This document shows positions 1 through 64,000 of a DNA stretch of 64,000 nt, one piece after another. Positions within the stretch are counted from its first letter, which is position 1. Each line of letters begins with the position of its first letter. The position numbers and the translations under genes are program-made. Below the pieces are notes generated by a model that saw only the letters and a program-made list of their open reading frames with translations, was not told where the DNA came from and searched no databases. Source of the stretch: Alphaproteobacteria bacterium (lineage in GTDB: Bacteria > Pseudomonadota > Alphaproteobacteria > UBA9219 > RFNS01); assembly GCA_016124955.1 (NCBI GenBank), contig WGMR01000008.1, positions 18,004 through 82,003 on the forward strand. Reading direction: 5' to 3'.

Positions 1-166
1 CAAACATGATCATCGAAACTTCGATCGTGCCGAGCATGACGGAAAACAGCACGGGCGCGATGAACGCGAATTCGACGGCCGTCGAGCCGCGCTCGCCGTT
101 CTGCCTGCCGGGAACGGCGGGGCGGACGCGCCGCATCAGGCGCAATATGCCAAGGCTATTTCGCAT
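1..166 (-). CDS. TadE/TadG-like pilus assembly protein, N-terminal fragment (CDS runs off the window start)
   Basis: My reverse-complement translation of 1..166 gives MRNSLGILRLMRRVRPAVPGRQNGERGSTAVEFAFIAPVLFSVMLGTIEVSMIMF. This is the characteristic TadE-like motif G-STAVEFA-xxPVL. The start codon is read as cat at 164-166. It is not in the ORF track because the ORF is incomplete. Confidence 0.45.
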   Translation of the reverse strand, partial: MRNSLGILRLMRRVRPAVPGRQNGERGSTAVEFAFIAPVLFSVMLGTIEVSMIMF

Positions 167-186
167 GTTTGTCAGCTTACCATGAC

Positions 187-200
187 ATGGTTAACCATGC
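187..200. promoter_or_regulatory. Perfect 14-bp palindrome CATGGTTAACCATG in the AT-rich divergent promoter region between the TadE-like gene and the acylation operon
   Basis: Seen in the sequence at 187-200. It lies in the 167-353 AT-rich gap upstream of the 354..992 gene's 3' end and the tadE-like start. Confidence 0.3.
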
Positions 201-353
201 CCTTAATCATTAAAAAGAATTAATACGAATTTCGACGCACTTTGCCGGTTTTTTGGCCTTGAAAGCAATTGTTTCGTGCACCCGGGACCGGTGCGAGGCA
301 AAAAATAACCTGAAATTTCTTAAATAATCCGGGCAAAGGCAAAAGTTAAGGAA

Positions 354-992
354 TCAGGCGGTTTTAAAGCGGGCCGGGTTGCCAAGCGCAATCGCGCCCG
401 GGGGGACCATATTGTAAACGACGCTGCCCGCACTGATCCGCGCCCGCGTGCCGACCTTAATGCCGGGCGTGATGATGGTGGCGGAACCAAGATAGACGCT
501 ATCCGCCAGCTGCGCGCGCCCGAGCATCAGCGCATAGGGGCTAAGGCATGAAAAATCCCCGATCACGGCTTCGTGGCCGACCAGTGCGCCGACATTCAGA
601 AAAACCTGCGCGCCCAGCACGGCTTCCGCCGCCACGGTCGCCTGGTGCGATATGACGCAACCTTCGCCCAGCTTCGCGCTGGATGCGACATAGGCGCGCG
701 GGTGCACGAGCGTGGTGAATTGCGCGCCGCGGCGTAAAAGCCGGTGGGTTACGGTGCGGCGGTGATCGGGTTCGCCCATCGCAATCACGCATGCATCGCC
801 GTCTTCGGGCACGTAATTGTCGATCGCGCCAATTACCTTGGCGCCGGCATGCGGCGTGCCGACCGCTTTGGTATCGTCAAGGAAGCCGCGAATCCGGAAA
901 GCGGCGCCCGCCGCCATCGCATCTTCGGCGTAGCCCGCCACTTCGAGCCCGAGCCCGCCCGCACCGACAATCACCAGATTTTTCTTGGTCAT
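354..992 (-). CDS. NeuD/PglD/VioB-family sugar N-acyl(acetyl)transferase with left-handed beta-helix (hexapeptide) repeats
   Basis: N-terminal Rossmann-like KNLVIVGAGGLGLEV motif is followed by hexapeptide repeats typical of the PglD/NeuD family. It is the last gene of a co-directional operon with 4-nt overlaps. Confidence 0.8.
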   Translation of the reverse strand: MTKKNLVIVGAGGLGLEVAGYAEDAMAAGAAFRIRGFLDDTKAVGTPHAGAKVIGAIDNYVPEDGDACVIAMGEPDHRRTVTHRLLRRGAQFTTLVHPRAYVASSAKLGEGCVISHQATVAAEAVLGAQVFLNVGALVGHEAVIGDFSCLSPYALMLGRAQLADSVYLGSATIITPGIKVGTRARISAGSVVYNMVPPGAIALGNPARFKTA

Positions 993-2248
993 GACACACC
1001 CGCCTCAAAGCCTGTTTGCACGCACCGCGTCAATTCGCGGACTATATCATACCCGTCCCATATATGGTGAAAAGCCAGCGCCTGTCCGGGCGGCACGAGC
1101 CGGTCGAAGCCGCGCCCGCCGCAGCGGGCGGCAAATTCCTGCAATATGGCGGGCGAAAAACCCGCATGCACCAGCGTCTGGTCGCGGCGCTCGGCCATGT
1201 CCGCCAGTGCCGCGAGGCCGGGCAGCACGCATTCGATCAAAAGCCCGTGCCCGTAACCCACCCGCTTGAACGGCAACAGCGCTTCGGGCGCTATGATGCG
1301 CAAAACCGCAAGCCGCGGACCGAAGGTGCGGCGCAGCGTAATCGGCAGATCGACTTGCGCGAGGTAATCGGCGCCCAGCCGTGCCATATGCGCGCCAGCA
1401 TCAATGCGCATGGCCTTATACCCGGCGGCGGCACTTACGCGCCTGTAAAAATCATCCCCCGCGCCGGTCGCGGCATCTTCCGTGCCTACCCACGCAATCG
1501 CGCGCGGGCTGGAACAGGCCATTTGCTCGTACCAGAATAAATCGTTGGCAAACTGCCCCGCCATTTTTTCGCGCGCGTCTTCGGGCATGGCCGCGTATTG
1601 TTTGGCATCGAACGCCGCCCATGAAAATTTATCAGCGAAAGCGAGGTCTTTGGTCAGCGGCCCGGCGGCAATGGCGCGTACGGCGGCCACCGCTTCATCG
1701 CCCCCCCAGATCATGCGCACGTCCGCCGCGCGGCTCAGAAGCCCGGTCGTGGCGGCATCGTGCGCATAGCGCACTATATATATGTGTGCGGCGATGGCGG
1801 GCCCGGCCTGCGCGCAGGCTTGCCGCAGCAACGCCGCCAGCAATTGTCCCGCCGCGCCGGCGCGCCCGGAAAGGCGTGTGATACTGGCATTGCCGGCAAG
1901 GAGCGCCAGCGCCAGCGTATAGACGAAGATGGTATCGACATTCGCGGGCGGAAAATGCAGCACAAGACCGCGCGGCGCGCTGCGGCTGCCTGCGGGTTGC
2001 GTCATTTTAAAGTGCGCTTCCACCCGTTGCAGCGAAGCCGGGCGCAACCAGAACCCGAGCGCCTGCAGTTCCGGATATTTGCGCGCTCCCGTGTCGTGCA
2101 ACAGCAGTTCGGAAAAAGCGGCAAGGAAATTTTTTGTTTCTTCGGCAAAGGGTTGCAGCGGGTGGTCGCGACGCGCCTGTTCCTGCTGCGCGATCAGCGC
2201 GGCCGCATCGGTTTCCGTTCCCCGGGGGGCGATAACCTGTATTGTCAT
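989..2248 (-). CDS. LuxC-like acyl-CoA / acyl-protein reductase
   Basis: 419 aa. Similarity to LuxC fatty-acyl reductases was recognised from the translation. Start and stop overlap the neighbours by 4 nt (989-992 and 2245-2248). Confidence 0.7.
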   Translation of the reverse strand: MTIQVIAPRGTETDAAALIAQQEQARRDHPLQPFAEETKNFLAAFSELLLHDTGARKYPELQALGFWLRPASLQRVEAHFKMTQPAGSRSAPRGLVLHFPPANVDTIFVYTLALALLAGNASITRLSGRAGAAGQLLAALLRQACAQAGPAIAAHIYIVRYAHDAATTGLLSRAADVRMIWGGDEAVAAVRAIAAGPLTKDLAFADKFSWAAFDAKQYAAMPEDAREKMAGQFANDLFWYEQMACSSPRAIAWVGTEDAATGAGDDFYRRVSAAAGYKAMRIDAGAHMARLGADYLAQVDLPITLRRTFGPRLAVLRIIAPEALLPFKRVGYGHGLLIECVLPGLAALADMAERRDQTLVHAGFSPAILQEFAARCGGRGFDRLVPPGQALAFHHIWDGYDIVRELTRCVQTGFEAGVS

Positions 2249-3321
2249 GCCGCCAGCCCCGCGCCGTGTACATCGCCGCAGCCGCGCAGCGGCGCGCGCG
2301 GAACCCGTCCTTCAACCACGAAGCCCTTGCCCATGCGGCCGTCAACGCCGCTATCGACCGCGATAATGCGCCCGATATCCTCGGTCAGCAGCGAATGACC
2401 GGGATAGCTGCGCGGCAGCGGGGAAAGCACCTGTATCAGCCCGGCTTCGCCGCGCGGCGCGGGCGCCAAGGTCAGCGGGTCGCGAATGATAACGTCGGCG
2501 AAAACCGGCGGGTAAAGCAACCCGTCACTGTTTTCTACAAAGATGCTGCCGACCTGTTCGGCCATGCCGTAAAAATTATGGATACGCCGCAACCCGAAGG
2601 ATTTTTCAAGCCCCGAGCGGAAGGCTTTGTTATCGACCGCCTGTGCCTGCAATTGTTTCCACCCGCCGCTGTGCAACAAAATGCCGTTCTGCATATCGTA
2701 GCCGCGTTCGCGCAGCGGCTGCCGGAAATGCTGCCAGACCATAAAGGTGAAGCCGAACATAAGGAACGGCGCGGTGCCGTGTTCAAGCAGGAATTGCCCG
2801 ATCGCGGCGCGGTTTGGTTCCATATCCTCGCTCAGCGCGAAAGCGTGGTTGCGCCCGAGCGGCATGAGCCCGAGGATCCCGGCCGCGCGCGCATTAATCT
2901 GCTCCGCGCCGCCGACGCTGGAAGGTTTGTCGATGATCAGCATGGGCAGGCGTTCCGTGCCGATCACGTCTTGCATGATGATCGCGAGCGCGCGCGCCTG
3001 CAGCTTCGCCGTTGCGGCATCGAGCGGGATGCGGCTTACGGGCCCGCTTGTCCCGCTGGATGTCAGCGTGGTGCGCACCATGCGTTCGGGCACGCTTGAA
3101 AGCAGCCGGTGCTTGAACAGCGAAACCGGTATAAAGGGCAGCGCCGCCAGCGTATCCGCGCCTTGATAATCGGGGGCGCTGAGGGAAAGGATTTTTGCAT
3201 AAGCCGGGCAATGCGCCGCGTGCTCGGCTGTCAGCATGCGCAAAAGCGGAAGCAGGTGCGTTTCCTTGATCGCCTGGCCAAGGCTGAAGGGCGGTACATG
3301 CAAAAGCTTTTCCAGCGTCAC
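2245..3321 (-). CDS. LuxE-like acyl-protein synthetase (adenylate-forming, PaaK-like fold)
   Basis: 358 aa with a TSSGTSG P-loop-like adenylation motif. LuxE-family resemblance. Translationally coupled to the flanking genes. Confidence 0.7.
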   Translation of the reverse strand: MTLEKLLHVPPFSLGQAIKETHLLPLLRMLTAEHAAHCPAYAKILSLSAPDYQGADTLAALPFIPVSLFKHRLLSSVPERMVRTTLTSSGTSGPVSRIPLDAATAKLQARALAIIMQDVIGTERLPMLIIDKPSSVGGAEQINARAAGILGLMPLGRNHAFALSEDMEPNRAAIGQFLLEHGTAPFLMFGFTFMVWQHFRQPLRERGYDMQNGILLHSGGWKQLQAQAVDNKAFRSGLEKSFGLRRIHNFYGMAEQVGSIFVENSDGLLYPPVFADVIIRDPLTLAPAPRGEAGLIQVLSPLPRSYPGHSLLTEDIGRIIAVDSGVDGRMGKGFVVEGRVPRAPLRGCGDVHGAGLAA

Positions 3322-4754
3322 AAAAGCCCCCGCAATCTTACGTAATCAATTTTGCCCTGTCCGGTCAGCGGCAGCGAAGGCAGGTATTTCAGCTTTATGC
3401 TCTGCGAAGGCAGTTGCATGCGTTCCTGCAATACCTGCTCAAGCTGTTTTTGCACGCTCTGGTCGCGCTGATCGGTGGCGATGACAATATGATCGCCGCA
3501 ATCCATCGCCGCGCAGGGCGTAACGGAACGGCCAATCGCCTCAACCTCATCCAGCATCACGCGCAAACCGTGGATCTTTGCCATGCGCTGCTTGCGCCCG
3601 GTGATGGTGAGAAAGCCTTCCTCGTCCAGCACGCCGTAATCGCCGGTGATCAGTGTGGTGCGCATGTCGTCGCCGCGCGAAAGATCGGCGCGGTCGTCGG
3701 CATAGCCGAACATCACGTTCGGCCCGCGATACACAACCTCGCCCTCCGTGCCCGGCGGGCAGGGATAGCCATCCTTGCTGATGACCTCAAGCGTGCCCCC
3801 TTCAAGCGCTTGCCCGACCGTGCCGGATTTGCGCGCAAAATCTTCAAAACGCAGCGTGGTCATGCGCGGTGATGCCTCGGTTTGCCCGTACATCACGACA
3901 AGCTTGCCGCCGCGCGTGCCAAGCTTGTCGGCGAAATCCTGCAGCAATCCGGCGTCGGCCTTGCCGCCCGCCTGCAGCCAGGTGTTGAGCGTCGGCGCGT
4001 GCAACCGCGCAAGCCCAAGCCGCTGCACCATGGTAAAATGCGAAGGCACGCCGGCAAACAGCGTGCATTGCCGGTTTTGCACCAGTTTCCAGAAATCGTT
4101 TTGCACAACGCTCGCTTCGGTCAGCACGACGCTGCCGCCGCAGGCAAGCAGCGTGTGCAGAACGGAAAGCCCGAAGGAATAGGAAAGCGGCAAATGCAGC
4201 ACCGCCCGTTGTGCCGGGTCCAGCGCAAGCGCGTCAATAACCGCGGCGATATTATGCGCGAGGTTGCGGTAAGCAAGCCGCACGAATTTCTTGCTTCCCG
4301 TGCTGCCTGATGTCGAAAGCAGCAAAAATAATTGCGGGTTGATCCCGGCCGTATCGTGCTTGTCCGCTTCATAAATCTGCATGCCGTCGGCCCCCGCTTG
4401 CAGCCGGCGCAGCCCGGTCGGGTTTGCGAGCGGCGCGGGCGCCACGATCCAGTCGGGCCGGTAAGCCTTGCGCAGGCTGCTAAGCGTGCTTTCCTCGCAA
4501 TCGTGATCGAGCATCATGATTGCGTGCCCGGCGGCGGCAATCGCGAGATAGGCGACCGCGCACGCCGCGCTGTTACGCGCGAGCAGGAAAACCAGATGTT
4601 TGTGATCGCCGGCAAAGGTTTTGGCCATTTCGGCTACGCGTTCGCGTAGCGCGCCGTAGCTGATCCAGTCCTGCAAACTCTGATCGAATAGAGCGGGGGC
4701 GTCGTCCGGCGCGTCGGGCGCAATCAGGTCTTGCGGAAGATCGAGCGCGCGCAT
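3318..4754 (-). CDS. AMP-dependent synthetase/ligase (fatty acid or acyl-CoA/ACP ligase)
   Basis: 478 aa. Carries the AMP-binding motifs LSTSGSTGSKK and YGQTE. Confidence 0.8.
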   Translation of the reverse strand: MRALDLPQDLIAPDAPDDAPALFDQSLQDWISYGALRERVAEMAKTFAGDHKHLVFLLARNSAACAVAYLAIAAAGHAIMMLDHDCEESTLSSLRKAYRPDWIVAPAPLANPTGLRRLQAGADGMQIYEADKHDTAGINPQLFLLLSTSGSTGSKKFVRLAYRNLAHNIAAVIDALALDPAQRAVLHLPLSYSFGLSVLHTLLACGGSVVLTEASVVQNDFWKLVQNRQCTLFAGVPSHFTMVQRLGLARLHAPTLNTWLQAGGKADAGLLQDFADKLGTRGGKLVVMYGQTEASPRMTTLRFEDFARKSGTVGQALEGGTLEVISKDGYPCPPGTEGEVVYRGPNVMFGYADDRADLSRGDDMRTTLITGDYGVLDEEGFLTITGRKQRMAKIHGLRVMLDEVEAIGRSVTPCAAMDCGDHIVIATDQRDQSVQKQLEQVLQERMQLPSQSIKLKYLPSLPLTGQGKIDYVRLRGLL

Positions 4755-4760
4755 GGTCCG

Positions 4761-5018
4761 TTACACGGTGACGCCGTGCAGCGCGAGGATGGAGCGCGCC
4801 TTGGCGTAATCGCTCATATCCAGTATCTGCTCGGTTGTGAACATAACTTCGAACGCCCCTTCGATGGAGGCCACCAGCCGCATATGCGCGATCGAATCCC
4901 ACGCGGCGGTATCCTGGTAGGCCAGCCGCTCGACCGGCTCCTTGCCATCAAGCGCAAGGGCGCTGCGAAAACATTCGGCCAGTCGGTCGGCATTGGTCAC
5001 GGGCATTGTTCCTTTCAA
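4761..5018 (-). CDS. Acyl carrier protein-like
   Basis: 85 aa. The DSIAHM motif is the phosphopantetheine-attachment serine context. Size and acidic helical character are typical of ACP. Confidence 0.7.
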   Translation of the reverse strand: MKGTMPVTNADRLAECFRSALALDGKEPVERLAYQDTAAWDSIAHMRLVASIEGAFEVMFTTEQILDMSDYAKARSILALHGVTV

Positions 5019-5024
5019 GGGCGG

Positions 5025-5444
5025 CTATTCGCCGATTATCTTCACAAGCACGCGTTTGCGGCGCTTGCCGTCATATTCGCCGTAAAATATCTGTTCCCAT
5101 GTGCCGAAATCCAGCTTGCCGCCGGTTATGGCCACGGTCACTTCGCGGCCCATCACCTGCCGTTTCAAATGCGCGTCGGCATTATCCTCGCCGGTGTCGT
5201 TGTGGCGGTACCGGTCGTGCGGCTTTTCCGGCGCCAGTTTTTCCAGCCATTCTTCGAAGTCGTTGTGCAACCCGCGCTCGTCGTCGTTGATAAAAACGCT
5301 CGAGCTTATATGCATAGAATTGCAAAGCAGAAACCCTTCACGGATGCCGCTTTCGGCCAGCGCCTCTTCGACCTGCGGCGTAATATTGATATAGGCGCGG
5401 CGTGAAGGGATGTTGAAAACCAGTTCCTTGCGGTAAGACTTCAT
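5025..5444 (-). CDS. yjbQ: YjbQ/UPF0047 family protein (secondary thiamine-phosphate synthase-like)
   Basis: 139 aa. Family recognised from the conserved [17 protein letters not shown] region. It is the first gene of the operon that continues into the ACP, ligase, LuxE, LuxC and NeuD genes. Confidence 0.75.
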
Positions 5445-5643
5445 GGGCTTGATCCTAAAGACATTGTGCTGCCGGTCAATTTAACGCTTTTCTGCTCTTA
5501 TCAAGTTATATCAATAAGATACAATTTATCCCCAGTGCAAGAAACCCTGAATTCGCGCGGATTGCGCCCCATTCTTGCCATAAGCTGACCCTAACTTTTT
5601 GATGTAAGACGGCACACGCCGTCACAACTGCTCGGAGGAAGAT

Positions 5644-6171
5644 ATGCGCAGCAGGCTTTTCTCGAACTTCGCTTTAACCGCCGCGGTGATCGCGCTTGCG
5701 ATGCCGCTGGCCGCAGCCCCCGCCCATGCGGGCAAGGATACCGCCGGCCTGTTGCTTGGCGCCGGGCTTGGCGGCCTGCTCGGCAACCAGTTCGGTCACG
5801 GTACCGGCAAGGTGATCGCGACCAGCGTCGGCGTGTTCGCGGGCGGCCTGGTAGGCAGCTCGGTCGGCCGTTCGCTCGATCGTGCAGACCATACCTATTA
5901 CAGGGGCCAAACCACCAGCTACTACGCGCCGCAGCGCCACCGTGCGCATTACCGGCCCAACTATGTGGCCCCGGCCTATCACACGACACAAGTGATATAC
6001 GTGCCGCAACCGCAACCGGTCTATGTGCAGCAAGGCTATGTTTCGCCCACATCCTCCAATGGCAGCTATTGCCGCGAATACACCAGCAGCGTGCAGATCG
6101 GCAACCAGTTGCGCGAAAGCTACGGCACCGCCTGCATGCAGCCCGACGGCAGCTGGCAGATAAATGACTAG
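5644..6171 (+). CDS. Secreted/outer-membrane lipoprotein with a glycine-zipper (17-kDa surface antigen-like) domain
   Basis: Signal peptide, then GLLLGAGLGGLLGNQFGHGTGKVIATSVGVFAGGLVGSSVG glycine-zipper, then a Y/Q/P-rich C-terminus. Confidence 0.55.
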   Translation: MRSRLFSNFALTAAVIALAMPLAAAPAHAGKDTAGLLLGAGLGGLLGNQFGHGTGKVIATSVGVFAGGLVGSSVGRSLDRADHTYYRGQTTSYYAPQRHRAHYRPNYVAPAYHTTQVIYVPQPQPVYVQQGYVSPTSSNGSYCREYTSSVQIGNQLRESYGTACMQPDGSWQIND

Positions 6172-6246
6172 ATAAGGTCAAATTTCCGCCACGAATCTGT
6201 GGTGGATTATAGGTCTCACGTGATTGAGCAGCGCGTGAGAGAGGCG

Positions 6247-6287
6247 CCCGGAACCGCTGGATGTAAGCGGTTCCGGGTTTTCTTTTG
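6247..6287 (+). terminator. Rho-independent terminator after the glycine-zipper lipoprotein gene
   Basis: Stem cccggaaccgc / gcggttccggg with a 9-nt loop, followed by tttcttttg. Confidence 0.55.
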
Positions 6288-6341
6288 CCCGCCGCCGCCG
6301 TAATAATGGCCTTCTTCCCCGCCGGGGAACAGGAAAGCGCC

Positions 6342-7379
6342 ATGACCGATCTGCTCACCAGTGATTTTGCCTTCGACCTGCCGCCCGAACTGATCGCGCC
6401 CGCGCCCGCGCGTCCGCGCGATGCCGCGCGGCTTTTGCACGTTACCCCCGCGGCGCTGGCCGATAGGCAGGTGCATGATTTGCCCGGCCTGCTGCGTGCG
6501 GGCGATCTGATGGTGTTCAACGATACGCGCGTGATCCCATCCCGCCTGATCGGGTGGCGCGGCGATGTGCGCGTGGAAACGCTTTTGCACAAACATGCGG
6601 GCGGGGGGCTCTGGCTGGCCTTTGCCCGGCCCGGCAAGCGCTTGCGCGCGGGCGACGACATAATCTTCGCCCCCGATATTCGTGCAAAAATTATGGAAAA
6701 GTGGGAAGGGGGCGAACTGGCGCTGGAATTTTCATGCAGCCATGCCGGTCTGCTCGCCTTCATGCAGGCGCATGGCCATATGCCGCTGCCGCCCTATATC
6801 AAACGCGCGGCTGGCGATACCGCGGAAGACCGCGCCGATTATCAAACCGTTTATGCCGCGCGTGACGGCGCGGTGGCCGCGCCCACGGCGGGGCTGCATT
6901 TTACGCCCGAACTGCTTGCCGCGCTTGATGCAAAGGGCATTGAGCGCATGCATGTGACGCTGCATGTCGGGGCGGGCACGTTCCTGCCGGTCAAGGCTGC
7001 GCGCATCGCCGATCATGTGATGCATGCCGAATGGGGGGAGGTAACGCCCGAAAATGCCGCAAGGCTTTTGCGCGCGAAGCAGGAAGGTCGCCGCATCGTT
7101 GCCGTCGGCACCACGGCGGCACGGCTGCTGGAAACCGCCGCGCGCGGCGGGGCCATTGCGCCGTTTGCGGGTGAAACCGATATATTTATTTATCCCGGTT
7201 TTGCCTTCAGGGCGGTCGATGCGCTGATGACCAATTTCCATTTGCCGGAATCCACGCTTTTCATGCTGGTGTCCGCTTTCGCGGGGCGGGATCGTATGCA
7301 AGCCGCCTACCGCCATGCTATAGAGCGTCGCTACCGTTTCTTTTCCTACGGCGATGCAACCTTGCTGGAACGCGCATGA
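6342..7379 (+). CDS. queA: S-adenosylmethionine:tRNA ribosyltransferase-isomerase
   Basis: QueA family. The likely start is the [12 protein letters not shown] at 6342 inside the longer ORF 6285..7379. It overlaps tgt by 4 nt. Confidence 0.9.
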
Positions 7380-8527
7380 GCACGCAATTCGATCTTCTGG
7401 CATATGATGGCGATGCGCGGCGCGGTCGCGTCACCACCGCGCATGGCAGTTTTGAAACGCCATGCTTCATGGCCACGGCCACGGCCGCGAGCGTAAAGGG
7501 CATGCACTGGCGCGATGTCGCTGCCGCCGGAGCCGAACTTGCCATCTGCAACACCTATCATCTGATGCTGCGTCCCGGGGCGGAACAGATCGCGGCGCTG
7601 GGCGGGCTGCACGCCTTCACCGGCTGGCAGGGCCCGATTTTGACGGATTCCGGCGGTTTTCAGGTGATGTCGCTGACGGGGTTGCGCAAGCTGACCGAAC
7701 AGGGCGTGGTCTTTCGCTCCCACGTCGATGGCACGCAATATAACCTGACGCCCGAACGCTCGATCGAAATCCAGCATTTGCTCGATAGCGATATCGCAAT
7801 GGCGTTCGATGAATGCACGCCGTTCCCGGCTGAACCGGATGTGGCGGCGCAATCCATGCGCATGTCGATGCGCTGGGCGCAGCGTTCGCGCGATGCCTTC
7901 AAGGCGCGCACAGGCTACGGCCTGTTCGGGATCGTGCAAGGCGGCGTGCACCCGCATCTGCGGCTTGAATCGGTCGAAGCGCTGCGCAAGATCGGTTTCG
8001 ATGGTTACGGTATCGGCGGCCTTGCCGTGGGCGAAGGGCAGGAAAGCATGTTCGCCATGCTTGATGTCACCAAAGCGGTGCTCCCGGCCGGTAAGCCGCG
8101 CTATCTCATGGGGGTCGGGCGGCCCGATGATATGGTCGGTGCCGTGGCGCGTGGGGTCGATATGTTCGATTGCGTAATCCCCACGCGTTCGGGCCGTACC
8201 GGGCAAGGTTTTACAAGCCGCGGCGTGTTGAACATTCGCAACGCCCGTCATGCGGCCGATAAACGTCCGCTCGATGAAAATTGCGGCTGCCCGGCCTGCG
8301 CGAACCACAGCCGCGCCTATCTGCACCACCTGTTCCGGGCCGATGAGATGCTGGGTCCGATGCTGCTAAGCTGGCACAACATGCATTACTATCAAGATTT
8401 GATGCGCGGCATCCGGGCCGCCATTGAAGCCGGCGCCTTCGCCGCCTTCGCCGAAGCCTTTTATGCCGGCTATACGCGCGGCGATATCGATCCGCCGGAA
8501 AAGGCCGGCAAACCCGCCGCCGGATAG
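7376..8527 (+). CDS. tgt: Queuine tRNA-ribosyltransferase
   Basis: 383 aa. Tgt family with the Zn-binding CxCxxC...H motif (CGCPACANH). The queA-tgt adjacency is canonical. Confidence 0.9.
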
Positions 8528-8562
8528 TTGCCGGGGGCGCGCGGCTGGTTTAGAAGATACGT

Positions 8563-9078
8563 ATGTATTTCCGCCAAGCCGTCATATTCGTTTTCTGCCT
8601 GTTCGTGGCCGCCGTTGTGGCCGCGATCGGCCTGCGCGCCGATCAGGAAGAAAAAACCGCCACCACGCAAACCCAGTATCCGCAGTTCGCGGCGCTGCGC
8701 TTCAACGAAGTGAACCTGCGCACGGGCCCCGGCAAGCGCTACCCGGTCGAATGGGTTTACCGGCGCGAAGGCATGCCGGTTGAAATTACCGCGACATTCG
8801 ATGTTTGGCGCCGGGTGCGCGATTGGGAGGGTTCGGAAGGCTGGGTGCACAAAACCATGCTGCGTTATCGCCGCACCGCCATCATTACCGGCAAGCAGCG
8901 CAAGCTGCATCTCAAGCCCGATGCCGCCGCGCCGGTAGTGGCGCAGCTGGAAGGCGGCGTGATCGCCCGTCTGGAATCTTGCGAAAGCGAATGGTGCATG
9001 CTCGAAGCGGGCGGCGCCGAAGGCTGGCTGCGCAAGGCGGATTTCTGGGGCGCGGCGGCACCCGAAACATTCGATTAA
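8563..9078 (+). CDS. Membrane-anchored bacterial SH3 (SH3b)-domain protein
   Basis: N-terminal TM helix plus an SH3b-like core (VNLRTGPGKRYPVEWVY...GWV). Confidence 0.5.
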   Translation: MYFRQAVIFVFCLFVAAVVAAIGLRADQEEKTATTQTQYPQFAALRFNEVNLRTGPGKRYPVEWVYRREGMPVEITATFDVWRRVRDWEGSEGWVHKTMLRYRRTAIITGKQRKLHLKPDAAAPVVAQLEGGVIARLESCESEWCMLEAGGAEGWLRKADFWGAAAPETFD

Positions 9079-9190
9079 CATATTGATATAACTGCATAAA
9101 CCAATACGGAAAGTATTGTTTGCGTTGTCGCGCCCGGGCTTTTCTGAGACACTCCCGCGCATCCGATTCAATAAGCGACAGGGGCTGGCG

Positions 9191-10075
9191 ATGGACGGCA
9201 AAAAGCGTGATTTTCTGAAAGTTGTGGGCGCGGCAGGTCTTGGCGCTTCGGCGGCCGGGCTGGCTTCATGCGGCCGCGAAAACACGGCGATCGAGCGCGA
9301 CGCCGATCCGATCGAGCGTGTGCTGCGCACCAACAAGCTGCGCGCCGGCTATATTCTTTATGACGTGATGGTGAAGCGCGACCCGGCCACCGGCCGGCTC
9401 GGCGGCCTTGTCCATGACGTGGCGCAGAAGGCCGCGAAGAATATCGGCGTCGAAATCGAATGGAGCGAAGAAGTTTATTTTGGCAACGCCTTCGAAGGGC
9501 TCAACACGGGCCGTTATGACGTTGTGTTTGCCAATCTGTGGCCCACCGGCCCCCGTATTCGCGCCGCCGGTTTCTGTCAGCCCATGTTCTACAGCGGGCT
9601 TGGCATCTATGCCCGCCCCGGCAACGCAGCGCGCTTCAAGACTGTGCGCGATATCAACGATCCTGGCGTGACCATCAGCACGATCGACGGCGATATTTCC
9701 GCCTATGTGATCGAAGACCGTTTCAGCAGCGCCAAGGTTACTTCCATGCCGCTGAACACGGATTACGCCCAGATGCTGCTGAATGTCGGCATGGGCAAGG
9801 CCGATATCGTGCTGGCCGACATCGGTTTCGCCAACAGCTATATCAAGCAAAATCCCGGCAGCCTGACAGAACTGTTCCCCGGCCACCCCTTGCAGGTGTT
9901 CGCAAACTGCTTCGCCATGAACCACGATCACGCCAAGCTGAAATCCGTTGTCGATCAGTCGGTCGCGGAGCTGTTGAATCGTGGTACGGTGGATGAATAC
10001 ATTGAACGGTATGAAAAACTGCCCGGCGATTATCTGCGGGTCGCGAAAAGCTACCGGGAACAACGCGCTTCCTAG
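9191..10075 (+). CDS. Tat-secreted periplasmic solute-binding protein (amino-acid/family 3 type) of an ABC transporter
   Basis: The KRDFLKVVGAAGLGASAAG twin-arginine signal starts at the ATG at 9191. The body resembles family-3 SBPs. Confidence 0.65.
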   Translation: MDGKKRDFLKVVGAAGLGASAAGLASCGRENTAIERDADPIERVLRTNKLRAGYILYDVMVKRDPATGRLGGLVHDVAQKAAKNIGVEIEWSEEVYFGNAFEGLNTGRYDVVFANLWPTGPRIRAAGFCQPMFYSGLGIYARPGNAARFKTVRDINDPGVTISTIDGDISAYVIEDRFSSAKVTSMPLNTDYAQMLLNVGMGKADIVLADIGFANSYIKQNPGSLTELFPGHPLQVFANCFAMNHDHAKLKSVVDQSVAELLNRGTVDEYIERYEKLPGDYLRVAKSYREQRAS

Positions 10076-10189
10076 GCCTCGTGGCGTTTGGGCTTGTGTC
10101 CTGCGCATGGCCCGGCACCATGAAAATGTCTTACAAATACCGTGCTGACGGGTTAACCTGTCTGCCCCGCCCGCGTTTGCCGGTATCGC

Positions 10190-11953
10190 ATGACCTTAGA
10201 ACAATCCCAGATCATCGCCCTGCTGGCCGTTACGCTGGCGCTCTTTATCTGCAACCGCTGGCGCTACGATATTGTCGCAGCGGCGGCGTTGTTCGCGGCG
10301 GTGGCGTTGGGGCTTGTGCCCGCCGCTGAAGCCTTTTCCGGCTTTGCCGACCCGGTCGTCACTACGGTCGCATGCGCGCTTATCCTCAGCTACGGCGTTG
10401 CGCAATCCGGTCTTCCTATCATCGTGCTCGATCGTTTTCAGGGTTTGATGCAAACACCTACGCTGCGCGTGCTGATTTTTTCGCTGCTGGTGGCGGTATG
10501 CTCTGCCTTCATCAATAACGTGGCGGCGCTGGCGCTGTTTCTGCCCGCCGCGATCGGAAGCGCAAAAACGGCCAAGCAATCGCCCAGCGCGCTGTTGATG
10601 CCGATGGCCTTCGCTTCCCTGCTTGGCGGGCTGACGACGTTAATAGGCACGCCGCCCAATCTTATGATTTCCGCCATTCGCGAAAAGATCACGGGCAAGC
10701 CCTATGAAATGTTCGATTTCGGGCCCGTCGGCATCGTGCTTGTAGTGATCGGCCTGCTTTATCTTGTGTATGCATGGCGCAAGCTGCCGATGCAGCGGGC
10801 GGGTGCGGCGCAGAACGAACAGTTTAATATCGAAGATTATTTGACCGAGGTTGTGGTCGGAGAAAAATCGCTGATTGTCGGCAAAACCATAGCCGAAATT
10901 GAAAAGATGGCGGAGGACAGTATCGCGGTGGTCGGTCTTACGCGCGGCAGCTTCCATCGCATTATAACCGGCACGAAAACGGTGGTTTTCGCGGGCGATG
11001 TGCTGGTGCTGGAAGGCGATCCGGAAACGCTGAATGATTTTGTTGTTCGCATGAAGCTCGAACTTGTGGGCGGCGACAAGAAAGGGGATGCGACCAAAAA
11101 AGAAACCGAAATTGCCGAAGCGATCATCACCGAAGCTTCTTCCCTGATTGGCCACAACAGCAAATCGTTCCAGTTGCGCACACGCTACCAGGTTAATTTG
11201 CTGGCGATCCGCCGGCGCGGCCGTAATATACGGCAAAGGCTCGGCAGCATCACGTTTGAAGAAGGCGATGTCATCGTGGTGCAAGGCTATGCCGGCAACC
11301 TCACGGCCGTGTTGCAATGGCTGCAATGTCTGCCGCTGGCACGGCGCGATCTCAAGCTCGGTCAAAGCCGCAAGCCGTGGCTTGTCGGTCTTGTGATGGC
11401 GGCTGTTATCACGCTAAGCGTGCTCAAGATTTTCCCGGTCGCCGTCGCCTTCCTTGCGGGCGTGCTGGCGCTCATTGTGCTCAAGCGCCTTTCTGCGGGC
11501 GACATATATAAGGCGGTCGATTGGCCCATCATCATACTTCTGGGTGCCATGATCCCGGTAACGGGCGCGCTTGAAACCACGGGCGCGGCGCAACTGATCG
11601 CGGGAACCATCGCCGGGCTTGCGCCCGGCCTTGGCGATTTGTGGGTTGTGGGCCTTGTGATGTTTGCAACCATGGCGATAACGCCGATGCTCAATAACGC
11701 GGCCACCGTTCTGCTTATGGCGCCGCTGGCGGTCAATTTGGGGCAGCAGATCGGGCTCGCGGTCGATCCGCTTTTGATGGCGGTTGCGATCGGCGCTTCG
11801 TGCGATTTTCTCACGCCGATCGGGCATCAATCGAACACGCTGGTAATGGGGCCCGGCGGCTACCGTTTCAGCGATTACTGGAAGCTCGGTCTGCCGCTCA
11901 GCATTTTCGTCCTTATTGGCGGTACGCTCATGATCGAGCTGGTATGGATGTAG
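10190..11953 (+). CDS. SLC13/DASS-family anion permease with two internal TrkA-C (RCK_C) domains
   Basis: 587 aa. Multi-TM halves flank two TrkA-C-like soluble inserts (e.g. VVVGEKSLIVGKTIAEIE). Confidence 0.75.
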   Translation: MTLEQSQIIALLAVTLALFICNRWRYDIVAAAALFAAVALGLVPAAEAFSGFADPVVTTVACALILSYGVAQSGLPIIVLDRFQGLMQTPTLRVLIFSLLVAVCSAFINNVAALALFLPAAIGSAKTAKQSPSALLMPMAFASLLGGLTTLIGTPPNLMISAIREKITGKPYEMFDFGPVGIVLVVIGLLYLVYAWRKLPMQRAGAAQNEQFNIEDYLTEVVVGEKSLIVGKTIAEIEKMAEDSIAVVGLTRGSFHRIITGTKTVVFAGDVLVLEGDPETLNDFVVRMKLELVGGDKKGDATKKETEIAEAIITEASSLIGHNSKSFQLRTRYQVNLLAIRRRGRNIRQRLGSITFEEGDVIVVQGYAGNLTAVLQWLQCLPLARRDLKLGQSRKPWLVGLVMAAVITLSVLKIFPVAVAFLAGVLALIVLKRLSAGDIYKAVDWPIIILLGAMIPVTGALETTGAAQLIAGTIAGLAPGLGDLWVVGLVMFATMAITPMLNNAATVLLMAPLAVNLGQQIGLAVDPLLMAVAIGASCDFLTPIGHQSNTLVMGPGGYRFSDYWKLGLPLSIFVLIGGTLMIELVWM

Positions 11954-12038
11954 GCGCGGCCGTGTTTTGCGGCCGATCAATGACTTAGGCGGGCATATAG
12001 CGCGTGCCTGCGCCGCCCGATTGGGCTATAAAATCTGC

Positions 12039-13268
12039 ATGGAAAACAGCAGTTTCAGTTTGCAGGGAAGGCGCATCCTGCTTGTTATATCGGGCGGGAT
12101 CGCGGCCTATAAAAGCCTCGATCTCATTCGCCGCCTGAAGGAACGCGGCGCCACGGTGCGCTGCATCCTCACCAAAGGCGGGGCGGAATTCGTCACGCCG
12201 CTTTCGGTTTCCTCGCTCTCCGGCGAAAAGGTCTATGACGATCTGTTCTCGCTCACGGACGAACATGAAATGGGGCATATCCGCCTTACGCGAACAGCCG
12301 ATCTTGCCGTTGTCGCGCCCGCAAGCGCGAACCTGATCGCGCGGCTGGCGCAAGGGCGCGCGGATGATCTTGCCAGCACGACTTTACTCGCGTCCGACAA
12401 ACCCATCCTTGTTGTCCCCGCCATGAACGCCAAGATGTGGCAAAGCGAAGCGGTGCAGGCGAACATTGCCGTGCTTGCGGCGCGTGGCACCATGCTGGTG
12501 CGGCCGGGCACGGGTGAAATGGCGTGCGGTGAAGTGGGCGAAGGCCGCATGGCCGAAGTCGCCGAGATTGTAGCGGACATCGAAAAATATTTTGCGCAGC
12601 CCGGCCCGCTTAGCGGCCGCCGCGCGCTTGTTACAAGCGGGCCAACGCATGAACCGCTCGATCCCGTGCGGTTCATTGGCAACCGGTCTTCGGGCAAGCA
12701 AGGCCATGCCATCGCCGCCGCGCTGGCGCGCGAAGGGGCGGCCGTGACGCTTGTTACCGGCCCCGTTGCGTTACCCGACCCTGCGGGCATCCGCACCATA
12801 CATGTTCAAACCGCGCGCGAAATGCTTGAAGCGTGCGAAGCCGCGTTGCCGGCCGATATCGCCGTGTGCGCCGCCGCGGTGGCCGATTGGCGCCCGGCTG
12901 AGGAAAGCGCGCAAAAACTGAAGAAGGGCGCCGCCGAACCCGCGCTGCGGCTGGTTGAAAACCCGGATATTCTGGCCATGATAGCGCGCGAAGGGAACAT
13001 TCGCCCCCGCCTTGTGGTTGGCTTTGCCGCTGAAACCGAAAAGGCGGATGAAAACGCCCGGCGCAAGCTTGCGGGTAAGAATTGCGACTGGATTGTTGTG
13101 AACGATGTTTCCGGCGGCGCGGTTTTCGATGCCGATGAAAACAAGGTCACGTTGCTTGCGCGCGATAGCGCGGGTAAGGTTGTGACAGAATCATGGGACG
13201 CCATGCCGAAGGACGATGTGGCGCGTTTGTTGGCGGCCCGCGTCTCCGATCATTTCAAGGCAGCCTAG
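12039..13268 (+). CDS. coaBC: Bifunctional phosphopantothenoylcysteine decarboxylase / phosphopantothenate-cysteine ligase
   Basis: Dfp family. The start is the MENSSF ATG at 12039 inside ORF 11967..13268. Confidence 0.9.
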   Translation: MENSSFSLQGRRILLVISGGIAAYKSLDLIRRLKERGATVRCILTKGGAEFVTPLSVSSLSGEKVYDDLFSLTDEHEMGHIRLTRTADLAVVAPASANLIARLAQGRADDLASTTLLASDKPILVVPAMNAKMWQSEAVQANIAVLAARGTMLVRPGTGEMACGEVGEGRMAEVAEIVADIEKYFAQPGPLSGRRALVTSGPTHEPLDPVRFIGNRSSGKQGHAIAAALAREGAAVTLVTGPVALPDPAGIRTIHVQTAREMLEACEAALPADIAVCAAAVADWRPAEESAQKLKKGAAEPALRLVENPDILAMIAREGNIRPRLVVGFAAETEKADENARRKLAGKNCDWIVVNDVSGGAVFDADENKVTLLARDSAGKVVTESWDAMPKDDVARLLAARVSDHFKAA

Positions 13269-13280
13269 GAATAGAAAAGC

Positions 13281-13748
13281 ATGAGCCAGATCAAGATCGC
13301 CGTTACCCGCCTTCCGCACGCCGAAGGGCTCGATCTTCCCGCCTATGCAACCGAACAGGCCGCCGGCATGGATCTGCAAGCGGCGGTGGCGCAAGATTTG
13401 GTGATCGCGCCGCAGGCACGTGCCCTGGTGCCTACGGGGCTGTGCATCGCGCTGCCGGAAGGCTATGAAGCGCAGGTGCGGCCGCGTTCCGGCCTTGCGC
13501 TCAAACATGGCGTGACGGTGCTCAATGCGCCCGGCACGGTCGATGCCGATTACAGGGGCGAGGTTGGCGTCATTCTCGCCAATACGGGCACCGAGCCTTT
13601 CACCATTACGCGCGGCATGCGCATTGCGCAGATGGTTATCGCCTCCTATACCCGTATCGGCTGGTCCGAAGTGCGGGAACTGCCGGCGTCCGCCCGCGGC
13701 GAAGGCGGATTCGGTTCCACGGGTACGATGCGGCGCACGGCGAATTGA
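13281..13748 (+). CDS. dut: dUTP diphosphatase
   Basis: 155 aa with dUTPase motifs ([24 protein letters not shown]). Confidence 0.9.
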
Positions 13749-13762
13749 AACGGGATTAATTT

Positions 13763-15079
13763 ATGAATATTGCGATTCTTGGTGCCGGTTATGTCGGGCT
13801 TGTATCTGCGGCATGCTTCGCCGAATTCGGCCATACCGTTGTCTGTATCGATTCCAACAAGGAAAAAATCGCGCGCCTGCAAAAGGGCCAGATTCCCATT
13901 TATGAACCCGGTCTCGATGACCTGGTCGAACGCAACGCCGCCAAAGGCAATCTGAAGTTCGCAGATACGCTCGATGGCGCGGCGGCCGATGCCGACGCGA
14001 TTTTTATTGCCGTCGGAACGCCCAGCCGCCGCGGCGACGGGCATGCCGATCTTTCCTATGTTTACGCGGCCGCGAAGGATATCGCCGGGCGGCTTGATGG
14101 CTATACCGTGGTCGTGACCAAATCCACCGTGCCGGTCGGCACCGGGCGGGAGGTGCAGAAAATCATCCGCGAAGCCAACCCGGCTGCCGATTTCGATGTG
14201 TGCTCCAACCCGGAATTTTTGCGCGAAGGATCCGCGATCGGTGATTTCATGCGCCCGGACCGCGTGGTGATTGGCGCTGAAAATACCCGCGCGGGCGATG
14301 TGATGCGTGCGCTCTACCGGCCGCTCTATATCAACGAAACACCGGTGGTGCAGACCGGTCTGGAAACCGCCGAGCTGATCAAATATGCCGCCAACGCTTT
14401 CCTTGCCACCAAGATCACCTTTATCAACGAGATTGCGGATTTGTGCGAGCGTGTTGGCGCGGATGTGCAGGATGTCGCGCGCGGCATCGGGCTTGATGGC
14501 CGCATCGGCCGCAAGTTTTTGCATGCCGGGCCGGGTTTCGGCGGTTCGTGTTTCCCCAAAGATACGCTTGCGCTTGTGCGCACGGCACAGGAAGCGGGTT
14601 CGCCCATGCGTATCGTCGAAACCGTTGTGGATGTGAACGACAGGCGCAAGGCCAGCATGGCCACGCGCATCATGGATGCTTGCGGCGGGCCGAAGGGCGG
14701 CGGCGTGAAGGGCAAGACCATCGCCATTCTCGGGCTTACCTTCAAACCCAACACCGACGATATGCGCGATAGCGTCAGCCTCGAAATCGTCCCGGCATTG
14801 CAGAAAGCTGGCGCGGTTGTGCGCGCCTTCGATCCCGCCGGGATGGAATATGCCGCACGCGTTCTGCCGGGCGTGACCTTGTGCAAGGATGCCTATGATG
14901 CGCTTGCGGGCGCCGATTGCGCCGCCATTCTTACCGAATGGAACGAATTTCGCGCGCTCGATCTTGCCCGCCTGCGCAGCCTGATGCGGGCGCCGGTGGT
15001 GGTGGATTTACGGAATGTCTATAAGGGCGACGAGATGCGGGAAGCGGGAATCGCCTATGCATCGATAGGCCGCAGATAG
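13763..15079 (+). CDS. ugd: UDP-glucose 6-dehydrogenase
   Basis: 438 aa. N-terminal GAGYVGL Rossmann motif and the catalytic GGSCFPKD motif. Confidence 0.85.
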   Translation: MNIAILGAGYVGLVSAACFAEFGHTVVCIDSNKEKIARLQKGQIPIYEPGLDDLVERNAAKGNLKFADTLDGAAADADAIFIAVGTPSRRGDGHADLSYVYAAAKDIAGRLDGYTVVVTKSTVPVGTGREVQKIIREANPAADFDVCSNPEFLREGSAIGDFMRPDRVVIGAENTRAGDVMRALYRPLYINETPVVQTGLETAELIKYAANAFLATKITFINEIADLCERVGADVQDVARGIGLDGRIGRKFLHAGPGFGGSCFPKDTLALVRTAQEAGSPMRIVETVVDVNDRRKASMATRIMDACGGPKGGGVKGKTIAILGLTFKPNTDDMRDSVSLEIVPALQKAGAVVRAFDPAGMEYAARVLPGVTLCKDAYDALAGADCAAILTEWNEFRALDLARLRSLMRAPVVVDLRNVYKGDEMREAGIAYASIGRR

Positions 15080-15328
15080 TTTATTTTCACTATAAATCTG
15101 GTTAATAATGCTATTGTATATCATAGCAATATCAATATGTTATATTGCAATTAGGGTAAAGAAAAGCGGGCCAAAAAAAATCAAAACGAACGTTTTTATT
15201 TTCGCCTTATTTGGGCTAAACCCTAAGATTGCTTGAATATTTATATACATATTATTGGCAATAAATTACTATTTTGCGGAAAGCGAAATTGATGAGATTC
15301 CCGTTGCGCGTGCTGGGCTATAAGCGAC

Positions 15329-16423
15329 ATGGCTAGTAGTTCACCCAAGAACCTGTTTTCGGAAGACGAGAGCTATGAACTGGTCGCCATTGACCAGAAT
15401 AGCGATAAGGATTTTGTTGCCGAATTGGCGGGCGTGTACGCGGCCGGCTTCAACACGGTCAAAGAAGTCCAGCCGGAATGGGATCTGGAAGGGGCGCTCA
15501 AGCTTCTGAAGCAACGCTTGCAAAGACCTTCTGCAATCCTTGCGGTACGCGACAAAAAAACCGGCAAACTCTGCGCCGGGTTTTTTGCCGATATCATGCC
15601 CGGCAAAGACGGCATGCGCGTTTCTTCCTTCGATATCGTGGTGCTGCCCGAACATCGTAATAACCCGGAAGCAAGGTTGGGCACGAGGCTTCTGCACGAA
15701 GGCATGATCGCCGCCAATACGGCTAGCCGGCAGGAATTCGGGGAGGATTTGGCCGTCTGGGAAGGCCAGACATATAAAAAGCTTGCAGGGAAGCATCCAT
15801 ATGAATGGTGGATGGCCATGGATTACGAGCCGAAATCCCTGTTCCATATTGCCGCCGCAAGCATCACATGCCTGCCGAATTTGCCTGATGCAAATGTCGC
15901 TATCAAGCCATTGGATGTCTCAAATCACAGGGCTATGAAAAAAGTATCCGAGTTCATGGCAAGGAAATCCACCGGCCCGGACCAGGATGGACGAAACTGG
16001 TCGCCGGAACGCGCGAAAAAATATCTGGCCTATATGGCCAGATACAATCCATCGATCATCCGTGTTGCGTACGGAAAGCGCGGCGAAGTTATCGGCTGCT
16101 TTTTCGGTGACACGGTTTTGGGCCGTAGTGGTCCGCACATGACCGATACGCTGGTGTTCGCCGACAACGAAAAAATGTCGGAACAAAGCATAACCGCCTT
16201 GCTGGTCGAAGGGGTCAAGGCCGCCGATCATGCCGCGCAGGATCGTTATGGTAGCCAGCTCCGTGACGTTGAAATGCCCTACTGGTCAAGCAATCGGCAT
16301 ATATGGCCGATTCTGGAACGCGCCGGGCTGCAAGAAGACAAGGATTTCGTCCATGTCGTTGCCGATGCCGACAGGTTCAGGGATAAGATCAAGCTCAAGG
16401 CAAGCGCGCTTAATTTTGGCTAA
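15329..16423 (+). CDS. Hypothetical protein with two tandem degenerate GNAT-like (acyl-CoA N-acyltransferase fold) halves
   Basis: 364 aa. First half has a GNAT-like core (ILAVRDKKTGKLCAGFFADIM ... FDIVVLPEHRNNPEARLGTRLLHEGM). The second half has a weaker copy (GEVIGCFFGD ... TLVFADNEKMSEQSITALLVEGV). Lower GC than the host. No confident family assignment. Confidence 0.45.
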   Translation: MASSSPKNLFSEDESYELVAIDQNSDKDFVAELAGVYAAGFNTVKEVQPEWDLEGALKLLKQRLQRPSAILAVRDKKTGKLCAGFFADIMPGKDGMRVSSFDIVVLPEHRNNPEARLGTRLLHEGMIAANTASRQEFGEDLAVWEGQTYKKLAGKHPYEWWMAMDYEPKSLFHIAAASITCLPNLPDANVAIKPLDVSNHRAMKKVSEFMARKSTGPDQDGRNWSPERAKKYLAYMARYNPSIIRVAYGKRGEVIGCFFGDTVLGRSGPHMTDTLVFADNEKMSEQSITALLVEGVKAADHAAQDRYGSQLRDVEMPYWSSNRHIWPILERAGLQEDKDFVHVVADADRFRDKIKLKASALNFG

Positions 16424-16435
16424 TAAGGCCGGGCG

Positions 16436-17077
16436 CTATTTGGTCGGGACGACCGCTTCCTGCCAGAAAGCATCGAACTGTTGTATCAGCGATTTGATAA
16501 GCTGTTCCGAATATATCGAAACGATCATGACATCCTCGGCCGACGCTTTCATGTAGAAGATGACGTGATTGCCGAAAAGATAGTATGGCAGGGCGTGCGT
16601 GTGGTCTTTCCTTAGCCAGCGGTATTCACCGTATTTTGCGGCGAAGTTGGTGTCGCCATAAGGAATAAGGCACTTCGCATCGAGATTCTTGATGGTTCCC
16701 ATGCGATCAAGATGGGCTTTCGAATAGGCGGAAGTGAAGTTCTCCATCAGATTGTCGCTGAAGTTGAAGTGACGCGTAATCCCGCCTTCGGTCTTCATGG
16801 CGTCAAAGATGTCATCAAGGACTTGCTTGTACCCTTCGTGCCCGATGTAGGTTTTGACCAGCTCTTTGTGCTTTTGCACGCCTTCGTTTTCGGTAAACTC
16901 CACATCGCGTGCCCTGAAGGCCCGCACGATTGCTTCGGCGGTTGATTCCTGCGGGCGGAAGGTGCCGTGCTCAATATTCTTGATGGTTTCGGGGGATATG
17001 CTGGCGGCTTTGGCGAGATCGGCCCTCGTCCAGTCCAGCAGACCTCGTGCAGCGCGAAGTTGTGCGGGTGAGGGCAT
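16436..17077 (-). CDS. XRE-family HTH transcriptional regulator with uncharacterised ~140-aa C-terminal domain (paralog of 18291..19037)
   Basis: N-terminal LRAARGLLDWTRADLAKAASISPETIKNIEHG helix-turn-helix. The C-terminal domain carries a YGD...YGEYRW...YYLFG motif shared with the second regulator. Confidence 0.65.
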   Translation of the reverse strand: MPSPAQLRAARGLLDWTRADLAKAASISPETIKNIEHGTFRPQESTAEAIVRAFRARDVEFTENEGVQKHKELVKTYIGHEGYKQVLDDIFDAMKTEGGITRHFNFSDNLMENFTSAYSKAHLDRMGTIKNLDAKCLIPYGDTNFAAKYGEYRWLRKDHTHALPYYLFGNHVIFYMKASAEDVMIVSIYSEQLIKSLIQQFDAFWQEAVVPTK

Positions 17078-17258
17078 GGCGGTTTCTCTTGCTCTATTTG
17101 GCCTGTATCTGCTCGATTAACTACCATTTTAGGGTATTTGGCAAGTAAAGTAATAGTTTCGAGTTTTTTGCACTGCGTTAAATCATATTAACCTTAAAAA
17201 ATAATGCCTTAGATCATCTGTCTAACGCAGCATGAAACTATTTATGTTATTTAATTGA

Positions 17259-17268
17259 CCAATATTGG
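17259..17268. promoter_or_regulatory. 10-bp perfect palindrome CCAATATTGG in the divergent promoter between regulator 1 and the 120-aa gene
   Basis: Seen at 17259-17268 inside the AT-rich 268-bp gap 17078-17345. An inverted repeat CTGCGTTAAA/TCTAACGCAG also lies at 17174-17183 and 17222-17231. Confidence 0.3.
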
Positions 17269-17345
17269 CATGTATAAAGGCCATCATAGTTGGCGAATCG
17301 TTATCTATAAAAAACAGCTTGCACTTACTCAGCTATGGTTAAGAA

Positions 17346-17708
17346 ATGAATGTTAGAAGCAAAAAGATCATGAACGACAACAGCCGCAAACCAAAAACGG
17401 ATATGGACAGCGCACGCGATGCGCTGGCGCGCGACCTTGCTGATCTGAAGCAGATGAGCGATGCCGTCATGGCCGGTGAATGGGAAGGGCATAAACCGCG
17501 CGGCCTTTCAGAGTCGGAGATTATTTCCATCACCGCGCTTGTCAGCTATGTGGCGCATACACGCGGCAAGAAGGAAGACGATGTCCGCAATGGCCTGTTC
17601 GAACGTTTCGGCGTAGGCGAAATCGAAAGCCTTGCGCCTGCCGCTTATGACGATGCGGTGCGCTTCCTGGTCGATCAGGTGCCGGAAGACGCGACAGGCT
17701 CCGGCTAG
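17346..17708 (+). CDS. Hypothetical protein (120 aa)
   Basis: ORF in the islet, divergent from regulator 1. Its stop overlaps the end of small protein B by 4 nt (convergent). No recognisable domain. Confidence 0.35.
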   Translation: MNVRSKKIMNDNSRKPKTDMDSARDALARDLADLKQMSDAVMAGEWEGHKPRGLSESEIISITALVSYVAHTRGKKEDDVRNGLFERFGVGEIESLAPAAYDDAVRFLVDQVPEDATGSG

Positions 17709-17893
17709 GCTCCTTGTTGGGGGCCGGTAGCGGGCCCTGTTTCTCCTATTCTTGCAAAAGCCGTTTGCAACCGTTCTTCCTCGGTCATATGAACGGCGGC
17801 GGTATTTCCTGTGCGCGCCAGCTTCTCGATGATGACAAGCATATCGAAGGCGCCATCGGCGCCGTAACGCGCGATCATATCCGCATAACGCAT
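17705..17893 (-). CDS. Small hypothetical protein B (~63 aa), paralog of the adjacent upstream gene
   Basis: The likely start is MRYADMIARYGADGAFDMLVIIEKLARTGNTAAVHMTEEERLQTAFARIGE... It shares the EEERLQTA motif and overall pattern with protein A. It sits 7 nt downstream of A's stop. Confidence 0.4.
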   Translation of the reverse strand: MRYADMIARYGADGAFDMLVIIEKLARTGNTAAVHMTEEERLQTAFARIGETGPATGPQQGA

Positions 17894-17900
17894 GGGCTGG

Positions 17901-18104
17901 TTACCCCGCTGCATGCTTGATCGTTTCTGCCTCGTCGATCGGGCACACATCGTCAAGCCGGATCAGTGCGGTTTGCAGCCGTTCTTCTTCCCGCATTGCT
18001 AGCCGTGCGGCATCGGTCTGTATTTGCGCCATTTTCTCAAGCGACATGAGGATATCCATCGCCATGACCTTGCCGAATTTTTTACACATCTGTCCGTACG
18101 TCAT
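17901..18104 (-). CDS. Small hypothetical protein A (~67 aa), first of two tandem paralogs
   Basis: A GGAGGG Shine-Dalgarno lies 5 nt upstream of the ATG at 18104. Translation is MTYGQMCKKFGKVMAMDILMSLEKMAQIQTDAARLAMREEERLQTALIRLDD..., predicted helical. Confidence 0.45.
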   Translation of the reverse strand: MTYGQMCKKFGKVMAMDILMSLEKMAQIQTDAARLAMREEERLQTALIRLDDVCPIDEAETIKHAAG

Positions 18105-18231
18105 ATGTCCCTCCATTTTTCTATGAAGATTCAATCGCTTTAGCCTGCGTGCCACCTCTTGTCCTGTTGCCTGCGGTAACTGAAAACCGGTATTAAGATA
18201 ACATTTTGTTATTTTTATCGCTTGTTAATTC

Positions 18232-18245
18232 ACATTACGTAATGT
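18232..18245. promoter_or_regulatory. Perfect 14-bp palindrome ACATTACGTAATGT; candidate operator in the divergent promoter between small protein A and regulator 2
   Basis: Seen at 18232-18245 in the AT-rich 186-bp gap 18105-18290, about 46 nt upstream of the regulator-2 start codon. Confidence 0.4.
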
Positions 18246-18290
18246 AATAATACATGAAACGGAATTTTTGTCATCAGGAGAATTAATTTT

Positions 18291-19037
18291 ATGGAAAAAA
18301 TCGAAGGGCGGCAAATACGGGGCGCACGCGGACTGTTGGGTTGGAGCGCTGAGCATCTTGCCGAGCGAACCGGTCTGACGCGTCAGGCGATCAAACGCAT
18401 CGAGGATGGCGCGGTGCGCCCGCGCGAAGGAACACTGGCCGACATTATGCGCGTGCTTGACGAGCAGGGCATAGAGTTCAGCGGCAATTCGGGTGTGCGT
18501 TTCAAGCCGCAGGGCGTGGAAGTGCTGACAGGCGACGAAGGCCTGCGCCGGCATTTCGACAATGTCTATGAATATATGTCCAAGCACGGGGGGCTGGTTC
18601 AGCATGTCGGTATGAACGAAATGCAGTTATATAACCACATTAGGTACGAGTTCTCGAGAGTGCATGTTGGCCGTATGATGGATATTGCGGCCGAACGTGA
18701 TGATGTGAATGTACGCGCCATTCTTTGTGAGGGAGATGCATTTTTCGGCAGCGATTATACGGAGTACCGTTGGCAGGCCAGAGGCAGCTATGACGATGTC
18801 GCCTATTATCTCTATGGCGACCGGCTGGCAATCATGTCGTTCGTGGGCGAACCGTCGCCGATTGTCGTGACGCATAAAATTCCGTCCATCGCACAATCTT
18901 ATCGCAGGCAGTTTGAAGCGTTGTGGAAGGACGCCGTTGTCCCGCCCGGCTACAAATTCCGTCGCCCCCGGCCGGGGGACGAAAACAAGGGTGCCGCGCC
19001 AGTCTGGCAGACTGCGGGGGACAAAAGGAAGAGGTAA
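18291..19037 (+). CDS. XRE-family HTH transcriptional regulator with uncharacterised C-terminal domain (paralog of 16436..17077)
   Basis: N-terminal IRGARGLLGWSAEHLAERTGLTRQAIKRIEDG HTH. The C-terminal domain has FFGSDYTEYRW...AYYLYGDRLAIM, aligning with regulator 1, plus a basic C-terminal tail. It ends 1 nt before the tRNA-Gly. Confidence 0.65.
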   Translation: MEKIEGRQIRGARGLLGWSAEHLAERTGLTRQAIKRIEDGAVRPREGTLADIMRVLDEQGIEFSGNSGVRFKPQGVEVLTGDEGLRRHFDNVYEYMSKHGGLVQHVGMNEMQLYNHIRYEFSRVHVGRMMDIAAERDDVNVRAILCEGDAFFGSDYTEYRWQARGSYDDVAYYLYGDRLAIMSFVGEPSPIVVTHKIPSIAQSYRRQFEALWKDAVVPPGYKFRRPRPGDENKGAAPVWQTAGDKRKR

Positions 19038-19038
19038 T

Positions 19039-19112
19039 TGGAGCGGGTGACGGGAATCGAACCCGCGTAGCCAGCTTGGGAAGCTGGAGCTCTACCATTG
19101 AGCTACACCCGC
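19039..19112 (-). tRNA. tRNA-Gly (anticodon CCC)
   Basis: Reverse complement reads GCGGGTGTAGCTCAATGGTAGAGCTCCAGCTTCCCAAGCTGGCTACGCGGGTTCGATTCCCGTCACCCGCTCCA. Cloverleaf folds by eye: 7-bp acceptor, anticodon loop TTCCCAA, T-loop TTCGATT, encoded CCA. Confidence 0.85.
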
Positions 19113-19165
19113 AACTTGGCGCATAATACACTATCTTTTTCCGGCCAAGGCAATAAGCTGTTTCC

Positions 19166-19558
19166 ATGTACACCGCCACAACGCGCGATATCAAAATTAC
19201 CGTCAGGCCCGTTTACCTGGAGGATCAGTCTGCCCCGGCCGACAACCATTTCGTGTGGGCCTATCACGTGAAGATCGAGAATATGGGGCAGGAAACGGTG
19301 CAGCTTCGCAGCCGCGTATGGCGCATCACCGACAGCAAGGGCGAGGTGAACGAGGTGCGCGGCCCCGGCGTGGTGGGCGAACAGCCGACGCTCGAGCCCG
19401 GCGATTATTTCGAATATACAAGCGGCACGCCGCTCGCCACGCCTTCGGGCATTATGGGCGGCACGTACCAGATGGAAAATGAACGCGGCGAGGCGTTCGA
19501 TGTCGTCATCCCCGCCTTTTCGCTCGATAGCCCCTATCAGCTGGTGCGGTTGAACTGA
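19166..19558 (+). CDS. apaG: ApaG (DUF525) protein
   Basis: 130 aa with conserved ApaG signature ([12 protein letters not shown]...[10 protein letters not shown]...[20 protein letters not shown]). Confidence 0.85.
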
Positions 19559-22129
<2,571 letters not shown>

Positions 22130-22176
22130 CTAACTATTTGATTTTCAATATGAAAATGCCGAAGGAAACGCGCTTT

Positions 22177-23130
22177 TCAGGTGGCCGTTGCGCGCGCGCC
22201 AAGCGCCTTATCCAGCAGCCCCGGCAAGCCGCTTTTATCGACCATGTGCGACCACAAAAACGGCGTGGGATCGACCGTACGGTTATCCGGCCAATCGAGC
22301 GTTTCGGGCACGGTATCGAACATGCGTGCGCCGTCTGCCGGCGCCCATAAGGCGTTGATCCCGTACTTTGCCGCCGTTTTACGGTTCATAACCTGATCGT
22401 TGGCGAGGATACGCTGTCCCACCGCGGCGGCATCCAGCATCTTGGTTGGCACCTGCACGATATGCGGGTAATGGGTTGGGAAGTAACAAACGGCGACGCG
22501 TGCATGACGCAGGTTCTCGAACACCTCGTCTTGCGGCATGCGCCCGGCGAAGGTGATATTTTTATACGCCGCATAACGTTCGGTCAGCCAAGGTTCTTGC
22601 TTGCCGGCCAGCAAGAAAGTTTTGTGCGCGCCAAAACGGCGCACGAAGCTATCGAGCATCAGGTGCGATTTGCGCTCGCGCGTAAGCACGCCGGCATAGA
22701 AGAAATCCGGCGCAGGTTTTGCGGTGTCGTGCGATTTGTCGCGTAGCGCGGGCACATAGTCTGGCACGCCGATATCCTGCAAGGCGAAGGGAACGCCGTC
22801 TTTGAAATAACCAAGGTCGTGGATGTAGGGCGTGACGATGCGCAAATCGGGCCGGGCATTGCTGATGCGTTTGATGAAGTTTTTAATGTGCCTGAAAGGC
22901 GGCACGGAAAGCGATTTATAATCGTGAACGGTCAGTGCGGCGGGCAGCTTCTTCGGGTAATAGCCCATCATGTACCAGCAAACCGCCTCATGCAGGTCGG
23001 GCTTTTGTGCGGCGGCGGCGAAGTTCGTTTCCTCGCACTGAAAACGTTTTTCGAAGTAAGTGCAATTCAGCCCGACGCTGGGGTGAAAAACCTTGCTTTC
23101 ATGAATAAAATATATTTTCCGGATGGTCAT
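22177..23130 (-). CDS. Putative glycosyltransferase (GT1/GT4-like C-terminal domain)
   Basis: 317 aa. The C-terminal region (YFPTHYPHIVQVPTKMLDAAAVGQRILAND) loosely matches the GT4 E-x7-E region. No stronger assignment. Confidence 0.45.
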   Translation of the reverse strand: MTIRKIYFIHESKVFHPSVGLNCTYFEKRFQCEETNFAAAAQKPDLHEAVCWYMMGYYPKKLPAALTVHDYKSLSVPPFRHIKNFIKRISNARPDLRIVTPYIHDLGYFKDGVPFALQDIGVPDYVPALRDKSHDTAKPAPDFFYAGVLTRERKSHLMLDSFVRRFGAHKTFLLAGKQEPWLTERYAAYKNITFAGRMPQDEVFENLRHARVAVCYFPTHYPHIVQVPTKMLDAAAVGQRILANDQVMNRKTAAKYGINALWAPADGARMFDTVPETLDWPDNRTVDPTPFLWSHMVDKSGLPGLLDKALGARATAT

Positions 23131-23156
23131 GCTCTGCCACTTTCGCAGCAGTCATA

Positions 23157-23672
23157 TCAGGCGGCGGTGCTCTGCGCAACGGCGGAACAATTGACGATCA
23201 GCGGTTGATAATGCAACGCATTTACGAATCTGAGCAGATCGGCGCTGGCTATCGTCGTGGAATGGTCGTTCCGCAGCGGGTGATAGTTGACATAGGGGCT
23301 TTGCAGCATGCTTTGATCAAGCACGGGCGTGACTCTGCGCGATTGGTCGTTGATGAGCGCGAAAGGCGGCACCGAGCCGGGCGTGACCCCCAGAACTTCC
23401 ATCAGCAAATCGGGCTTCCCGAACGATAACCGCGCGGCCCCGATGATTTTTTCGATCTGGCCAAGATCGGCGCGTGCTGCGGCGGGCATCACAACAAGCC
23501 AGATTTTGCCCTTTTTGTCTTTCAGGAAAAGATTCTTGCAATGCAGCCCGTCCACCAGCGGCCAGACGTCCTTGCCATCCTCCACCGTAAAAACCGGGCG
23601 GTGGGAAATCGTTTTATGCGTGATGCCGAGCTGATCGAGAAAGGCGAACAGCTCATCTTTTGTGGTCGGCAT
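23157..23672 (-). CDS. YbaK/ProX-type aminoacyl-tRNA deacylase domain protein
   Basis: 171 aa. YbaK/prolyl-tRNA-synthetase-associated domain pattern (HCKNLFLKDKKGKIWLVV...). Confidence 0.65.
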   Translation of the reverse strand: MPTTKDELFAFLDQLGITHKTISHRPVFTVEDGKDVWPLVDGLHCKNLFLKDKKGKIWLVVMPAAARADLGQIEKIIGAARLSFGKPDLLMEVLGVTPGSVPPFALINDQSRRVTPVLDQSMLQSPYVNYHPLRNDHSTTIASADLLRFVNALHYQPLIVNCSAVAQSTAA

Positions 23673-23687
23673 GGGACATCCCGAAGG

Positions 23688-24764
23688 TTATGAGCAGGCA
23701 GGATCGTCGCCCGCACAATTTACCACAGGTGCCCACAAAACGTCATCGATAATCTCGGTGCCCGCGCAAAGCATCGCAAGCCTATCGAATCCAAGCGCAA
23801 TTCCGGCCGAAGGCGGCATGCCGTGTTCGAGCGCGGCGATAAAATCTTCGTCGATCGGGTGCCGCTCGCCGTAAAATTTTTCCTTAAGCGCCATATCGGC
23901 GATGAAGCGTGCGCGCTGTTCTACCGGGTCGGTCAGCTCGCCAAAGGCGTTGGCGAGCTCGAGCCCGCAGATGTAAAGTTCGAACCGTTCGGCAAGCCGC
24001 GGGTTTTCCGGCTTCGGCCGCGCCAGCGCTGCCATGCTGACGGGGTAATCGCACAAAAAGGTCGGCCTGCCGTTCCCGAGTCTGGGTTCGATTTTCTCGA
24101 ACATGATGCGGAAGAAAATATCATCCCATGTGTCGGTTTCCGCCACGCGCACGCCGGTGCGTTCCGCTTCGCGCGCCAGCAGCGTGCGGTCGGGGCTGGC
24201 CGGGTCGGGGGCGGTCGCAAGCAGATCGATCCCGGCCATGCTTGCAAAAGCTTCGGCCACGCCAAGCGTCTCCCACTCCGCCGTCACGTCGCATGACATG
24301 CCGCGAAACTGCATGCGCGTCCGCCCTGCGGCGGCGGCGCAGCCGCGCACGAGCTGCACACAATCCCGCATCAAATCGCGGTAGCCGGCGTTTGCGCGGT
24401 ACCACTCAAGCATCGTGAATTCCGGGTGGTGCGTGGCGGACCGTTCGCGGTTGCGCCACACCCGCGCCATTTGGAAAATACGCGGCATCCCGGCCACCAG
24501 CAGCTTCTTCATCGCGAATTCAGGGCTGGTATGCAGGTAAAGCTGCTTTTGGCCGCCCTGCGCGCCTAGCAGCGTGGTCGCGAAGGCGTGCAGATGAACC
24601 TCCATGCCCGGCGATATCTGCAGATAGGGCGTTTCCGCCTCATGGAACTTTTCGCCCGCGAAAAAGGCACGCGTGGTTTGCACGATGCGTTCGCGGGTTT
24701 GCAAGTAGGGCAGGCGGCGGGCGAATGCGTCCGGCCGCCACCATGGTGCGGTCGGCGCTGCCAT
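23688..24764 (-). CDS. epmA: EF-P--(R)-beta-lysine ligase (class II LysRS paralog, PoxA/GenX)
   Basis: 358 aa. Class II aaRS core motifs in the LysRS-like arrangement, without an anticodon-binding domain. Confidence 0.75.
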   Translation of the reverse strand: MAAPTAPWWRPDAFARRLPYLQTRERIVQTTRAFFAGEKFHEAETPYLQISPGMEVHLHAFATTLLGAQGGQKQLYLHTSPEFAMKKLLVAGMPRIFQMARVWRNRERSATHHPEFTMLEWYRANAGYRDLMRDCVQLVRGCAAAAGRTRMQFRGMSCDVTAEWETLGVAEAFASMAGIDLLATAPDPASPDRTLLAREAERTGVRVAETDTWDDIFFRIMFEKIEPRLGNGRPTFLCDYPVSMAALARPKPENPRLAERFELYICGLELANAFGELTDPVEQRARFIADMALKEKFYGERHPIDEDFIAALEHGMPPSAGIALGFDRLAMLCAGTEIIDDVLWAPVVNCAGDDPACS

Positions 24765-24832
24765 GCGGGTGATCCTTCGGGGATTTATGTCTTGGGGAAG
24801 TTAGGCCGGGCGCGCGCGCCGGGCAAGGCCGG

Positions 24833-25486
24833 TTAGAACTTGAACTTCATGCCGAGATCGAGCACTTGCAGATCGACCTGGTCGTTCTGGTTGCGGCCGG
24901 TAAAGGTGGTGGTATCGCCACCCGAAAAACCGGCCTTGTAGTTGAGCGAAAGGTCCCAATCCTTGCCGAGGCGGTAAACCACGCCGCCGCCGACGCGGAA
25001 CAGCGGGACCATATCCCCGCCGCGCAGATTGGTGCGGCTGCCCACTGGGGCATCGGCCATTGCCATGCCGACGCCGCCGCCGACATAAGGCGAAATCGGG
25101 AGGCCGGTGCCGAAATCATAGTTGAAGTCATAGCTGCCATCGATCAGCAGCGCATAAACGCGCTGATCGCCTTCCAGCTCCGCCAAACGGTCGGTGCTGA
25201 AATCGCCGATCACGCCAAGGCCGCCGACGCCGCGGTTGGCCGATGTATCGTTGCCCGAAGCGCGGCCGGAAAAGAAGCTGCTGGAAAGGCTGAAGCCGTG
25301 GCTGGATTGGTCTTCGCGTGCGAACAGAACGGTTGCTGCGCCGCTGGTCAAAGCCTGACTAAGCGCGTCACTATCTGAGCTGATCGCCGCTTGTGCGGGC
25401 GCGGGTAGCACAAAACACATTCCCGCCAAGCCGAGAACGGCAAGGGCGCGGCGCGCAGTGAGGCAATGTGCAATAACGCGATTCAT
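24833..25486 (-). CDS. Outer-membrane beta-barrel protein (OmpW/opacity-porin-like)
   Basis: A signal peptide starts at the MNRVIAHCL ATG at 25486. The rest has alternating beta-strand pattern and a C-terminal aromatic ...MKFKF. Confidence 0.55.
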   Translation of the reverse strand: MNRVIAHCLTARRALAVLGLAGMCFVLPAPAQAAISSDSDALSQALTSGAATVLFAREDQSSHGFSLSSSFFSGRASGNDTSANRGVGGLGVIGDFSTDRLAELEGDQRVYALLIDGSYDFNYDFGTGLPISPYVGGGVGMAMADAPVGSRTNLRGGDMVPLFRVGGGVVYRLGKDWDLSLNYKAGFSGGDTTTFTGRNQNDQVDLQVLDLGMKFKF

Positions 25487-25689
25487 TTCAATGCCTTGGC
25501 TGTCGTATCGGGCATAATAACGCCTATTATGGTTAATCACAATAAACCATATGGGTTAACAACGTGTTTCATGCATGCATGAAAAAGCCCGCTATTTGCA
25601 GGCTTCTATGGTTAGCGGGGCCTATGTATTGTGCCTGCGCGGCCTGTTGTTGCGTTTTCGCAACAAAAACACCATGCGCGTAACGAATG

Positions 25690-27645
25690 TTAATGGGCGA
25701 TGGAGCTGGCCAGCTTGATATTGCTGGCGGCCATGACTTCGCGGGTTTTCTTGACCACGGCCGGCATGAACTGGGCGCGGGGCCATTCGCCCTGCGCCAG
25801 CTCGGCCAGCGAGGTCAGAGGCTGTTCAAGCTGTGCGCGATAGATCCAGTAGTTGGCCAGCACATGTTCGATATAGTCGCGGGTTTCGCGCACCGGCAGG
25901 CTTTCAACGAACAAAAGCGGGTCGTCGCCGTAATTCGTGTCGCGCATCCAGCGTGCCAGCTTCGAAGGGCCGCTGTTATATGCCGTCAGCAGCATCAGAA
26001 GGTTGTTGTTGATCTGCGGGCGCGCGGCGAGGTGGCCGACATAGCGTTGCCCGAGCGAGATATTGATCACCGGGTCGAACAGGTGGCTTTCGTCCGCTTG
26101 CAGCTTGCTGCCGGCCATGACGCTGGCGGTGCGCGGCATAAGCTGCATCAGGCCGCGCGCGCCGCGGTAGCTTTTCGCGCCGGGCTCGAAGCGGGATTCA
26201 TGCCGCATCATGGCATACAAAAGTGCCTGGTCGCCCACGAAGCCCTGCGCCGGCTGCCATGGCGGCACCGGATAGAGCGCGGCGTCATAAAATTCACCCA
26301 TCGCCGGGCGGATGCTGCTGCCCAGCTGCATCAGCAGCGCGGGCATGCCGCTTTCGTGCGCGACCGCCAGCATCGCTTCCTGTAGCGCATCGTCATTGCC
26401 CGGGTGCAGGCGGCGAAGTTCGGCCTCCGCGAGATCCTTTTCCCCCACCTGCAGCAGCGCGAGCGCGCGCCAGCCCGCGGGCTTGGCCGCAAGCGCGCGC
26501 AGCTGCCTGCTGCCAAGGCGCGGCAGATCGAAGCTAAGTGCTATGTCGTGGCCCAGCGCCTGCTGCGCCAGCATGCCGTAGAAGGTACGCTTTTGCTCCG
26601 CCGCCTTTTCCAGCATGGCGCGCGCGCCGCTATCGTCGCCCAGCACGGTCCGCGCCCGCGCGGCCCAGAAACCTGCGGCGGCGCTATCCCAGCTTGCAAT
26701 ATCGTCGTTGGCCGAAAGCGCGCTGAACATCCGGTCCGCGCGCGCGTAATCCTGTTGCCGCCACGCGACCAGCCCGCTGATCCACTGCGCTAACGGAATA
26801 ATTTCCGTCCGGCCTTCCAGGGTGGTTACGGCCTTATCGTCGATCCCTTCGAAGTAATAGCTGGCGGCGATGGCGGCGCGTACATGCGCTTCGAATGCGG
26901 GCGCGAGCCGGCGCTGCTTCAGCGCCGCTTCAAGCGTGCGCAGCGCCTGGCTCGGCCGCGTCAGGCGGATCAGTTCGTTCACGCGCTCGGCCAGTTGCTT
27001 GTCGTCGCTGCGCAGCTTCACATTTTCGTATGCCAGCGGCACGGTGGCGGAGAAGCTGGGCTCGCGTTCGGGGAAGCGGGCCCTGATCGTGTTTCCGGTA
27101 GTCGGTTCGGGCGGCAGCGGGTCGGCGTTGCCGCGCAGCGCCAGCGCCCTTGTATAGATGGTAAGCGCCTGCGGCAGGCCGCTGTAATGCTTCAGCCACT
27201 GGCGCAAATGCTTGTAATCGACACAGCAATGGGCGCTTACATAGCGTTCCCCGAGCGCAACGCCCACAAGCCCGCGGTTATCAACCTCGCCGGCCAGATC
27301 CTTGATTGCGTCGTCGTCGCCGTTGCGTACGGCTTCAAACAGCGCACGGTATTTCGCGGTGTCGCCGCTGCTCAGCTGGCGGGCATTGCGCGGAAGGCTC
27401 TCGTCGCTTTCGAAGGAAGGCAGGTGTAGCGAAACCAGCTTGAGCAGATCGTGCGCCCGCACGGAAAAACTGCGCGCGCCTTCGCTCACCGTTCCTGCCT
27501 CGATGCCCGCGTGCCGTTCCGGCAGCGGTGCATTTTGTGTGGCGGTGTTGATCGAAGAACCCGTTTGGAGCAGCGGCAAACCTAGCGCGCAAATAAAACC
27601 CGTGATGGCTCCGAAACGAGAGAAGTTAAACTTCACTAATTTCAT
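25690..27645 (-). CDS. slt: Soluble lytic murein transglycosylase (Slt70 family)
   Basis: 651 aa. Superhelical N-terminal region plus a C-terminal SLT domain with the catalytic ESRFEPGAKSYRGARGLMQLMP motif. Confidence 0.85.
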   Translation of the reverse strand: MKLVKFNFSRFGAITGFICALGLPLLQTGSSINTATQNAPLPERHAGIEAGTVSEGARSFSVRAHDLLKLVSLHLPSFESDESLPRNARQLSSGDTAKYRALFEAVRNGDDDAIKDLAGEVDNRGLVGVALGERYVSAHCCVDYKHLRQWLKHYSGLPQALTIYTRALALRGNADPLPPEPTTGNTIRARFPEREPSFSATVPLAYENVKLRSDDKQLAERVNELIRLTRPSQALRTLEAALKQRRLAPAFEAHVRAAIAASYYFEGIDDKAVTTLEGRTEIIPLAQWISGLVAWRQQDYARADRMFSALSANDDIASWDSAAAGFWAARARTVLGDDSGARAMLEKAAEQKRTFYGMLAQQALGHDIALSFDLPRLGSRQLRALAAKPAGWRALALLQVGEKDLAEAELRRLHPGNDDALQEAMLAVAHESGMPALLMQLGSSIRPAMGEFYDAALYPVPPWQPAQGFVGDQALLYAMMRHESRFEPGAKSYRGARGLMQLMPRTASVMAGSKLQADESHLFDPVINISLGQRYVGHLAARPQINNNLLMLLTAYNSGPSKLARWMRDTNYGDDPLLFVESLPVRETRDYIEHVLANYWIYRAQLEQPLTSLAELAQGEWPRAQFMPAVVKKTREVMAASNIKLASSIAH

Positions 27646-27725
27646 GGAGCAAGTGACTACCGGGGCGGGACCCGGCAGGCAAGGCTGAAAATACTGTCAT
27701 GCATGGTTAAGCGTTAACCTTTAGC

Positions 27726-28532
27726 CTAAATCAATATGTTGTGCTCTGAAATAAATTTTTTGATCTTAACCATATCGGCCCATGCTTGGCGCTTTGCGGG
27801 CGCTTGGCGCAGCAAATAGGCCGGGTGAAAAACCGGCAGAGTCGGGATCGGTTTTTCCGCGCCGGGCGGCAAATATTCGGCCCACTGTCCGCGTATCTTG
27901 GTGATGCCGGTTTGCGTGCGCAGCAAAGTCTTCACCGCTACGCCGCCAAGCAGCACCAGAAGCTTCGGCTGCTTCAGCGCGATATGCCGTTCCGCGAACG
28001 GCAGGCAGGATGCGATCTCGGTGTCGGTAGGTGAACGGTTGCCCGGCGGGCGCCAGAACAGGATGTTGCTTATATAGACATTCTTTTTGCGGCTGAGTCC
28101 GATGCTTTCCAGCATGCGGTCAAGCAACTGACCGCTTACCCCCACGAAGGGCAAGCCCTGCCTGTCTTCATCCTCGCCCGGCGCTTCGCCTACAAGCATG
28201 ATTTCGGCCTGCGGGTTGCCGTCCGCAAATACAAGGTTCATTGCCGTTTGTTTCAGCGCGCAGCCGTCAAAGGCGGCCACTTCTTCACGCAAAGCTTCGA
28301 TCGTCTGCGCCTTGATGGCGGCATCCGGTGCGGCGGGCCGGAACAGCACGGGCGGCGCGCTTTGTGCCGCGCGCGCGGTCGCAGCAGGGGTCGGGGCTAA
28401 CGCAGAGGGGGCAGGGGCGGTATCTGGCCGCTTCCAGTTCTGCAGCCCGGCTTCCCCGTCTATCGCTTCGTCGGCCCCGGCTTCGATCTGCCAATCCAGC
28501 GCGGCCTTCAGATATTGCATGTTCGCCATCAT
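27726..28532 (-). CDS. Uracil-DNA glycosylase, family 4 (with low-complexity N-terminal extension)
   Basis: Family-4 UDG motifs [17 protein letters not shown] and a C-terminal HPAYLLR-type segment. Confidence 0.8.
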
Positions 28533-28615
28533 ACCGATTCCTTAGCACACCCGGCGCGATTTTGCAGAGTTGCGAATTTTGCCATACACTTGTTCCAACA
28601 AATCAGGGAGGCAGG

Positions 28616-30256
28616 GTGTCCGAACAACAAGCGCGCGAAGCGATGGATTATGATGTGGTGGTTGTTGGCGCCGGGCCTGCCGGGCTTTCCTGTGCCATTC
28701 GCATCAAGCAGGCCGCCGCGGCGCAGGGCAAGGATATCAGCGTATGCGTGATCGAAAAGGGCGCCGAGGTTGGCGCCCATTTGCTTTCCGGCGCAGTGTT
28801 CGAGCCGCGCGCGCTGAACGAGCTGTTTCCGAACTGGCGCGAAAAGGGCGCGCCGCTGCGCGTTCCGGTGAAAAGCGACAGTTTTTATTTCCTGACCGCG
28901 AAAAACGCGTTTCCCATGCCGACGCCGCCCGTGCTGCACAACCGCGGCAACTATATCATCAGCCTGGTTCAGCTCGCCAAATGGCTCGCGGCGCAGGCGG
29001 AAGAGCTGGGCGTGGAAATCTATCCCGGCTTTGCAGCCGCCGAAATTCTCTATAACGAAGCCGGTGCGGTTTGCGGCGTGGCCACGGGCGATCAGGGCAT
29101 CGGCAAGAACGGCCAGCCGACCGAACGTTTCACGCGCGGCATGGAATTGCGCGCAAAACAAACCGTGTTCGCCGAAGGTTGCCGCGGCTCGCTCACCAAG
29201 ATGCTATTCGAACGTTTCAAGCTGCGCGAAAAATCCGATCCGCAAACCTACGGCCTCGGTATCAAGGAAGTGTGGGAGATCGATCCCGCCAAACATAAGC
29301 AAGGCGCGGTGATGCACACCGTCGGCTGGCCGCTCGATAGCCGGACCTATGGCGGCTCGTGGCTCTATCACTGGGATAACAACATGGTCTCGGTCGGGTT
29401 CGTTGTCGGGCTCGATTACGCCAACCCCTATCTTTCGCCGTTCGAAGAATTCCAGCGCTTCAAGCATCACCCCGCCATTGCCGCCGTGCTGGCGGGCGGC
29501 AAGCGCATCGCCTATGGTGCGCGCGCCATCAGCGAAGGGGGGCTGCAATCGCTGCCCAAGCTTACCTTCCCGGGCGGGTTGCTGATCGGCGATGCCGCCG
29601 GCTTCGTTAATGTTCCCAAGATCAAGGGCAATCACACCGCTATGAAATCGGGCATGCTGGCGGGCGAAGCACTGGCCGACCATTTCGGCCATGCCAGCGA
29701 CCAGACGGAGGTAACGGATTACCCGCACCGCCTGCAAAACAGCTGGCTGTGGGATGAATTGCACGGCGTGCGCAACATACGCCCGGCTTTCGCATGCGGC
29801 TTGTTGCCCGGGCTTATCTATTCGGGGCTGGAACTTTTCCTTTTGCGCGGCCGGGGGCCGTGGACGTTGCGCAACCATGCCGACCATAAGCAACTGCGCC
29901 CGGCGTCGGAATGCAGCCGCATCGATTACCCCAAGCCTGACGGCACGCTAAGCTTCGACAGGCTTTCGTCCGTGTTTCTTTCCGGGACCAATCATGAAGA
30001 AGATCAGCCCGCACATCTGAAATTGATCGAACACAGCAAGGCGATTGCGCTCAATCACCAAAAATACGGTTCGCCCGAAACGCGTTATTGCCCGGCGGGC
30101 GTTTATGAAGTGGTTGAGGAAGCGGGCGCGCCGAAATTCGTGATCAATGCGCAAAACTGCGTGCATTGCAAAAGCTGCGATATCAAGGACCCGGATCAGA
30201 ACATCAACTGGACGGTGCCCGAAGGCGGCGGCGGCCCGAATTACCAGATTATGTAG
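28616..30256 (+). CDS. Electron-transfer flavoprotein:ubiquinone oxidoreductase (ETF-QO)
   Basis: A GTG start at 28616 is preceded by a GGGAGG SD. FAD-binding DVVVVGAGPAGL motif and a C-terminal 4Fe-4S ferredoxin-like CxxCxxC motif (CVHCKSCDIKDP). Confidence 0.9.
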   Translation: MSEQQAREAMDYDVVVVGAGPAGLSCAIRIKQAAAAQGKDISVCVIEKGAEVGAHLLSGAVFEPRALNELFPNWREKGAPLRVPVKSDSFYFLTAKNAFPMPTPPVLHNRGNYIISLVQLAKWLAAQAEELGVEIYPGFAAAEILYNEAGAVCGVATGDQGIGKNGQPTERFTRGMELRAKQTVFAEGCRGSLTKMLFERFKLREKSDPQTYGLGIKEVWEIDPAKHKQGAVMHTVGWPLDSRTYGGSWLYHWDNNMVSVGFVVGLDYANPYLSPFEEFQRFKHHPAIAAVLAGGKRIAYGARAISEGGLQSLPKLTFPGGLLIGDAAGFVNVPKIKGNHTAMKSGMLAGEALADHFGHASDQTEVTDYPHRLQNSWLWDELHGVRNIRPAFACGLLPGLIYSGLELFLLRGRGPWTLRNHADHKQLRPASECSRIDYPKPDGTLSFDRLSSVFLSGTNHEEDQPAHLKLIEHSKAIALNHQKYGSPETRYCPAGVYEVVEEAGAPKFVINAQNCVHCKSCDIKDPDQNINWTVPEGGGGPNYQIM

Positions 30257-30497
30257 CCGGCGCCGGCGTATGTGACATTCTGCGGGCCCCGATAAAGGCG
30301 CCACCGCTAATGGTTGCGCTTAGCATGGCGCCAACCGCAAACTCTATTCCCCACAAGAATGCAGTTGGCCCCGCTTTGGATATGGCCAGAAAGGCGGCAG
30401 CTGATAATCCGCCAAGGGCAAGGGCGCCCACCGCCGCTACGGCGGCGACGCCGAATAACAACCCAATGCCGATTTTTCTTCCCGCAGACAGGGGCAT
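30249..30497 (-). CDS. Possible small 2-TM membrane protein (82 aa); may be spurious
   Basis: Hydrophobic, Gly/Ala-rich ORF in the convergent gap between ETF-QO and prmC. Third-codon positions are much less GC-biased than host genes. Confidence 0.2.
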   Translation of the reverse strand: MPLSAGRKIGIGLLFGVAAVAAVGALALGGLSAAAFLAISKAGPTAFLWGIEFAVGAMLSATISGGAFIGARRMSHTPAPAT

Positions 30498-30508
30498 AAT
30501 ATGTTCCT

Positions 30509-31354
30509 TTAAATGTTAGCTATTACGCAACGTTCGATGCCGCTCAAATCGCGCCGCGTGCGTGTGTTTTTCAGCCCCGCGGCGGCCATGATTTCCACGA
30601 CCAAGGCGGCCTGGTCGTGGCCCACCTCCAGCACCGCACAACCTTCCGGCTTCAGCAGCCGGGGCAGGGTTTGCGCGATAGCGCGATAGGCATCGAGCCC
30701 GTCCGCCCCGCCATCGAGCGCGGCGCGCGGGTCGTGCATGCTGACTTCCGGCATCAGCGAAGCAATTTCATCGCTGCGAATATAGGGCGGGTTGCTGACG
30801 ACAAGATCGAACTGTTCTGGCACGCCGCTCGCCCATGCGGTTTCGATGAATTTGGCACGCACATGCAAGCCAAGCGCTTCGGCATTGTCGATCGCCTGTT
30901 CGACCGCGTCCGGCGCCGTATCAGTGCCGAGGCCGGTTGCGCGCGGAAACTCGCTTAAAAGCGCGAGCAACAAACACCCGCTGCCGGTCCCGAGATCGAG
31001 CATGCGCAATTCCCGCCGGTGGTCCGGAAACAGCCCGAGCGCGGCATCGATCAGCGTTTCGCTGTCCTGCCGGGGCTCGAGCGTTGCGCGGTTAAGCCCG
31101 ATCGGCAGGCCCCAGAATTCGCTGTGCCCCATGATGCGGCCGACAGGCTCATGCATCGCCCGCCTCTCGATCAGCGCGGCATAGCCCGCGCGTTCTTCCG
31201 GTGTCAGTTCGCGTGCGCCCTGTGTAAGCAGCGCGAGCCGGTCGGTCTTCAGGCTGAAGGAAGCGAGCAGCTTGGCATCCAGCTCGGCATCCTCGATCCC
31301 GGCTTCATGCAGAACGCGCACGGCAGTGCAAAGGGTTTTGGTCAGTGTCGCCAT
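30509..31354 (-). CDS. prmC: Release-factor glutamine N5-methyltransferase
   Basis: 281 aa. SAM-binding DLGTGSG motif and the catalytic NPPY motif (VVSNPPYI). Immediately downstream of prfA. Confidence 0.85.
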   Translation of the reverse strand: MATLTKTLCTAVRVLHEAGIEDAELDAKLLASFSLKTDRLALLTQGARELTPEERAGYAALIERRAMHEPVGRIMGHSEFWGLPIGLNRATLEPRQDSETLIDAALGLFPDHRRELRMLDLGTGSGCLLLALLSEFPRATGLGTDTAPDAVEQAIDNAEALGLHVRAKFIETAWASGVPEQFDLVVSNPPYIRSDEIASLMPEVSMHDPRAALDGGADGLDAYRAIAQTLPRLLKPEGCAVLEVGHDQAALVVEIMAAAGLKNTRTRRDLSGIERCVIANI

Positions 31355-32415
31355 CAGGTCAGCTCGGCAAGCCGTTCGGCTTCGTCATGCGTAATCAGCG
31401 CCTCGATAACCTCGTCCAGCGCTTCGCCGACAATAATCTCATCAATCCTGTACAGCGTCAAATTGATGCGGTGGTCGCTCACGCGCCCTTGCGGGAAGTT
31501 ATAGGTGCGTATGCGCTCCGAACGGTCGCCGCTGCCCACCTGGCTTTTGCGGCTGGCGGCGCGCTCGGTGTCGCGCTTGCTGCGCTCGGCCTCATAGATG
31601 CGGCTGCGCAGCAGCGTCATCGCCTTGGCTTTGTTCTTGTGCTGCGAACGTTCGGCCTGGCATTCCGCTACAACGCCGGTAGGAATATGCGTGATGCGGA
31701 CGGCGCTGTCGGTCGTATTCACATGCTGCCCGCCTGCGCCGGAAGAACGGTAGGTGTCGATCCGCAGGTCTTTTTCATCGATCTTGATGTCAACATCTTC
31801 GGCTTCCGGCAGCACGGCGACGGTGGCGGCCGATGTATGCACGCGGCCCGAAGCCTCGGTCTGCGGCACGCGCTGCACGCGGTGCACGCCGCTTTCGAAC
31901 TTCAGCCGTGCGAACACGCCGCGCCCGGTGATCGAAGCCGAACCTTCCTTCAAGCCGCCGAGATCGGATTCGGAAAGCGTCAATACCTCGAACCGCCAGC
32001 CGCGCACGGCGGCATAGCGCCGGTACATTTCGAATAGCGTGGCGGCAAACAGCGCAGCTTCGTCGCCGCCGGTCCCGGCGCGCACTTCAAGGATCGCGCT
32101 TTTCTCGTCGTCCGCATCCTTGGGCAAAAGCATGCGCTGCACCTGCTTTTCGAGTGCGGGCAACTTTTCCTCAAGCGTCTCAAGCTCGCCCGCCGCCATC
32201 GCCTTCATATCCGGGTCTTTCAGGAGCGCGCGCAAATCTTCCCGCTCCTTGCCCGCGGCGCGCAGCGCACCGATAGCCTCGGCCACGGGGGTCAGATCGG
32301 CATATTCCTTGGAAAGCTTGGTGATTTTCTCGGCCGCCAGCCCCGGCTGGCCGAGCGTGTCGCGCAGCTCGTCATAGCGGGTCAGCAGGCGGTTGAGGGT
32401 GTCTTGCGATATCAT
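31354..32415 (-). CDS. prfA: Peptide chain release factor 1
   Basis: 353 aa. PxT-type recognition region and the GGQ motif ([16 protein letters not shown]). Confidence 0.95.
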
Positions 32416-32454
32416 GGGGGCGATTATGCCGATGCCCGCAGCGCTGGCAAGCTG

Positions 32455-33630
32455 CTACTCGGCTGCGTGGACCGCTTGCGGTATCTGTGCCTTTTCGGCC
32501 TCTTGCGCCTTTTCGGCTTCCAGCGAAGCGGCCTTTTCTTCCACCAGCTTTACAAGGTGGGCAACGATATCCTCGTTCTTGAGCCGGTGCGCAGTCGCGC
32601 CGTTCAAATAAACCTGGTGCGTACCTTTACCGCCGCCGGTGAAACCGATATCGGTCATCATTGCTTCGCCGGGGCCGTTCACGACGCAGCCGATCACCGA
32701 AAGCGTCATCGGCGTCGTGATGTGCGCGAGCCGCTCTTCAAGGATGCGCACAGTCTCGATCACGTTGAAATTCTGCCGCGCGCAGGACGGGCATGAAATA
32801 ACGGTCACGCCGCGGGTCCGCAGACCGAGCGATTTCAGCATCTCATAGCCGACGCGGACTTCCTCAACCGGGTCGGCCGAAAGCGAAACCCGAAGCGTAT
32901 CGCCGATCCCGGCCCACAAAAGGGAGCCGAGCCCGATCGCGCTCTTTACCGTGCCGGCACGCAATCCGCCTGCTTCGGTGATGCCGATATGCAGCGGGTA
33001 GTCGCACGCCTCGGCGATGCCCTGATAGGCGGCGATGGCGAGGAAAACGTCGGAGGCCTTGCAGGAAATCTTGAAGTTGCGGAAATCGTGGTCTTCGAGA
33101 ATTTTGGCGTGGTTCAGCGCGCTTTCGACCATCGCATCGGGGCAGGGCTCGCCATACTTCTCAAGCAAATCCTGCTCGAGCGAACCGGCATTGACGCCGA
33201 TGCGCATGGCGCAGCCATGGTCCTTTGCCGCTTGCACAACTTCGCGCACGCGTTCGGCCGAACCGATGTTGCCCGGGTTGATGCGCAGGCACGCGGCGCC
33301 GGCCTTGGCCGCTTCGATCCCGCGTTTGTAATGGAAGTGGATATCGGCGACGATCGGAACATTCACCTGTTTCACGATATCCTTGAGCCCGGCGGTCGAA
33401 GCTTCGTCGGGGCACGAAACGCGCACGATATCGGCGCCGGCTTCTTCCATCTGGCGAATCTGCTCGACCGTCCCCTTGACGTCCGACGTCAGCGTGTTGG
33501 TCATGGATTGGACGGTAATCGGCGCGTCTCCGCCCACGGGCACGTTGCCGACCATGATCTGGCGGCTCTTGCGGCGCTGGATCAGCCGCCAGGGGCGGAC
33601 ATGGGCGATATCTTCATGGCTTGCAGACAT
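32455..33630 (-). CDS. ispG: 4-hydroxy-3-methylbut-2-en-1-yl diphosphate synthase (flavodoxin)
   Basis: 391 aa. GcpE family with a C-terminal 4Fe-4S cysteine cluster (ISCPSCARQ). Confidence 0.9.
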
Positions 33631-33717
33631 ATTACAACGTTTTCAACATGTTAGAATTTCACGCGGCGCGTTCCGGGCCGCTATTGCCGCTGTTATAGCC
33701 CTTATGCGGGGGAATTT

Positions 33718-34821
33718 CTAGCGGTTGCCAGCCTCACCGACAACGGAATCGAGGCTGATGTTCCGGGCGATCTGGTTGGGTTTGCCAAGCCGGGGCAGCT
33801 CGTTGCCATCAAAGCTGAGCACAATCCCGCCCGCATTGCCGGTGGTCAGGCGCAGGCCCGGTTCATTCGGCACCCGGTAGCTGTCGCCGCTCTTCAGCAT
33901 GCGGCTGAACAGCTTGTCGCCTTCGCCGTTTTGCACGACAAGCCACGCGTCGCGCTCGGCCCGGATCACAAGCCGCACCTTGGCTTTCGGATCGCCGTAC
34001 ATCTCGCCTGTCGGCGCGGCAGGTTTTTGTGCGGCGGTCTGTTCTTGCGCCTGCGCCGTTTGTGCCTGCGCCGTTTCGGTCTTCTTTACCGCGTCCGAAG
34101 GTTCGCCGATGGTGATGCCTTGCACCTGTTCGGTCTCTTCGCCGGTTTCCGATGCGGTTGTTCCCTCTTCATTCGCGCCTTCCATATCGGTTGCGGCGGC
34201 GATGGCGGCAAGGCCGTCAAGCGCGGATTCCTGTTCGCCGGCTTCGCCGGTCTCGGCGATTTCGGGAAGTGTGGGCGGCGCAATCGTGCTGCGGTCGTCG
34301 GATGAAAAGAAGTGCCACGTGCCGTAAATCAGAAGCGCGAAAACGGCGCTGCCGATCAAAATCGGCATGCTCGGCGTCTTGCCTTCGGCAATCGGTTGCG
34401 GCGGCACGAGCTGCGGCGCGCGGTTGCGACCCTGCATTTCCATGCGGTAATCGTCGAGGATGGCTTCGCCGTCGAGCCCGAGATAGTTGGCATAGGTGCG
34501 CAGGAAACCGACCGTATAGGCGTTCGCGGGCAGCTCGTCATACTGGCCGTTCTCAAGCGCGGCAAGGAAAGCGGCTTTGATGCAAAGTCGCGCGGCAATA
34601 TCCTTGATCGTTTCGCCGCGCGCGTCGCGCGCCGTGCGCAGCCGTTCGCTGATCCGGCGGTAGGAACCAGGCACGGCGGGCGCCTGCGGGATATTTTCCG
34701 CAAGCGACGTCGTGGTCGTGACCTGTTCTTCCTGTTGCCCCTGTCCCTGCGTATTGTGCGGCGGACGGCGGCGTTTGGTTTGCGCCATTTGGCTGTTCCT
34801 TGAAACCTTTCCGGGCGCCAC
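33718..34821 (-). CDS. rodZ: RodZ-like cytoskeleton protein (HTH + TM + DUF4115-like C-terminus)
   Basis: N-terminal HTH (GETIKDIAARLCIKAAFLAALENG), a single TM helix, an acidic/Ala-rich linker and a C-terminal domain. Conserved position downstream of ispG. Confidence 0.65.
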   Translation of the reverse strand: MAPGKVSRNSQMAQTKRRRPPHNTQGQGQQEEQVTTTTSLAENIPQAPAVPGSYRRISERLRTARDARGETIKDIAARLCIKAAFLAALENGQYDELPANAYTVGFLRTYANYLGLDGEAILDDYRMEMQGRNRAPQLVPPQPIAEGKTPSMPILIGSAVFALLIYGTWHFFSSDDRSTIAPPTLPEIAETGEAGEQESALDGLAAIAAATDMEGANEEGTTASETGEETEQVQGITIGEPSDAVKKTETAQAQTAQAQEQTAAQKPAAPTGEMYGDPKAKVRLVIRAERDAWLVVQNGEGDKLFSRMLKSGDSYRVPNEPGLRLTTGNAGGIVLSFDGNELPRLGKPNQIARNISLDSVVGEAGNR

Positions 34822-34889
34822 AAATAGCAGAAAAAAGGCCGCGATGGCTAGGGTATTTTACGCAGCCCGCGCGCCGGAAAATACGGCGG

Positions 34890-37175
34890 TTATGTCAATA
34901 AAACCCCGTGATCCCTTGCAAAATCGGTCAATTTCTGGCGCAGGCTTGCATCCGGGCGCAGCAATTGCGTGGTAAGGTAATCGCTGAGCGGCTTCACATC
35001 CATGCTGCGGACCATCGCCTTGATCGGCACGAACGCGCTCGGCGATATCGAAAGCATGCGCACCCCAAGCCCGACAAGCGTCATGGCTTCAAGCGGGCGG
35101 CTCGCCATTTCACCGCACACGCTCAGCGATTTGCCGGCGGTGTTGCACATGGCCGCCATTTCGCGGATCAAAAGCAGGAACGCGGGCGACAGCGGGTCAT
35201 AGCGGCGGCTGACAAGCGGGTTGGTGCGGTCGGCGGCGAAGAAATACTGCAACAGATCATTCGAGCCGATTGAAAGAAAATCGACATGCGGCAAAAGGCC
35301 GGGCACCTGCCAGATCAGCGAGGGAACCTCCATCATCAGGCCGATACGCAATTTTTCGGGCACGACCTTGCCGCACGCCGTGCGCCGGTCGATCTCGAGC
35401 TGCAAGATTTTCTTGGATTCGATCAGCTCGGCGATGGTGGCGATCATCGGGAACATCAGGTTGAAGGGGCGCCCGTCGGCCGCTTCAAGGATCGCGCGCA
35501 ATTGCTGGCGCAGCATTGAGGGTCGGTCGAGCCCGATGCGGATCGCGCGCCAGCCGAGCGCGGGGTTTTCCTCGCCCTGATCCGTCTGATAAGGCAGCAT
35601 CTTGTCGCCGCCGACATCAAGCGTGCGGATCGTCAGCGCCTTGCCTTCGGTGCGCGCGAAGGCATAGCGGTATATTTGCGCCTGTTGTTCGACATTGGGA
35701 AAACTGCCGCGCACCATGAAAGGAATTTCGGTGCGGTAAAGCCCGACGCCATCCGCCCCGGTGGGTTGCAGATGATCGAAATCGACCGCCAGCCCGCAAT
35801 TCAGCATCAGCGAAATATCCACTGCGTCGCGCGTCGTGCCGGGCAAATCGCGCAGCTCGTTCAGCATGAAGGCGCGCTCCTGCTTCAACGCCATGCTGTG
35901 CACAAACTGTTCCTGCACGTCTTCGTTCGGGCGCACATAAACGATGCCGCGCGTGCCGTCGATGATAAGCGGGTCGAGCGGCTCGAGCCGCGAAAGAATC
36001 CCGCCGCATTGCCCGATCACGGGTATATCCAGCGCCTTGGCGACAATCGCCACATGGCTGGCCGATGTGCCGCTTTCAAGGATCAGGCCCCTGATTTTCC
36101 GCGTGTCGTAATCCAGCAGTTCGGCCGGGCCCAGCGTGCGCGCAATCAGGATCGCGTCTTCCGGCAGCGTAGAAGCCGCCGTGGTGTGACGGCCGGTCAG
36201 ATGCTGCAGCATGCGCGTCGCAAGGTCGTCGAGATCGGCGGCCTTTTCCTTGATCATCGGGTCGTTGATTTGCGAAAACCGGGCGCTGTAATCGTTCTGC
36301 ACCTTCTGCACCGCTGCTTCGGCGGTCAGGCCTTGCTTGATCGCGTCTTCGTGCTTGGTGAGCCAGCCATGGTCGCTGGCGAACACTTTGTAGGTCTCTA
36401 GAATTTCCCGGCTCTCGCCCTGGATGCCGCCGCTGGAAGTGCCCAGAATTTTATCAAGTTCATTCAGCAGCGCCGCAATCGCTTCGTGCAAGCGTGTGAG
36501 TTCGGCATCCGCGTTGTCCGAAACCATTTCGCGGATCGTGATCTGGGGTTTGTGCAAAACGGCGCGGCCCGCCGCCATGCCGGGGCTTAGGCTAAGGCCT
36601 TCAAGCCGCTGCGGCAGCAAAAGCGGGTCGCCGGCGGGTGAAATTTCGCCGGCGCTGACAAGCTCACCCGCCGCGATCAGCTCGGCCACCACCATGCCGA
36701 TGGTTTCCAGCAATTCGATCTCGTCCTCGCGGTACTGCCGTCTTTCCTTGTGCTGGATCGTCAGAACGCCGCGCACGCGCCCGCCGCGCAAGATCGGCAC
36801 GCCCATCATGGATTGGAACGGTTCTTCGCCCGTTTCCGGGCGGTAGGCGAAGTGCGGATGCGCTTGCGCGTTCGCGAGCGCAAGCGGCTGCATTTTGGCC
36901 GCGATATCGCCGACGATACCTTCGCCGCTGCGCAGCCGGGTTTTGTGCACCGCTTCCTGCCGCAGACCGTGCGTGGCGAACAATTCAAGCACTTCGCCCG
37001 CGCGCATGACGTAACAGGAACAAACATCGGCATGCAGCTCGGCCGCGATCAGATGCACAATTTTATTGAGCCGCACCTCGGCGCTGCCGCTGCCCGCCAT
37101 CACGTCCCGCAGCCGGCGCATCAGGCGCCTTGCGGTCAGGACCGCCCCCTGGAAGGCTGCGGTCAGCAGGTTCAT
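34890..37175 (-). CDS. ptsP: Phosphoenolpyruvate-protein phosphotransferase PtsP (EI-Ntr) with N-terminal GAF domain
   Basis: 761 aa. GAF domain then Enzyme I domains. The phospho-His context (GGRTSHAAI-type) is present as ESGTSASHVAIVAKA. Confidence 0.85.
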   Translation of the reverse strand: MNLLTAAFQGAVLTARRLMRRLRDVMAGSGSAEVRLNKIVHLIAAELHADVCSCYVMRAGEVLELFATHGLRQEAVHKTRLRSGEGIVGDIAAKMQPLALANAQAHPHFAYRPETGEEPFQSMMGVPILRGGRVRGVLTIQHKERRQYREDEIELLETIGMVVAELIAAGELVSAGEISPAGDPLLLPQRLEGLSLSPGMAAGRAVLHKPQITIREMVSDNADAELTRLHEAIAALLNELDKILGTSSGGIQGESREILETYKVFASDHGWLTKHEDAIKQGLTAEAAVQKVQNDYSARFSQINDPMIKEKAADLDDLATRMLQHLTGRHTTAASTLPEDAILIARTLGPAELLDYDTRKIRGLILESGTSASHVAIVAKALDIPVIGQCGGILSRLEPLDPLIIDGTRGIVYVRPNEDVQEQFVHSMALKQERAFMLNELRDLPGTTRDAVDISLMLNCGLAVDFDHLQPTGADGVGLYRTEIPFMVRGSFPNVEQQAQIYRYAFARTEGKALTIRTLDVGGDKMLPYQTDQGEENPALGWRAIRIGLDRPSMLRQQLRAILEAADGRPFNLMFPMIATIAELIESKKILQLEIDRRTACGKVVPEKLRIGLMMEVPSLIWQVPGLLPHVDFLSIGSNDLLQYFFAADRTNPLVSRRYDPLSPAFLLLIREMAAMCNTAGKSLSVCGEMASRPLEAMTLVGLGVRMLSISPSAFVPIKAMVRSMDVKPLSDYLTTQLLRPDASLRQKLTDFARDHGVLLT

Positions 37176-38209
37176 GCCCGTGCCCCGCCGTTGCGTTGTT
37201 GCAGCGCGGCCCCGGCCTGCGCCACCAGCTCGGCCAATATCGCGGCGGTTGGCTGGATATCCTTGACCATGCCGACGCTCTGCCCGGCCATCAGCGAACC
37301 GTTCTCCACGTCGCCGTCAATCACGGCCCGGCGCAGCGCGCCCGCCCAGAAATGCTCGATCTCAAGCTGCGCTTCTTCCTTGGTCAGCTTGCCCGCATCG
37401 AACAGCGCGATCACCTCGCGCTGCTTTTCCATGAATTTCTTTACGCCTTCGTTGGCGATGGCGCGCACGGGAATGACGGGGAAGCGCGCATCAAGCTGGA
37501 CCGAAGGCGTGGCGTCGCGCGCCGCGGCGCGGATGAAGGCCTTCTTGAATTTTTCGTGCGCAATACATTCGGCGGCGCAGACAAAGCGTGTGCCGAGCTG
37601 CGCGCCAGCCGCGCCCATTTCAAGGTAGGAAACGATCGCCTCGCCCCGGCCGATACCGCCCGCCACGAACACCGGCACGTCGCGGATGTTGGGCAAGATT
37701 TCCTGCGCCAGGACCGAAGTGCTGACCGGGCCGATATGCCCGCCCGCTTCCATGCCTTCGATCACCAGCGCGTCGGCGCCCATTTTCACCAGCTTTTTGC
37801 CAAGGGAAAGCGCAGGCGTGAAACACATCAGCTTCGCGCCGCTGTCCTTGACCTTCTTGATCGCGGGCACGGGCGGAATGCCGCCTGCCAGCACGACATG
37901 CGTCACCTTTTCCTGTGCGCACACATCAATAAGGTCTTCAAGTTGCGGGTGCAGCGTGATCAGGTTGACGCCGAAAGGTTTTTTCGTAAGTTCGCGCGTG
38001 CCGCGTATCTCGGCGCGCAATATTTCGGCCGGCATCGCGCCGGAAGCGATCACACCGAAGCCGCCGCCGTTCGATATGGCGGCCACAAGGTTGCGTTCGG
38101 AAATCCATGTCATCGCCCCGCCCATGATGGCGAGCTCGGTTCCAAGAAAATCGCGGCCGCGCTGCCATAAGCGTTGCAATGTATTTTCCTGTGACGCCGC
38201 GTTTAGCAT
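37172..38209 (-). CDS. Nitronate monooxygenase / FabK-like FMN enoyl reductase (NMO family)
   Basis: The long ORF 37172..38404 overlaps lysC, so the true start is probably the MLNAAS ATG at 38209. The MRNEIV ATG at 38230 is the alternative. Carries the FMN-binding GGAMTWISE motif. Confidence 0.7.
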   Translation of the reverse strand: MLNAASQENTLQRLWQRGRDFLGTELAIMGGAMTWISERNLVAAISNGGGFGVIASGAMPAEILRAEIRGTRELTKKPFGVNLITLHPQLEDLIDVCAQEKVTHVVLAGGIPPVPAIKKVKDSGAKLMCFTPALSLGKKLVKMGADALVIEGMEAGGHIGPVSTSVLAQEILPNIRDVPVFVAGGIGRGEAIVSYLEMGAAGAQLGTRFVCAAECIAHEKFKKAFIRAAARDATPSVQLDARFPVIPVRAIANEGVKKFMEKQREVIALFDAGKLTKEEAQLEIEHFWAGALRRAVIDGDVENGSLMAGQSVGMVKDIQPTAAILAELVAQAGAALQQRNGGARA

Positions 38210-38219
38210 GGCAACAATC

Positions 38220-39455
38220 TCATTCCGCATCCAGTCCGTATGTGGTGTGCAGCGTGCGCACCGCCAGCTCGGCATATTCCTCCGCCACCAGCACGCTGAC
38301 CTTGATCTCGGACGTGCTGATAACGTCGATATTGATGCCCTTGGAAGCCAGCGCCTTGAACATGGCGGCGGCCACGCCCGCATGGCTGCGCATGCCGACG
38401 CCAACCACGGAAACCTTGATCACCTTCTTGTCGGTCAAGATTTCCTCGAAGCCCAGATCCTTCTTGTGCTTGGTCAGCGTTTCCAGCGTGCGCTCAACGT
38501 CGCCGCGCCCGACCGAAAAAGTGATATCGGCGAACTTGCCGTCATGCGACGCGCTTTGCACGATCATATCGACATTGACGTTCGCATCGGCCAGCGGCCC
38601 GAACACGGCGGCGGCGATGCCCGGCCGGTCGGCAAGATGGGAAACGGTAATCTTGGCTTCATCGCGGCTGTAGGTCACGCCGGTTACGACATTCTGTTCC
38701 ATGCTCTCATCCTCATGTTTGACCAGTGTACCGGGGTGCTCGCTCCCGAGGGCGTTGTCGAAGGTGGACAGAACCTGCAGCGGCACATTGTGCTTCATCG
38801 CCAGCTCAACCGAGCGGGTCTGCAGCACCTTCGCGCCGAGTGATGCCATCTCCAGCATTTCTTCGTAAGCAACGAACTGCAGCTTGCGCGCGCGCGGCAC
38901 GATCCGCGGGTCGGTGGTATAGACACCGTCCACGTCGGTATAGATATCGCAGCGGTCCGCCTTCAGCGCAGCCGCGAGCGCGACCGCCGACGTGTCGGAG
39001 CCGCCGCGGCCGAGCGTGGTGATGCGGCCTTCGTCCGAAATGCCCTGAAAGCCGGCCAGCACGGCAACCTCGCCGCCCATGATCTGGGTACGCATGGCCT
39101 CGATATCTATGTCGGTGACGCGTGCCTTGCCGTGCGCGCGGTCTGTGTGCATCGGCACCTGCCAGCCTTGCCACGAACGGGCGCGCAATCCGCGTTGCTG
39201 CAACGCCAGCGCCATCAGGCCACTTGTGATCTGTTCGCCGGTCGATACCACGGCATCGTATTCGCGCATGTCATAGAGCGGGCTGATCGCGCGGCAATAG
39301 GCGACCAGCTGGTCGGTTTGTCCGGCCATCGCCGATACGTTCACGGCCACATGGTGCCCCGCCTTGACCTCGGCCGCGACCTTACCGGCAGCATGCTTGA
39401 TGCGTTCGATATCGCCGACCGATGTACCGCCGAACTTAAGAACCAGAAGCGCCAT
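38220..39455 (-). CDS. lysC: Aspartate kinase
   Basis: 411 aa. MALLVLKFGGTSV start, amino-acid-kinase domain plus two C-terminal ACT domains. Confidence 0.9.
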   Translation of the reverse strand: MALLVLKFGGTSVGDIERIKHAAGKVAAEVKAGHHVAVNVSAMAGQTDQLVAYCRAISPLYDMREYDAVVSTGEQITSGLMALALQQRGLRARSWQGWQVPMHTDRAHGKARVTDIDIEAMRTQIMGGEVAVLAGFQGISDEGRITTLGRGGSDTSAVALAAALKADRCDIYTDVDGVYTTDPRIVPRARKLQFVAYEEMLEMASLGAKVLQTRSVELAMKHNVPLQVLSTFDNALGSEHPGTLVKHEDESMEQNVVTGVTYSRDEAKITVSHLADRPGIAAAVFGPLADANVNVDMIVQSASHDGKFADITFSVGRGDVERTLETLTKHKKDLGFEEILTDKKVIKVSVVGVGMRSHAGVAAAMFKALASKGINIDVISTSEIKVSVLVAEEYAELAVRTLHTTYGLDAE

Positions 39456-39570
39456 GGGAATCCGTGCCTGAATGACCGTGCTTGCTATATAAAGGCGCCC
39501 TATCCATACTTGGCGGGCCCCGGCGCCGCAAGCATGTTCGGGGGCACCCGGGCCGGGCAGGAAACTAGCA

Positions 39571-40331
39571 TGAAATCAGCAGCAAAAACCACCGTTGCGA
39601 AGGAAGAAATTGCCCGTTTTGAAGCCCATGCGGGCGATTGGTGGGATGAGGCCGGCCCGTTCCGGCCGCTGCACCGGCTGAACCCCGTTCGCATGCGCTA
39701 TATCCGTGATGCTGCGGTTGCACATTTCGGCCTCGAAGGTGCCGATGCAAGGGTGCCGCTGGCGGGGCTTTCCGCGCTCGATGTCGGTTGCGGCGGCGGG
39801 CTTTTGTGCGAACCGCTGGCCCGGCTCGGTGCCGCTGTGACGGGGATTGACGCCGCACCGGGTGCCATTGCCGCCGCAAGCGCGCATGCGCTGGGCGGCG
39901 ATCTCGATATCAATTACCGTGCCGCCGAAACCACGGATCTCGTCCGCAAGCGGCAAAGCTATGATCTGGTTTGCGCGCTCGAAGTGGCCGAACATGTGGC
40001 CGACCCGGCTGAATTTGTCGCAGATCTTGCGCAACTGGTGCGGCCCGGCGGCTTGCTGGTTATGTCCACCATCAATCGCACGGCGAAAGGGTTCCTGCTC
40101 GGTATCGTGGCGGCGGAATATCTTGTGCGCTGGGTGCCGCGCGGCACGCATCAGTGGCAGAAATTCATTCGCCCGTCCGAACTGGCGGCGATGGCCGAAG
40201 CGCAGGGGCTGCGTGTAGGCGATGTCTGCGGGCTCGTGTTCGATCCGCTGGCGCAGGAATTCCGCCTTTCGCCGCAAGACGTCGATGTTAACTACCTTTT
40301 ATGCGCGGCAAAGCCCGTGCGCGGCGCCTAA
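39571..40331 (+). CDS. ubiG: Bifunctional 3-demethylubiquinol 3-O-methyltransferase
   Basis: The start is the MKSAAK ATG at 39571 inside the longer ORF 39132..40331. SAM-MTase motif LDVGCGGGLL. Confidence 0.85.
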
Positions 40332-41395
40332 GTCACCTTTTCGCTGCCAAGCCCGAAAATTTCACCAAATTTGCGTTCTGCCGTGATTCCCGCGTGAACC
40401 GGTAAGGTATGGTTTGTTTGCAGCCATTCCCGCACGAGCCGCCGCATGCGCTGCATGGCAAAGGGTTGCTTTTCATGCAGCGGTATTTGGCCGTGCGACC
40501 GGGCGCTGCGACACACGCGCTGGAAATAGAGATCGTTGGCCGGGTCGAAGGCATGTTGGCGCATCACGCAGAAACGTTCGTGCATATGAATGAAAAGCTC
40601 GGCCGGTATGGTGCTGCGGCCCGGTATTTGCGCGACATATTTAAAACCCGGCAGCGAAGGCCAATGAGCTTCCGGCGGCGCGCGTTCGTATTCGATATCG
40701 AGCGCGCGCAGTCCCAATACACCGGACCATGCGATCCGCTCGAAACAATCAATGCCGCTGGCATGGTGATCAAGCAGATATTCGCGCGGTGTCACCGCCA
40801 TAGGGTGCAGATGGTTTGTAAAAATGGCAAGTCGTGGCCGCGCATTCGGCTTTATATGCCCAATTCCGGCAAGGTAATTGCGTATGTCGCGCTGCGCTTC
40901 GGCATGCAGGCGATCGAACAGGCGGGGCATGCGCGAACGCGGGCGTATCTGCGCCATGGTTCCATATATCGCGGCGTCGTATTCGGTGCTGATTGCGGGC
41001 GGAATCGGCACGATCAGATAGCTCAGCATGCCAAGTTGGGTTTTTTCCGCCGGATCTTCGGCCACGAACCAGCGATAGGTAAAGGTGCCGTATCGTTCGC
41101 GCACCGCAGATTCGTTCGCGCGGCTTAGCCAGCGGTAAAAGGTTTCTTTTTCCAGCGCGCGCGCGGAATCAAACAGCTCGGTATATAATTCATATGCGCG
41201 ATCGAATTCCGGCCCGGGCCCGGTCACGGACATGAAGCGCAACTTGCTGTAATAGTTTTCATAGTCGCCGTACCGCGCCAACACGCGTGTGCGCTCCGCC
41301 GATGCCATCTCGGCGATTTGCTGTTTGCGCGCATCAATCACGGTAAGCAGACCCCGGATTGTATGCGCTTCAAGGGCGGGCGTATGGGAAAACAT
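40328..41395 (-). CDS. Conserved hypothetical protein (355 aa)
   Basis: Host-like GC and long ORF, convergent with ubiG with a 4-nt stop overlap. No family recognised. Confidence 0.45.
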   Translation of the reverse strand: MFSHTPALEAHTIRGLLTVIDARKQQIAEMASAERTRVLARYGDYENYYSKLRFMSVTGPGPEFDRAYELYTELFDSARALEKETFYRWLSRANESAVRERYGTFTYRWFVAEDPAEKTQLGMLSYLIVPIPPAISTEYDAAIYGTMAQIRPRSRMPRLFDRLHAEAQRDIRNYLAGIGHIKPNARPRLAIFTNHLHPMAVTPREYLLDHHASGIDCFERIAWSGVLGLRALDIEYERAPPEAHWPSLPGFKYVAQIPGRSTIPAELFIHMHERFCVMRQHAFDPANDLYFQRVCRSARSHGQIPLHEKQPFAMQRMRRLVREWLQTNHTLPVHAGITAERKFGEIFGLGSEKVT

Positions 41396-41553
41396 GGTGC
41401 CGTTTTCAGCGCAGGATAGTTAAGATTAAGGATTAAAAGGCTTTTTGCCAAAGAATTTAAGGTTAAGAAAGTAACTTTATACTTTTATCCACACCATGAT
41501 TCTCTGTATGTTACGCGCTTCGCCGAACCGGGCCTTATTATAAGGAATTCGCC

Positions 41554-43518
41554 ATGCGCAGCGCAGCCTATCGCCACCCCACATCTTTCGCCAAGCCGTT
41601 CCTTGGCGAAACCGCATCGAAGCTGGAAGAAGCGATCGATGCAGGCACGGGCGCGCTCATGGCCGTGCAGCATGCCGATGGTCATTTTGCCTTCGAACTT
41701 GAAGCCGATGCCACCATCCCGGCCGAATATATCCTGCTTGAACACTTCCTGAACCGCATCAACAGCCCGCTTGAAGAAAAGATGGCGGTCTATCTGCGCG
41801 GCATACAGGGCAAGCATGGCGGCTGGCCGCTGTTCCATGGCGGCGATTTCAACATCAGCGCCAGCGTGAAGGCCTATTACGCGCTGAAATGCGTGGGCGA
41901 CGATATCGATGCACCGCATATGCGCGCGGCGCGTGAAGCGATCCTGCAACATGGCGGCGCCGAAACCAGCAATGTGTTCACCCGCATTCAGCTCGCGCTG
42001 TTCGGCGCGGTGCCGTGGAAGGCCGTGCCGGTGATGCCGGTTGAAATTATGTTCCTGCCGCGCTGGTTCCCGTTCCACCTCAGCAAGGTTTCCTACTGGT
42101 CGCGCACCGTGATCGTGCCGTTGCTGGTGCTGATGGCGCGCAAGCCGCAAGCGATCAACCCCCGTGGCGTGCGCGTGGACGAACTGTTCATCACCCCGCC
42201 GGACCAGGTGCGCAACTGGCACAGCAACAACAACAAATCGGCGCTGGTGCCCGTGTTCCGTGCGATTGATGCGGTGCTGCGCTTCGCCGAACCGCTGATG
42301 CCGCGCCGTCTGCGCCAGAAGGCGATCGATAGCTGCGTCGCTTGGGTGCGCGAACGGTTGAACGGCGATGACGGCCTCGGCGCGATTTACCCCGCCATGG
42401 CCAATGCGGTGATGATGTTCCGCCTGCTTGGTTATGCCGATGACCATGAAGATGCGGCCATCGCCTGGAAAGCCGTGCAAAAGCTGATTGTGGAAGAAGA
42501 GGGCAGCGCCTATTGCCAGCCTTGCCTTTCGCCGGTGTGGGATACGGCGCTGGCTGTCCATGCGCTGCTTGAAACCGGCGGCGATGCCACGGGCGCCGCC
42601 GCGCGCGCGTGCGAATGGATGAAAGGCAAGCAGGTGACGGAATTGAAGGGCGATTGGGCCGTCATGCGCCCCGATGCCACGCCGGGCGGCTGGGCCTTCC
42701 AGTATGAAAACCCGCATTATCCCGATCTCGATGATACCGCGGTGGTCGCCATGGCGCTTGATCGCTTCGATTGGCGCACCTACCGCCCGCAGCTGACCCT
42801 GGCCGAAGAATGGGTCATGGGCATGCAATCGAAGAACGGTGGCTGGGGCGCATTCGATGCCGACAACACCTGTTATTATTTGAACCATATTCCGTTCGCC
42901 GATCACGGCGCGCTGCTCGATCCGCCCACCGCCGACGTGACCGCGCGTTGCGTGAGCATGATGGCGCAGCTCGGTTACCCCAAGGAACATCCGCAGATGG
43001 TTCGCGCGCTTGATTATCTGCGCCGCGAACAGGAACCGGAAGGCTGCTGGTTCGGCCGCTGGGGCACCAACTATATCTATGGCACATGGTCGGTGCTGTG
43101 CGCGCTGAACGCCGCCGGCGTCGCGCCAAGCGACCCGATGGTGCGCAAGGCCGTGCGCTGGCTTATCGCCAAGCAGCGGCCCGATGGCGGCTGGGGCGAA
43201 GACGGCGCCAGCTATATGCCCGGCCAGCCCAAGGGCGAAGGCAAGGCCAGCACGCCTTCGCAAACCGCATGGGCGCTGCTCGGTCTCATGGCGGCGGGCG
43301 AACGTGAAACCCCTGCGCTCGCGCGCGGCGTCGATCACCTGCTCGCTACCCAGAACGCCAAGGGCCAGTGGGATGAAAAATATTACAACGCGGTCGGGTT
43401 TCCGCGCGTCTTTTACCTAAGCTACCACGGCTACAAGGCTTTCTTCCCGCTGTGGGCGCTGGCGCGTTACCGCAACCTGCAGCAAACCAATATGCCTAAA
43501 ATCATGCACGGCATGTGA
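41554..43518 (+). CDS. shc: Squalene-hopene cyclase
   Basis: 654 aa with QW repeats and the catalytic DxDD motif (DLDDTAVV). Confidence 0.9.
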   Translation: MRSAAYRHPTSFAKPFLGETASKLEEAIDAGTGALMAVQHADGHFAFELEADATIPAEYILLEHFLNRINSPLEEKMAVYLRGIQGKHGGWPLFHGGDFNISASVKAYYALKCVGDDIDAPHMRAAREAILQHGGAETSNVFTRIQLALFGAVPWKAVPVMPVEIMFLPRWFPFHLSKVSYWSRTVIVPLLVLMARKPQAINPRGVRVDELFITPPDQVRNWHSNNNKSALVPVFRAIDAVLRFAEPLMPRRLRQKAIDSCVAWVRERLNGDDGLGAIYPAMANAVMMFRLLGYADDHEDAAIAWKAVQKLIVEEEGSAYCQPCLSPVWDTALAVHALLETGGDATGAAARACEWMKGKQVTELKGDWAVMRPDATPGGWAFQYENPHYPDLDDTAVVAMALDRFDWRTYRPQLTLAEEWVMGMQSKNGGWGAFDADNTCYYLNHIPFADHGALLDPPTADVTARCVSMMAQLGYPKEHPQMVRALDYLRREQEPEGCWFGRWGTNYIYGTWSVLCALNAAGVAPSDPMVRKAVRWLIAKQRPDGGWGEDGASYMPGQPKGEGKASTPSQTAWALLGLMAAGERETPALARGVDHLLATQNAKGQWDEKYYNAVGFPRVFYLSYHGYKAFFPLWALARYRNLQQTNMPKIMHGM

Positions 43519-44207
43519 TCGCCATGGCCGGGCTTGCCGACAAAGGCGCGCAAAAACCGGCCACGGTTACGGTCGGCATTGTCACCGGCCTCGCGAAGGA
43601 ATCCGTGATCGCGCGCAAGCTGGCGGGCGGCAAGGTCGCCTGCGCCGCTGCCGTGCCGCAAAACGCGCGCTGGCTTTCGCGCAAGCTGATCGCGGACGAA
43701 GGCGCGACCCGCCTTCTAAGCTTCGGCATCTGCGGCGCGCTTGAACCCGGCTTGCCGCCGGGCTCGCTGATCATCGGCAGCCAGGTGGTGGCGCGCACCG
43801 GCAAATGGGACGCCGATGCCACATGGCTGCGCGAACTGATGGAAAAGCTGCCCGCCGCGCATATCGGCCCCGTCTGGGGCGCGGAGCGCATTGCGGGCAC
43901 GCTGGCGGCCAAGCGCCACCTTTATCAAAGCACCCAATGCCTCGCGGTCGATACCGAAAGCCATTGCGTGGCGCAGGCGGCGCAGGAAGCGCGCGTACCG
44001 TTCGCGGTCGTGCGTGCGGTGTGCGATACGGCGGAACAGCCGCTGCCTTCGGCCGCGCTGGTGCCGCTGCGCGCCGATGGCGCGCCGGATCTGCCGGGAA
44101 TTTTCCGTGATTTGCTGCGCCGCCCGGGGCAGCTGCGTGCGCTGATCGCGCTCGCGCGCGCCAGCAACCGGGCGTTCAAGGCGCTCGGGACTTTAACGTC
44201 GATTTAG
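43515..44207 (+). CDS. hpnG: Hopanoid-associated phosphorylase/nucleosidase HpnG (PNP/MTAN family)
   Basis: 230 aa with purine-nucleoside-phosphorylase-like fold motifs. The GTG start overlaps the shc stop; an alternative ATG lies at 43524. Confidence 0.7.
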   Translation: MIAMAGLADKGAQKPATVTVGIVTGLAKESVIARKLAGGKVACAAAVPQNARWLSRKLIADEGATRLLSFGICGALEPGLPPGSLIIGSQVVARTGKWDADATWLRELMEKLPAAHIGPVWGAERIAGTLAAKRHLYQSTQCLAVDTESHCVAQAAQEARVPFAVVRAVCDTAEQPLPSAALVPLRADGAPDLPGIFRDLLRRPGQLRALIALARASNRAFKALGTLTSI

Positions 44208-44662
44208 CTGCCGGGGCCGCCGCTAAGGCTGGTGCCGGGTTCGCGATGCGGGCCCATATAGGGCGCGTCGGATCTCATAAAGCTCAGGCCACGTTCACCG
44301 CCAATCCCCAGCGTGCTGACCACCTTGCCGGAGACGGGGTCGAACATCGGCGCGCCGGGAATGCGGAGCAAATCGGCCTGCGGCGTTTCGGCGGTGACGC
44401 TTATGGTGGTAGCGGTCGCTTCTTGTCTCGGCGGCAGCGGCGCGGCGCGCACGGTATCGGGTGGCAGGGTCAGTTCGCTCCCCGCCCTGCGGACCGGGGC
44501 AGTGGTATCATGGCGCGCAGGCCTCATATCGCCCAAGAAGGCGAAGGTAAAAGCAAAGGCGGCCAGCCATGCGCCCGACGAACGCCAGAAAGGCTTGTTG
44601 CTGGCTCCGGTGACAATCACAGGCTCCATAACGGGTTGGTTTGCGGGTCTCATGGGCAACAA
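44204..44662 (-). CDS. Hypothetical membrane-anchored protein (152 aa)
   Basis: Single TM helix (SGAWLAAFAFTFAFLG), Pro-rich linker, C-terminal FDPVSGKVVSTLGIGGERGLSFMRSDAPY. Convergent 4-nt overlap with hpnG. Confidence 0.3.
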   Translation of the reverse strand: MLPMRPANQPVMEPVIVTGASNKPFWRSSGAWLAAFAFTFAFLGDMRPARHDTTAPVRRAGSELTLPPDTVRAAPLPPRQEATATTISVTAETPQADLLRIPGAPMFDPVSGKVVSTLGIGGERGLSFMRSDAPYMGPHREPGTSLSGGPGS

Positions 44663-44836
44663 AAATCCTTGTTTTTAATTACGCTGCAAGTCTGGAATGC
44701 GCGCAATATAGCCAATCGTGCCGGTTTTTCGACCATAAAAAGGTCTTTACCATTATTTTTAAGTTTATATAAAACAAACACTTGCCGGAACGGCTGCATG
44801 GGGTGGCTCGTGCGGCCCCGAAAGGACCGCTCCCGT

Positions 44837-45452
44837 ATGACCGCGCTGCTTCTCATCTACGCCAAGGGATTCGTCTTCCTCGCTTCGCTGATCGTCGCGA
44901 TTGGCGCGCAGAACGCCTTTCTTTTGCGGCAAGGCATAAGGGGCGAACATGTCTTCCTTGCCGCCTTCGTCAGCCTGCTCGGCGATATCGTGCTCGTTAC
45001 CATCGGTTGTCTTGGTTTGGGCGAACTGATCTCGCACAACAATTTCCTCATCAGCCTGTTCACATGGGGCGGGGCGGCGTTTCTGGCGTGGTATGCGGTT
45101 CGCTCGTTTCGCAGCGCGCTGCGCCCGCAGGCGCTTGAGGCGGGCGCGGTGAAGGCCTTCAGCCGCCGCGCTGTTATCTTCACCGCGCTGGCCGTCAGCT
45201 GGCTCAACCCGCACTCCCTGCTCGATACCGTTGTGCTGGTGGGTGGCGTTTCGGGGCACTATGCGGGGCTGGAACGTTTCGCTTATGCGGCGGGCGCGCT
45301 TACAGCTTCGGCTACATGGTTTTTTGGCCTTGCCTATGGCGCCCGCGCTGGCGAAGCCGAAAACATGGCGCGCGATTGACAGCATCATCGGCGCGATGAT
45401 GCTCGCGCTTTCCGTTTCACTGATATTGGATGGGCTGGCGCTGGCGGCTTAG
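44837..45452 (+). pseudogene. LysE/ArgO-family amino-acid exporter, disrupted by a +1 frameshift at a T6 homopolymer (45320-45325)
   Basis: Frame 1 from the ATG at 44837 ends ...ATWFFGLAYGARAGEAENMARD* at 45379. The canonical C-terminus LAKPKTWRAIDSIIGAMMLALSVSLILDG is encoded in the +1 frame (ORF 45231..45452). Compare E. coli ArgO ...[30 protein letters not shown]. Confidence 0.6.
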
Positions 45453-45874
45453 TCGACTTCGTGTGCTGTCAAGAACAAGGATTTCTCAAGCGCGGCAAAA
45501 AACTGCTGATACGGTTCCGGGTCTTCTACGGCGACCACGTTATATTGTGCGTTGGCTCTGACAAGGCATTGTTTCTTGTCTTTGTCTCTGACCGTAACCG
45601 TCATACGCATCTGGTAGCCATCCAGTTTTGTTCCGCTGACAGAACCGAGAACGGCATCAGCCTTGTCGATCACAAAGCCAAGATCCTGGAGCGTCGCAAT
45701 AATGGTGCGTAGCATCTTTTACTGGTCGGTTGTATCAAACGACCTGCTTTGGATGCTGCGAAGCTGGACCTGCGATTCCGATGTGGCAAGTACTTGGTTA
45801 CGACTATCTGTCTGACATGCGCTAAGCGATAGCAAGGCAACAAGGCAGCAGGTCGTGGTGAGCAGCTTGGGCAT
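45449..45874 (-). pseudogene. Lipoprotein (paralog of 45885..46424) interrupted by an in-frame TAA
   Basis: ORFs 45719..45958 (signal peptide, LSACQ lipobox) and 45449..45715 are in the same frame, separated only by TAA (45719-45721) plus one codon. The start is the MPKLL ATG at 45874 with a GAGG SD. The C-terminus ends FLTAHEVD, as in the upstream paralog. Confidence 0.5.
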
Positions 45875-45884
45875 AGCGACCTCG

Positions 45885-46424
45885 TTATATTTCATGGGCG
45901 GTGAGAAACACCGATTCAGAGAGTTGGTCAAAAAACTTCTGGTACATTTCAGGATCATTCAAGAATTCGGTTTTGCTTACTTGGTTCTGGGTATTCCAAA
46001 CAATGCGTTGGAAGGTAACGCGTACGGCAGTTTGTTTTGTGCCGGAGGGTTTGGACACAAGGCTAACGCGGATTTTCTGGTTCTTATCAATTGGCACGGC
46101 TACGCCAAACAGCACCGCCATCACCACTGCGCCTACAACCTGACCGGTTTCAGTTGCATCACGGTCTTTTGACCCGACAATCAGCCCTAGCTTGGTTTCG
46201 CTTTCTTCAAGCGTAAAGCCAAGGTCTTGCAGAACCTGAGCGCTTGCGGTTAACAGCTTGGTTTCATGCTTGGTGTCGAACAGGCGAGTTTGTAGTTGCC
46301 TGTCTTCAAGGCTTTCTTCCTTCAGCAGTAAGGCGTCTTTCGGAATAACGGGCTGGCAGGCAGACAGGGATATTGCCGCGATAACGGCTGCTACCATTTT
46401 CGCGCTAAAACGTTTCTTTCTCAT
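45885..46424 (-). CDS. Lipoprotein of unknown function (179 aa)
   Basis: Signal peptide with lipobox ISLSAC. Shares N-terminal (LQ.R.FDT...) and C-terminal (LQDLGF ... FLTAHEI) blocks with the downstream disrupted copy. Region is lower in GC than the host. Confidence 0.55.
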   Translation of the reverse strand: MRKKRFSAKMVAAVIAAISLSACQPVIPKDALLLKEESLEDRQLQTRLFDTKHETKLLTASAQVLQDLGFTLEESETKLGLIVGSKDRDATETGQVVGAVVMAVLFGVAVPIDKNQKIRVSLVSKPSGTKQTAVRVTFQRIVWNTQNQVSKTEFLNDPEMYQKFFDQLSESVFLTAHEI

Positions 46425-46430
46425 GTTGTT

Positions 46431-46883
46431 CTAAAAGCTGGAGGAGCGGTAGGCGAAGTCACGTACTTTGCTTTGATTATCAAATTTGATGATGATTGTA
46501 AGTGTGCGCTGACTTGTGGATGTTGCGCCAGCGGTAGAGCCATAGTTGCCACCAAGCCCCCCGCCCAGCAGCGCGCCGCCCGCAAGTCCGCCACCGAGGA
46601 ATAGGGTGTTCACGCCACCCGACGATGCCGAGTAGGCCTTTTCGGTAGAGATTTTGTCATACACCCAGGTTTCGCGCCGTTGATCGTCCGTCGTCACCAT
46701 GTTCGGGGAGCCAAGCACGGTCACGACATCGGAAGAACTCATGCCGACACTGATTTCTCTTTGAACGGTTCCAACCGTCAGCCTGTCTGTATCGTTGTTG
46801 GCAACGGCGGCGCGATGTTCTTGTGCCGTGGTGCAAGCCGAAAGCGCAATGGACAACATAATTGCAAGAAACCGATGCTTCAT
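46431..46883 (-). CDS. Lipoprotein with BamE/SmpA-OmlA-like core and Gly-rich insert (150 aa)
   Basis: Signal peptide with lipobox LSACT. Motif VQREISVGMSSSDVVTVLGSP ... LTIIIKFDNQSKVRDF resembles the SmpA/OmlA fold. A GGGLAGGALLGGGLGG stretch is inserted. Confidence 0.5.
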   Translation of the reverse strand: MKHRFLAIMLSIALSACTTAQEHRAAVANNDTDRLTVGTVQREISVGMSSSDVVTVLGSPNMVTTDDQRRETWVYDKISTEKAYSASSGGVNTLFLGGGLAGGALLGGGLGGNYGSTAGATSTSQRTLTIIIKFDNQSKVRDFAYRSSSF

Positions 46884-46988
46884 AGGATTTCCCCCTAGTG
46901 TGAGGGCTTAACCGTAGCTATCAGTATGCAAGTCGTCAATTATAGGAAAACCCTGAAATCACAACACATTAATGTATGCGGTGACTGC

Positions 46989-48185
46989 TTATTCCGCCGC
47001 GTGCGTAAAGGCTTTGGAGGTGCCGGGGGCCGCCGCTTTTTCCTCGCGCTTCATTTTGTCGGCATGGATCGCGCCCATGGCATCGGCCACCTGCTTGTCG
47101 AACATCCATTCGGCCTTGCGCTGTTTGGTCAGGTCGATTTCGGGCGCCATCGGGCCTTCGGTGCGCGGGCCGCGGATGCTGAGCATGAAAGACCGCACCG
47201 GGTGGTTCATCGCCGCTTCGGCCGCAGTGGGTTCGTAGCCCGAATGCACCATGCAGTTGGCGCACTTTTCATAATTACCGGTGCCGTATTTTTCCCATTC
47301 GGTGGTTTCGAGCAATTCCTTATAGGTCTTGGCGAAGCCTTCACCGAGCAGGTAGCAAGGACGTTGCCAGCCGAACACGTTGCGCGTGGGCAGGCCCCAT
47401 GGCGTGCAATGATATTCCTGGTTGCCGGCAAGGAAATCGACATAGTTCGAAGAAACGCTGAAACGCCACTTCTGCTTGCCCTGCTTTTCGCTTTGCTGGC
47501 CGCGGCGCAGCACGTCGCGGAACAGTTCCTTGGTCGCCTTGCGGCTCAGGAAATGCTCCTGATCCGGCGCGCGTTCATACGCATAGCCGGGCGAAACCGT
47601 GATCGCGTTGATGCCCATGTCCATGACGCTGTCGAAGAACGCGGCCACGCGTTCCGGCACCGCATTGTTGAACAGCGTGCAATTGATGTTGACGCGGAAG
47701 CCGCGTGCGATCGCTTTCTTGATCGCGCTTACGGCCTTGTCATAGACGCCGTCCTGGCAGACCGATTTGTCGTGCTCCGTCTTCAGCCCGTCCAGATGCA
47801 CCGACCAGGTGAAATAGGGCGAAGGCTGGTACTGGTCCATCTTCTTTTCCATCAACAGGGCGTTGGTGCAAAGATAGACATACTTCTTGCGCGCGATGAT
47901 GCCGGCCACGATCTGCGGCATTTCCTTGTGCAGCAGCGGCTCGCCGCCGGGGATCGAAACCACGGGCGCGCCGCATTCATCGACCGCCTCAAGGCACTCC
48001 TCGACGCTCAGGCGCTTGTTGAGAATCTCGTCGGGGTAATCGATCTTGCCGCAACCGGCGCAAGCGAGGTTGCAACGGAACAACGGCTCGAGCATCAGCA
48101 CGAGCGGGTAGTATTTATTTCCCGCAATCTTCTGCTTGATGATGTAGGAGCCGACATCGAAAACTTGTCGCAACGGAACCGACAC
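46989..48185 (-). CDS. hpnH: Adenosyl-hopene transferase (radical SAM)
   Basis: 398 aa. Radical SAM CNLACAGC motif near the N-terminus. HpnH family. Confidence 0.85.
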   Translation of the reverse strand: MSVPLRQVFDVGSYIIKQKIAGNKYYPLVLMLEPLFRCNLACAGCGKIDYPDEILNKRLSVEECLEAVDECGAPVVSIPGGEPLLHKEMPQIVAGIIARKKYVYLCTNALLMEKKMDQYQPSPYFTWSVHLDGLKTEHDKSVCQDGVYDKAVSAIKKAIARGFRVNINCTLFNNAVPERVAAFFDSVMDMGINAITVSPGYAYERAPDQEHFLSRKATKELFRDVLRRGQQSEKQGKQKWRFSVSSNYVDFLAGNQEYHCTPWGLPTRNVFGWQRPCYLLGEGFAKTYKELLETTEWEKYGTGNYEKCANCMVHSGYEPTAAEAAMNHPVRSFMLSIRGPRTEGPMAPEIDLTKQRKAEWMFDKQVADAMGAIHADKMKREEKAAAPGTSKAFTHAAE

Positions 48186-48387
48186 TTGATCCTATCCTTC
48201 CCGGAGTCGTAATAAGCGAAAAAGCAAGCCGCGTTTCTACCGCATACGGCTTTGTATTGTCTAGGTTTTTTGCAAGCCGGCCGTTCGGCCCGTGCTTCCG
48301 GTGCCGGGCCATAATATAAGGGGCTTCAAGGGCTTACCGGCTCCCTGCAACAGCGGCGGGTTTTTGTGCTGCCGCCTGCGGCAAGGG

Positions 48388-49338
48388 TCAAGCGGCGGTG
48401 GTCGTGCGCGGCTCGGCCTTGGTCAGCTTCATCGGCAGACGGAAATGGACGCTTTCTTCCTTGCCGGGCAGCAGCGAGATTTCCACGGCCTCGATCTGGC
48501 GTAGCCGCTCGATCAATCCCTGTACAAGGTCTTCGGGGGCCGAAGCGCCGGCGGTGATACCCACAACCTTTTTGCCCGCCAGCCATGCCGGGTCCAGCTT
48601 GCTGGCGTCTTCGATCAGATAGGCGTCCACGCCTTCTTCGCGCGCGCATTCTTCAAGCCGGCTGGAATTCGAGCTGTTGCGCGCGCCAATCACCAGCACA
48701 ACATCCACATGCTTGGCCAGTTCGCGCACCGCTTCCTGGCGGTTCTGCGTGGCGTAGCAAATATCCTTGGTGGCCGGGCCGATGATGTTCGGGAAGCGCT
48801 TCTTCAGCGCTTCGATCATTTCCTTGGTGTCATCGAGCGAAAGCGTGGTTTGCGTAATATAAGCGAGCTTGTCCGGGTCGGCGACCTGCAGCGTTCCCAC
48901 ATCTTCCACTTCGGAAACCAGATGCACGCGGCCGGGCACGCGGCCGAGCGTGCCTTCCACTTCCGGGTGGCCGTCATGGCCGATCATGATGATTTCATAG
49001 CCTTGCTTGGCGTAGCGCTGGCCTTCCTTGTGCACCTTTTCCACGAGCGGGCAGGTAGCGTCGATGATATCGAGCCCGCGCTCGATCCCGTGCTTTTCAA
49101 CTTTTTCGGAAACGCCGTGGGCGGAAAAGATAGTGACGGCGCCTTCGGGGATCTGGTCGGTTTCCTCGACGAACACGGCGCCCTTGGCGCGCAGCCGTTC
49201 GACCACATGCGGGTTGTGCACGATTTCGTGCCGCACATAGACCGGGCGGCCGAATTTCTCCAGCGCCATCTCGACGATGGCGATTGCGCGCTCGACACCG
49301 GCGCAGAAACCGCGGGGCTGGGCCAGAACTACCTTCAT
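48388..49338 (-). CDS. ispH: 4-hydroxy-3-methylbut-2-enyl diphosphate reductase
   Basis: 316 aa. IspH/LytB conserved Cys ligands (GFCAGV, ATCPLV). Confidence 0.9.
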   Translation of the reverse strand: MKVVLAQPRGFCAGVERAIAIVEMALEKFGRPVYVRHEIVHNPHVVERLRAKGAVFVEETDQIPEGAVTIFSAHGVSEKVEKHGIERGLDIIDATCPLVEKVHKEGQRYAKQGYEIIMIGHDGHPEVEGTLGRVPGRVHLVSEVEDVGTLQVADPDKLAYITQTTLSLDDTKEMIEALKKRFPNIIGPATKDICYATQNRQEAVRELAKHVDVVLVIGARNSSNSSRLEECAREEGVDAYLIEDASKLDPAWLAGKKVVGITAGASAPEDLVQGLIERLRQIEAVEISLLPGKEESVHFRLPMKLTKAEPRTTTAA

Positions 49339-49855
49339 CCATCAATCCCTTTTCTAAAATCTTTGCAGGCCCGGAACTTAAAGGAAGCAGGCTTGTAAGT
49401 AAACGAAAACTGTTGCGCGTGCCCATAGCAAAAACCATAATTTTCCAATGCGTTAGGCTGGTCCGCGCGGCTCATGCATCGGGTTTTCGGGTGATTCGTT
49501 TTCTGTTTTGCGGAGGCAAACGGTCCGCTGCCGGGCACAATGAAACCATGTTTGGATCGTATCGATAACGTCATGGACGGACTCAAAATTGCCCACAAGG
49601 GTATTTTTTAGCTGCTACGATCAATATCTAGGTGCCTGGTCAAAAGACGGCCCGTTTTTAACAAAAAAGCAATAAAATTATCAGGTCCTACAGGTAGTTT
49701 TCTAATAACAAAATCAACAACTAACTGAAATTAACCGGGCCTTTGGATAGGGTGTTAAGGCCTGTGTTTGAAAGGTGACAGCGAGCCGAGATGTGGTAGC
49801 ATCCTCGGTCCTAAGATCAATATCTGGTACAAATATCCCCATTTCTCAGTTATAG

Positions 49856-49864
49856 TTATCCACA
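49856..49864 (+). promoter_or_regulatory. Consensus DnaA box TTATCCACA, with an inverted weaker TTATCAACA half (49867-49876), about 55 nt upstream of nrdA
   Basis: Seen in the sequence: agTTATCCACAgtTGTTGATAAc. DnaA boxes in nrdAB promoters are established in E. coli and Caulobacter. Confidence 0.3.
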
Positions 49865-49917
49865 GTTGTTGATAACTTGGATGAAGATCGGTCAGCAACC
49901 GGTGGCAGGAGGTTTTA

Positions 49918-51756
49918 ATGTTTGACGTAATGCAAGTAGAGCGCGGCCCCCAGGTAAAGCTCGATCGGTCCCGCGATTCCATGATCACCGTTTTTGGCAA
50001 AGCCACCCTTGAAGATCGCTATCTTCTGAAGGGGGAAGGCTTCCAGGATCTTTTTGCCCGCGTTTCAATGGCTTACGCGGATGACAGCGCCCACGCCCAG
50101 CGTATGTATGACTATATAAGCAAGCTCTGGTTCATGCCCGCGACCCCGGTTCTGTCGAACGGCGGCACGGATCGCGGTCTGCCCATTTCCTGCTTCCTCA
50201 ATGAAGCGTCCGACAGCCTCGAAGGCATCGTCGGCCTGTGGAACGAAAATGTATGGCTGGCTTCGCGCGGCGGCGGCATCGGTTCCTACTGGGGCAACCT
50301 GCGCTCGATCGGCGAAAAGGTGCGCGACAACGGCAAGACATCCGGCATCATTCCCTTCATCCGCGTGATGGACAGCCTGACGCTGGCGATCAGCCAGGGC
50401 AGCTTGCGCCGTGGTTCGGCCGCGACCTATCTGCCGGTCAGTCATCCGGAGATCGAGGAATTCGTCGAAATGCGCCGCCCCACCGGCGGCGATCCGAACC
50501 GCAAGGCGCTCAACCTGCATCACGGCATCGTGGTTTCCGATGCTTTCATGCGCGCGGTGGAACGCGACGAAGAATGGGCGCTCACCAGCCCGAAGGACGG
50601 CACGATCGTGCGCCGCATCAGCGCCCGCGCGCTCTGGATCCGCATCCTCACCGCCCGCGTCGAAACCGGCGAACCCTATCTGCTGTTCATCGATACCGTA
50701 AACCGCGCGATCCCCGAACATCACAAGCTCGCGGGCCTGCAGGTCAAGATGTCCAACCTGTGCAGCGAAATCACGCTGCCCACCGGCATCGACAAATACG
50801 GCAAGGAACGCACGGCGGTCTGCTGCCTGTCTTCGCTCAATCTCGAATATTTTACGGAATGGGAAAACCATCCGACCTTCATCGAAGATTGCCTGCGCTT
50901 CCTCGATAACGTGCTGACCGATTTCATCGCCAAGGCGCCCGACAGCATGTCGCGCGCCGCCTATGCGGCGGAACGGGAACGCTCGGTCGGTCTCGGCGTC
51001 ATGGGCATGCATTCCTTCTTCCAAAGCCAGAACGTGCCGATCGAAAGCGTGATGGCGAAGGTGTGGAACAAGCGCATGTTCCAGCATATCAAAAAACAAT
51101 CCGATGCCGCCTCGGTCAAGCTGGCGGAAGAACGCGGTCCGTGCCCCGATGCCGCCGATTACGGCATCATGGAGCGTTTTTCGAACAAGATCGCGATCGC
51201 GCCCACGGCGTCCATATCCATTATCTGCGGCGGCGCCAGCCCGGGCATCGAACCGAACGCGGCCAATTCCTTCACGCACAAAACCCTTTCGGGCAGCTTC
51301 GGCGTGCGCAACAAGTACCTCGCGCAAACGCTGGAACGCTATGGCCGCAACGACGATGATACATGGTCATCGATCACGACCAACGAAGGTTCGGTCCGCC
51401 ATCTCGATTTCCTGACCGACCACGAACGCGATGTGTTCAAGACGGCGTTCGAGCTTGACCAGCGCTGGCTGATCGAACTGGCGGCAGATCGCGCGCCATA
51501 TGTTTGTCAGGCCCAAAGCCTCAACGTCTTCCTGCCGGCCGATGTGCACAAGCGCGATCTGCACCAGATCCACTTCCAGGCATGGAAGAAGGGCGTGAAA
51601 AGCTTGTACTACTGCCGTTCCAAATCGCTGCAGCGTGCCGAAAAAGCCGCGCCGCAGGTAGCCAGCGTCGCCAACGACGACAAGGCGCGCCGTGCCCAGC
51701 ACGAGCTGGCGGAGGCCGAGCAAAACAAGTACGAAGAATGTCTGGCGTGCCAATAA
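49918..51756 (+). CDS. nrdA: Ribonucleoside-diphosphate reductase alpha subunit (class I, no N-terminal ATP-cone)
   Basis: 612 aa. Active-site NLCSEI motif, the PISCFL cysteine and a C-terminal CLAC redox pair. Confidence 0.85.
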   Translation: MFDVMQVERGPQVKLDRSRDSMITVFGKATLEDRYLLKGEGFQDLFARVSMAYADDSAHAQRMYDYISKLWFMPATPVLSNGGTDRGLPISCFLNEASDSLEGIVGLWNENVWLASRGGGIGSYWGNLRSIGEKVRDNGKTSGIIPFIRVMDSLTLAISQGSLRRGSAATYLPVSHPEIEEFVEMRRPTGGDPNRKALNLHHGIVVSDAFMRAVERDEEWALTSPKDGTIVRRISARALWIRILTARVETGEPYLLFIDTVNRAIPEHHKLAGLQVKMSNLCSEITLPTGIDKYGKERTAVCCLSSLNLEYFTEWENHPTFIEDCLRFLDNVLTDFIAKAPDSMSRAAYAAERERSVGLGVMGMHSFFQSQNVPIESVMAKVWNKRMFQHIKKQSDAASVKLAEERGPCPDAADYGIMERFSNKIAIAPTASISIICGGASPGIEPNAANSFTHKTLSGSFGVRNKYLAQTLERYGRNDDDTWSSITTNEGSVRHLDFLTDHERDVFKTAFELDQRWLIELAADRAPYVCQAQSLNVFLPADVHKRDLHQIHFQAWKKGVKSLYYCRSKSLQRAEKAAPQVASVANDDKARRAQHELAEAEQNKYEECLACQ

Positions 51757-51769
51757 GGAAAAGTTTCTG

Positions 51770-52078
51770 ATGTCGTTACTCCATGCCCGCAAGATCATGC
51801 CCCGCCGCCAGCCCGCAAGGCTGGAGGATTTCGAAGAAAAGCTGATGTTCGGCGATCTGGCCCAGCTTCTGCAGGAAATGGAGCATGACCGCCACGCGCC
51901 TGAAGATCTGGTGCGCGGCCTCGAAAGCCTCAAGCACTTCCGCGATTTCTACCACGCGCAGGGCAAGGCATTGGATAGCGACAGCCGCGCGCGCGTCGCG
52001 ACCTATGATGCCGCGTGGTGCATGGAACTGATCGAAATGGCGGCCCGCGAACGCGGCGTCCGGCATTACCGCGCCTAG
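51770..52078 (+). CDS. Hypothetical protein (102 aa) between nrdA and nrdB
   Basis: An AAGGAAAAG SD precedes the ATG at 51770. Host-like GC. Translation MSLLHARKIMPRRQPARLEDFEEKLMFGDLAQLLQEMEHDRH..., no family recognised. Confidence 0.4.
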   Translation: MSLLHARKIMPRRQPARLEDFEEKLMFGDLAQLLQEMEHDRHAPEDLVRGLESLKHFRDFYHAQGKALDSDSRARVATYDAAWCMELIEMAARERGVRHYRA

Positions 52079-52084
52079 GCGGGC

Positions 52085-52825
52085 GTGGTGGAAGGCTCCG
52101 CATCAAAGCCCGGCGTTTTTGAGCTTCTCGGCCGCAGTTGGGGGGAGATCAAGGCAAGGCCGCAATCAACCGTTATCTTGGCTTTGCTTTTTTCGACCGC
52201 GCTTGTTTTTTCTGATTTCCTGAAGGGAGATGGCAAACCAGAAAATGTGACAATGCCTTTTATCGCCCAAGTTTTCATGAGCCAGGCATGGTTTTATGCT
52301 ATGGGTTTTTCTGGCGATGCTTTGTGGAGGAAAGGTAACAGCAAGGATCAACAAACCTCTATGCACAGTTCGCTAAAATATGGCGGGTATGCGCTGCTGG
52401 CTTTCTTGCTTATCTTTTTTTCAGGGTTTGTCGGTACTGTTCTTGTTGGAAAAGCCGGGAGTATGCTGGTGTCAGTTTTGTTCGCAGTCATTGCAGGCTT
52501 ATTTGTTGTTCCATTTCTGTTTGTTTTTCCGGCCCTTGCTTTTGGCCACCAAGCGTCTTTGCCGTTGGCATGGAGGCAAAGTAAAGGGTGGTATCGCAGA
52601 TTGCTCGGCGGCATTGTCGTTATTACCCTGATACAACTCGTCGTGGGTGTTTTATTGGGTGTTCTGGTTGGCTTGCTTATTCCAGCTTCGTTGGGTTGGT
52701 TGGCTACAGGCATACTCTATACGGCTGTCATGGCGCTTAACCTGTTATCTTATGGCTATCTTGCCCATACTTATCTTGCCGCCACAGGCCTGTCCAAACC
52801 CGATTTTTCTGTTACAGTTTCCTGA
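52085..52825 (+). CDS. Low-GC integral membrane protein of unknown function (multi-TM) inserted between nrdA and nrdB
   Basis: About 45% GC by eye against a 65-70% background. Several hydrophobic helices (FFSGFVGTVLVGKAGSMLVSVLFAVIAGLFVVPFLFVFPALAF; VVITLIQLVVGVLLGVLVGLLI). Start uncertain: GTG at 52085 or the ATG at 52247. Confidence 0.5.
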   Translation: MVEGSASKPGVFELLGRSWGEIKARPQSTVILALLFSTALVFSDFLKGDGKPENVTMPFIAQVFMSQAWFYAMGFSGDALWRKGNSKDQQTSMHSSLKYGGYALLAFLLIFFSGFVGTVLVGKAGSMLVSVLFAVIAGLFVVPFLFVFPALAFGHQASLPLAWRQSKGWYRRLLGGIVVITLIQLVVGVLLGVLVGLLIPASLGWLATGILYTAVMALNLLSYGYLAHTYLAATGLSKPDFSVTVS

Positions 52826-52849
52826 ACCCCGAATCCGAAGAGGTAAGCA

Positions 52850-53812
52850 ATGTCCGGTCTTCTCACTCCGAACCCCGTCTATAAGCCCTTCCGCTATCCG
52901 TGGGCCTATGAAGCATGGTTGAAGCAGCAGCAAATTCACTGGCTGCCGGAAGAAGTGCCGCTGGCGGACGATGTGAAAGATTGGCGCCACAAGCTCAACG
53001 CGGCCGAACGGAATTTGCTTAGCCAGATCTTCCGTTTTTTCACGCAAGCCGATGTGGAAGTGAACAACTGCTACATGAAGCATTACGCGCAGGTGTTCCA
53101 GCCGACCGAAGTCAAGATGATGCTTTCCGCCTTTTCGAACATGGAAACCATCCATATCGCGGCCTATTCGCATCTGCTCGATACCATCGGCATGCCCGAA
53201 GTCGAATATTCGGCCTTCCTCCGCTACAAGGAAATGAAGGACAAATACGATTACATGCAAGCCTTCAATGTCGAAAACCCGGTCGAGATTGCGCGCACGC
53301 TGGCCGTGTTCGGCGCCTTCACCGAAGGATTGCAACTGTTCGCTTCTTTCGCGATGCTGATGAACTTCCCGCGCTTCAACAAGATGAAGGGCATGGGTCA
53401 GATCGTCACGTGGTCGGTGCGCGATGAAAGCCTGCACACCGTTTCCGCCATTCGCCTGTTCCGCGCCTTCATCGATGAAAACAAATACATCTGGACCGAA
53501 GGTTTCCAGCGCGAACTGTACCTCGCCTGCGATACGATCGTGGACCACGAAGATGCCTTCATCGACCTGGCGTTCGAGCTGGGCGGCGTCGAAGGGCTGA
53601 CGGGCGACGACGTTAAGGCCTATATCCGCTACATCGCCGACAGGCGTTTGGGCCAACTCGGGCTGCAGCCGATCTATCGCGTGGCCAAGAACCCGCTGCC
53701 GTGGATGGATGAAATGCTGAACGGGGCGGAGCACGCGAACTTCTTCGAAGCCCGCGCCACCGAATATTCCCGCGCCGCTACGCAAGGCAGCTGGGAAGAG
53801 GCGTTCGAATAA
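52850..53812 (+). CDS. nrdB: Ribonucleoside-diphosphate reductase beta subunit (R2, ferritin-like)
   Basis: 320 aa. An E-x-x-H-x-x-x-Y motif (METIHIAAYSH) shows the radical tyrosine is present. A second E..H motif (RDESLHT) is also present. Confidence 0.9.
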   Translation: MSGLLTPNPVYKPFRYPWAYEAWLKQQQIHWLPEEVPLADDVKDWRHKLNAAERNLLSQIFRFFTQADVEVNNCYMKHYAQVFQPTEVKMMLSAFSNMETIHIAAYSHLLDTIGMPEVEYSAFLRYKEMKDKYDYMQAFNVENPVEIARTLAVFGAFTEGLQLFASFAMLMNFPRFNKMKGMGQIVTWSVRDESLHTVSAIRLFRAFIDENKYIWTEGFQRELYLACDTIVDHEDAFIDLAFELGGVEGLTGDDVKAYIRYIADRRLGQLGLQPIYRVAKNPLPWMDEMLNGAEHANFFEARATEYSRAATQGSWEEAFE

Positions 53813-54109
53813 GACATCCGAAGCCCCGCAAGTCGCCGGTCGGCGTTACTGCGGGTCGGTCGGGCTGGTTCCGCGGTTTTTAGCTACTTTGCTTTCGATG
53901 CTGCGCTGAGCGTCCGCTCTTTCTTGCGGGCTCAAGCCAATCGTTTCGCCTATGCGCCTGAAAAGCTCTATAAGCCAATGTGTTTCGTCGCTATCGCCGC
54001 GTTGCGCTTTCATATCCATGCTCCCCATATATATTCCGTTGAATGGGGGGCTGGATATCACAAGGCTATGCCATTTTCAAACGCTTGTTATGGTTAAGGC
54101 GTAAAACGC

Positions 54110-55243
54110 TTATTCCACCGCGACCAGCTTGCCGAACACGCCGTCCGCTTCGTCGGCCGGGCCGGCGGTGAAGTAAAGGTGGTTCTTTTCACCCAAATGC
54201 ACGCCGTTGCCGAACAGCATGGCCCATAACCCATCGATCATGATCGGCTTGCCATCCGGGCGGCGCAGGTAATCGATCTGCTTGCCGCTGTCCGGGTCGA
54301 ACGCGACGATGGTGCCGTCGCCGAAATTTCCGACCAGCAAATGCCCGCTATGCTTACCGAAGCCGTCCGGTGCGGCGGCGATGCCCCAGGGCGCATCGAG
54401 CTTGCCCGCGCCTTCAAGTGCGCGAATGAACTTCCCGTTGTAATCGAACGCGGCCACATAGCCTTTGCCTGCGCCCTTGGTTTCCTCGCCCGGCTCCTTC
54501 GAAAGCTCGGCATACACAATGTAAAGCGTGCCGTTCAGCGCCTGAATGTTAAAAGGCGCATAATTGGCGGGGATGGTCCCGGCGGGTACGGCAAAGGCTT
54601 CCTTGCCAAGCGTCATGGGCTTGAAAGCGCTATCGAACACATCGATGCGCTTGTTGCCGAAATCCGCGAGGTAAAGCCGGTTGTGGTCGAGCCCTTCGGA
54701 AATCGCCATGCCCTTGTATATCGCGCCCTTCTTGCTGTTATCGACCATGGTGATGGAGTTGACGGGGCGGATGAAGCTGCCGTCTTCCTTCTTGTTTTCG
54801 GTCCAGCCGACGATGGAGCCTTCCTCGGTGGCGAAGATAAACTTGCTCGGCCCCGTGATGCCGTCATGCGTCACGATAAATTCGTCGTCGCGGCCATTGA
54901 ACACGTCGCCCGTGGGGTGCGAAGGTTCGGTCTGCCCTGCGGGTGCGGCGATGTTGATGAAGGGCGTTTTATCCTGATGCAGCGCGACGCCGTTCACGTC
55001 GCCGATATACATGCTGTTGGTGCCGCTATCGGTGTTGTTGATCCAGAAATGGCCGCCAGCGCCGGCGGGGCGGATAGCAAGGCCCCACGCGTTGAGCATG
55101 CGCTCGTCGATCAATTGCGGTTCATAGATCTGCTTGTTCGCGACAAGGTTGATCAGCTTATAGCCTGCGGCCTGCGAAGGCGCGGCGGAAATGGCAAGGG
55201 CGACGCCGGCAAGAATAAGGGGGCGGATAATCATGAGTATCAC
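54110..55243 (-). CDS. Secreted beta-propeller protein (TIGR03118-like conserved hypothetical)
   Basis: 377 aa. Signal peptide plus repeated Gly/Asp-rich blades (FGNKRIDVFD, GNFGDGTIVAFD). Confidence 0.5.
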   Translation of the reverse strand: MILMIIRPLILAGVALAISAAPSQAAGYKLINLVANKQIYEPQLIDERMLNAWGLAIRPAGAGGHFWINNTDSGTNSMYIGDVNGVALHQDKTPFINIAAPAGQTEPSHPTGDVFNGRDDEFIVTHDGITGPSKFIFATEEGSIVGWTENKKEDGSFIRPVNSITMVDNSKKGAIYKGMAISEGLDHNRLYLADFGNKRIDVFDSAFKPMTLGKEAFAVPAGTIPANYAPFNIQALNGTLYIVYAELSKEPGEETKGAGKGYVAAFDYNGKFIRALEGAGKLDAPWGIAAAPDGFGKHSGHLLVGNFGDGTIVAFDPDSGKQIDYLRRPDGKPIMIDGLWAMLFGNGVHLGEKNHLYFTAGPADEADGVFGKLVAVE

Positions 55244-55335
55244 CTGTGTGGGCTGGAGGGGCTAAGCGAGTGCCCCCTCATAGCCTAGATGATAATAGGT
55301 ATCAATAGCAATTTTAAACTATTGTTATAAATAGA

Positions 55336-56595
55336 CTAACTGGCCCATCTTGTTAGAACCTGCGCCGCTTTCAGGCCGCTGCGGATCGAGCCTTCGATGG
55401 TGGAAGGCAGGCTGGTATCGGTCCAGTCGCCGGCGAGCACGAGGTTTTTCCACTGTGTCCATGCGCGCGGGCGGCGCTTCACCTGTTCGGGCGTGGCGGC
55501 GAAGGTCGCGCGTTTTTCTTTCACGATCCGGTGCGGCGGGATTGTATCGGGGTCGAGCCCGTAAAGCTTCGCCACATCAGCCCAGATCATTGCGGCGCAG
55601 GTGGAAGCGGGCAGATCGACATAACGTTCGGCCGCACTCACGGTCACCGAAACCACGCCCGGCTTGGCGAAAATCCATTCCGCTACGCCGCCGATGATGC
55701 CGCAAAACCCGGCCTGCGTGCGCGGCACATCGATGCGGTAATGCGCGTTGACGATCGCGCGGAAATCGTTCGGCACCGTAAGCGCGGGCACCAGTTCGCC
55801 CGTTACCCATGCCGGTGTCGCCAGCACGACCCAATCCTTCGGGCCCATCTTCAGCGTCGCGCCGCCGAAATTCAGCCCGTTCACGCGTTCGGCATCCATC
55901 TCGACCGCGCGCAGCCGCTGCCCCAGATGCACGGAAACCTTCATCGCCTGCAGCTTTTTCAAACACGGATCGACGAATGTTTCGGAAAGCCCGATTTTGG
56001 GAATGCGCGGCATGCAAGCCTTGCCGCCCGCGCCGAAGGTTTGCGCGAACACGTTGGTCATCAGCTTCGCGGCGGCGTTGGCGGGTTCCGTGTTCAGCAC
56101 CGCGACCGTCAATGGCTCCCAGAAACGTTTATACAGCGTGCCATAGCCGCCCAGCAGCCCTTCGATCGTGTCGTCGTCGCGCGCGGTGAACAGCTTGACG
56201 ATCGAGGCGTAGTCGGCCGTTCTGGTTTCCGGCACGCGATGGCGGGGGGAGAAAATCCACCACGGCACCATGCCCTTGTTCATGCGCACGACCCATCGCC
56301 CGCCATGCGCGACGTCGGCGAACGGGAAAACCGGCTCGTCCGGTCCCGCCAGCGTATCTTCGGCGCCGGTGAAAAACAGATAATCCATCATCACCATGTT
56401 GCCGGAAAGCACGAGATGGTTGCCGTTATCGATCCGGCAACCGAGCTCGCGATCGAAATAGGAACGGCAGCGCCCGCCCGCCAACAGGCTGGCTTCATAA
56501 AGCGAAACCCTGAAGCCGCTCATGGCCAGGTGCAGTGCGGTAGAGAGCCCGGCCAGACCGGCGCCAACGACGTGAATATGATGTTCTTTATGCAT
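55336..56595 (-). CDS. hpnE: Hydroxysqualene dehydroxylase (FAD amine-oxidase family)
   Basis: 419 aa. N-terminal FAD motif VVGAGLAGLSTAL. Positioned after hpnC-hpnD. Confidence 0.85.
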   Translation of the reverse strand: MHKEHHIHVVGAGLAGLSTALHLAMSGFRVSLYEASLLAGGRCRSYFDRELGCRIDNGNHLVLSGNMVMMDYLFFTGAEDTLAGPDEPVFPFADVAHGGRWVVRMNKGMVPWWIFSPRHRVPETRTADYASIVKLFTARDDDTIEGLLGGYGTLYKRFWEPLTVAVLNTEPANAAAKLMTNVFAQTFGAGGKACMPRIPKIGLSETFVDPCLKKLQAMKVSVHLGQRLRAVEMDAERVNGLNFGGATLKMGPKDWVVLATPAWVTGELVPALTVPNDFRAIVNAHYRIDVPRTQAGFCGIIGGVAEWIFAKPGVVSVTVSAAERYVDLPASTCAAMIWADVAKLYGLDPDTIPPHRIVKEKRATFAATPEQVKRRPRAWTQWKNLVLAGDWTDTSLPSTIEGSIRSGLKAAQVLTRWAS

Positions 56596-56610
56596 GCGGG
56601 CGTTTTTAAA

Positions 56611-57471
56611 CTATAGGCTCGAAAGCGCCAGCCAAATTTTCCGCCACAGCGGCAATTCCACGCGTTTGCGGGTTTCCTGCCAATCCTGTTCGATCAGGCG
56701 GTCAAGGATGGCACGGTAATAGGCGCCCATGATGCGCGCGGGGCGCATGGCGCGCCGGTCGCATTGCCGCATGGCGTCGCGCGCCTCGCGGAAATGACCG
56801 AGTGCGACTTCGGCAAGGTCGCGGCACACGCGCGGCAAATCCACATGCGCCAGCACCATGCGCGGGGTCGCATCGGCCATGCCGTGTTTATACAAAAGTT
56901 CGTGCGGCAAATACAGCCTGCCGCGCCGCGCATCTTCGTTCAGATCGCGCAAAATGTTGGTAAGCTGCAGCGCGCGCCCCAAATGGTGCGCAACCCGCAT
57001 CGCCTGTGCGCTGCTGTCGCCGAAAATCCGGACCGAAGCGCGCCCGACCGCGCTCGCAACCCGGTCGCAATAGGTATCGAGCTTGGCCATGCTCGGTTTG
57101 CAGATGGGTGCGCCCGCATCCATCTCCATGCCGTCGATGATCGCCTGAAAATCCTCCTCCGCCAGCCCGTAGGCGGCGACGGCGGGTTGCAGCGCCTGCG
57201 TGATCGCGTCTTCGGCCGTGTTTTCCCGGAACAGGCGCGCGATGCGCGTGCGCCAGAGCGCGAGCCCGGCGCGGCGCGCCTGCTCGTTCGGGCCGTCGTC
57301 CGCGATATCGTCCACCTCGCGGCAAAATCCATACAAGGCATACATGGCGTCGCGCCGCGCGCGGGGCAGCGCCATCATGCCGGCGGTAAAGGATGAGCGC
57401 GATGCGCGCACGCGCGCCCGCATCGCCGCTGCGGGGTTGTTTATGTTTATTGCCGCCGCCGTCATAGCCAT
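56611..57471 (-). CDS. hpnD: Presqualene diphosphate synthase
   Basis: 286 aa. Squalene/phytoene-synthase fold with Asp-rich motifs (FCREVDDIADD). Confidence 0.85.
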   Translation of the reverse strand: MAMTAAAININNPAAAMRARVRASRSSFTAGMMALPRARRDAMYALYGFCREVDDIADDGPNEQARRAGLALWRTRIARLFRENTAEDAITQALQPAVAAYGLAEEDFQAIIDGMEMDAGAPICKPSMAKLDTYCDRVASAVGRASVRIFGDSSAQAMRVAHHLGRALQLTNILRDLNEDARRGRLYLPHELLYKHGMADATPRMVLAHVDLPRVCRDLAEVALGHFREARDAMRQCDRRAMRPARIMGAYYRAILDRLIEQDWQETRKRVELPLWRKIWLALSSL

Positions 57472-58340
57472 GCCGTCAGCAAACCGCGCAGCGCCGCCAA
57501 GGCGGCGGCGGGCTTGCCCAGCTTTACGTTATCCGCCAGCGGGTCGCGGCGCGCCAGAAGCTTCACAAGATCGTCCGCCAGCACGCAGATGATCGAAGTT
57601 TCGATCCGCAACCGCATGTCGCCGGCCTGGCGCGGCAGCATGCGCGCCTGTTTCAGCATCGGGCCGAGCAGGCCGAGCATATCGTCGAACGTGGCGCGCA
57701 GCGCAGCGCTCGATTGTTCGGCGGCAATATCGCCGATTGCCGCCCCGCGGGCCGCCAGCATATCCTGCGGAATATAAACGCGGTCGAGCGCGGCGTAATC
57801 CTTGGTGCAATCCTGCATGTGGTTGATGATCTGCAGCGTGCTGCAAAGCGCGTCGTTGGCGGGCCATGCTTCTTCGCCGGTGCCGTGCAGCGCCAGCACA
57901 AAGCGCCCGACCGGTGCGGCGGAATAGCGGCAATAATCGACCAGATCGTCCCAATCCTTGTAGCGCAACTTGATGGCGTCGCGGCGGAAGGCGGTCAGGA
58001 GATCGAGGCAATGCTGCGGTGTGATGCCGGTTTCGCGCAGACTTTCGCGCATGTGCACGGCCGAAGGCACATCGTCGCCCGCATCCGCCTTGTCGCACAG
58101 CACGGCGGCGAAGCGATCAAGGCGCGAAATTTTTTCCTTGGCTTCCAGCATCGGGTTATCCGCCACATCGTCCGATGCGCGGGCGAAGCCGTAAAAGGCG
58201 TGCACGTGGCGGCGGGCATCGGGGCGGATCAGCCAGGATCCGACAGGAAAGTTTTCATCGCCCGCGCCCTTGCCGCTCGGCGTTTCGGTCGCGCGCGGCG
58301 CGTCCGGCGCATGCGCCGTCATGTCTCTTGCCGGTTCCAT
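57462..58340 (-). CDS. hpnC: Hydroxysqualene synthase
   Basis: 292 aa. Squalene/phytoene-synthase fold (YGFARASDDVADN). Confidence 0.85.
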   Translation of the reverse strand: MEPARDMTAHAPDAPRATETPSGKGAGDENFPVGSWLIRPDARRHVHAFYGFARASDDVADNPMLEAKEKISRLDRFAAVLCDKADAGDDVPSAVHMRESLRETGITPQHCLDLLTAFRRDAIKLRYKDWDDLVDYCRYSAAPVGRFVLALHGTGEEAWPANDALCSTLQIINHMQDCTKDYAALDRVYIPQDMLAARGAAIGDIAAEQSSAALRATFDDMLGLLGPMLKQARMLPRQAGDMRLRIETSIICVLADDLVKLLARRDPLADNVKLGKPAAALAALRGLLTAWL

Positions 58341-59483
58341 TTACCGGCGCGCCTCGGTGCGGCCCTTCCATTCGCCGCCCGCACCCGCCCATGTCAGGCG
58401 AGCGGAATCGCACGTCGCGCCGATATAAACTGCGCCCGCCGCGGGCAGCGCCAGCGTCCAGGCAGGCGGCAACCCGTAAAGCCGGATCATCGGCAGATAG
58501 GTGAAGGCCATCGCCGCGATGGCCAGCAACGCGAACAGCTTGCCCCAAAGCCCTGCGAACAAAATCGCCGCCAGCGGCGCGATGAACAAAATCGCCATCC
58601 CGAGCACGCAAGCGAGCAAAAGAAAGACCGAATGTTTAAGCTGTGTGAAGGCGGTGCGCGCGATCATTTGCCAGATCGGGCCGGTTTCGCCGTATGCGCG
58701 TACGCTTTCCGTATCGTTGCTCAGCGCCAGCAATGTGCGTGCATACGCGCCGGGCAGGCTTTTGTGCTTGATCAGTTTCGCCAGTTCACAATCGTCGATC
58801 AGCGCGCGGCGGATCGCGATCAAGCCTTCGACCTTGTCAAGCGCGCTCTTGCGCACCAGCATCACGCCGCCCGCCGCCGCGGCGATCGCGCTATCGTGGT
58901 CGTTCGCGAGCCGGAAGGGATACAGCATCTGGAAAAAATATACGAAAGCGGGGATCAGGATTTTTTCCGCCCGGCTGGCGCAATGCAGCTTGACCATCAG
59001 CGAAACAAGATCGGCGCTTTGCGTTTCCGCCTGCGTCACAAGGCGGCGGATATTATGTGCTGGGTGCCTGATATCGGCATCGGTGAACAACACAAAATCG
59101 CTGTCGGCGTGTTCCTGCCCTGCCTGCATGGCGCTGACCTTGCCGGTCCAGCCATCCTTGGGTTCGGATGCCGCAATAACTTCAAGCCGCTTCGCGAGCC
59201 CGAGTTCGTTCGCGATCTTGCGCGCCACGTCCGCCGTGCCGTCGCTGCTGTGGTCGTCAAGCAAAAGCACGCGCCATGTGCCGGGGTAATCCTGCTGCAA
59301 AAGGGAAGGCAGCGTCTTGGGCAGTTCCTGTGCCTCGTCGCGCGCGGGCACGATCACGGTGACGGAAGGCCAGTAACCGCGCGGCGCGGTTTCCGGCAGG
59401 AAGAAGGGCTGCCAGAACCGGCGTCCGTGGAGAAATGTAAGGTATAGCCAGCCGATCAGGCTCAGGAGTGCGAGGGATGTCAT
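58341..59483 (-). CDS. hpnB: Hopanoid-associated family-2 glycosyltransferase
   Basis: 380 aa. GT2 motifs (VIVPARDE, LLDDHSSDGT, DAD) plus a C-terminal membrane domain. Confidence 0.8.
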   Translation of the reverse strand: MTSLALLSLIGWLYLTFLHGRRFWQPFFLPETAPRGYWPSVTVIVPARDEAQELPKTLPSLLQQDYPGTWRVLLLDDHSSDGTADVARKIANELGLAKRLEVIAASEPKDGWTGKVSAMQAGQEHADSDFVLFTDADIRHPAHNIRRLVTQAETQSADLVSLMVKLHCASRAEKILIPAFVYFFQMLYPFRLANDHDSAIAAAAGGVMLVRKSALDKVEGLIAIRRALIDDCELAKLIKHKSLPGAYARTLLALSNDTESVRAYGETGPIWQMIARTAFTQLKHSVFLLLACVLGMAILFIAPLAAILFAGLWGKLFALLAIAAMAFTYLPMIRLYGLPPAWTLALPAAGAVYIGATCDSARLTWAGAGGEWKGRTEARR

Positions 59484-59510
59484 CGGGCGTGCCAGTCGTT
59501 GGTTGCCGGG

Positions 59511-60548
59511 TCAGTAATTGTTTTGCTTGAACCAGTTTACGGCATCAAGGATGGCATCATACGCCGCGCGGGCGCGATAACCAAGCCGGCTTTCCGCCTT
59601 CTTGATGCTGAAAAACATCTTCTTTCTGGCCATATTCAGGCCATCAATGGTCACGAACGGGTCGCGGCCCGTGATGCGCGCGGCCAGCTCGGCCCCGAAG
59701 GCAATGGGGTAGATAAGCCCGCGCGGCAGCGCCAGCGTGGGCGGTTTGCGCCCGGTGATCTCGGCCACGTGGCGCAGAATATCGCGCAGCAGAAGATTCT
59801 CGCCGCCAAGAATGTATCGCTCGCCCACCTCGCCGCGGTCATAAGCCAGAACGTGGCCGATCGCGACATCGTCCACATGAACCACGTTCAAACCGGTATC
59901 GACGAAGGCGGGCATGCGGCCATGCATGGCCTCGACGATCATGCGCCCGGTCGGCGTCGGCTTGATATCGCGTGGGCCGATCGGGGCGGAAGGGTTGACG
60001 ATCACGGCGGGCAAGCCCTTTTCCGCGATCATCGCTTTCACCGTTTCCTCGGCCAGGAATTTGGATCGCTTGTAATGCCCGATCATGCCGCCAACATGCG
60101 AAGGCGTGGTTTCGTCAGCCGACGTGCCATCGGCGTTGCTGCCCAGCACGGCAACGGAACTGGTGTACACGATGCGCTTAACGCCCATCAAAAGCGCGGC
60201 GTTCATCAGCGCCTGCGTGCCTTCCACATTGGCCTGGTACATAGCGGCGGGGTTAGGCACCCAGATGCGGTAATCGGCGGCGATATGAAACAGCGCGTCG
60301 CATCCTGCCAGCGCGCGGGTCAGGGAATCGTGATCCAGCAGGTTGCCTTCCGCGATCTCGATATCAAGCCCCGCCAGGTTGCGCCTGTCGTTGTCCGGCC
60401 GGGTCAGGATCCGGACCCGGTGCCCTGCGGCCAGAAGCGCGCGCGTCACGGCCGCGCCGATGAAGCCGGTCGCGCCGGTCACAAGGGTTTGCTGCGGGAC
60501 GGTTTGCTGCGGCGGGGCTGGCTGGTTTGGGGTCTGCTCGGTTGTCAT
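59511..60548 (-). CDS. hpnA: Hopanoid-associated NAD-dependent sugar epimerase/dehydratase
   Basis: 345 aa. Rossmann GATGFIG and YxxxK (YKRSK) motifs. Confidence 0.85.
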   Translation of the reverse strand: MTTEQTPNQPAPPQQTVPQQTLVTGATGFIGAAVTRALLAAGHRVRILTRPDNDRRNLAGLDIEIAEGNLLDHDSLTRALAGCDALFHIAADYRIWVPNPAAMYQANVEGTQALMNAALLMGVKRIVYTSSVAVLGSNADGTSADETTPSHVGGMIGHYKRSKFLAEETVKAMIAEKGLPAVIVNPSAPIGPRDIKPTPTGRMIVEAMHGRMPAFVDTGLNVVHVDDVAIGHVLAYDRGEVGERYILGGENLLLRDILRHVAEITGRKPPTLALPRGLIYPIAFGAELAARITGRDPFVTIDGLNMARKKMFFSIKKAESRLGYRARAAYDAILDAVNWFKQNNY

Positions 60549-60975
60549 GGGGGCCGTTTATACCATCCTGAAACCGGTGGGCTATCGAGATTTAGGCCAC
60601 GTTGTAATTCTGCAACAAGGCGTGCCAGGCGGGCAGGGCGGCTGACAAAAAGAATCCGGATCAATGGCTTAGCCATGGGCTGTTTTTCGTGTCCCTGAAA
60701 CCGTTCCGGACCCGGTTCAAAAAACCATGCTTTTCCACACGAATATAAATCGCTTACCCATTGATTCAAATAATAAATACATTGCCATGGCAAAGATATC
60801 CACAGACAATAGCCAAAGCATCATTCTGCCACAAAAAACACCGGTAAATTAGGTTAACGAAATCTCAATCGGTGGGGTCTTAACTGATGAATTGGGCATC
60901 CAGCGTTTGGCTCAAAGCGCTTTGTCCGTCCGTGACTTACGGGTCATGCGGCTAGCTGTATTGGGGGATACAAAA

Positions 60976-62784
60976 GTGCTCGTTTCGCTTCGCCTGCCGA
61001 TGATACTCGCGCTCTGCGCGCTGGCCTCGCTTCTGGTGCTGCCCGCTTGCAGCCCGGTCGATGTGAAGGAAGCGCAAAGCAACTATTCGCGGCAACCGGA
61101 ATTACCCGAAGTTCCCGATCCTTCTGAAACCGTTCGCGGCGCAGACGATCCGCCGGTGGTGACGTTGAAGATCGGCAGCTCGCTGCGCGACCGTCGCCTT
61201 TCGTCCGGCGATGAATTACCCGAAGATGTCATCTTGCCCACCACCAATTTGCAGGGCGTGCCGGTTACGGCCGCGCTTGAAGCCGTGCTGGCCGGTACCG
61301 ATATCGCGCTTTCCTACGAAACCGCGGCCTTCGACGACCGCATCATCAACCTGCTGAACCTCAGCGGCCCGTTGCCGCAGGTCGTGGAACGTATCTGCAA
61401 CGCCGCGCGCGTGTTCTGCAACAACCGCAGCGGCAGCCTTGAACTGGTGGCGCAAGACACCTTCATCATCGAACTTCCGCCGGTCGAAGATGAAAACGCC
61501 GCCAGCAGCACGATCGCGGATGCGATCAAGCAGCTTTCCGGCGGCGATGTGCAGGTCGATACCGCCGGCGGCAATCTGATCTATTCCGCCGATTATGAAG
61601 GCTATCACCGCGTCAACCAGTATCTGTCGCAGCTGCGCAACGGCCGTCCCTTGATCGTGATGCAGATGTATATCTGGGAAGTTTCGCTCGATGCCAACAA
61701 CAATTCCGGCATCAGCTGGACCAGCTTCGACCAAAGCGGCCTCGGCGGCCACCTGCAATCCGTCGATAACATCACCTCCAGCCTGTCCAACTCCGCCATC
61801 TCGGCGATCACCGGCGGCATGAGCCTCGGTGCCGTGCTGCGCGGCAAGGTGGATGCCAACCTGGTGGCCAAGTTCCTCTCCACCCAGGGCGTGGTGCAGA
61901 CGGTCAGTAACCCGCAAATGACCTTCGTGTCCGGCTCCAGCGCCAACTTCGTGATCGGCGGTACGCGCCGCTTCATCTCGCAGGTCGGTCAGCTGGTATC
62001 GAACACCGTGTCCGGCTCCAGCACGGGCACCAGCGGCATCGGCACCAACACGGTATCGACCGACGATATCGATGTCGGGCTCACGATTGATGTGCGCGGC
62101 AGCTATGAAGGCGGCGTGATTTTCGCGAAAATGAGCCTCGCGACCACCGATATCATCAAGGTTGAATCGGTTGATACCGGCTCGACCCAGCTGCAGCTTC
62201 CCGAAACCAGCGAACGCAAGCTTGAAACCGTGCTGCGCGTCCGCCCGGGCGATAACCTTCTGCTTGCGGGCATGAACTCGTCGCGCGACGAACTGGGCCG
62301 CGACAATATTCCGCTCCCGCTGCTCGGCCGGCTCCCGCTCGGGACATCCGACATCAAGCAGAACCGCGAACTCGTGATCCTGCTCAAACCCTCGATCGTC
62401 CTGTTCGCGGACGACGAACAAATCGAACAGGCCCGCAAGGAAGAGCGCCGCCGCCCGCTGCCCGAACCGGTGGTGATCGACAGCGCCGGCACCCGCCCGA
62501 TCGTGTATGAAGAAAAGCCGCGCACGCTCAGCGATGCGGCCGACGAAGCGGCGGCTTATGCCACGCTTAGCTCCGAGACCGAAGCCGTACCCGGCGAAAC
62601 GCCAGTAACGGCGGCAATCGCCAGCGGCAATCAGCAGGTCCTGTTCGGCCAGGTTGGCGGCACGCCGGTGGGCGAACCGGGGCCGGATGTTTCGCTGGTC
62701 GATCGCGGCATGCTGCAGCGCGGGTTTTCCTACGCCTTCGATGAACTGCTGACCCCGTCGCAGGATGTGGAGGCGCAGCCATGA
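60976..62784 (+). CDS. Secretin-family outer-membrane lipoprotein (type IV pilus / T2SS-like secretin)
   Basis: A GTG at 60976 is preceded by a GGGGGA SD. Lipoprotein signal MLVSLRLPMILALCALASLLVLPAC. N0-like domain (LQGVPVTAALEAVLAGTDIALSY). C-terminal secretin domain (VVQTVSNPQMTFVSGSSANFVIGG ... LRVRPGDNLLLAGMNSSR ... ELVILLKPSIV). Confidence 0.75.
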   Translation: MLVSLRLPMILALCALASLLVLPACSPVDVKEAQSNYSRQPELPEVPDPSETVRGADDPPVVTLKIGSSLRDRRLSSGDELPEDVILPTTNLQGVPVTAALEAVLAGTDIALSYETAAFDDRIINLLNLSGPLPQVVERICNAARVFCNNRSGSLELVAQDTFIIELPPVEDENAASSTIADAIKQLSGGDVQVDTAGGNLIYSADYEGYHRVNQYLSQLRNGRPLIVMQMYIWEVSLDANNNSGISWTSFDQSGLGGHLQSVDNITSSLSNSAISAITGGMSLGAVLRGKVDANLVAKFLSTQGVVQTVSNPQMTFVSGSSANFVIGGTRRFISQVGQLVSNTVSGSSTGTSGIGTNTVSTDDIDVGLTIDVRGSYEGGVIFAKMSLATTDIIKVESVDTGSTQLQLPETSERKLETVLRVRPGDNLLLAGMNSSRDELGRDNIPLPLLGRLPLGTSDIKQNRELVILLKPSIVLFADDEQIEQARKEERRRPLPEPVVIDSAGTRPIVYEEKPRTLSDAADEAAAYATLSSETEAVPGETPVTAAIASGNQQVLFGQVGGTPVGEPGPDVSLVDRGMLQRGFSYAFDELLTPSQDVEAQP

Positions 62785-64000
62785 TAGGCCGCCGCCGCTC
62801 AGCTTTGCCGGTGGCCGCGGTTATGCTTCTGGCCGCGCTGTTGTTGCCGTCCGCGGCGTTCGCGCGCGATGCGTCGTTTATCGAGCCGGGCACATCGGTC
62901 GGCAAGGGCGCCACCAACGAAGCGCTGGTGGCCGAACCAAAAGAAGTGGATACGGGCGAATCCGTCGTCGGCGTGGCGCGCCGCATCACGCTGTTCTTTT
63001 CAAACCAAAGCAACACCGGGGTTACGATCCGTGACATGACGGTCAACGGCGATGGCAACGTCACGACCGAAATTACCAGTGACGATTGCAAAAAGGTCGG
63101 CAAAATCCCGGCCTTCACCCGCTGCGCCGTGGTCATGTCGATCACGCCATCAAGTCCGGGCCCGTGGACGGTGGAAATCCTTGTCACGCATGACGGGCTC
63201 GGGCGCATCGCGCGTGCGACCGTCAACGGCATGACGCTGGGCGAACGCAAGGAATCGCAGGAAAAAAAGATGGGCCTCGCGCTCAACAACCAAAAGACCG
63301 ATCCGATCGATTTCGGCGAAGTTGAAATCGGCGTCGGCAAGCCGGTGCGCTCGGCGCTGATCTATAACGATAGCAACGAAGACATCACTATCATTTCCAT
63401 CGATCTGATCGCGGCCAGCAACGGCCTCGCGCGCCTCAATCAGGGCTGCGAGGTCGATATGACCCTGCGTCCCGGCGAGTCATGCCCGATCACGCTGCAA
63501 TGGACCCCGTTCCGCCGCAACACGATATCGACCGATCTGATCGTGCGGCATAGCGGCCGTGTCGGTTTCATGGTCGTGCAGGTGCGCGGCAAGACCACGG
63601 GCGAAGCCATGGCGGGCGCTGAAGGCGAAGGCGCCGAAGGCAATATGACCCGGATACCGGGTTTACCGCCGCCGCCGCCCTCGGCGGCCGAGCTTGGCAA
63701 TCTTATGAACAATGTCCCGCCCGTAAACGCCGGCGCGCTTTCCGGCCCGCCGCCGATGGCTTCGCAATCCTCTTCCGCGCCCGTGCATGCCGATATCTAT
63801 CTTGTCGGCACGGTCGGCAAGCGCGCGATCCTGCAACGCGGCGGCGGCGCCACCAAAGTCGTTGCCGAAGGCAGCGAAGGCAATGTTGGCGGCGTTTCGG
63901 TCCGGGTTATCAGCGTAAACCCGCGCGCCGCATCGGTAGAAATGAACGGCGAGACGCATGAATTGAAGCTTGGCGGTTCGCCCTACCGTCCGAGCCAGAA
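62781..64000 (+). CDS. Secreted protein with two ASH/PapD-like beta-sandwich repeats, Pro-rich linker and a PilP/GspC-like C-terminal domain (truncated at window end)
   Basis: Not in the ORF track because it has no stop. I translated it myself from the ATG at 62781, which overlaps the secretin stop as ATGA. It has a signal peptide MIGRRRSALPVAAVMLLAALLLPSAAFA. Two repeats carry C...PG.SC/C...PGESC motifs. A PGLPPPPPS linker leads to LVGTVGKRAILQRGGGATKVV... Confidence 0.5.
   Translation, partial: MIGRRRSALPVAAVMLLAALLLPSAAFARDASFIEPGTSVGKGATNEALVAEPKEVDTGESVVGVARRITLFFSNQSNTGVTIRDMTVNGDGNVTTEITSDDCKKVGKIPAFTRCAVVMSITPSSPGPWTVEILVTHDGLGRIARATVNGMTLGERKESQEKKMGLALNNQKTDPIDFGEVEIGVGKPVRSALIYNDSNEDITIISIDLIAASNGLARLNQGCEVDMTLRPGESCPITLQWTPFRRNTISTDLIVRHSGRVGFMVVQVRGKTTGEAMAGAEGEGAEGNMTRIPGLPPPPPSAAELGNLMNNVPPVNAGALSGPPPMASQSSSAPVHADIYLVGTVGKRAILQRGGGATKVVAEGSEGNVGGVSVRVISVNPRAASVEMNGETHELKLGGSPYRPSQ

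Follow-up and report, generated by a model that had tools for sequence, protein, structure and literature searches.

Known systems related to the locus

The closest functional paradigm for the locus described here is, by analogy, the 3-deoxy-L-glycero-tetronate branch of Vibrio cholerae O1, WbeK-L-M-N-O (RfbKLMNO). This branch includes an AMP-ligase, an iron alcohol dehydrogenase and a fused LuxC/LuxE protein, and it attaches its acyl group to the 4-amino group of perosamine, a 4-amino-4,6-dideoxy sugar (PMC3441752, PMC9915646, PMC4772473). The resemblance, which was already pointed out in the initial annotation, agrees with the literature: compared by family and description, both systems combine LuxC and LuxE domains with a dedicated carrier, an acetyltransferase-type enzyme and an AMP-ligase (WbeL, 471 aa; 478 aa in our locus). 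However, the V. cholerae reductase and synthetase are fused in a single 2478-nt gene, WbeN, whereas they are encoded by two genes here; the iron alcohol dehydrogenase WbeM has no counterpart; and the V. cholerae genes lie inside a perosamine O-antigen cluster, whereas our locus contains no sugar genes. Morona et al. (1995) is reportedly a further source for this picture of the tetronate branch.

The same gene set is found in the flagellin glycosylation islands of Aeromonas (group II orf1-3, luxE, luxC) and Enterobacteriaceae, which encode an ACP, a FabG-like SDR, an AMP-synthetase, LuxE and LuxC; the island papers assign no product to it and guess at a 'liposugar' (PMC7874193, PMC4875605). The five-gene set had already been described from these islands, and the combination is neither rare nor new. 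The island cassettes, as well as 72 of 81 related loci sampled in this work, share with our copy the protein families, the gene order, the carrier motif and the association of the cassette with glycan loci. In contrast to the islands, where an SDR is present in a pse/rml/flagellar context, the copy studied here has no SDR, lies among housekeeping and Tad genes, and is preceded by yjbQ.

The LuxCDE fatty-acid reductase of luminous bacteria (PDB 7xc6) shows the same LuxE and LuxC folds, adenylation motif and two acyl-accepting cysteines, but it is very distant, the LuxE- and LuxC-like proteins scoring 53 and 30 bits, respectively, against equivalog cut-offs of 550 and 750 bits. There is no LuxAB- or LuxD-type gene among the six genes of the locus, which has an extra ligase and carrier, and the likely substrate is a short di-acid instead of myristate; the locus was thus rightly recognized as not being a luminescence system. 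The final gene resembles VioB, PglD, the acetyltransferase domain of PglB, and PerB in its NCBIfam family, its PglD_N domain followed by a beta-helix, and its active-site histidine. These enzymes use acetyl-CoA, whereas a larger acyl donor would be expected here, given the translational coupling of the gene to an acyl-carrier cassette.

Finally, the (S)-4-amino-2-hydroxybutyrate side chain of butirosin is made with the BtrI carrier, BtrJ/K/O/V and the BtrH transferase. As proposed here, an unusual short acyl chain is built on a private carrier and passed to the amino group of an amino sugar, but the butirosin enzymes come from unrelated families (ATP-grasp ligase, decarboxylase, monooxygenase, BtrH) and the product is an antibiotic, not a surface glycan.

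Organization of the locus

In the analysed 64-kb stretch of DNA (the window), six co-oriented intact ORFs occupy positions 354-5444 of the minus strand. Reading of the ORFs and their junctions bore out the gene limits and the three 4-nt overlaps of the initial annotation. The features of the locus and its flanks are as follows:

5445..5643, intergenic: 199-nt divergent region between yjbQ and a lipoprotein gene, likely promoter region of the run
5025..5444, minus strand: YjbQ/UPF0047, 139 aa, first gene of the run
4761..5006, minus strand: carrier protein, 79-85 aa depending on the start, putative phosphopantetheine serine in WDSIAHM
3318..4754, minus strand: AMP-forming adenylating ligase, 478 aa, PF00501
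2245..3321, minus strand: LuxE-like acyl-protein synthetase, 358 aa, PF04443, GTG start overlapping the ligase stop
989..2248, minus strand: LuxC-like thioester reductase of the aldehyde-dehydrogenase fold, 419 aa, PF05893
354..992, minus strand: NeuD/PglB/VioB-family sugar N-acyltransferase, 212 aa, PglD_N domain and left-handed beta-helix, TIGR03570
167..353, intergenic: 187 nt from the stop of the acyltransferase gene to the start of the TadE-like gene, with the palindrome CATGGTTAACCATG
1..166, minus strand: 5' end of a TadE-like pseudopilin gene with a G/STAVEF prepilin-type motif, context only, outside the cassette

The stop/start overlaps are ATGA at 992-989 and 2248-2245 and GTGA at 3321-3318. 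The carrier gene ends at 4761 and may start at TTG 5018, ATG 5006 or GTG 5000, the last being used in the public gene call (79 aa); depending on this choice, 6-24 nt separate it from yjbQ, and 6 nt separate it from the ligase gene. Judging from this spacing, the six genes are probably co-transcribed. The GC3 of all six genes (0.70-0.77) agrees with that of their housekeeping neighbours, which together with the intact ORFs indicates that this copy is not an obvious relic.

On the other side of the divergent region, the plus-strand gene 5644-6171 encodes a lipoprotein of the glycine-zipper/17-kDa-antigen type and is followed by queA and tgt. The divergent region contains only weak matches to the promoter consensus, such as TTGACC-16-TAGGAT on the minus strand (5479-5452), and the promoter and terminator counts in the consensus scan were not above those of shuffled sequences. 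The sole notable palindrome is the perfect 14-nt one at 186-199, inside the gap between the acyltransferase and TadE-like genes. The minus strand of this gap yielded no site resembling a terminator or a promoter, and the gap folds no more stably than shuffled sequences (z = -0.22). The TadE-like gene, which starts with ATG at 166 and runs off the left end of the window, had been placed upstream of the operon across a palindromic promoter; it is in fact located downstream of the acyltransferase gene in the same orientation, and the gap lacks a promoter-like site on the operon strand. In the public annotation of the source contig, another TadE gene and a TadG-like gene come after it (PF07811 TadE twice, PF13400 Tad).

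Protein families and catalytic residues

Matches to Pfam and NCBIfam confirmed the family assignments made from the sequence. YjbQ matches PF01894 at 3e-37 and TIGR00149 with 108 bits (cut-off 67.75). The carrier gives a weak PP-binding match (E = 0.007; 17.0 bits versus the Pfam gathering score of 20.8) and keeps the serine motif WDS(I/L)AHM, which is at least 90% conserved across 77 cassette carrier proteins. The AMP-ligase, which presumably loads this carrier, belongs to PF00501 (AMP-binding, 4e-47), and its top NCBIfam matches, all under their cut-offs, are headed by amino-acid adenylation domains (1e-42) and include DltA and acyl-ACP ligase types. The LuxE-like protein (PF04443, 3e-42; LuxE 7xc6_E, 5e-14) keeps a TSSGTSG motif and a C-terminal Cys348 (RGC) aligned with the KGC of LuxE. 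In the LuxC-like protein (PF05893, 1e-23), the residues Q242, C245, S247 and P248 are invariant across 16 homologues, and the catalytic motif aligns with DQQACFST of LuxC 7xc6_A. The acyltransferase exceeds the cut-off of the NeuD/PglB/VioB family TIGR03570 (169.6 versus 160.8 bits). Its best solved relatives are VioB (7txp, 9e-22), the acetyltransferase domain of Neisseria PglB (4m98) and the perosamine N-acetyltransferase PerB (4ea7), all of which N-acetylate nucleotide-linked 4-amino sugars, and the histidine of its GHEAVIGD motif aligns with a histidine at the same position in all three structures.

We consider it moderately likely that genes 2-6 form a carrier-dependent acyl-donor cassette with its transferase, which would attach a short functionalised acyl group to a nucleotide-activated amino sugar destined for a surface glycoconjugate, YjbQ being a neighbour. 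The acceptor would most likely be a 4-amino-4,6-dideoxyhexose of the viosamine, perosamine or bacillosamine type.

It is highly improbable that the locus instead encodes a LuxCE-type fatty-acid reductase, in which the ligase and carrier would feed fatty acids to LuxE and LuxC, the resulting long-chain aldehyde or alcohol being used for a lipid, wax or signal, with the hexapeptide transferase acting on a lipid precursor as LpxA/LpxD do. In its favour, LuxE and LuxC keep their folds and catalytic cysteines, the transferase has weaker matches to LpxD and LpxA, and the island genes were annotated as fatty-acid related (PMC7874193, PMC4875605). However, the LuxE and LuxC scores given above fall far below the equivalog cut-offs, none of the six genes encodes a LuxD-type acyltransferase, and a second adenylating enzyme with a private carrier would be redundant for a mono-acid; moreover, the transferase is above the NeuD/PglB/VioB cut-off and below those of LpxA and LpxD, and related loci abound in amino-sugar rather than lipid genes.

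Distribution and genomic context of the cassette

The last five genes of the run are a member of a cassette found across many phyla. Among 81 related loci sampled around LuxC, the gene order ACP-SDR-AMP-ligase-LuxE-LuxC is almost invariant, LuxC being accompanied by the carrier in 76, the SDR in 72, the AMP-ligase in 77 and LuxE in 77 loci. The carrier described here is homologous to the one heading the cassette in those 76 loci, and in 12 loci the gene immediately after LuxC is of the NeuD/PglD type. The neighbourhoods encode a PseC-like aminotransferase (41/81), GT2 (22/81), PseB (17/81) and a PseH-like GNAT (13/81), with representatives scoring 2e-122 for PseC, 8e-114 for PseB and 3e-21 for PseH. 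Two of the 12 loci with a NeuD/PglD-type gene are informative. On a plasmid of Deinococcus sp. NW-56 the six-gene set lies between glycosyltransferase/EpsG/sugar-transferase genes and an O-antigen ligase gene, and in Telmatospirillum sp. J64-1 one flank of the cassette carries flagellin, FlbT and a DesI/VioA-type aminotransferase, and the other RmlB, RmlA, a methyltransferase and GT2. Homologous operons do exist, as the initial annotation had proposed to check, but none has a demonstrated product, save the sequence-based proposal for V. cholerae.

YjbQ, which had been counted as part of the operon, adjoins none of the 81 related cassettes. The protein is ultra-conserved, sharing 78-83% identity with its listed homologues, including some named as Planctomycetota, Ignavibacteria, Anaerolineales or Bacteroidota. 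YjbQ is probably a tightly adjacent, co-transcribed neighbour, not a conserved component of the cassette or pathway.

In about half of the related loci, no amino-sugar gene was detected within 10 kb, so the cassette may have a non-glycan role in some lineages. A natural-product-like pathway without any glycan, which would reduce an amino or hydroxy acid tethered to the carrier to an aldehyde and use it to N-acylate a non-sugar amine, nevertheless appears very unlikely. The amino-acid adenylation match of the ligase would fit it, and sugar genes are absent both from the window locus and from the annotated neighbours of some actinomycete loci, e.g., Longispora L003. Against it, all solved members of the transferase family are specific for nucleotide sugars, no conserved neighbours are commoner than the amino-sugar genes, and there are no adjacent NRPS, PKS or tailoring genes.

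Absence of the SDR and of sugar genes

The present copy differs from its relatives in having no SDR, no amino-sugar or glycosyltransferase genes detected in the window, and YjbQ in front. Neither a homologue of the cassette SDR nor homologues of the PseB, PseC, PseH and GT2 neighbour representatives were detected in the 64 kb, and none of the five is annotated in public gene calls over about 10 kb beyond the left end of the window. The SDR is absent without a remnant, the carrier and ligase genes being only 6 nt apart. The missing reductase, which acts after LuxC and is an SDR in 72 of the 81 relatives and an iron alcohol dehydrogenase in V. cholerae, had been overlooked at first.

The lack of the SDR, its retention in the nearest relatives (L007 and L133), and the absence of detectable acceptor-pathway genes in the window would be in line with an orphaned, partly degraded cassette that has lost the SDR and become separated from its sugar locus, makes no defined product and persists by read-through from yjbQ. 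We regard this scenario as improbable, because the five ORFs are full length with intact catalytic residues, three junctions remain translationally coupled, the codon composition is that of the host, and SDR-less cassettes recur in unrelated lineages (L028, L033, L049 and L047). Such recurrence suggests a viable variant.

Possible link to Tad pili

In a neighbour-joining tree of LuxC (100 bootstraps), the window locus forms a clade with L127 and L007, which is sister (81% of bootstraps) to a clade of L132 and three loci with a reduced set (AMP-binding N-domain, LuxC and PglD) located divergently beside a Flp_Fap pilin gene. A link of the cassette to Tad pili is thus possible. That the cassette serves these pili, forming one functional unit with the tad genes and modifying Flp-type pilins or the pseudopilins TadE/TadF/TadG with either an acyl group or an N-acylated sugar, is nonetheless an unlikely explanation. 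It draws on the two TadE genes and the TadG-like gene that lie co-oriented 187 nt beyond the transferase gene with no terminator-like site in between, on the pilin gene in the sister clade, and on the pilin-glycosylation protein PglB of Neisseria as the second-best solved relative of the transferase. On the other hand, Tad/Flp adjacency occurs in only two lineages among about 85 loci and may be a coincidence: no TadE/TadG homologues were found in the 81 census loci, a prepilin-motif scan located Flp or TadE motifs only in the contig of the window and in the L126/L128/L130 lineage, and the close relatives L007, L132 and L133 have no tad genes nearby. Furthermore, no oligosaccharyltransferase or sugar pathway is encoded in the vicinity, and a search of a collection of papers found none on Flp pilin modification.

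Proposed pathway

The preferred reading, acylation of an amino sugar, follows the logic outlined in the initial annotation, whereby an acyl group is built on a carrier and then transferred; this general scheme holds in view of the protein families, the catalytic residues and the amino-sugar neighbours in the census. The presence of two adenylating enzymes with one carrier and one thioester reductase implies that the substrate carries two carboxyl groups; the V. cholerae model has a C4 hydroxy-di-acid such as malate in this role. The AMP-ligase would adenylate one carboxyl of the di-acid and attach it by a thioester bond to the carrier's phosphopantetheine (the serine in WDS). The LuxE-like enzyme, with its conserved motif and cysteine, would then adenylate the free distal carboxyl and bind it as a thioester on its own C-terminal cysteine, and the LuxC-like enzyme, whose catalytic motif is likewise conserved, would accept the acyl group on Cys245 and reduce it with NAD(P)H to an aldehyde. 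In most relatives, the aldehyde would be further reduced to an alcohol by the SDR, whose gene lies between those of the carrier and the ligase; in V. cholerae, the iron alcohol dehydrogenase may perform this step. Since the SDR gene is absent here, either an unlinked reductase would take over or the acyl group would keep an oxo function. Finally, the sugar amine would receive the carrier-bound acyl group through the NeuD/PglB/VioB-type transferase.

Several observations count against this pathway, namely the missing SDR step, the absence of detectable sugar genes in the 64 kb, and the loci without amino-sugar genes. To our knowledge, the NeuD/PglD-family enzymes characterised so far also use acyl-CoA and not acyl-carrier proteins.

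The flagellin glycan of Aeromonas AH-3 contains a pseudaminic acid derivative of 376.14 Da and a 102-Da moiety described as unknown (PMC7874193). By mass arithmetic, Pse5Ac7Ac with one acetyl replaced by a C4H6O3 acyl group amounts to 376.148 Da and C4H6O3 alone to 102.032 Da; both masses are compatible with a dihydroxybutanoyl product of SDR-containing cassettes. For the locus described here, the glycosyltransferases, the pathway to the acceptor sugar and the final target would be encoded elsewhere, and the modified structure may be flagellin, a polysaccharide or possibly Tad/Flp pilins.

Operon organization and gene families

The operon at 354-5444 and the genes flanking it in the window are arranged as follows.

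5444-5025, minus strand: YjbQ
ending at 4761, minus strand: small carrier protein, with candidate starts at 5018 (TTG), 5006 (ATG) and 5000 (GTG)
4754-3318, minus strand: AMP-ligase
3321-2245, minus strand: LuxE-like protein
2248-989, minus strand: LuxC-like protein
992-354, minus strand: NeuD/PglD-like transferase
start at 166, same strand as the operon, 187 nt downstream of the transferase: TadE-like gene
divergent from yjbQ, followed by queA and tgt: glycine-zipper/17-kDa-antigen lipoprotein gene

The window belongs to an uncultured alphaproteobacterial MAG, and its proteins match NCBI entries on a 213-kb contig at 100% identity. The public gene call for the same contig starts the carrier at the GTG codon (5000). 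The three stop/start overlaps reported in the initial annotation read as ATGA, ATGA and GTGA, and at the remaining two junctions the genes are 6 nt and 6-24 nt apart; spacing alone points to co-transcription of all six genes. Consensus scans of positions 1-6300 for promoters and terminators returned counts no higher than those in shuffled sequence, with no such sites on the operon strand in either the transferase-tadE or the yjbQ-carrier gap. GC3 is uniform over the six genes, yjbQ included (0.70-0.77), and on this compositional ground a horizontal origin was rejected both for yjbQ and for the cassette.

Apart from that of the carrier, each of the gene families initially assigned to the operon was confirmed with Pfam and NCBIfam profiles. 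The transferase scores 169.6 bits against TIGR03570 (NeuD/PglB/VioB; curated cut-off 160.8), and its PglD_N (PF17836, 35.1 bits vs 23.4) and Hexapep (55 bits) domains are both detected. The histidine of its GHEAVIGD motif aligns with the same-position histidine of VioB (SHGVILGD), PglB (DHDCLL) and PerB (DHDCRL), which, from what is known of PglD and PerB, we take to be the catalytic residue. YjbQ reaches 127.6 bits with Pfam (vs 27) and 108.4 bits with NCBIfam (vs 67.75). The carrier scores 17.0 bits against PF00550, below the Pfam gathering score of 20.8, and its serine motif WDS(I/L)AHM is at least 90% conserved among 77 cassette homologues. The LuxE-like protein keeps the TSSGTSG motif, and its C-terminal Cys348 (RGC) aligns with the KGC of 7xc6_E. 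Cys245 of the LuxC-like protein, located in QMACSSP, aligns with DQQACFST of 7xc6_A and belongs to a Q..C-S-S-P motif that is invariant in 16 homologues.

The flanks of the operon differ from the layout initially described, in which the TadE-like gene was placed upstream across a palindromic promoter. This gene is in fact downstream of the transferase and co-oriented with it, and an inverted-repeat search gave only a trivial palindrome, located upstream of yjbQ, so that the palindromic promoter is not supported. A perfect 14-nt palindrome, CATGGTTAACCATG, does occur at 186-199, 20 nt ahead of the start codon of the TadE-like gene, where we estimate that about 0.01 such palindromes would be expected by chance in a 200-nt gap; it may serve as an operator. 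The same gap shows no unusual RNA fold (z = -0.22). On the public contig, the TadE-like gene is followed by a second TadE gene and then by a TadG-like gene. Downstream of these, past the left end of the window (14981-19482 of locus L006), there are four ORFs (370, 118, 192 and 460 aa) that match no Pfam family, and a 270-aa protein that has a Peptidase_C39 domain on its own. Elsewhere in the window, at 13763-15079 and about 55300-62800, inspection of N-termini by eye indicated a UDP-glucose 6-dehydrogenase-like protein and apparent hopanoid/squalene genes (HpnC/D/E-like and a cyclase-sized ORF).

Distribution and genomic context of the cassette

Relatives of the cassette, to which the last five genes of the operon (carrier to transferase) belong, were gathered with a LuxC profile run over a single genome for each species, with tblastn against plasmids and by looking up contigs. 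The ORFs of these loci were labelled by phmmer, and the counts cover the 81 loci with enough flanking sequence. The LuxC-like subfamily comprises 838 representatives (50%-identity clusters, E <= 1e-30), and related loci occur in at least nine phyla; the census record titles include Acidobacteriota, actinomycete genera, Alphaproteobacteria, Chloroflexota, Bacteroidetes, Myxococcales, Gemmatimonas, Elusimicrobia, Obscuribacterales and Deinococcus. A megablast search with the whole operon found no match among plasmids, and a metagenome scan with the LuxC-like protein found only relatives with 25-31% identity, too distant to inform on close synteny.

Table. Occurrence of cassette and neighbouring genes in the 81 related loci
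Carrier gene: 76/81
SDR (FabG-like reductase) between carrier and ligase: 72/81
AMP-ligase: 77/81
LuxE: 77/81
NeuD/PglD-type gene immediately after LuxC: 12/81
PseC-like aminotransferase nearby: 41/81
PseB nearby: 17/81
PseH-like GNAT nearby: 13/81
GT2 glycosyltransferase nearby: 22/81

The gene order carrier-SDR-ligase-LuxE-LuxC is near-constant across these loci, and representatives of the sugar-related neighbours reach 2e-122 (PseC), 8e-114 (PseB) and 3e-21 (PseH). On sequence grounds, the operon belongs to a known and widespread cassette of glycan loci, a putative acyl-donor system.

Two annotated or annotatable loci establish the biological context of the six-gene form. On a plasmid of Deinococcus sp. 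NW-56, the cassette and an acetyltransferase follow glycosyltransferase, EpsG and sugar-transferase genes, with an O-antigen ligase nearby. In Telmatospirillum sp. J64-1 (3870-19869 of locus L037, NZ_SBHN01000012.1), flagellin, FlbT and DesI/VioA-type aminotransferase genes precede or follow the full cassette and its PglD-type gene on one side, and RmlB, RmlA, a methyltransferase and GT2 adjoin it on the other. By gene content, this locus is a predicted complete route to an N-acylated dTDP-4-amino-4,6-dideoxyhexose within a flagellin glycosylation locus, a route that is fitted by VioB being the best solved relative of the window transferase.

Several loci show further variation. In L133 (5777-10212), where the transferase is 50% identical to that of the window, genes for an 801-aa B12-binding radical-SAM enzyme and two methyltransferases come after the complete cassette, a hint that the acyl group or sugar is modified further. 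One LuxC-like protein, P0500 (767 aa, about twice the usual length), carries its LuxC-like domain at the C terminus (residues 398-759), and may be a LuxE-LuxC fusion resembling V. cholerae WbeN. A rearranged relative on the Rhizobium anhuiense plasmid pRA_T24_2 (L090, 5200-17383) has split transketolase-like genes, an LpxA-like acyltransferase, a 79-aa carrier-sized gene and an AMP-binding gene, together with a glycosyltransferase, a DegT aminotransferase, LuxE-like and LuxC-like proteins, an SDR, a GMC oxidoreductase and FabZ. Nine other Rhizobium plasmids appear to share this arrangement; judged by its genes, it is a different and larger putative acyl-sugar pathway on symbiosis-type plasmids.

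Comparison with known systems

With the LuxCDE fatty-acid reductase of bioluminescence, the window LuxE-like and LuxC-like proteins have both acyl-accepting cysteines in common; their scores of 29.8 bits for LuxC (equivalog cut-off 750) and 53 bits for LuxE (cut-off 550; NF052251, NF052244 set) place them in the broad Pfam families only. Neither luxD nor luxAB is among the six genes of the operon or the divergent gene beside it, all of which have other family assignments, and the public gene calls within 10 kb contain no luciferase or LuxD family.

The resemblance to V. cholerae O1 noted in the initial annotation proved apt, in that the literature describes a tetronate branch with an AMP-ligase and an iron alcohol dehydrogenase. 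There, WbeKLMNO combine a carrier, an AMP-ligase, LuxC and LuxE domains and an acetyltransferase (PMC3441752, PMC9915646, PMC4772473), all five of which are contiguous in the window; the likeness is one of domain content as reported in the literature. Loss of the AMP-ligase gene wbeL (VC0249) abolishes or alters the O antigen, and wbeM (VC0250) encodes the iron alcohol dehydrogenase (PMC3441752, PMC9915646). The pathway was proposed by Morona et al. in 1995, as cited in PMC4772473. WbeM has no counterpart in the window operon, which contains neither an ADH nor an SDR, and the LuxC and LuxE domains are fused in V. cholerae but not in the window. The wbe genes are located in a perosamine (GDP-mannose-derived) O-antigen cluster, whereas the window operon lies between yjbQ/lipoprotein/queA/tgt and tadE/tadE/tadG.

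The flagellin-island cassette matches more closely. Its carrier, AMP-ligase, LuxE and LuxC genes have the same order on one strand as in the window, and every component is homologous by phmmer. Unlike the window operon, it contains a FabG-like SDR between the carrier and the ligase and often sits amid amino-sugar, nonulosonic-acid or glycosyltransferase genes; homologues of such neighbour representatives (PseB, PseC, PseH, GT2) were not detected in the window. This SDR-containing set of five, named acyl carrier protein, 3-oxoacyl-ACP reductase, AMP-dependent synthetase, LuxE and LuxC, has been described for the group II flagellin glycosylation islands of 98 Aeromonas strains as well as for islands of Enterobacteriaceae; its members were read as fatty-acid genes with a hint of a 'liposugar' and no assigned product (PMC7874193, PMC4875605). 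Our search for literature on the biochemistry of the cassette found only these genomic surveys and no characterisation (PMC7874193, PMC4875605).

The functional paradigm is, then, WbeKLMNO, and the closest structural relative is the flagellin-island cassette. The window copy lacks single defining features of each, namely the ADH/SDR, the LuxC-LuxE fusion and the sugar context, and is therefore a variant rather than a plain member. The amino-sugar N-acylation initially proposed for the operon is partly supported.

Proposed chemistry

Family membership, conserved catalytic residues, gene order and neighbourhoods are direct observations for the cassette. From these genes we infer each chemical step below, as well as the acyl-carrier as donor and the acceptor. 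The presence of two adenylating enzymes alongside a single private carrier and a single thioester reductase implies that the substrate is a di-acid. One of its carboxyls would anchor the molecule to the carrier, and the second would be activated by LuxE and reduced to an aldehyde by LuxC. The SDR, or the Fe-ADH in V. cholerae, would then yield the alcohol, and transfer of the completed acyl group onto a sugar amine would fall to the transferase. The genomic coupling of the transferase to the carrier cassette suggests a donor other than acetyl-CoA. The model case would be tetronate (2,4-dihydroxybutanoate) made from a C4 hydroxy-di-acid, which is reportedly the precursor in the sequence-based V. 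cholerae tetronate pathway proposed by Morona et al. in 1995.

Flagellin masses from Aeromonas give an independent hint in favour of this scheme. Among the components of the AH-3 flagellin glycan are a pseudaminic-acid derivative of 376.14 Da and an unassigned unit of 102 Da (PMC7874193). By mass arithmetic, Pse5Ac7Ac with one acetyl swapped for a C4H6O3 acyl group gives 376.148 Da, and C4H6O3 alone gives 102.032 Da. The SDR-containing cassette, as encoded in the Aeromonas island, may make a C4H6O3 (dihydroxybutanoyl-type) group, which would match these masses; isomers such as methylglyceroyl would also fit.

Missing reductase, missing sugar genes and YjbQ

Only 6 nt separate the carrier stop from the ligase start in the window, leaving no remnant of the SDR, and no homologue of the cassette SDR was detected in the whole 64 kb. 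Nor did the 64 kb contain homologues of the PseB, PseC, PseH, GT2, deacetylase or GFO-oxidoreductase neighbour representatives. The nearest relatives by all five proteins, L007 (45-66% identity) and L133, retain the SDR, and in a neighbour-joining tree of LuxC the window groups with L127, a 55% identical relative (99%), and with L007 (92%). This placement, together with SDR retention in L007 and L133, suggests that the SDR loss is probably secondary. SDR-less cassettes recur in the unrelated lineages L028, L033, L047 and L049. In the window copy, either an unlinked reductase would act or the acyl group would retain an oxo function.

YjbQ adjoins none of the 81 related cassettes; its only two occurrences in the census loci are about 6 kb off and have weak scores. 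The window protein is 78-83% identical to the listed 139-aa YjbQ homologues, some of them from Planctomycetota, Ignavibacteria, Anaerolineales, Bacteroidota and Zixiibacteriota MAGs, and such cross-phylum conservation is unusually high for a protein without known primary function. Its role as a stand-in for the missing SDR was considered and rejected, since it adjoins none of the four SDR-less cassettes; to our knowledge, the YjbQ family has no nucleotide-cofactor fold. Most plausibly, YjbQ is an incidental neighbour that probably shares the transcript.

Association with Tad/Flp pilus genes

A second association with pilus genes was found in MAGs of one Rhodospirillaceae-like lineage (L126, L128/129 and L130/131), which carry a reduced set of three genes.

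L126, 7344-10886: AMP-binding protein, LuxC-like and PglD-like genes
L128, 5316-8868: the same three genes
L130, 5323-8997: the same three genes

These sets contain no carrier, LuxE or SDR, and their AMP-binding protein (376-422 aa) covers only ligase residues ~14-389. In all three loci, the set is divergent beside a gene for a 52-54-aa Flp_Fap pilin and lies upstream of the mraZ-rsmH-ftsI-murE division cluster. In the LuxC tree, these loci and L132 group as sister to the window clade (81% bootstrap). Flp/TadE motifs were found in no locus other than the window contig and this lineage, with L007, L132 and L133 lacking them, and no TadE or TadG homologues were detected in the census loci.

Adjacency to Tad/Flp genes occurs in two of four or five lineages within one subclade, which is suggestive but could also reflect chance or shared ancestry of a single arrangement. 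We consider it quite unlikely, though worth stating, that the cassette of this alphaproteobacterial subclade (the window, L127, L007, L132 and the Flp-adjacent three-gene sets) is attached to Tad/Flp genes and provides acyl or N-acyl-sugar modification of Flp pilins or TadE/F/G pseudopilins; we know of no such modification of Tad pili. If that were true, an acyl chain made without the SDR would keep an oxo (aldehyde) function, a possible reactive handle on the filament.

Biological significance

The window brings no new principle; it shows that the cassette can exist without its second reductase, can travel away from sugar genes and, in one subclade, adjoins Tad/Flp pilus genes. The wider family is located in loci for surface polysaccharides and flagellin glycans, structures that strongly influence recognition by phages and the immune system, and its product is known only through the 1995 sequence-based proposal for V. 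cholerae. The cultured alphaproteobacterium Telmatospirillum sp. J64-1 could serve to test the cassette product on flagellin. If the SDR-containing cassette makes a C4H6O3 group, the unassigned 376-Da and 102-Da masses of Aeromonas flagellin would be explained.

Follow-up and report, generated by a model that had tools for sequence, protein, structure and literature searches.

A probable pair of chromosomal regulatory modules between ugd and tRNA-Gly(CCC)

The AT-rich stretch separating ugd from a tRNA-Gly(CCC) gene is, in the explanation we somewhat favour, a chromosomal pair of lineage-specific regulatory modules of uncultured Micavibrio-like alphaproteobacteria, rather than an imported island, and would serve as autoregulated switches for enzymes. 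None of its six genes (ORF1, XRE213, ORF3, ORF4, ORF5 and XRE248) has a housekeeping identity, as an earlier note on this DNA first described, and the gene map agrees with the layout given there, in which two modules, each a regulator with a divergent small gene, face each other. The evidence also fits that note's view of a regulatory cassette, of the repressor/partner or signalling kind, and not a metabolic one. Positions are those of the window, the whole 64-kb stretch of DNA analysed.

Gene content of the two modules

The first module lies next to ugd. A 249-bp intergenic region (15080–15328, 32% GC) runs from the ugd stop to the start of ORF1 and is presumed from its position to be the ORF1 promoter region; a palindrome search found the short palindromes CAATATGTTATATTG (15133–15147), AAAACGAACGTTTT (15183–15196) and TTATTGGCAATAA (15252–15264) within it. 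ORF1 (15329–16423, forward strand, 364 aa), which has no match in Pfam, belongs to a small, fast-evolving family, and structure bore out its earlier designation as a tandem GNAT protein. It converges on XRE213 (16436–17077, reverse strand), with the two stop codons 12 bp apart; the genes do not form an operon, so their arrangement does not imply that XRE213 controls ORF1. XRE213 joins an N-terminal XRE helix-turn-helix (residues ~4–55) to a C-terminal PLD/TrmB-like alpha/beta domain, and shares a divergent control region of 268 bp (17078–17345, 35% GC) with ORF3.

ORF3 (17346–17708, forward strand) encodes 120 aa, or 112 aa from the NCBI start at 17370. Its C-terminal ~60 aa are conserved, with the pattern L-x-AL-x-YVA...RF-V...L-x-x-x-YD-x-A-x-x-YLVD. 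A search of 5.8 billion proteins returned 64 matches, all of 50–131 aa and none with a Pfam domain, and found no link to phage proteins. Matches of the ORF3 family to Pfam ORF6C (8 of 32 members) and to the anti-repressor PHROGs 463 and 245 were weak and sub-threshold, with a best E of 1e-3 in each case. ORF3 is probably a small partner protein, for which these sub-threshold matches would suggest an anti-repressor role.

The second module reaches the tRNA gene. ORF5 (17901–18104, reverse strand) and ORF4 (17705–17893, reverse strand) form a tandem in which ORF4 is the second gene, its stop sharing 4 bp with that of ORF3. They probably encode 67 and 62 aa, with mechanical ORFs extending to 18155 (84 aa) and 17956 (83 aa), respectively: the ORF5 ATG at 18104 has a GGAGGG motif 5 nt ahead of it, and the ORF4 ATG lies 7 nt past the ORF5 stop, the conserved core being set by family alignment. 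At 39% identity (E 5e-13) the two are paralogs, in keeping with the tandem pair of ~65 aa noticed earlier. Their family (ORF45) has no Pfam match, and hhalign found no relationship to the ORF3 family (probability 0.6%).

ORF5 diverges from XRE248 (18291–19037, forward strand) across a 135-bp control region (18156–18290, 31% GC) holding the palindromes ATAACATTTTGTTAT (18198–18212) and ACATTACGTAATGT (18232–18245), the first of which, a 15-mer, recurs unchanged in the matching intergenic region of locus L068. Promoter-like hexamers occur there on both strands, in numbers not above those of shuffled sequence. XRE248 shares the two-domain architecture of XRE213, adds a basic C-terminal tail, and is 30% identical to it across the full length (E 3e-39), which confirms that the two regulators on opposite strands are paralogs. 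Its stop lies 2 bp from the 3′ end of tRNA-Gly(CCC) (19039–19112, reverse strand; ARAGORN and Rfam, 72 bits), and no enzyme gene follows it. Orthologs at 53–55% identity occur in L044, L071 and L077, and ORF45-family members adjoin XRE248 orthologs in the same position in L044, L071 and L081. An EgtD-like Methyltransf_33 gene lies 3′ of the XRE gene in L044 and in the more distant paralogs L081, L068 and L043, and a small, weakly matching methyltransferase gene lies 3′ of the ortholog in L077.

The regulator family and its candidate operator

The regulators XRE213 and XRE248 are members of an uncharacterised family that combines the XRE helix-turn-helix with a PLD/TrmB-like domain that is catalytically dead, none of the HKD catalytic residues being conserved. 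We found 294 full-length homologs of ~215–225 aa, mainly from alphaproteobacterial MAGs, and 425 matches were confirmed in a genome scan, from MAGs carrying the labels Micavibrio sp., 'Bdellovibrionales', Rhodospirillaceae and Alphaproteobacteria. Many genomes carry several family loci, with up to ~22 copies per genome in Micavibrio-like MAGs. In most loci the XRE gene has an ORF3-like gene upstream, transcribed away from it, and the usual module comprises this small gene, a TACC-N7-GGTA palindrome between the two, and a variable group-transfer enzyme gene on the 3′ side. In that position, 57 distinct ORFs of at least 150 aa share the strand of the XRE gene and begin within ~150 bp of it; Pfam matches among the members scanned were to Methyltransf_33 (11), Acetyltransf_1 (10), class I methyltransferases (5), LPG_synthase_C (5) and others, and the encoded enzymes include a PLP-dependent decarboxylase, an aminotransferase, dehydrogenases and tandem GNATs of 200–450 aa. 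Three other genomes (L007, L009 and L117) have an ORF1-family gene after an XRE213 ortholog.

A candidate operator, TACCATTTTAGGGTA (17122–17136), precedes the XRE213 start codon by 45 bp. It has the palindromic form TACC-N7-GGTA, which the window contains in exact form nowhere else. Exact matches occur in 22 of 57 homologous divergent intergenic regions (mean 37% GC), against a shuffle mean of 0.2, and matches with at most one mismatch in 43 of the 57, against 4.9. Across 1.07 Mb of loci there are 33 exact sites, of which 24 fall inside 17 kb of module intergenic regions, an enrichment of ~100-fold. The motif usually lies 50–120 bp upstream of the XRE start and is often duplicated ~21 bp apart. 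The intergenic region between ORF5 and XRE248 has no TACC-N7-GGTA site; this, together with the lack of an enzyme gene beside XRE248, counts against our preferred explanation.

Composition, synteny and rival readings

The compositional contrast with the flanks is sharp, as the earlier note had it. Positions 15080–19038 have 50.9% GC, compared with 60.2–60.7% in the flanks and 59.7% in the window, and are the minimum among all its 4-kb windows (mean 59.6%, s.d. 2.6). Coding sequences in the islet have 51–57% GC, with GC3 of 59–66% versus 69–78% in flanking genes, and the intergenic regions have 32.1% (15080–15328), 34.7% (17078–17345) and 31.1% (18156–18290), the deepest of eight stretches below 40% GC in the window. 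A CAI-like index is 0.40–0.64 for islet genes versus ~0.59–0.68 for most flanking comparison ORFs (putative genes), a few of which are lower; both calculations the earlier note proposed, windowed GC and codon adaptation, place the islet below its flanks. Its count of 13 G/C in 15081–15140 was exact (21.7%), and its estimates by eye were off: the host has ~60% GC, not 65–70%, and the intergenic regions 31–35%, not 20–30%. Low GC is common to the modules. GC was lower than in the flanks in 57 of 67 module loci, by 5 points on average, with hosts of 46–61% GC, and the deficit was 5–10 points in most loci examined. As a module trait across hosts of differing GC, it does not date an import into the present genome; exchange among related bacteria could be an alternative source of this uniformity.

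Several related genomes (apaG 79–82%, gyrB 72–78% and ugd 69% identical) have all or part of the order apaG / tRNA-Gly(CCC) / ORF3-like gene / XRE gene / enzyme gene / ugd. The apaG-side portion, through the XRE gene, is present in L013, L035, L030 and L001; of these, L013 and L035 have tRNA-Gly(CCC) separating apaG from the ORF3-like gene, and L001 and L030 have it beside apaG. The portion from the XRE gene to ugd is present in L003–5, L016 and L030, and dut lies nearby in L015. The tRNA gene does not mark the edge of an island but accompanies the module as a conserved neighbour. Module location does vary, with copies beside rimP-nusA in L117 and ftsK in L003, and a type-B cluster adjoins primase and DNA methylase genes in L086, L089 and L043, so some copies may travel on mobile elements. 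The earlier note held that the same genes at this locus throughout the family, with host-like composition, would be ancestral; this largely applies, in that the locus is shared, although composition is host-like nowhere.

An acquired genomic islet, or a decayed island remnant, inserted at tRNA-Gly(CCC) was the earlier proposal for the whole 4 kb, and we now consider it unlikely. Islet GC 9 points under the flanks, reduced codon adaptation and adjacency to the tRNA 3′ end all speak for it, as does the related cluster beside primase and methylase on IMG/VR contigs. Comparison of the ugd/tRNA-Gly/apaG/gyrB junction nevertheless places the ORF3/XRE213(/enzyme) core at the apaG/tRNA-Gly-to-ugd position in several relatives, and the low GC holds in most module loci irrespective of host GC. 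Pfam, NCBIfam and PHROGs gave no integrase or transposase match, and a search allowing up to 3 mismatches did not find the tRNA 3′ end a second time, which upholds the earlier report that integrase, transposase and att repeat are absent; nor was there a plasmid match for the DNA, or a phage protein match for the XRE213 C-terminal domain or ORF3. The idea of a tRNA insertion hotspot fails for most of the 4 kb and possibly stands for XRE248–ORF5–ORF4, which occupies 1.3 kb here in a slot that is empty, at 18–29 bp, in L013 and L035 and filled by other genes in L030 and L001. Local gain may be limited to this tRNA-proximal piece.

Other readings take the genes for a different kind of system. Small-molecule signalling cassettes resembling quorum sensing, in which the enzyme makes an amino-acid-derived signal, the pseudo-PLD domain senses it and paralogs form parallel channels, would suit the pairing of a regulator whose effector-type domain is TrmB-like with variable amine or amino-acid enzymes (GNAT, EgtD-like methyltransferase, LPG_synthase_C, PLP-dependent decarboxylase, aminotransferase), and expansion to ~22 copies per genome; this is doubtful, as nothing points to a ligand pocket, export or a diffusible product, the model does not account for the conserved small partner, XRE248 has no enzyme gene and XRE213 is not operonic with one. 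Type II toxin–antitoxin pairs, with an XRE antitoxin and a downstream GNAT or other enzyme as toxin, as in TacAT, AtaRT and KacAT, are quite unlikely. GNAT toxins are known, and the XRE-then-enzyme order, the presumably autoregulatory palindrome, the multiple copies and weak helix-turn-helix matches to HipB, MqsA and spr1629 antitoxin models all lean that way, but these matches are confined to the helix-turn-helix and far under curated cut-offs, and PADLOC matches are likewise at that level only. Moreover, the enzymes are tandem GNATs of 200–450 aa, EgtD-like methyltransferases, dehydrogenases and aminotransferases, as against single-domain GNAT toxins of ~170 aa; ORF1 runs towards XRE213 from an upstream region of its own, no enzyme follows XRE248, and a conserved third gene, small and divergent, is foreign to toxin–antitoxin architecture. 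A CI/Cro-type immunity region that survived phage decay is very improbable. Divergent pairs of a helix-turn-helix regulator and a small gene around palindromic operators do look like immunity regions, the XRE helix-turn-helix matches phage repressor PHROGs, and ORF3 has its weak ORF6C and anti-repressor similarities. Against this, the regulators carry a PLD/TrmB-like C-terminal domain and no S24 peptidase or ImmA-type domain; tblastn of that domain and ORF3 against 50,697 phage genomes gave no match, no viral protein in BFVD has both domains, and only 2 of 31 confirmed IMG/VR matches were full length. Phage structural and replication genes are absent nearby and housekeeping synteny is kept, and the CI/Cro homologs that the earlier note had considered were not found beyond the generic helix-turn-helix.

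Proposed mechanism and known systems

The likeliest function of the modules, we infer, is that of autoregulated repressor/partner switches over small-molecule-modifying enzymes. A dimer of the XRE-type regulator would bind the 15-bp TACC-N7-GGTA site in the AT-rich region shared with the divergent small gene, and would thereby control, presumably by repression, both its own promoter and the small gene's. The product of the small gene, of the ORF3 or ORF4/ORF5 type, may target the pseudo-PLD domain, either as a partner or as an anti-repressor; another possibility is that this domain senses a small molecule. The regulated output would be the adjacent group-transfer enzyme, here the tandem GNAT ORF1 and, in paralogous modules, a methyltransferase (EgtD-like or other) or a further GNAT, among others. 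Within this scheme, ORF1, XRE213 and ORF3 would be the syntenic copy, positioned as in relatives between tRNA-Gly/apaG and ugd, with ORF1 apparently inverted in the present genome and preceded by its own upstream region, and XRE248, ORF5 and ORF4 probably an incomplete copy of another type of module, without the usual enzyme gene, in a variable slot by the tRNA.

Several known systems come close to parts of this design. Actinobacterial XRE/DUF397 pairs are likewise lineage-specific and highly multiplied, and combine an XRE protein bearing a C-terminal domain with a partner of ~60–100 aa; they differ in that C-terminal domain, in a small gene that is downstream instead of divergent, and in having no known associated enzyme gene. 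The archaeal regulators TrmB and TrmBL2 have a winged-helix DNA-binding domain and coiled coil where the family has an XRE helix-turn-helix, sequence identity is 7–13%, and the Pfam models TrmB and Regulator_TrmB gave no match to the family. ORF1 is 9–14% identical to tandem-GNAT enzymes (N-myristoyltransferase, clavulanate ORF14 and MshD), and its motif is altered (HRNNPEARLGT). Phage CI/Cro and repressor/anti-repressor switches resemble the modules in pairing a divergent helix-turn-helix repressor and small protein around AT-rich palindromic operators, and in the weak likeness of the ORF3 family to the ORF6C domain and anti-repressor PHROGs; the modules, without an S24/ImmA cleavage domain, nearby phage genes or phage-genome matches, sit instead in a housekeeping neighbourhood, in multiple copies per genome and with a downstream enzyme gene. 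Restriction–modification controller (C) proteins such as C.Kpn2I and C.AhdI are small dimeric XRE-type regulators with palindromic sites; the family is likewise XRE-type and probably dimeric, and its candidate sites, also palindromic, are often paired ~two helical turns apart in the regulator's own upstream region. C proteins, however, are ~80–100 aa, consist of the helix-turn-helix only and control a restriction–modification operon, whereas the family lies away from endonuclease and methylase genes, except for a C5 methylase near L086 and L043, and adds a pseudo-PLD domain of 150 aa and a conserved divergent small partner gene.

Composition and gene content of the region

The AT-rich region between ugd and tRNA-Gly(CCC) (15080–19038) has a GC content of 50.9%, the lowest among all 4-kb windows (mean 59.6%, s.d. 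2.6) and 9 points beneath its flanks. Windowed GC thus bears out a contrast that an earlier note on this DNA had drawn by eye, and its count of 13 G/C at 15081–15140 is exact. Its estimates of 65–70% GC for the host and 20–30% for the spacers were too extreme, as the window measures 59.7% overall and the three intergenic regions 32%, 35% and 31% (15080–15328, 17078–17345 and 18156–18290, respectively). The 64-kb window has eight stretches of under 40% GC, among which these spacers dip lowest. The five others (5381–5530, 41361–41560, 44631–44800, 49561–49780 and 60701–60910, in 150-bp windows) are presumably ordinary intergenic regions. The six coding sequences have 51–57% GC, with GC3 values of 59–66% versus 69–78% in ugd, dut, apaG and gyrB.

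The gene content is as the earlier note described it. The proteins (MBI1273976–82) come from an uncultured ‘Alphaproteobacteria bacterium’ MAG, on a 213-kb contig. Module 1 comprises ORF1 (15329–16423, +), which encodes 364 aa, the regulator gene XRE213 (16436–17077, −) and the small gene ORF3 (17346–17708, +), divergent from XRE213. Module 2 comprises the regulator gene XRE248 (18291–19037, +) and the small genes ORF5 (17901–18104, −), divergent from XRE248, and ORF4 (17705–17893, −). The two XRE regulators had been called paralogous and are 30% identical over their full length; the two ~65-aa ORFs, likewise described as tandem paralogs, are 39% identical and do form a tandem pair.

Regulators, partner genes, enzymes and candidate operators

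Both regulators qualify as XRE (Cro/C1-type) helix-turn-helix (HTH) proteins, with scores over the curated thresholds (XRE213, 35.5 bits on HTH_3, cut-off 23; XRE248, 37.7 bits on HTH_31, cut-off 27). Fold comparison matches the HTH to C.Kpn2I, P22 c2 and the 434 repressor. An AlphaFold model of XRE213, obtained with a 31-member alignment (pLDDT 91), gives the C-terminal domain a PLD alpha/beta fold, PLD/TrmB-like by fold comparison. Across the 31 aligned members the HxK(x)4D catalytic motif is not conserved and the C-terminal domain has no invariant or near-invariant His, Lys or Asp column, so it is a pseudo-enzyme domain; its conserved residues are M126, Y149, Y152, P164, Y166, S190, F201 and W205. 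Pfam and NCBIfam matches of XRE213 are confined to the HTH, and the XRE proteins have no Pfam match to TrmB or Regulator_TrmB (the winged-helix DNA-binding and regulator domains of TrmB) or to Peptidase_S24, the C-terminal autopeptidase of phage CI-type repressors. XRE213 has 294 full-length homologs of ~215–225 aa, nearly all from alphaproteobacterial MAGs, and screening a single genome for each species confirmed at least 425 relatives of the XRE protein, in MAGs labelled, among the matches listed, Alphaproteobacteria, ‘Bdellovibrionales’, Rhodospirillaceae or Micavibrio sp.

Mapping HMMs of four islet families onto 85 loci revealed two recurrent layouts. Type A reads ORF3-like< XRE> enzyme>, its XRE genes being XRE213 orthologs (38–57% identity). 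Type B reads (NUDIX<) XRE< ORF3-like< ORF3-like or ORF4/5-like< XRE> methyltransferase> and includes XRE248 orthologs (53–55% identity in L044, L071 and L077); some of its clusters have an ORF4/5-like gene where the window has ORF5. Type-B clusters occur at L077, L080, L063, L057, L072, L069, L066, L064, L043, L078 and L073; the NUDIX gene is 46–73% identical among 11 loci, and the methyltransferase is EgtD-like where checked. Both types are present together in at least 14 MAGs, and MAG STD2_238 alone has ~22 XRE/pseudo-PLD paralogs over five loci (L012, L043, L053, L063 and L064); one array (L053:7222–15801, JAQUYN010000002) contains 11 of these. A CHC2 zinc-finger/DUF7146 primase and a C5 cytosine DNA methylase neighbour one type-B cluster (L086:8787–10890, L043:10928–12626), which is found in one MAG (L043) and on two IMG/VR ‘viral’ contigs of identical sequence (L086 and L089); given this linkage, mobile elements may carry some copies.

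The divergent partners fall into two families that are unrelated by hhalign (probability 0.6%). The ORF3 family comprises proteins of 50–131 aa with a conserved C-terminal stretch of ~60 residues and, in 64 database matches, no Pfam domain. ORF6C (PF10552) was found neither in ORF3 nor in any of these 64 homologs, and its matches to 8 of 32 family members are weak (best E 1e-3, under the Pfam gathering threshold). Among PHROGs, phrog_6521 is the commonest (10 members, best E 2.9e-5, annotated ‘membrane protein’), followed by phrog_5825 (9 members, without annotation), and the anti-repressor families 463 and 245 weakly match 3 and 1 members, respectively; we treat these similarities as leads only. 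A relationship of the ORF3 family to the XRE HTH is unsupported (probability 4%). ORF4 and ORF5 form a separate small family without known relatives. In their likely true forms, ORF5 has 67 aa, starting from the ATG at 18104 with GGAGGG 5 nt before it, and ORF4 has 62 aa, starting in tandem at an ATG 7 nt past the ORF5 stop.

The gene immediately 3′ of XRE varies in identity but nearly always encodes an enzyme of group transfer or amino-acid modification: Methyltransf_33 (EgtD-like; 11 members), Acetyltransf_1 (10 members), class I methyltransferases (5 members), LPG_synthase_C (5 members), and 2-hydroxyacid dehydrogenases, a PLP-dependent decarboxylase, an aminotransferase, an asparagine synthase and a formyltransferase. 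ORF1 has two consecutive GNAT folds, fitting the tandem-GNAT subgroup of acyltransferases. It seemed an orphan in a word-indexed search, and an exhaustive search found 17 remote homologs (~20–30% identity). Their family consensus YRxxGLGxxL fits the acyl-CoA motif (R/Q-x-x-G-x-G/A); the corresponding sequence of ORF1, HRNNPEARLGTRL, contains an insertion and has Arg in place of Gly. Genes of the ORF1 family lie directly 3′ of XRE213 orthologs in L007, L009 and L117, and the enzymes 3′ of XRE in L016 and L003 are unrelated to it outside the GNAT motif region. A 42-aa hydrophobic ORF (MLLYIIAISICYIAIRVKK...; 15108–15236, +) within the AT-rich spacer 5′ of ORF1 could be spurious or a small membrane peptide.

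Counting k-mers over 57 non-redundant divergent spacers yielded the palindrome TACC-N7-GGTA, present exactly in 22 spacers (shuffle mean 0.2) and with at most one mismatch in 43 (shuffle mean 4.9). It is conserved in position as well as sequence, usually lying 50–120 bp 5′ of the XRE start, and the 17 kb of spacers contain 24 of the 33 exact matches present across 1.07 Mb of locus sequence; in type-B spacers it is often paired, ~21 bp apart. A 15-bp site with ~11 bp between half-site centres suits an HTH dimer, a pattern known from 434-type operators and C-boxes. The sole exact site in the 64 kb is TACCATTTTAGGGTA at 17122–17136, 45 bp 5′ of XRE213. One-mismatch sites number nine window-wide, within chance expectation (6.1 ± 2.4), and include TAACCACATTAGGTA at 18632–18646, where the coding sequence of XRE248 is locally AT-rich. 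The XRE248/ORF5 spacer has no TACC-N7-GGTA site and contains two perfect palindromes, ATAACATTTTGTTAT and ACATTACGTAATGT. The 15-bp ATAACATTTTGTTAT (18198–18212) recurs identically in the corresponding L068 spacer (7700–7985), which belongs to a 38%-identical XRE248 paralog of Micavibrio sp. IMS_BF, and may be a second operator type. Recognition-helix sequence showed no clear covariation with operator presence. Scans for sigma-70 promoters and terminators scored no more often than on shuffled sequence and are given no weight here, and the AT-rich spacers hold no Rfam family besides the tRNA.

Chromosomal setting and origin

On the opposite strand the window reads apaG< tRNA-Gly> XRE248< ORF5> ORF4> ORF3< XRE213> ORF1< ugd<. 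We compared this junction with genomes from the XRE-family scan, a sample made up of genomes that carry the module. L013 (gyrB ... apaG< tRNA-Gly(CCC)> ORF3-like< XRE>) has gyrB 78% and apaG 81% identical to the window; L035 (apaG< tRNA-Gly> ORF3-like< XRE> GNAT>), apaG 81%; L030 (apaG< tRNA-Gly> acyltransferase> ORF3-like< XRE> methyltransferase> ... ORF3-like< XRE> ugd<), apaG 80% and ugd 69%; L016 (apaG< ORF3-like< XRE> enzyme> ugd<), apaG 79% and ugd 69%; L001 (gyrB ... tRNA-Gly> apaG> SBP< ORF3-like< XRE> GNAT>), gyrB 72% and apaG 82%; and L003–5 (XRE> GNAT> ugd<), ugd 69%. These shared gene orders show the ORF3/XRE213 core and its housekeeping flanks to be syntenic with relatives, so that the chromosomal neighbourhood of the XRE213 copy is conserved. 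The position is not universal, as the XRE/ORF1-like pair of L117 adjoins rimP-nusA.

The window differs from its relatives in that ORF1 is inverted, with its own 249-bp AT-rich upstream region, and in that a 1.33-kb XRE248-ORF5-ORF4 block occupies the slot next to tRNA-Gly. That slot, by tRNA-Gly/apaG, is empty in L013 (7310–7328) and L035 (3742–3771), where it measures 18–29 bp, and holds an Acyl_transf_3 gene in L030 (5735–7313) and an SBP_bac_3 gene in L001 (4448–5444). Beyond it, apaG (+) and gyrB (−) are convergent in the window without a spacer between their stop codons (19558–19559); they lie as much as 3.7 kb apart in L001, L013 and L020 and run in the same direction in L001. These differences in spacing and orientation indicate a rearranged neighbourhood.

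Low GC likewise extends to the relatives. In 57 of the 67 loci, the module has a lower GC content than the remaining locus sequence (mean −5 points; by >3 points in 47 loci), and the divergent XRE/small-gene spacers average 37% GC. Since the module is low in hosts whose flanks range from 46% to 61% GC, the offset cannot be used to date an arrival in this genome. Low GC is a property of the gene family and its control regions and no sign of recent import here; its cause may be AT-rich regulatory DNA combined with weak selection on codons, or modules exchanged over the long term among members of the clade.

The earlier note had read the region as a decayed island remnant or as acquired by a non-canonical route, and this headline claim, of a foreign islet at a tRNA, is largely refuted. 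The core, ORF3-like/XRE(/enzyme), lies at this junction, bounded by apaG/tRNA-Gly and/or ugd, in L001, L013, L016, L030 and L035, so absence of the whole islet, which the note had proposed to look for in related genomes, was not seen; only the XRE248-ORF5-ORF4 piece is missing at these junctions. The note was right that the region lacks an integrase, a transposase and att repeats: Pfam, NCBIfam and PHROGs identify no integrase, recombinase or transposase among the six proteins, the 20-nt tRNA 3′ end occurs once in 64 kb even at ≤3 mismatches, and no long direct or inverted repeats beyond chance-level matches bound the region. Set against these absences, the synteny of the core and the family-wide low GC, a genomic island is improbable and would apply mostly to the 1.3-kb piece. 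Low GC by a tRNA is here a false island signal, and relatives reveal a conserved, lineage-specific regulatory locus. We also rejected a phage remnant, as the regulators have no S24 or ImmA domain; the XRE213 C-terminal domain and ORF3 have no tblastn match in 50,697 INPHARED phage records, BFVD contains no viral protein matching both regulator domains, and IMG/VR has a full-length family member on only two contigs of the same sequence. A plasmid origin was rejected, the islet DNA having no PLSDB match.

A type II toxin–antitoxin system would pair a GNAT toxin with an HTH/RHH antitoxin, and homologous modules elsewhere do place XRE and enzyme in tandem. Against this reading, the layout in the window is not operonic, as XRE213 and ORF1 converge and no gene follows XRE248. 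Antitoxin similarities are at the HTH level only, with 21.7–23.1 bits for HipB-type models (cut-off 71.65) and 22.7 for MqsA (cut-off 61.8), PADLOC matches are HTH-only, and the enzymes are large and diverse.

A possible regulatory switch and its relation to known systems

The modules combine a two-domain regulator family with a conserved divergent partner gene and a variable enzyme gene 3′. We modestly favour a general model in which they work as a regulator/partner/operator switch with an enzyme output. A regulator dimer would bind TACC-N7-GGTA and so autoregulate the divergent promoters, a small protein or small molecule would switch the regulator through its pseudo-PLD domain, and the enzyme would be the regulated output. 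A version in which the modules form signalling cassettes is unlikely. Within the window, ORF1 may be a putative in-trans target of module 1 through the spacer at 15080–15328, and module 2 is a reduced copy without an enzyme gene.

More speculatively, and with rather low probability, the modules could be an undescribed class of regulatory switch, confined to and greatly multiplied in Micavibrio-like alphaproteobacteria. The dead PLD domain would then serve as a sensor or partner-binding module, alongside a dedicated small partner, a shared TACC-N7-GGTA operator and, as output, an interchangeable enzyme that modifies amino acids; the paralogs would form parallel channels for signalling or for sensing prey in predatory or epibiotic hosts, and the window copy would be the conserved ‘founder’ beside tRNA-Gly.

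The islet claim thus gives way to a coherent and so far unstudied regulatory system. Its XRE/pseudo-PLD proteins rank with the most highly multiplied regulators of a little-known bacterial group to which Micavibrio-like organisms belong, and the conserved operator, partner gene and enzyme output make the switch model concrete and testable. The literature searched contained no description of XRE-plus-pseudo-PLD regulators, ORF3-like partners or ORF4/5-type proteins, whose distinctive parts have no Pfam family, and Pfam, NCBIfam, PHROGs and PADLOC do not cover the fusion, the small partners, the shared operator or the large lineage-specific expansion. Taken singly, the components are familiar: an XRE HTH, a tandem GNAT and a PLD-like pseudo-enzyme domain as in the TrmB regulators, a domain that the two families have in common at the fold level only.

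What the first reader, a model, noticed from the sequence alone, without database searches (positions are those of the whole stretch)
16436..19037. Two paralogous XRE-HTH regulators sharing an unrecognised ~140-aa C-terminal domain, arranged divergently around the small-gene cassette
The 213-aa (16436..17077, minus) and 248-aa (18291..19037, plus) proteins align over both domains. The HTH regions are LRAARGLLDWTRADLAKAASISPETIKNIEHG versus IRGARGLLGWSAEHLAERTGLTRQAIKRIEDG. The C-terminal region is CLIPYGDTNFAAKYGEYRWLRKDHTHALPYYLFGNHVIFYMKASAED versus ILCEGDAFFGSDYTEYRWQARGSYDDVAYYLYGDRLAIMSFVGEPS. The C-terminal domain has no HExxH (ImmA/IrrE), no Ser-Lys S24 signature and no cupin G-x5-HxH that I can see. 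It may be a novel sensor or oligomerisation domain. Regulator 2 has an extra basic tail (KFRRPRPGDENKG...KRKR).
Basis: seen in the sequence. Interest (0 to 1): 0.6.

Follow-up and report, generated by a model that had tools for sequence, protein, structure and literature searches.

The report
XRE regulators with TrmB-like PLD-fold domain
The two neighbouring genes are real paralogous DNA-binding regulators. Their "unknown" C-terminal half is a catalytically dead phospholipase-D-fold domain of the kind found in archaeal TrmB regulators, so this is an uncurated variant of a known regulator design, not a new kind of protein.

Summary
Reg1 (16436-17077, minus, 213 aa) and Reg2 (18291-19037, plus, 248 aa) align over both domains (30% identity, E=3e-39). 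Pfam, NCBIfam, PADLOC, PHROGs and PDB sequence searches recognise only the N-terminal XRE helix-turn-helix.

The C-terminal domain is not an orphan. An exhaustive profile search finds 743 clusters, nearly all ~205-245 aa with the same two-domain layout. A confident AlphaFold model (pLDDT 92) puts it in the phospholipase-D fold, closest to TrmBL2, Nuc/NucT, Zucchini and TrmB. No HKD catalytic motif is conserved. One 926-aa relative joins a true TrmB winged helix to six copies of this domain, a sequence-level link to TrmB-family regulators.

In 38 of 44 related loci a homologue of the window's 120-aa protein sits divergently upstream of the regulator, not the small proteins A/B. An unrelated, variable enzyme gene usually follows. 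The shared intergenic DNA carries conserved tandem TACC-N7-GGTA inverted repeats, often 21 bp apart (41 sites against 4.1 expected). The window's only perfect copy lies in Reg1's promoter.

Most likely these are oligomeric, autoregulating transcription factors. Ligand, partner contacts and the A/B function remain unknown. It is a new variant of a known kind, of moderate interest.

The parts
16436..17077 (-). Reg1, 213 aa: XRE-HTH plus a TrmB-like, HKD-less PLD-fold domain.
   Evidence: ORF. HTH_3 35.5 bits. AF2 model with pLDDT 92. Foldseek matches to TrmBL2 and PLD-family proteins. Annotated only as 'helix-turn-helix domain-containing protein'.
16913..17068 (-). Reg1 HTH domain, aa 4-55. The recognition helix is ...SPETIKNIE...
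   Evidence: Pfam HTH_3/HTH_31 at aa 5-60. Helices 4-14, 18-25, 29-37 and 44-55 in the model. Best PDB sequence match is the C.Kpn2I controller 4yba, E=2.7e-13.
16454..16864 (-). Reg1 C-terminal PLD-fold domain, aa ~72-208.
   Evidence: Beta-alpha-beta... topology in the model. Foldseek: TrmBL2, NucT, Nuc, Zucchini, PLD3, TrmB and poxvirus F13-like PLD proteins. Family near-invariant residues are H122, R125, M126, Y149, Y152, P164, F165, Y166, Y168, Q200, F201 and W205; there is no HxK...D.
18291..19037 (+). Reg2, 248 aa: a paralogue of Reg1 with the same two domains plus a basic tail (aa ~219-248, 18945-19034).
   Evidence: ORF. 30% identity to Reg1, E=3e-39. HTH_31 37.7 bits. Carries Ala where the family has a near-invariant Thr in the recognition helix. 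Closest relatives are 42-44% identical.
17346..17708 (+). p120: small protein transcribed divergently from Reg1 (annotated as 112 aa from 17370). It is the conserved partner of the regulator family.
   Evidence: A homologue lies divergently and immediately upstream of the regulator in 38 of 44 related loci. The conserved part is the C-terminal ~60 aa. It has no Pfam family; 12 of 34 members give a weak ORF6C hit. All 60 homologues are named 'hypothetical'. Pairwise identities correlate with those of Reg, r=0.51 against a permutation maximum of 0.43.
17122..17136 (.). Perfect inverted repeat TACCATTTTAGGGTA (TACC-N7-GGTA), a candidate Reg1 operator. It lies between a -35-like TTGCCA (17144-17139) and a -10-like GTTAAT (17121-17116) on the Reg1 strand.
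   Evidence: It is the only perfect match in the 64-kb window. The same repeat is about 10-fold enriched in homologous intergenic regions: 41 hits against 4.1 +/- 2.1. The promoter hexamers were read by eye and were not reported by the scan.
17231..17275 (-). Conserved non-coding 'block A' next to the p120 start. It holds two more degenerate operator-like repeats (TGCCAATATTGGTCA and TAACATAAATAGTTT).
   Evidence: An nhmmer model built from 31 homologous intergenic regions hits here with E=4e-8.
17901..18104 (-). Small gene B (67 aa from the internal ATG, with a GGAGGG ribosome-binding site), divergent from Reg2.
   Evidence: ORF and sequence. Annotated as hypothetical GC131_07835. Paralogue of A at 39% identity, E=5e-13. 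No relatives in related loci or in the metagenome scan.
17705..17893 (-). Small gene A (62 aa from the internal ATG), 7 nt downstream of B. It is not annotated in the source record.
18222..18251 (+). Promoter-like site for Reg2 (TTGTTA-18-AATAAT). The 14-bp palindrome ACATTACGTAATGT (18232-18245) lies in its spacer. A minus-strand promoter-like site for B/A (18274-18247) overlaps it.
   Evidence: Promoter scan. The palindrome was counted, but 16 perfect 14-bp palindromes occur in the window, so it is weak evidence alone.
18198..18212 (.). Inverted repeat ATAACATTTTGTTAT upstream of Reg2, an alternative candidate Reg2 operator.
   Evidence: Read from the sequence. The same core, CATAACATTTTGTTATG, occurs in the intergenic region of L051, which encodes Reg2's closest genome-collection relative at 38% identity.
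15329..16423 (+). p364: probable double GNAT-like acetyltransferase. It is the 'cargo' gene of this locus and here lies convergent with Reg1.
   Evidence: Homologues in L008, L010 and L012 lie directly downstream of the regulator and co-directional with it. Those homologues hit Acetyltransf_1. p364 itself has only a weak PHROG acetyltransferase hit.

Best explanation
Reg1 and Reg2 belong to a large, uncurated family of two-domain bacterial transcription factors.

**Domains.** The N-terminal XRE/Cro-type helix-turn-helix reads DNA. The C-terminal domain has the phospholipase-D fold, has lost the catalytic HKD motif, and is homologous to the domain that follows the DNA-binding domain in TrmB-family regulators.

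**Proposed role of the C-domain (inferred).** It holds the protein together as a dimer or a dimer of dimers. It probably also receives the input signal, either a small ligand or a protein partner.

**Proposed action of Reg1 (inferred).** Reg1-type proteins bind 15-bp inverted repeats, TACC-N7-GGTA. These occur as tandem pairs two helical turns apart in the AT-rich region shared with the divergently transcribed p120 gene. Reg1 would thereby control its own promoter and that of p120. In most relatives it would also control the enzyme gene co-transcribed downstream of the regulator.

**Reg2 (inferred).** It is a diverged paralogue with a changed recognition helix. It probably uses a different operator to control itself and the divergent B-A small-gene pair.

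**Shown here:** paralogy, family size, domain layout, fold, absence of HKD, conserved gene neighbourhood, and conserved, enriched inverted repeats.

**Not shown:** who binds the repeats, the oligomeric state, repression versus activation, and the input signal.
For: - **Paralogy:**
- **Family size and layout:** 743 clusters at E<=1e-3 and 310 at E<=1e-10. Almost all are 205-245 aa with the domain at ~62-215. Only HTH Pfam domains are seen in 100 members.
- **Fold:** AF2 pLDDT 92, pTM 0.69. Foldseek against PDB gives TrmBL2 at 2e-6, NucT, Nuc, Zucchini, PLD3, and the TrmB sugar-binding domain at 6.6e-3. BFVD gives poxvirus PLD-like envelope proteins.
- **Sequence link to TrmB:** P0120 has the TrmB wHTH PF01978 (E=4.8e-14). 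It also has six copies of the domain, whole-protein E=1.6e-35 at library size (first seen).
- **TrmB family layout:** HTH, dimerisation helix, then C-terminal domain, with TrmBL2 tetrameric (PMC4877046, PMC4158304).
- **No conserved His-x-Lys...Asp in the alignments:**
- **Conserved neighbourhood:** p120 divergent, regulator, variable cargo. The four cargo families are mutually unrelated.
- **Non-coding conservation:** blocks are conserved between loci whose proteins are only ~40-57% identical.
- **Repeat enrichment:** TACC-N7-GGTA gives 41 hits in 34 regions against 4.1 +/- 2.1 shuffled, maximum 11. Tandem copies are exactly 21 bp apart in at least six loci and in L092. The only perfect copy in the window sits ~45-59 nt upstream of the Reg1 start.
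- **The repeat follows the regulator:** it persists upstream of Reg1-type genes that lack a p120 neighbour (L005, L015, L020, L024).
- **HTH similarity:** the HTH is most like the autoregulatory R-M controller protein C.Kpn2I.
Against: - No binding, oligomerisation or expression data exist. All hosts are uncultured MAGs.
- Pfam's TrmB C-terminal model PF11495 does not hit at E<=1.
- The model shows no long dimerisation helix like that of TrmB.
- The promoter hexamers around the Reg1 operator do not pass the scan's rule.
- p120, rather than Reg, could be the protein that reads the repeats.
- The candidate Reg2 operators are not statistically distinctive, and the window's Reg2 upstream region lacks a good TACC-N7-GGTA.
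- In the window the cargo gene p364 is convergent with Reg1, so it cannot be co-transcribed with it.
Confidence: 0.55

Rival explanations
1. Repressor/counter-regulator switch. Reg and p120 form a CI/Cro-like or repressor/antirepressor pair. p120 either binds the PLD-fold domain of Reg to release it from DNA, or competes at the shared operators. The locus would then flip between two states, with the enzyme gene expressed in one of them.
For: - A divergent Reg/p120 pair is conserved in 38 of 44 loci, and the pairwise identities correlate.
- Two pairs of operator-like repeats lie in one shared control region.
- p120 gives weak ORF6C-like hits, a domain of phage regulatory proteins.
- In L051 and L092 the p120 operon also encodes a second regulator paralogue facing the first. 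This echoes Reg1/p120/Reg2 in the window.
- In L006, L017, L042 and L047, p120 heads the strand that leads into DUF6456 and gene-transfer-agent-like head genes.
Against: - The ORF6C hits are below any threshold (best E 0.034).
- There is no evidence of a physical contact; no multimer prediction was possible.
- Six of 44 loci lack p120, yet some keep the operator.
- The correlation of identities is also expected from simple co-inheritance.
- The position next to GTA-like genes is shared synteny in one sub-lineage and is absent from the window.
Confidence: 0.2
2. Toxin-antitoxin or defence cassette. Reg is an Xre-type antitoxin or controller, and the variable downstream enzyme (GNAT, methyltransferase or others) is a toxin or effector.
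For: - Four unrelated enzyme families sit directly after a conserved regulator, with gaps of 0-25 nt.
- GNAT toxins with HTH antitoxins are a known type (my own knowledge).
- The HTH resembles HipB, MqsA and controller proteins.
Against: - PADLOC and NCBIfam hits cover only the HTH.
- The cargo proteins are 300-430 aa and resemble metabolic enzymes (EgtD-like Methyltransf_33, double GNAT) rather than known toxins.
- The loci are syntenic chromosomal positions, not defence islands.
- The family is essentially absent from plasmids and nearly absent from viral contigs.
- In the window the cargo gene is convergent and has its own upstream region.
Confidence: 0.07
3. Architectural, nucleoid-associated protein. 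Like TrmBL2, its closest structural match, the protein would coat DNA with little sequence specificity rather than act at specific operators.
For: - TrmBL2 is the top structural hit.
- Many family members have basic C-terminal tails.
- Several paralogues occur per genome.
Against: - A specific inverted repeat is strongly conserved and enriched next to the genes.
- The XRE-type recognition helix is nearly invariant within the Reg1 subgroup.
- The gene-neighbour pattern is that of local regulators.
Confidence: 0.05

Closest known systems
TrmB family regulators (TrmB, TrmBL1, TrmBL2; Pfam PF01978 DNA-binding domain plus PF11495 C-terminal domain)
   Same: - Two-part design: an N-terminal DNA-binding HTH followed by a non-catalytic PLD-fold domain.
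- Best structural matches are TrmBL2 and TrmB.
- One relative, P0120, carries a true TrmB wHTH followed by this domain.
- TrmB proteins bind palindromes, often autoregulate, and act as dimers or tetramers (PMC4158304, PMC4877046).
   Different: - The DNA-binding domain is XRE/Cro-type, not the TrmB winged helix.
- PF11495 does not hit by sequence.
- There is no long dimerisation helix between the domains in the model.
- There is no extra sugar-binding subdomain.
- The hosts are bacterial (uncultured Alphaproteobacteria), not archaeal sugar regulons.
PLD-superfamily nucleases and phosphodiesterases (Nuc, NucT, Zucchini/PLD6, PLD3)
   Same: Single-domain PLD fold of ~150 aa. Enzymes of this class work as dimers of two such domains (my own knowledge).
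   Different: No HxK(x)4D motif is conserved anywhere in the family alignment. The domain is fused to an HTH, so it is presumably not an enzyme.
Restriction-modification controller (C) proteins, e.g. C.Kpn2I (PDB 4yba)
   Same: - Closest solved sequence relative of the HTH plus the following hairpin: E=2.7e-13, Foldseek TM 0.75-0.78 on the target.
- C proteins autoregulate through tandem palindromic operators upstream of their own gene (my own knowledge). This parallels the tandem TACC-N7-GGTA sites.
   Different: - C proteins are ~80-100 aa with a single domain and dimerise through the HTH domain itself.
- They sit in restriction-modification operons.
- Here there is an extra 150-aa domain and no restriction enzyme or DNA methyltransferase.
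Lambda CI / LexA-type and ImmR/ImmA-type two-part repressors
   Same: An XRE HTH plus a C-terminal oligomerisation or signal domain. Gene transcribed divergently from a small regulator gene, with multiple operators in a shared control region.
   Different: No S24 peptidase, and no M78 HExxH partner or domain. Not in prophages: only 2 of 2.9 million viral contigs hold a full-length relative.

Membership tests
XRE / Cro-C1 HTH regulators (Pfam HTH_3, PF01381) | N-terminal domain scores above the curated Pfam threshold. | tested here: met
   Reg1 scores 35.5 bits and Reg2 30.9 bits against a cut-off of 23. HTH_31 also passes. 92 of 100 family members match HTH_3.
TrmB family | TrmB-type winged-helix DNA-binding domain (PF01978). 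| tested here: not met
   No PF01978 hit in Reg1, Reg2 or 100 relatives. Only the atypical 926-aa relative P0120 has it.
TrmB family | C-terminal domain recognised by PF11495 (Regulator_TrmB). | tested here: not met
   No hit at E<=1 for the window proteins or at E<=0.1 for 100 relatives. A profile-profile test against PF11495 could not be run.
TrmB family | C-terminal domain has the TrmB/TrmBL2 (PLD-like) fold. | tested here: met
   Foldseek on the pLDDT-92 model gives TrmBL2 5bpd/5bpi at E=2.3e-6 to 5.8e-6 and TrmB 2f5t at E=6.6e-3. This is a predicted model only.
TrmB family | Amphipathic dimerisation helix between the DNA-binding and C-terminal domains. | tested here: not met
   In the model, a short beta-hairpin (59-61, 67-69) and strand 74-78 link the HTH to the C-domain. 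There is no long helix. The TrmB layout is taken from PMC4877046.
PLD superfamily enzymes (HKD phosphodiesterases) | Catalytic HxK(x)4D motif. | tested here: not met
   The invariant and near-invariant columns of the 100- and 113-sequence alignments contain no Lys and no His in the C-terminal strands. The only conserved His (H122) lies in a helix, in the motif HxxRM.
LexA/CI S24 peptidase, ImmA/IrrE M78, cupin-type sensor domains | Sequence match to the family, or its signature (Ser-Lys dyad, HExxH, G-x5-HxH). | tested here: not met
   No such Pfam or NCBIfam hits. The fold is PLD-like.
R-M controller (C) proteins | Small single-domain HTH protein encoded within a restriction-modification operon. 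| tested here: not met
   The HTH is similar. However, the proteins are 213-248 aa with a second domain, and the neighbours are not R-M genes.
Type II toxin-antitoxin (Xre-type antitoxin) | Adjacent recognisable toxin gene that forms an operon with the antitoxin. | tested here: inconclusive
   The downstream genes are variable enzymes with no toxin-family hit. Toxicity was not testable.

The most novel reading that the evidence does not exclude
The regulator, its lineage-specific partner p120 and, in some genomes, a second facing paralogue could form a self-contained genetic switch. In it, the dead PLD-fold domain would be the docking site for p120 or for a metabolite made or consumed by the variable enzyme next door. 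This switch would have been reused across uncultured Micavibrio-like Alphaproteobacteria to gate different enzymes and, in some genomes, the gene-transfer-agent cluster.
Probability: 0.12. Interest if true: 0.6.

Novelty: new variant of a known kind. Interest (0 to 1): 0.35.

Why it matters
- It gives a name and a fold to a family of several hundred sequence clusters that public annotation labels only "helix-turn-helix protein".
- It shows that the TrmB-type PLD-fold regulatory domain, mostly studied in Archaea, has been recombined with an XRE-type DNA-binding head in bacteria.
- It provides a concrete, testable operator (TACC-N7-GGTA, in tandem copies 21 bp apart) and a conserved partner protein.
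- This is useful for annotation and for studying regulation in uncultured, possibly predatory Alphaproteobacteria. It does not overturn any current view.

Tried and rejected
**Alternative identities for the C-domain**
- S24, M78 and cupin: no hits.
- Defence-system component: PADLOC hits (RmrA, control protein, CapH) cover only aa ~3-70, the HTH.
- Phage repressor family: PHROG hits are HTH only. Only L092/L093 among viral contigs are full length.
- Plasmid-borne family: tblastn against PLSDB finds HTH-only matches.

**Searches that gave little**
- The word-indexed search with the C-domain alone found only the protein itself. The exhaustive profile search was needed.
- Single-sequence AF2 gave pLDDT 41 and was useless.

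**The small genes A and B**
- A/B as truncated p120-like proteins: an hmmsearch with the p120 profile gives no signal.
- A/B relatives elsewhere: none in 45 loci or in the metagenome pattern scan.

**Other readings of the locus**
- Genomic island at tRNA-Gly: no integrase and no convincing direct repeat of the tRNA 3' end; the best is 14 of 17 inside ugd. The lower G+C is largely due to three AT-rich intergenic regions.
- Structured RNA in the intergenic regions: no Rfam hit.
- Cargo families as one divergent family: hhalign probabilities are all below 1%. PDB profile searches for c18, c44 and c78 found nothing.

**Weak or unavailable evidence**
- The 14-bp palindrome upstream of Reg2 is weak evidence, because 16 such palindromes occur in the window.
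Full report
**1. The observation**

The window holds a 213-aa ORF on the minus strand (16436-17077, Reg1) and a 248-aa ORF on the plus strand (18291-19037, Reg2). BLASTP aligns them over 211 residues at 30% identity, E=3e-39, covering both the N-terminal and the C-terminal parts.

Pfam places an XRE/Cro-type helix-turn-helix at residues ~5-60 of each, above the curated thresholds. Nothing in Pfam, NCBIfam, PADLOC or PHROGs matches the remaining ~150 residues.

**2. The C-terminal domain belongs to a large family**

- A word-indexed search with the domain alone found only the protein itself.
- An exhaustive HMMER search of 1.84 billion cluster representatives, using a profile of just the two window domains, found 743 clusters at E<=1e-3 and 310 at E<=1e-10.
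- Almost all hits are 205-245 aa with the domain at ~62-215, so they share the architecture of Reg1 and Reg2.
- One hundred members scanned individually show only HTH Pfam families.
- A 100-sequence profile finds only HTH proteins in the PDB. The best is the R-M controller C.Kpn2I at E=2.7e-13.
- Where sources give a name, it is only "helix-turn-helix transcriptional regulator", from uncultured Alphaproteobacteria and "Bdellovibrionales" MAGs.

**3. Fold of the domain**

With a 113-sequence alignment, AlphaFold2 gives a confident model of Reg1 (mean pLDDT 92, pTM 0.69). The single-sequence run had failed.

Foldseek against the PDB returns these matches:

| Match | E-value |
|---|---|
| TrmBL2 (5bpd/5bpi) | 2e-6 to 6e-6 |
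| NucT, Nuc, Zucchini/PLD6, PLD3 (PLD nucleases) | 2.4e-5 to 4e-4 |
| Sugar-binding domain of TrmB (2f5t) | 6.6e-3 |

The remaining hits match only the HTH. Against predicted viral structures, the only non-HTH hits are poxvirus PLD-like envelope proteins.

The family alignments have no conserved His-x-Lys...Asp. The near-invariant residues of the domain are H122, R125, M126, Y149, Y152, P164, F165, Y166, Y168, Q200, F201 and W205. H122 lies in a helix of the model, not in the strand that carries the HKD histidine. The domain is therefore a non-catalytic PLD-fold domain.

**4. A sequence-level bridge to TrmB**

One hit of the exhaustive search, P0120 (926 aa), matched in six stretches.

- Its first 73 residues are a TrmB winged helix (PF01978, E=4.8e-14).
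- The rest is six tandem copies of the Reg C-domain. The first copy sits exactly where TrmB proteins carry their C-terminal domain. The whole-protein E-value is 1.6e-35 at library size.
[quoted passage not shown] The Reg family is thus a domain-swapped relative: an XRE head in place of the TrmB winged helix. It has no long dimerisation helix in the model and no sugar-binding subdomain. Pfam's PF11495 does not detect it, so I do not file it as a TrmB-family member.

**5. Genomic context**

I collected 45 full-length loci from a species-level genome collection, plus contigs of individual homologues. I clustered all ORFs in them.

- The one gene family that travels with the regulator is that of the window's 120-aa protein (17346-17708). 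It lies divergently and immediately upstream in 38 of 44 loci.
- It is a ~100-130-aa protein with a conserved C-terminal ~60 residues. It has no Pfam family and gives only sub-threshold ORF6C-like hits in 12 of 34 members. All 60 homologues found are named "hypothetical".
- Pairwise identities of regulators and their p120 partners correlate: r=0.51, against a maximum of 0.43 in 1000 permutations.
- Directly downstream of the regulator, 0-25 nt away and co-directional, most loci carry one of four enzyme-like families. These are a double GNAT (the family of the window's p364), an EgtD-like Methyltransf_33 methyltransferase, and two unknowns.
- The four cargo families are mutually unrelated by profile-profile comparison.
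- In the window, p364 is present but convergent with Reg1.
- The small proteins A and B are paralogues of each other (39% identity, E=5e-13). They are unrelated to p120 and have no relatives in the loci or in a metagenome scan. B is annotated in the source record; A is not.

**6. Conserved control DNA**

The Reg/p120 intergenic regions share two strongly conserved blocks, although the proteins are only ~40-57% identical. Both blocks contain the inverted repeat TACC-N7-GGTA.

- Allowing one mismatch, it occurs 41 times in 34 regions, against 4.1 +/- 2.1 (maximum 11) in shuffled sequence. It is present in 25 of 34 loci.
- In at least six loci two copies lie exactly 21 bp apart. The same is seen in viral-collection contig L092.
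- In the window the only perfect copy in 64 kb is at 17122-17136, 45-59 nt upstream of the Reg1 start. It lies between a -35-like TTGCCA and a -10-like GTTAAT. These hexamers were read by eye and are not reported by the scan.
- Block A maps to 17231-17275, next to p120.
- The repeat is still found upstream of four Reg1-type genes that have no p120 neighbour. This favours the regulator as its reader.
- More distant, Reg2-like relatives lack the repeat.
- Reg2 carries Ala at a recognition-helix position that is Thr in nearly all relatives.
- Upstream of Reg2 there are overlapping divergent promoter-like sites, a 14-bp palindrome (18232-18245) and the repeat ATAACATTTTGTTAT (18198-18212). A near-identical core occurs in L051. 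Perfect 14-bp palindromes occur 16 times in the window, so these remain candidates only.
- No Rfam family matches any intergenic region.

**7. Recurrence of paralogue pairs**

Two family members lie within ~2.5 kb of each other in L036, L047, L051 and L092/L093 as well.

In L051 and L092 the layout is [second regulator <- p120 <-] | [-> regulator -> methyltransferase]. That is the window's Reg1 | p120 ... Reg2 order without the A/B insertion. Single genomes carry up to four paralogues.

**8. Mechanism**

*Shown:*
- an XRE HTH fused to an HKD-less PLD-fold domain homologous to the TrmB-type C-terminal domain
- a conserved divergent partner gene
- variable downstream enzyme genes
- conserved, enriched, phased inverted repeats in the shared control region

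*Inferred:*
- The C-domain makes the protein a dimer or tetramer, as PLD-fold proteins and TrmBL2 do.
- The HTH pairs read the two half-sites of TACC-N7-GGTA.
- Tandem sites two helical turns apart are bound cooperatively.
- Binding over its own promoter makes Reg1 autoregulatory and couples it to p120.
- The cluster of conserved His, Arg, Tyr and Trp residues forms a pocket or interface that takes the input signal.

I cannot tell whether that input is a metabolite linked to the neighbouring enzyme or the p120 protein. The switch, toxin-antitoxin and nucleoid-protein readings are listed as rivals.

**9. Comparison and verdict**

The proteins work like TrmB-type or CI-type two-part regulators and like autoregulatory C proteins. 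They fail membership tests for each:
- no TrmB wHTH, no PF11495 hit and no dimerisation helix
- no HKD motif
- no S24 or M78 domain
- not in R-M operons

The family is absent from PLSDB plasmids as a two-domain protein and nearly absent from viral contigs.

The "unrecognised domain" is unrecognised only at the level of curated sequence models, and the emphasis on the A/B cassette was misplaced. This is a new variant of a known kind, of moderate interest.

Noticed in passing
P0120 (926-aa protein from the representative library; not in the window): A TrmB winged-helix N-terminus followed by six tandem copies of the Reg-type PLD-fold domain. This is an unusual repeat architecture for a transcription-factor family.
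   Followed up: partly
window 17705-17893 (-): Small ORF A (62 aa from the internal ATG) is a clear paralogue of the annotated 67-aa gene B and starts 7 nt after B's stop. It is not called as a gene in the source record, so it is a probable missed small gene.
   Followed up: partly
window 15329-16423 (+) against L008, L010 and L012: The double-GNAT-like gene p364 is convergent with Reg1 in the window. Its homologues elsewhere lie directly downstream of the regulator and co-directional with it. This suggests a local inversion that gave p364 its own 249-bp AT-rich (32% G+C) upstream region at 15080-15328.
   Followed up: partly
window 19039-19112 (-): tRNA-Gly(CCC) begins one base after the Reg2 stop codon, and the block 15080-19038 has lower G+C than its flanks. 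I found no integrase and no convincing repeat of the tRNA end, so an old integration event is neither shown nor excluded.
   Followed up: partly
L006, L017, L042, L047 (about 0-6000 in each locus): In these genomes the p120/regulator module lies next to a DUF6456 gene and gene-transfer-agent-like terminase, portal, protease and capsid genes. p120 is on the same strand as that cluster.
   Followed up: no
L088 4696-6703: A Reg2-like regulator is followed by a 304-aa protein with an NPPF methyltransferase motif and then an EgtD-like Methyltransf_33 protein, i.e. two methyltransferase-like genes in a row.
   Followed up: no
L092 3220-6596 (IMG/VR contig): A compact cluster with two family regulators, two tandem p120-like genes and a 311-aa downstream protein (not scanned against Pfam), with two TACC-N7-GGTA-type sites 21 bp apart. 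The contig is classed as viral, but the neighbouring genes were not examined.
   Followed up: partly
L001 4021-5244: A serpin-family gene sits next to the p120 gene in an alphaproteobacterial contig. Serpins are uncommon in bacteria.
   Followed up: no
window 16021-16045: A 10-bp-stem hairpin (GTATCTGGCC...GGCCAGATAT) followed by a T-run lies on the minus strand inside the p364 coding region. It was flagged as terminator-like; its meaning is unknown.
   Followed up: no
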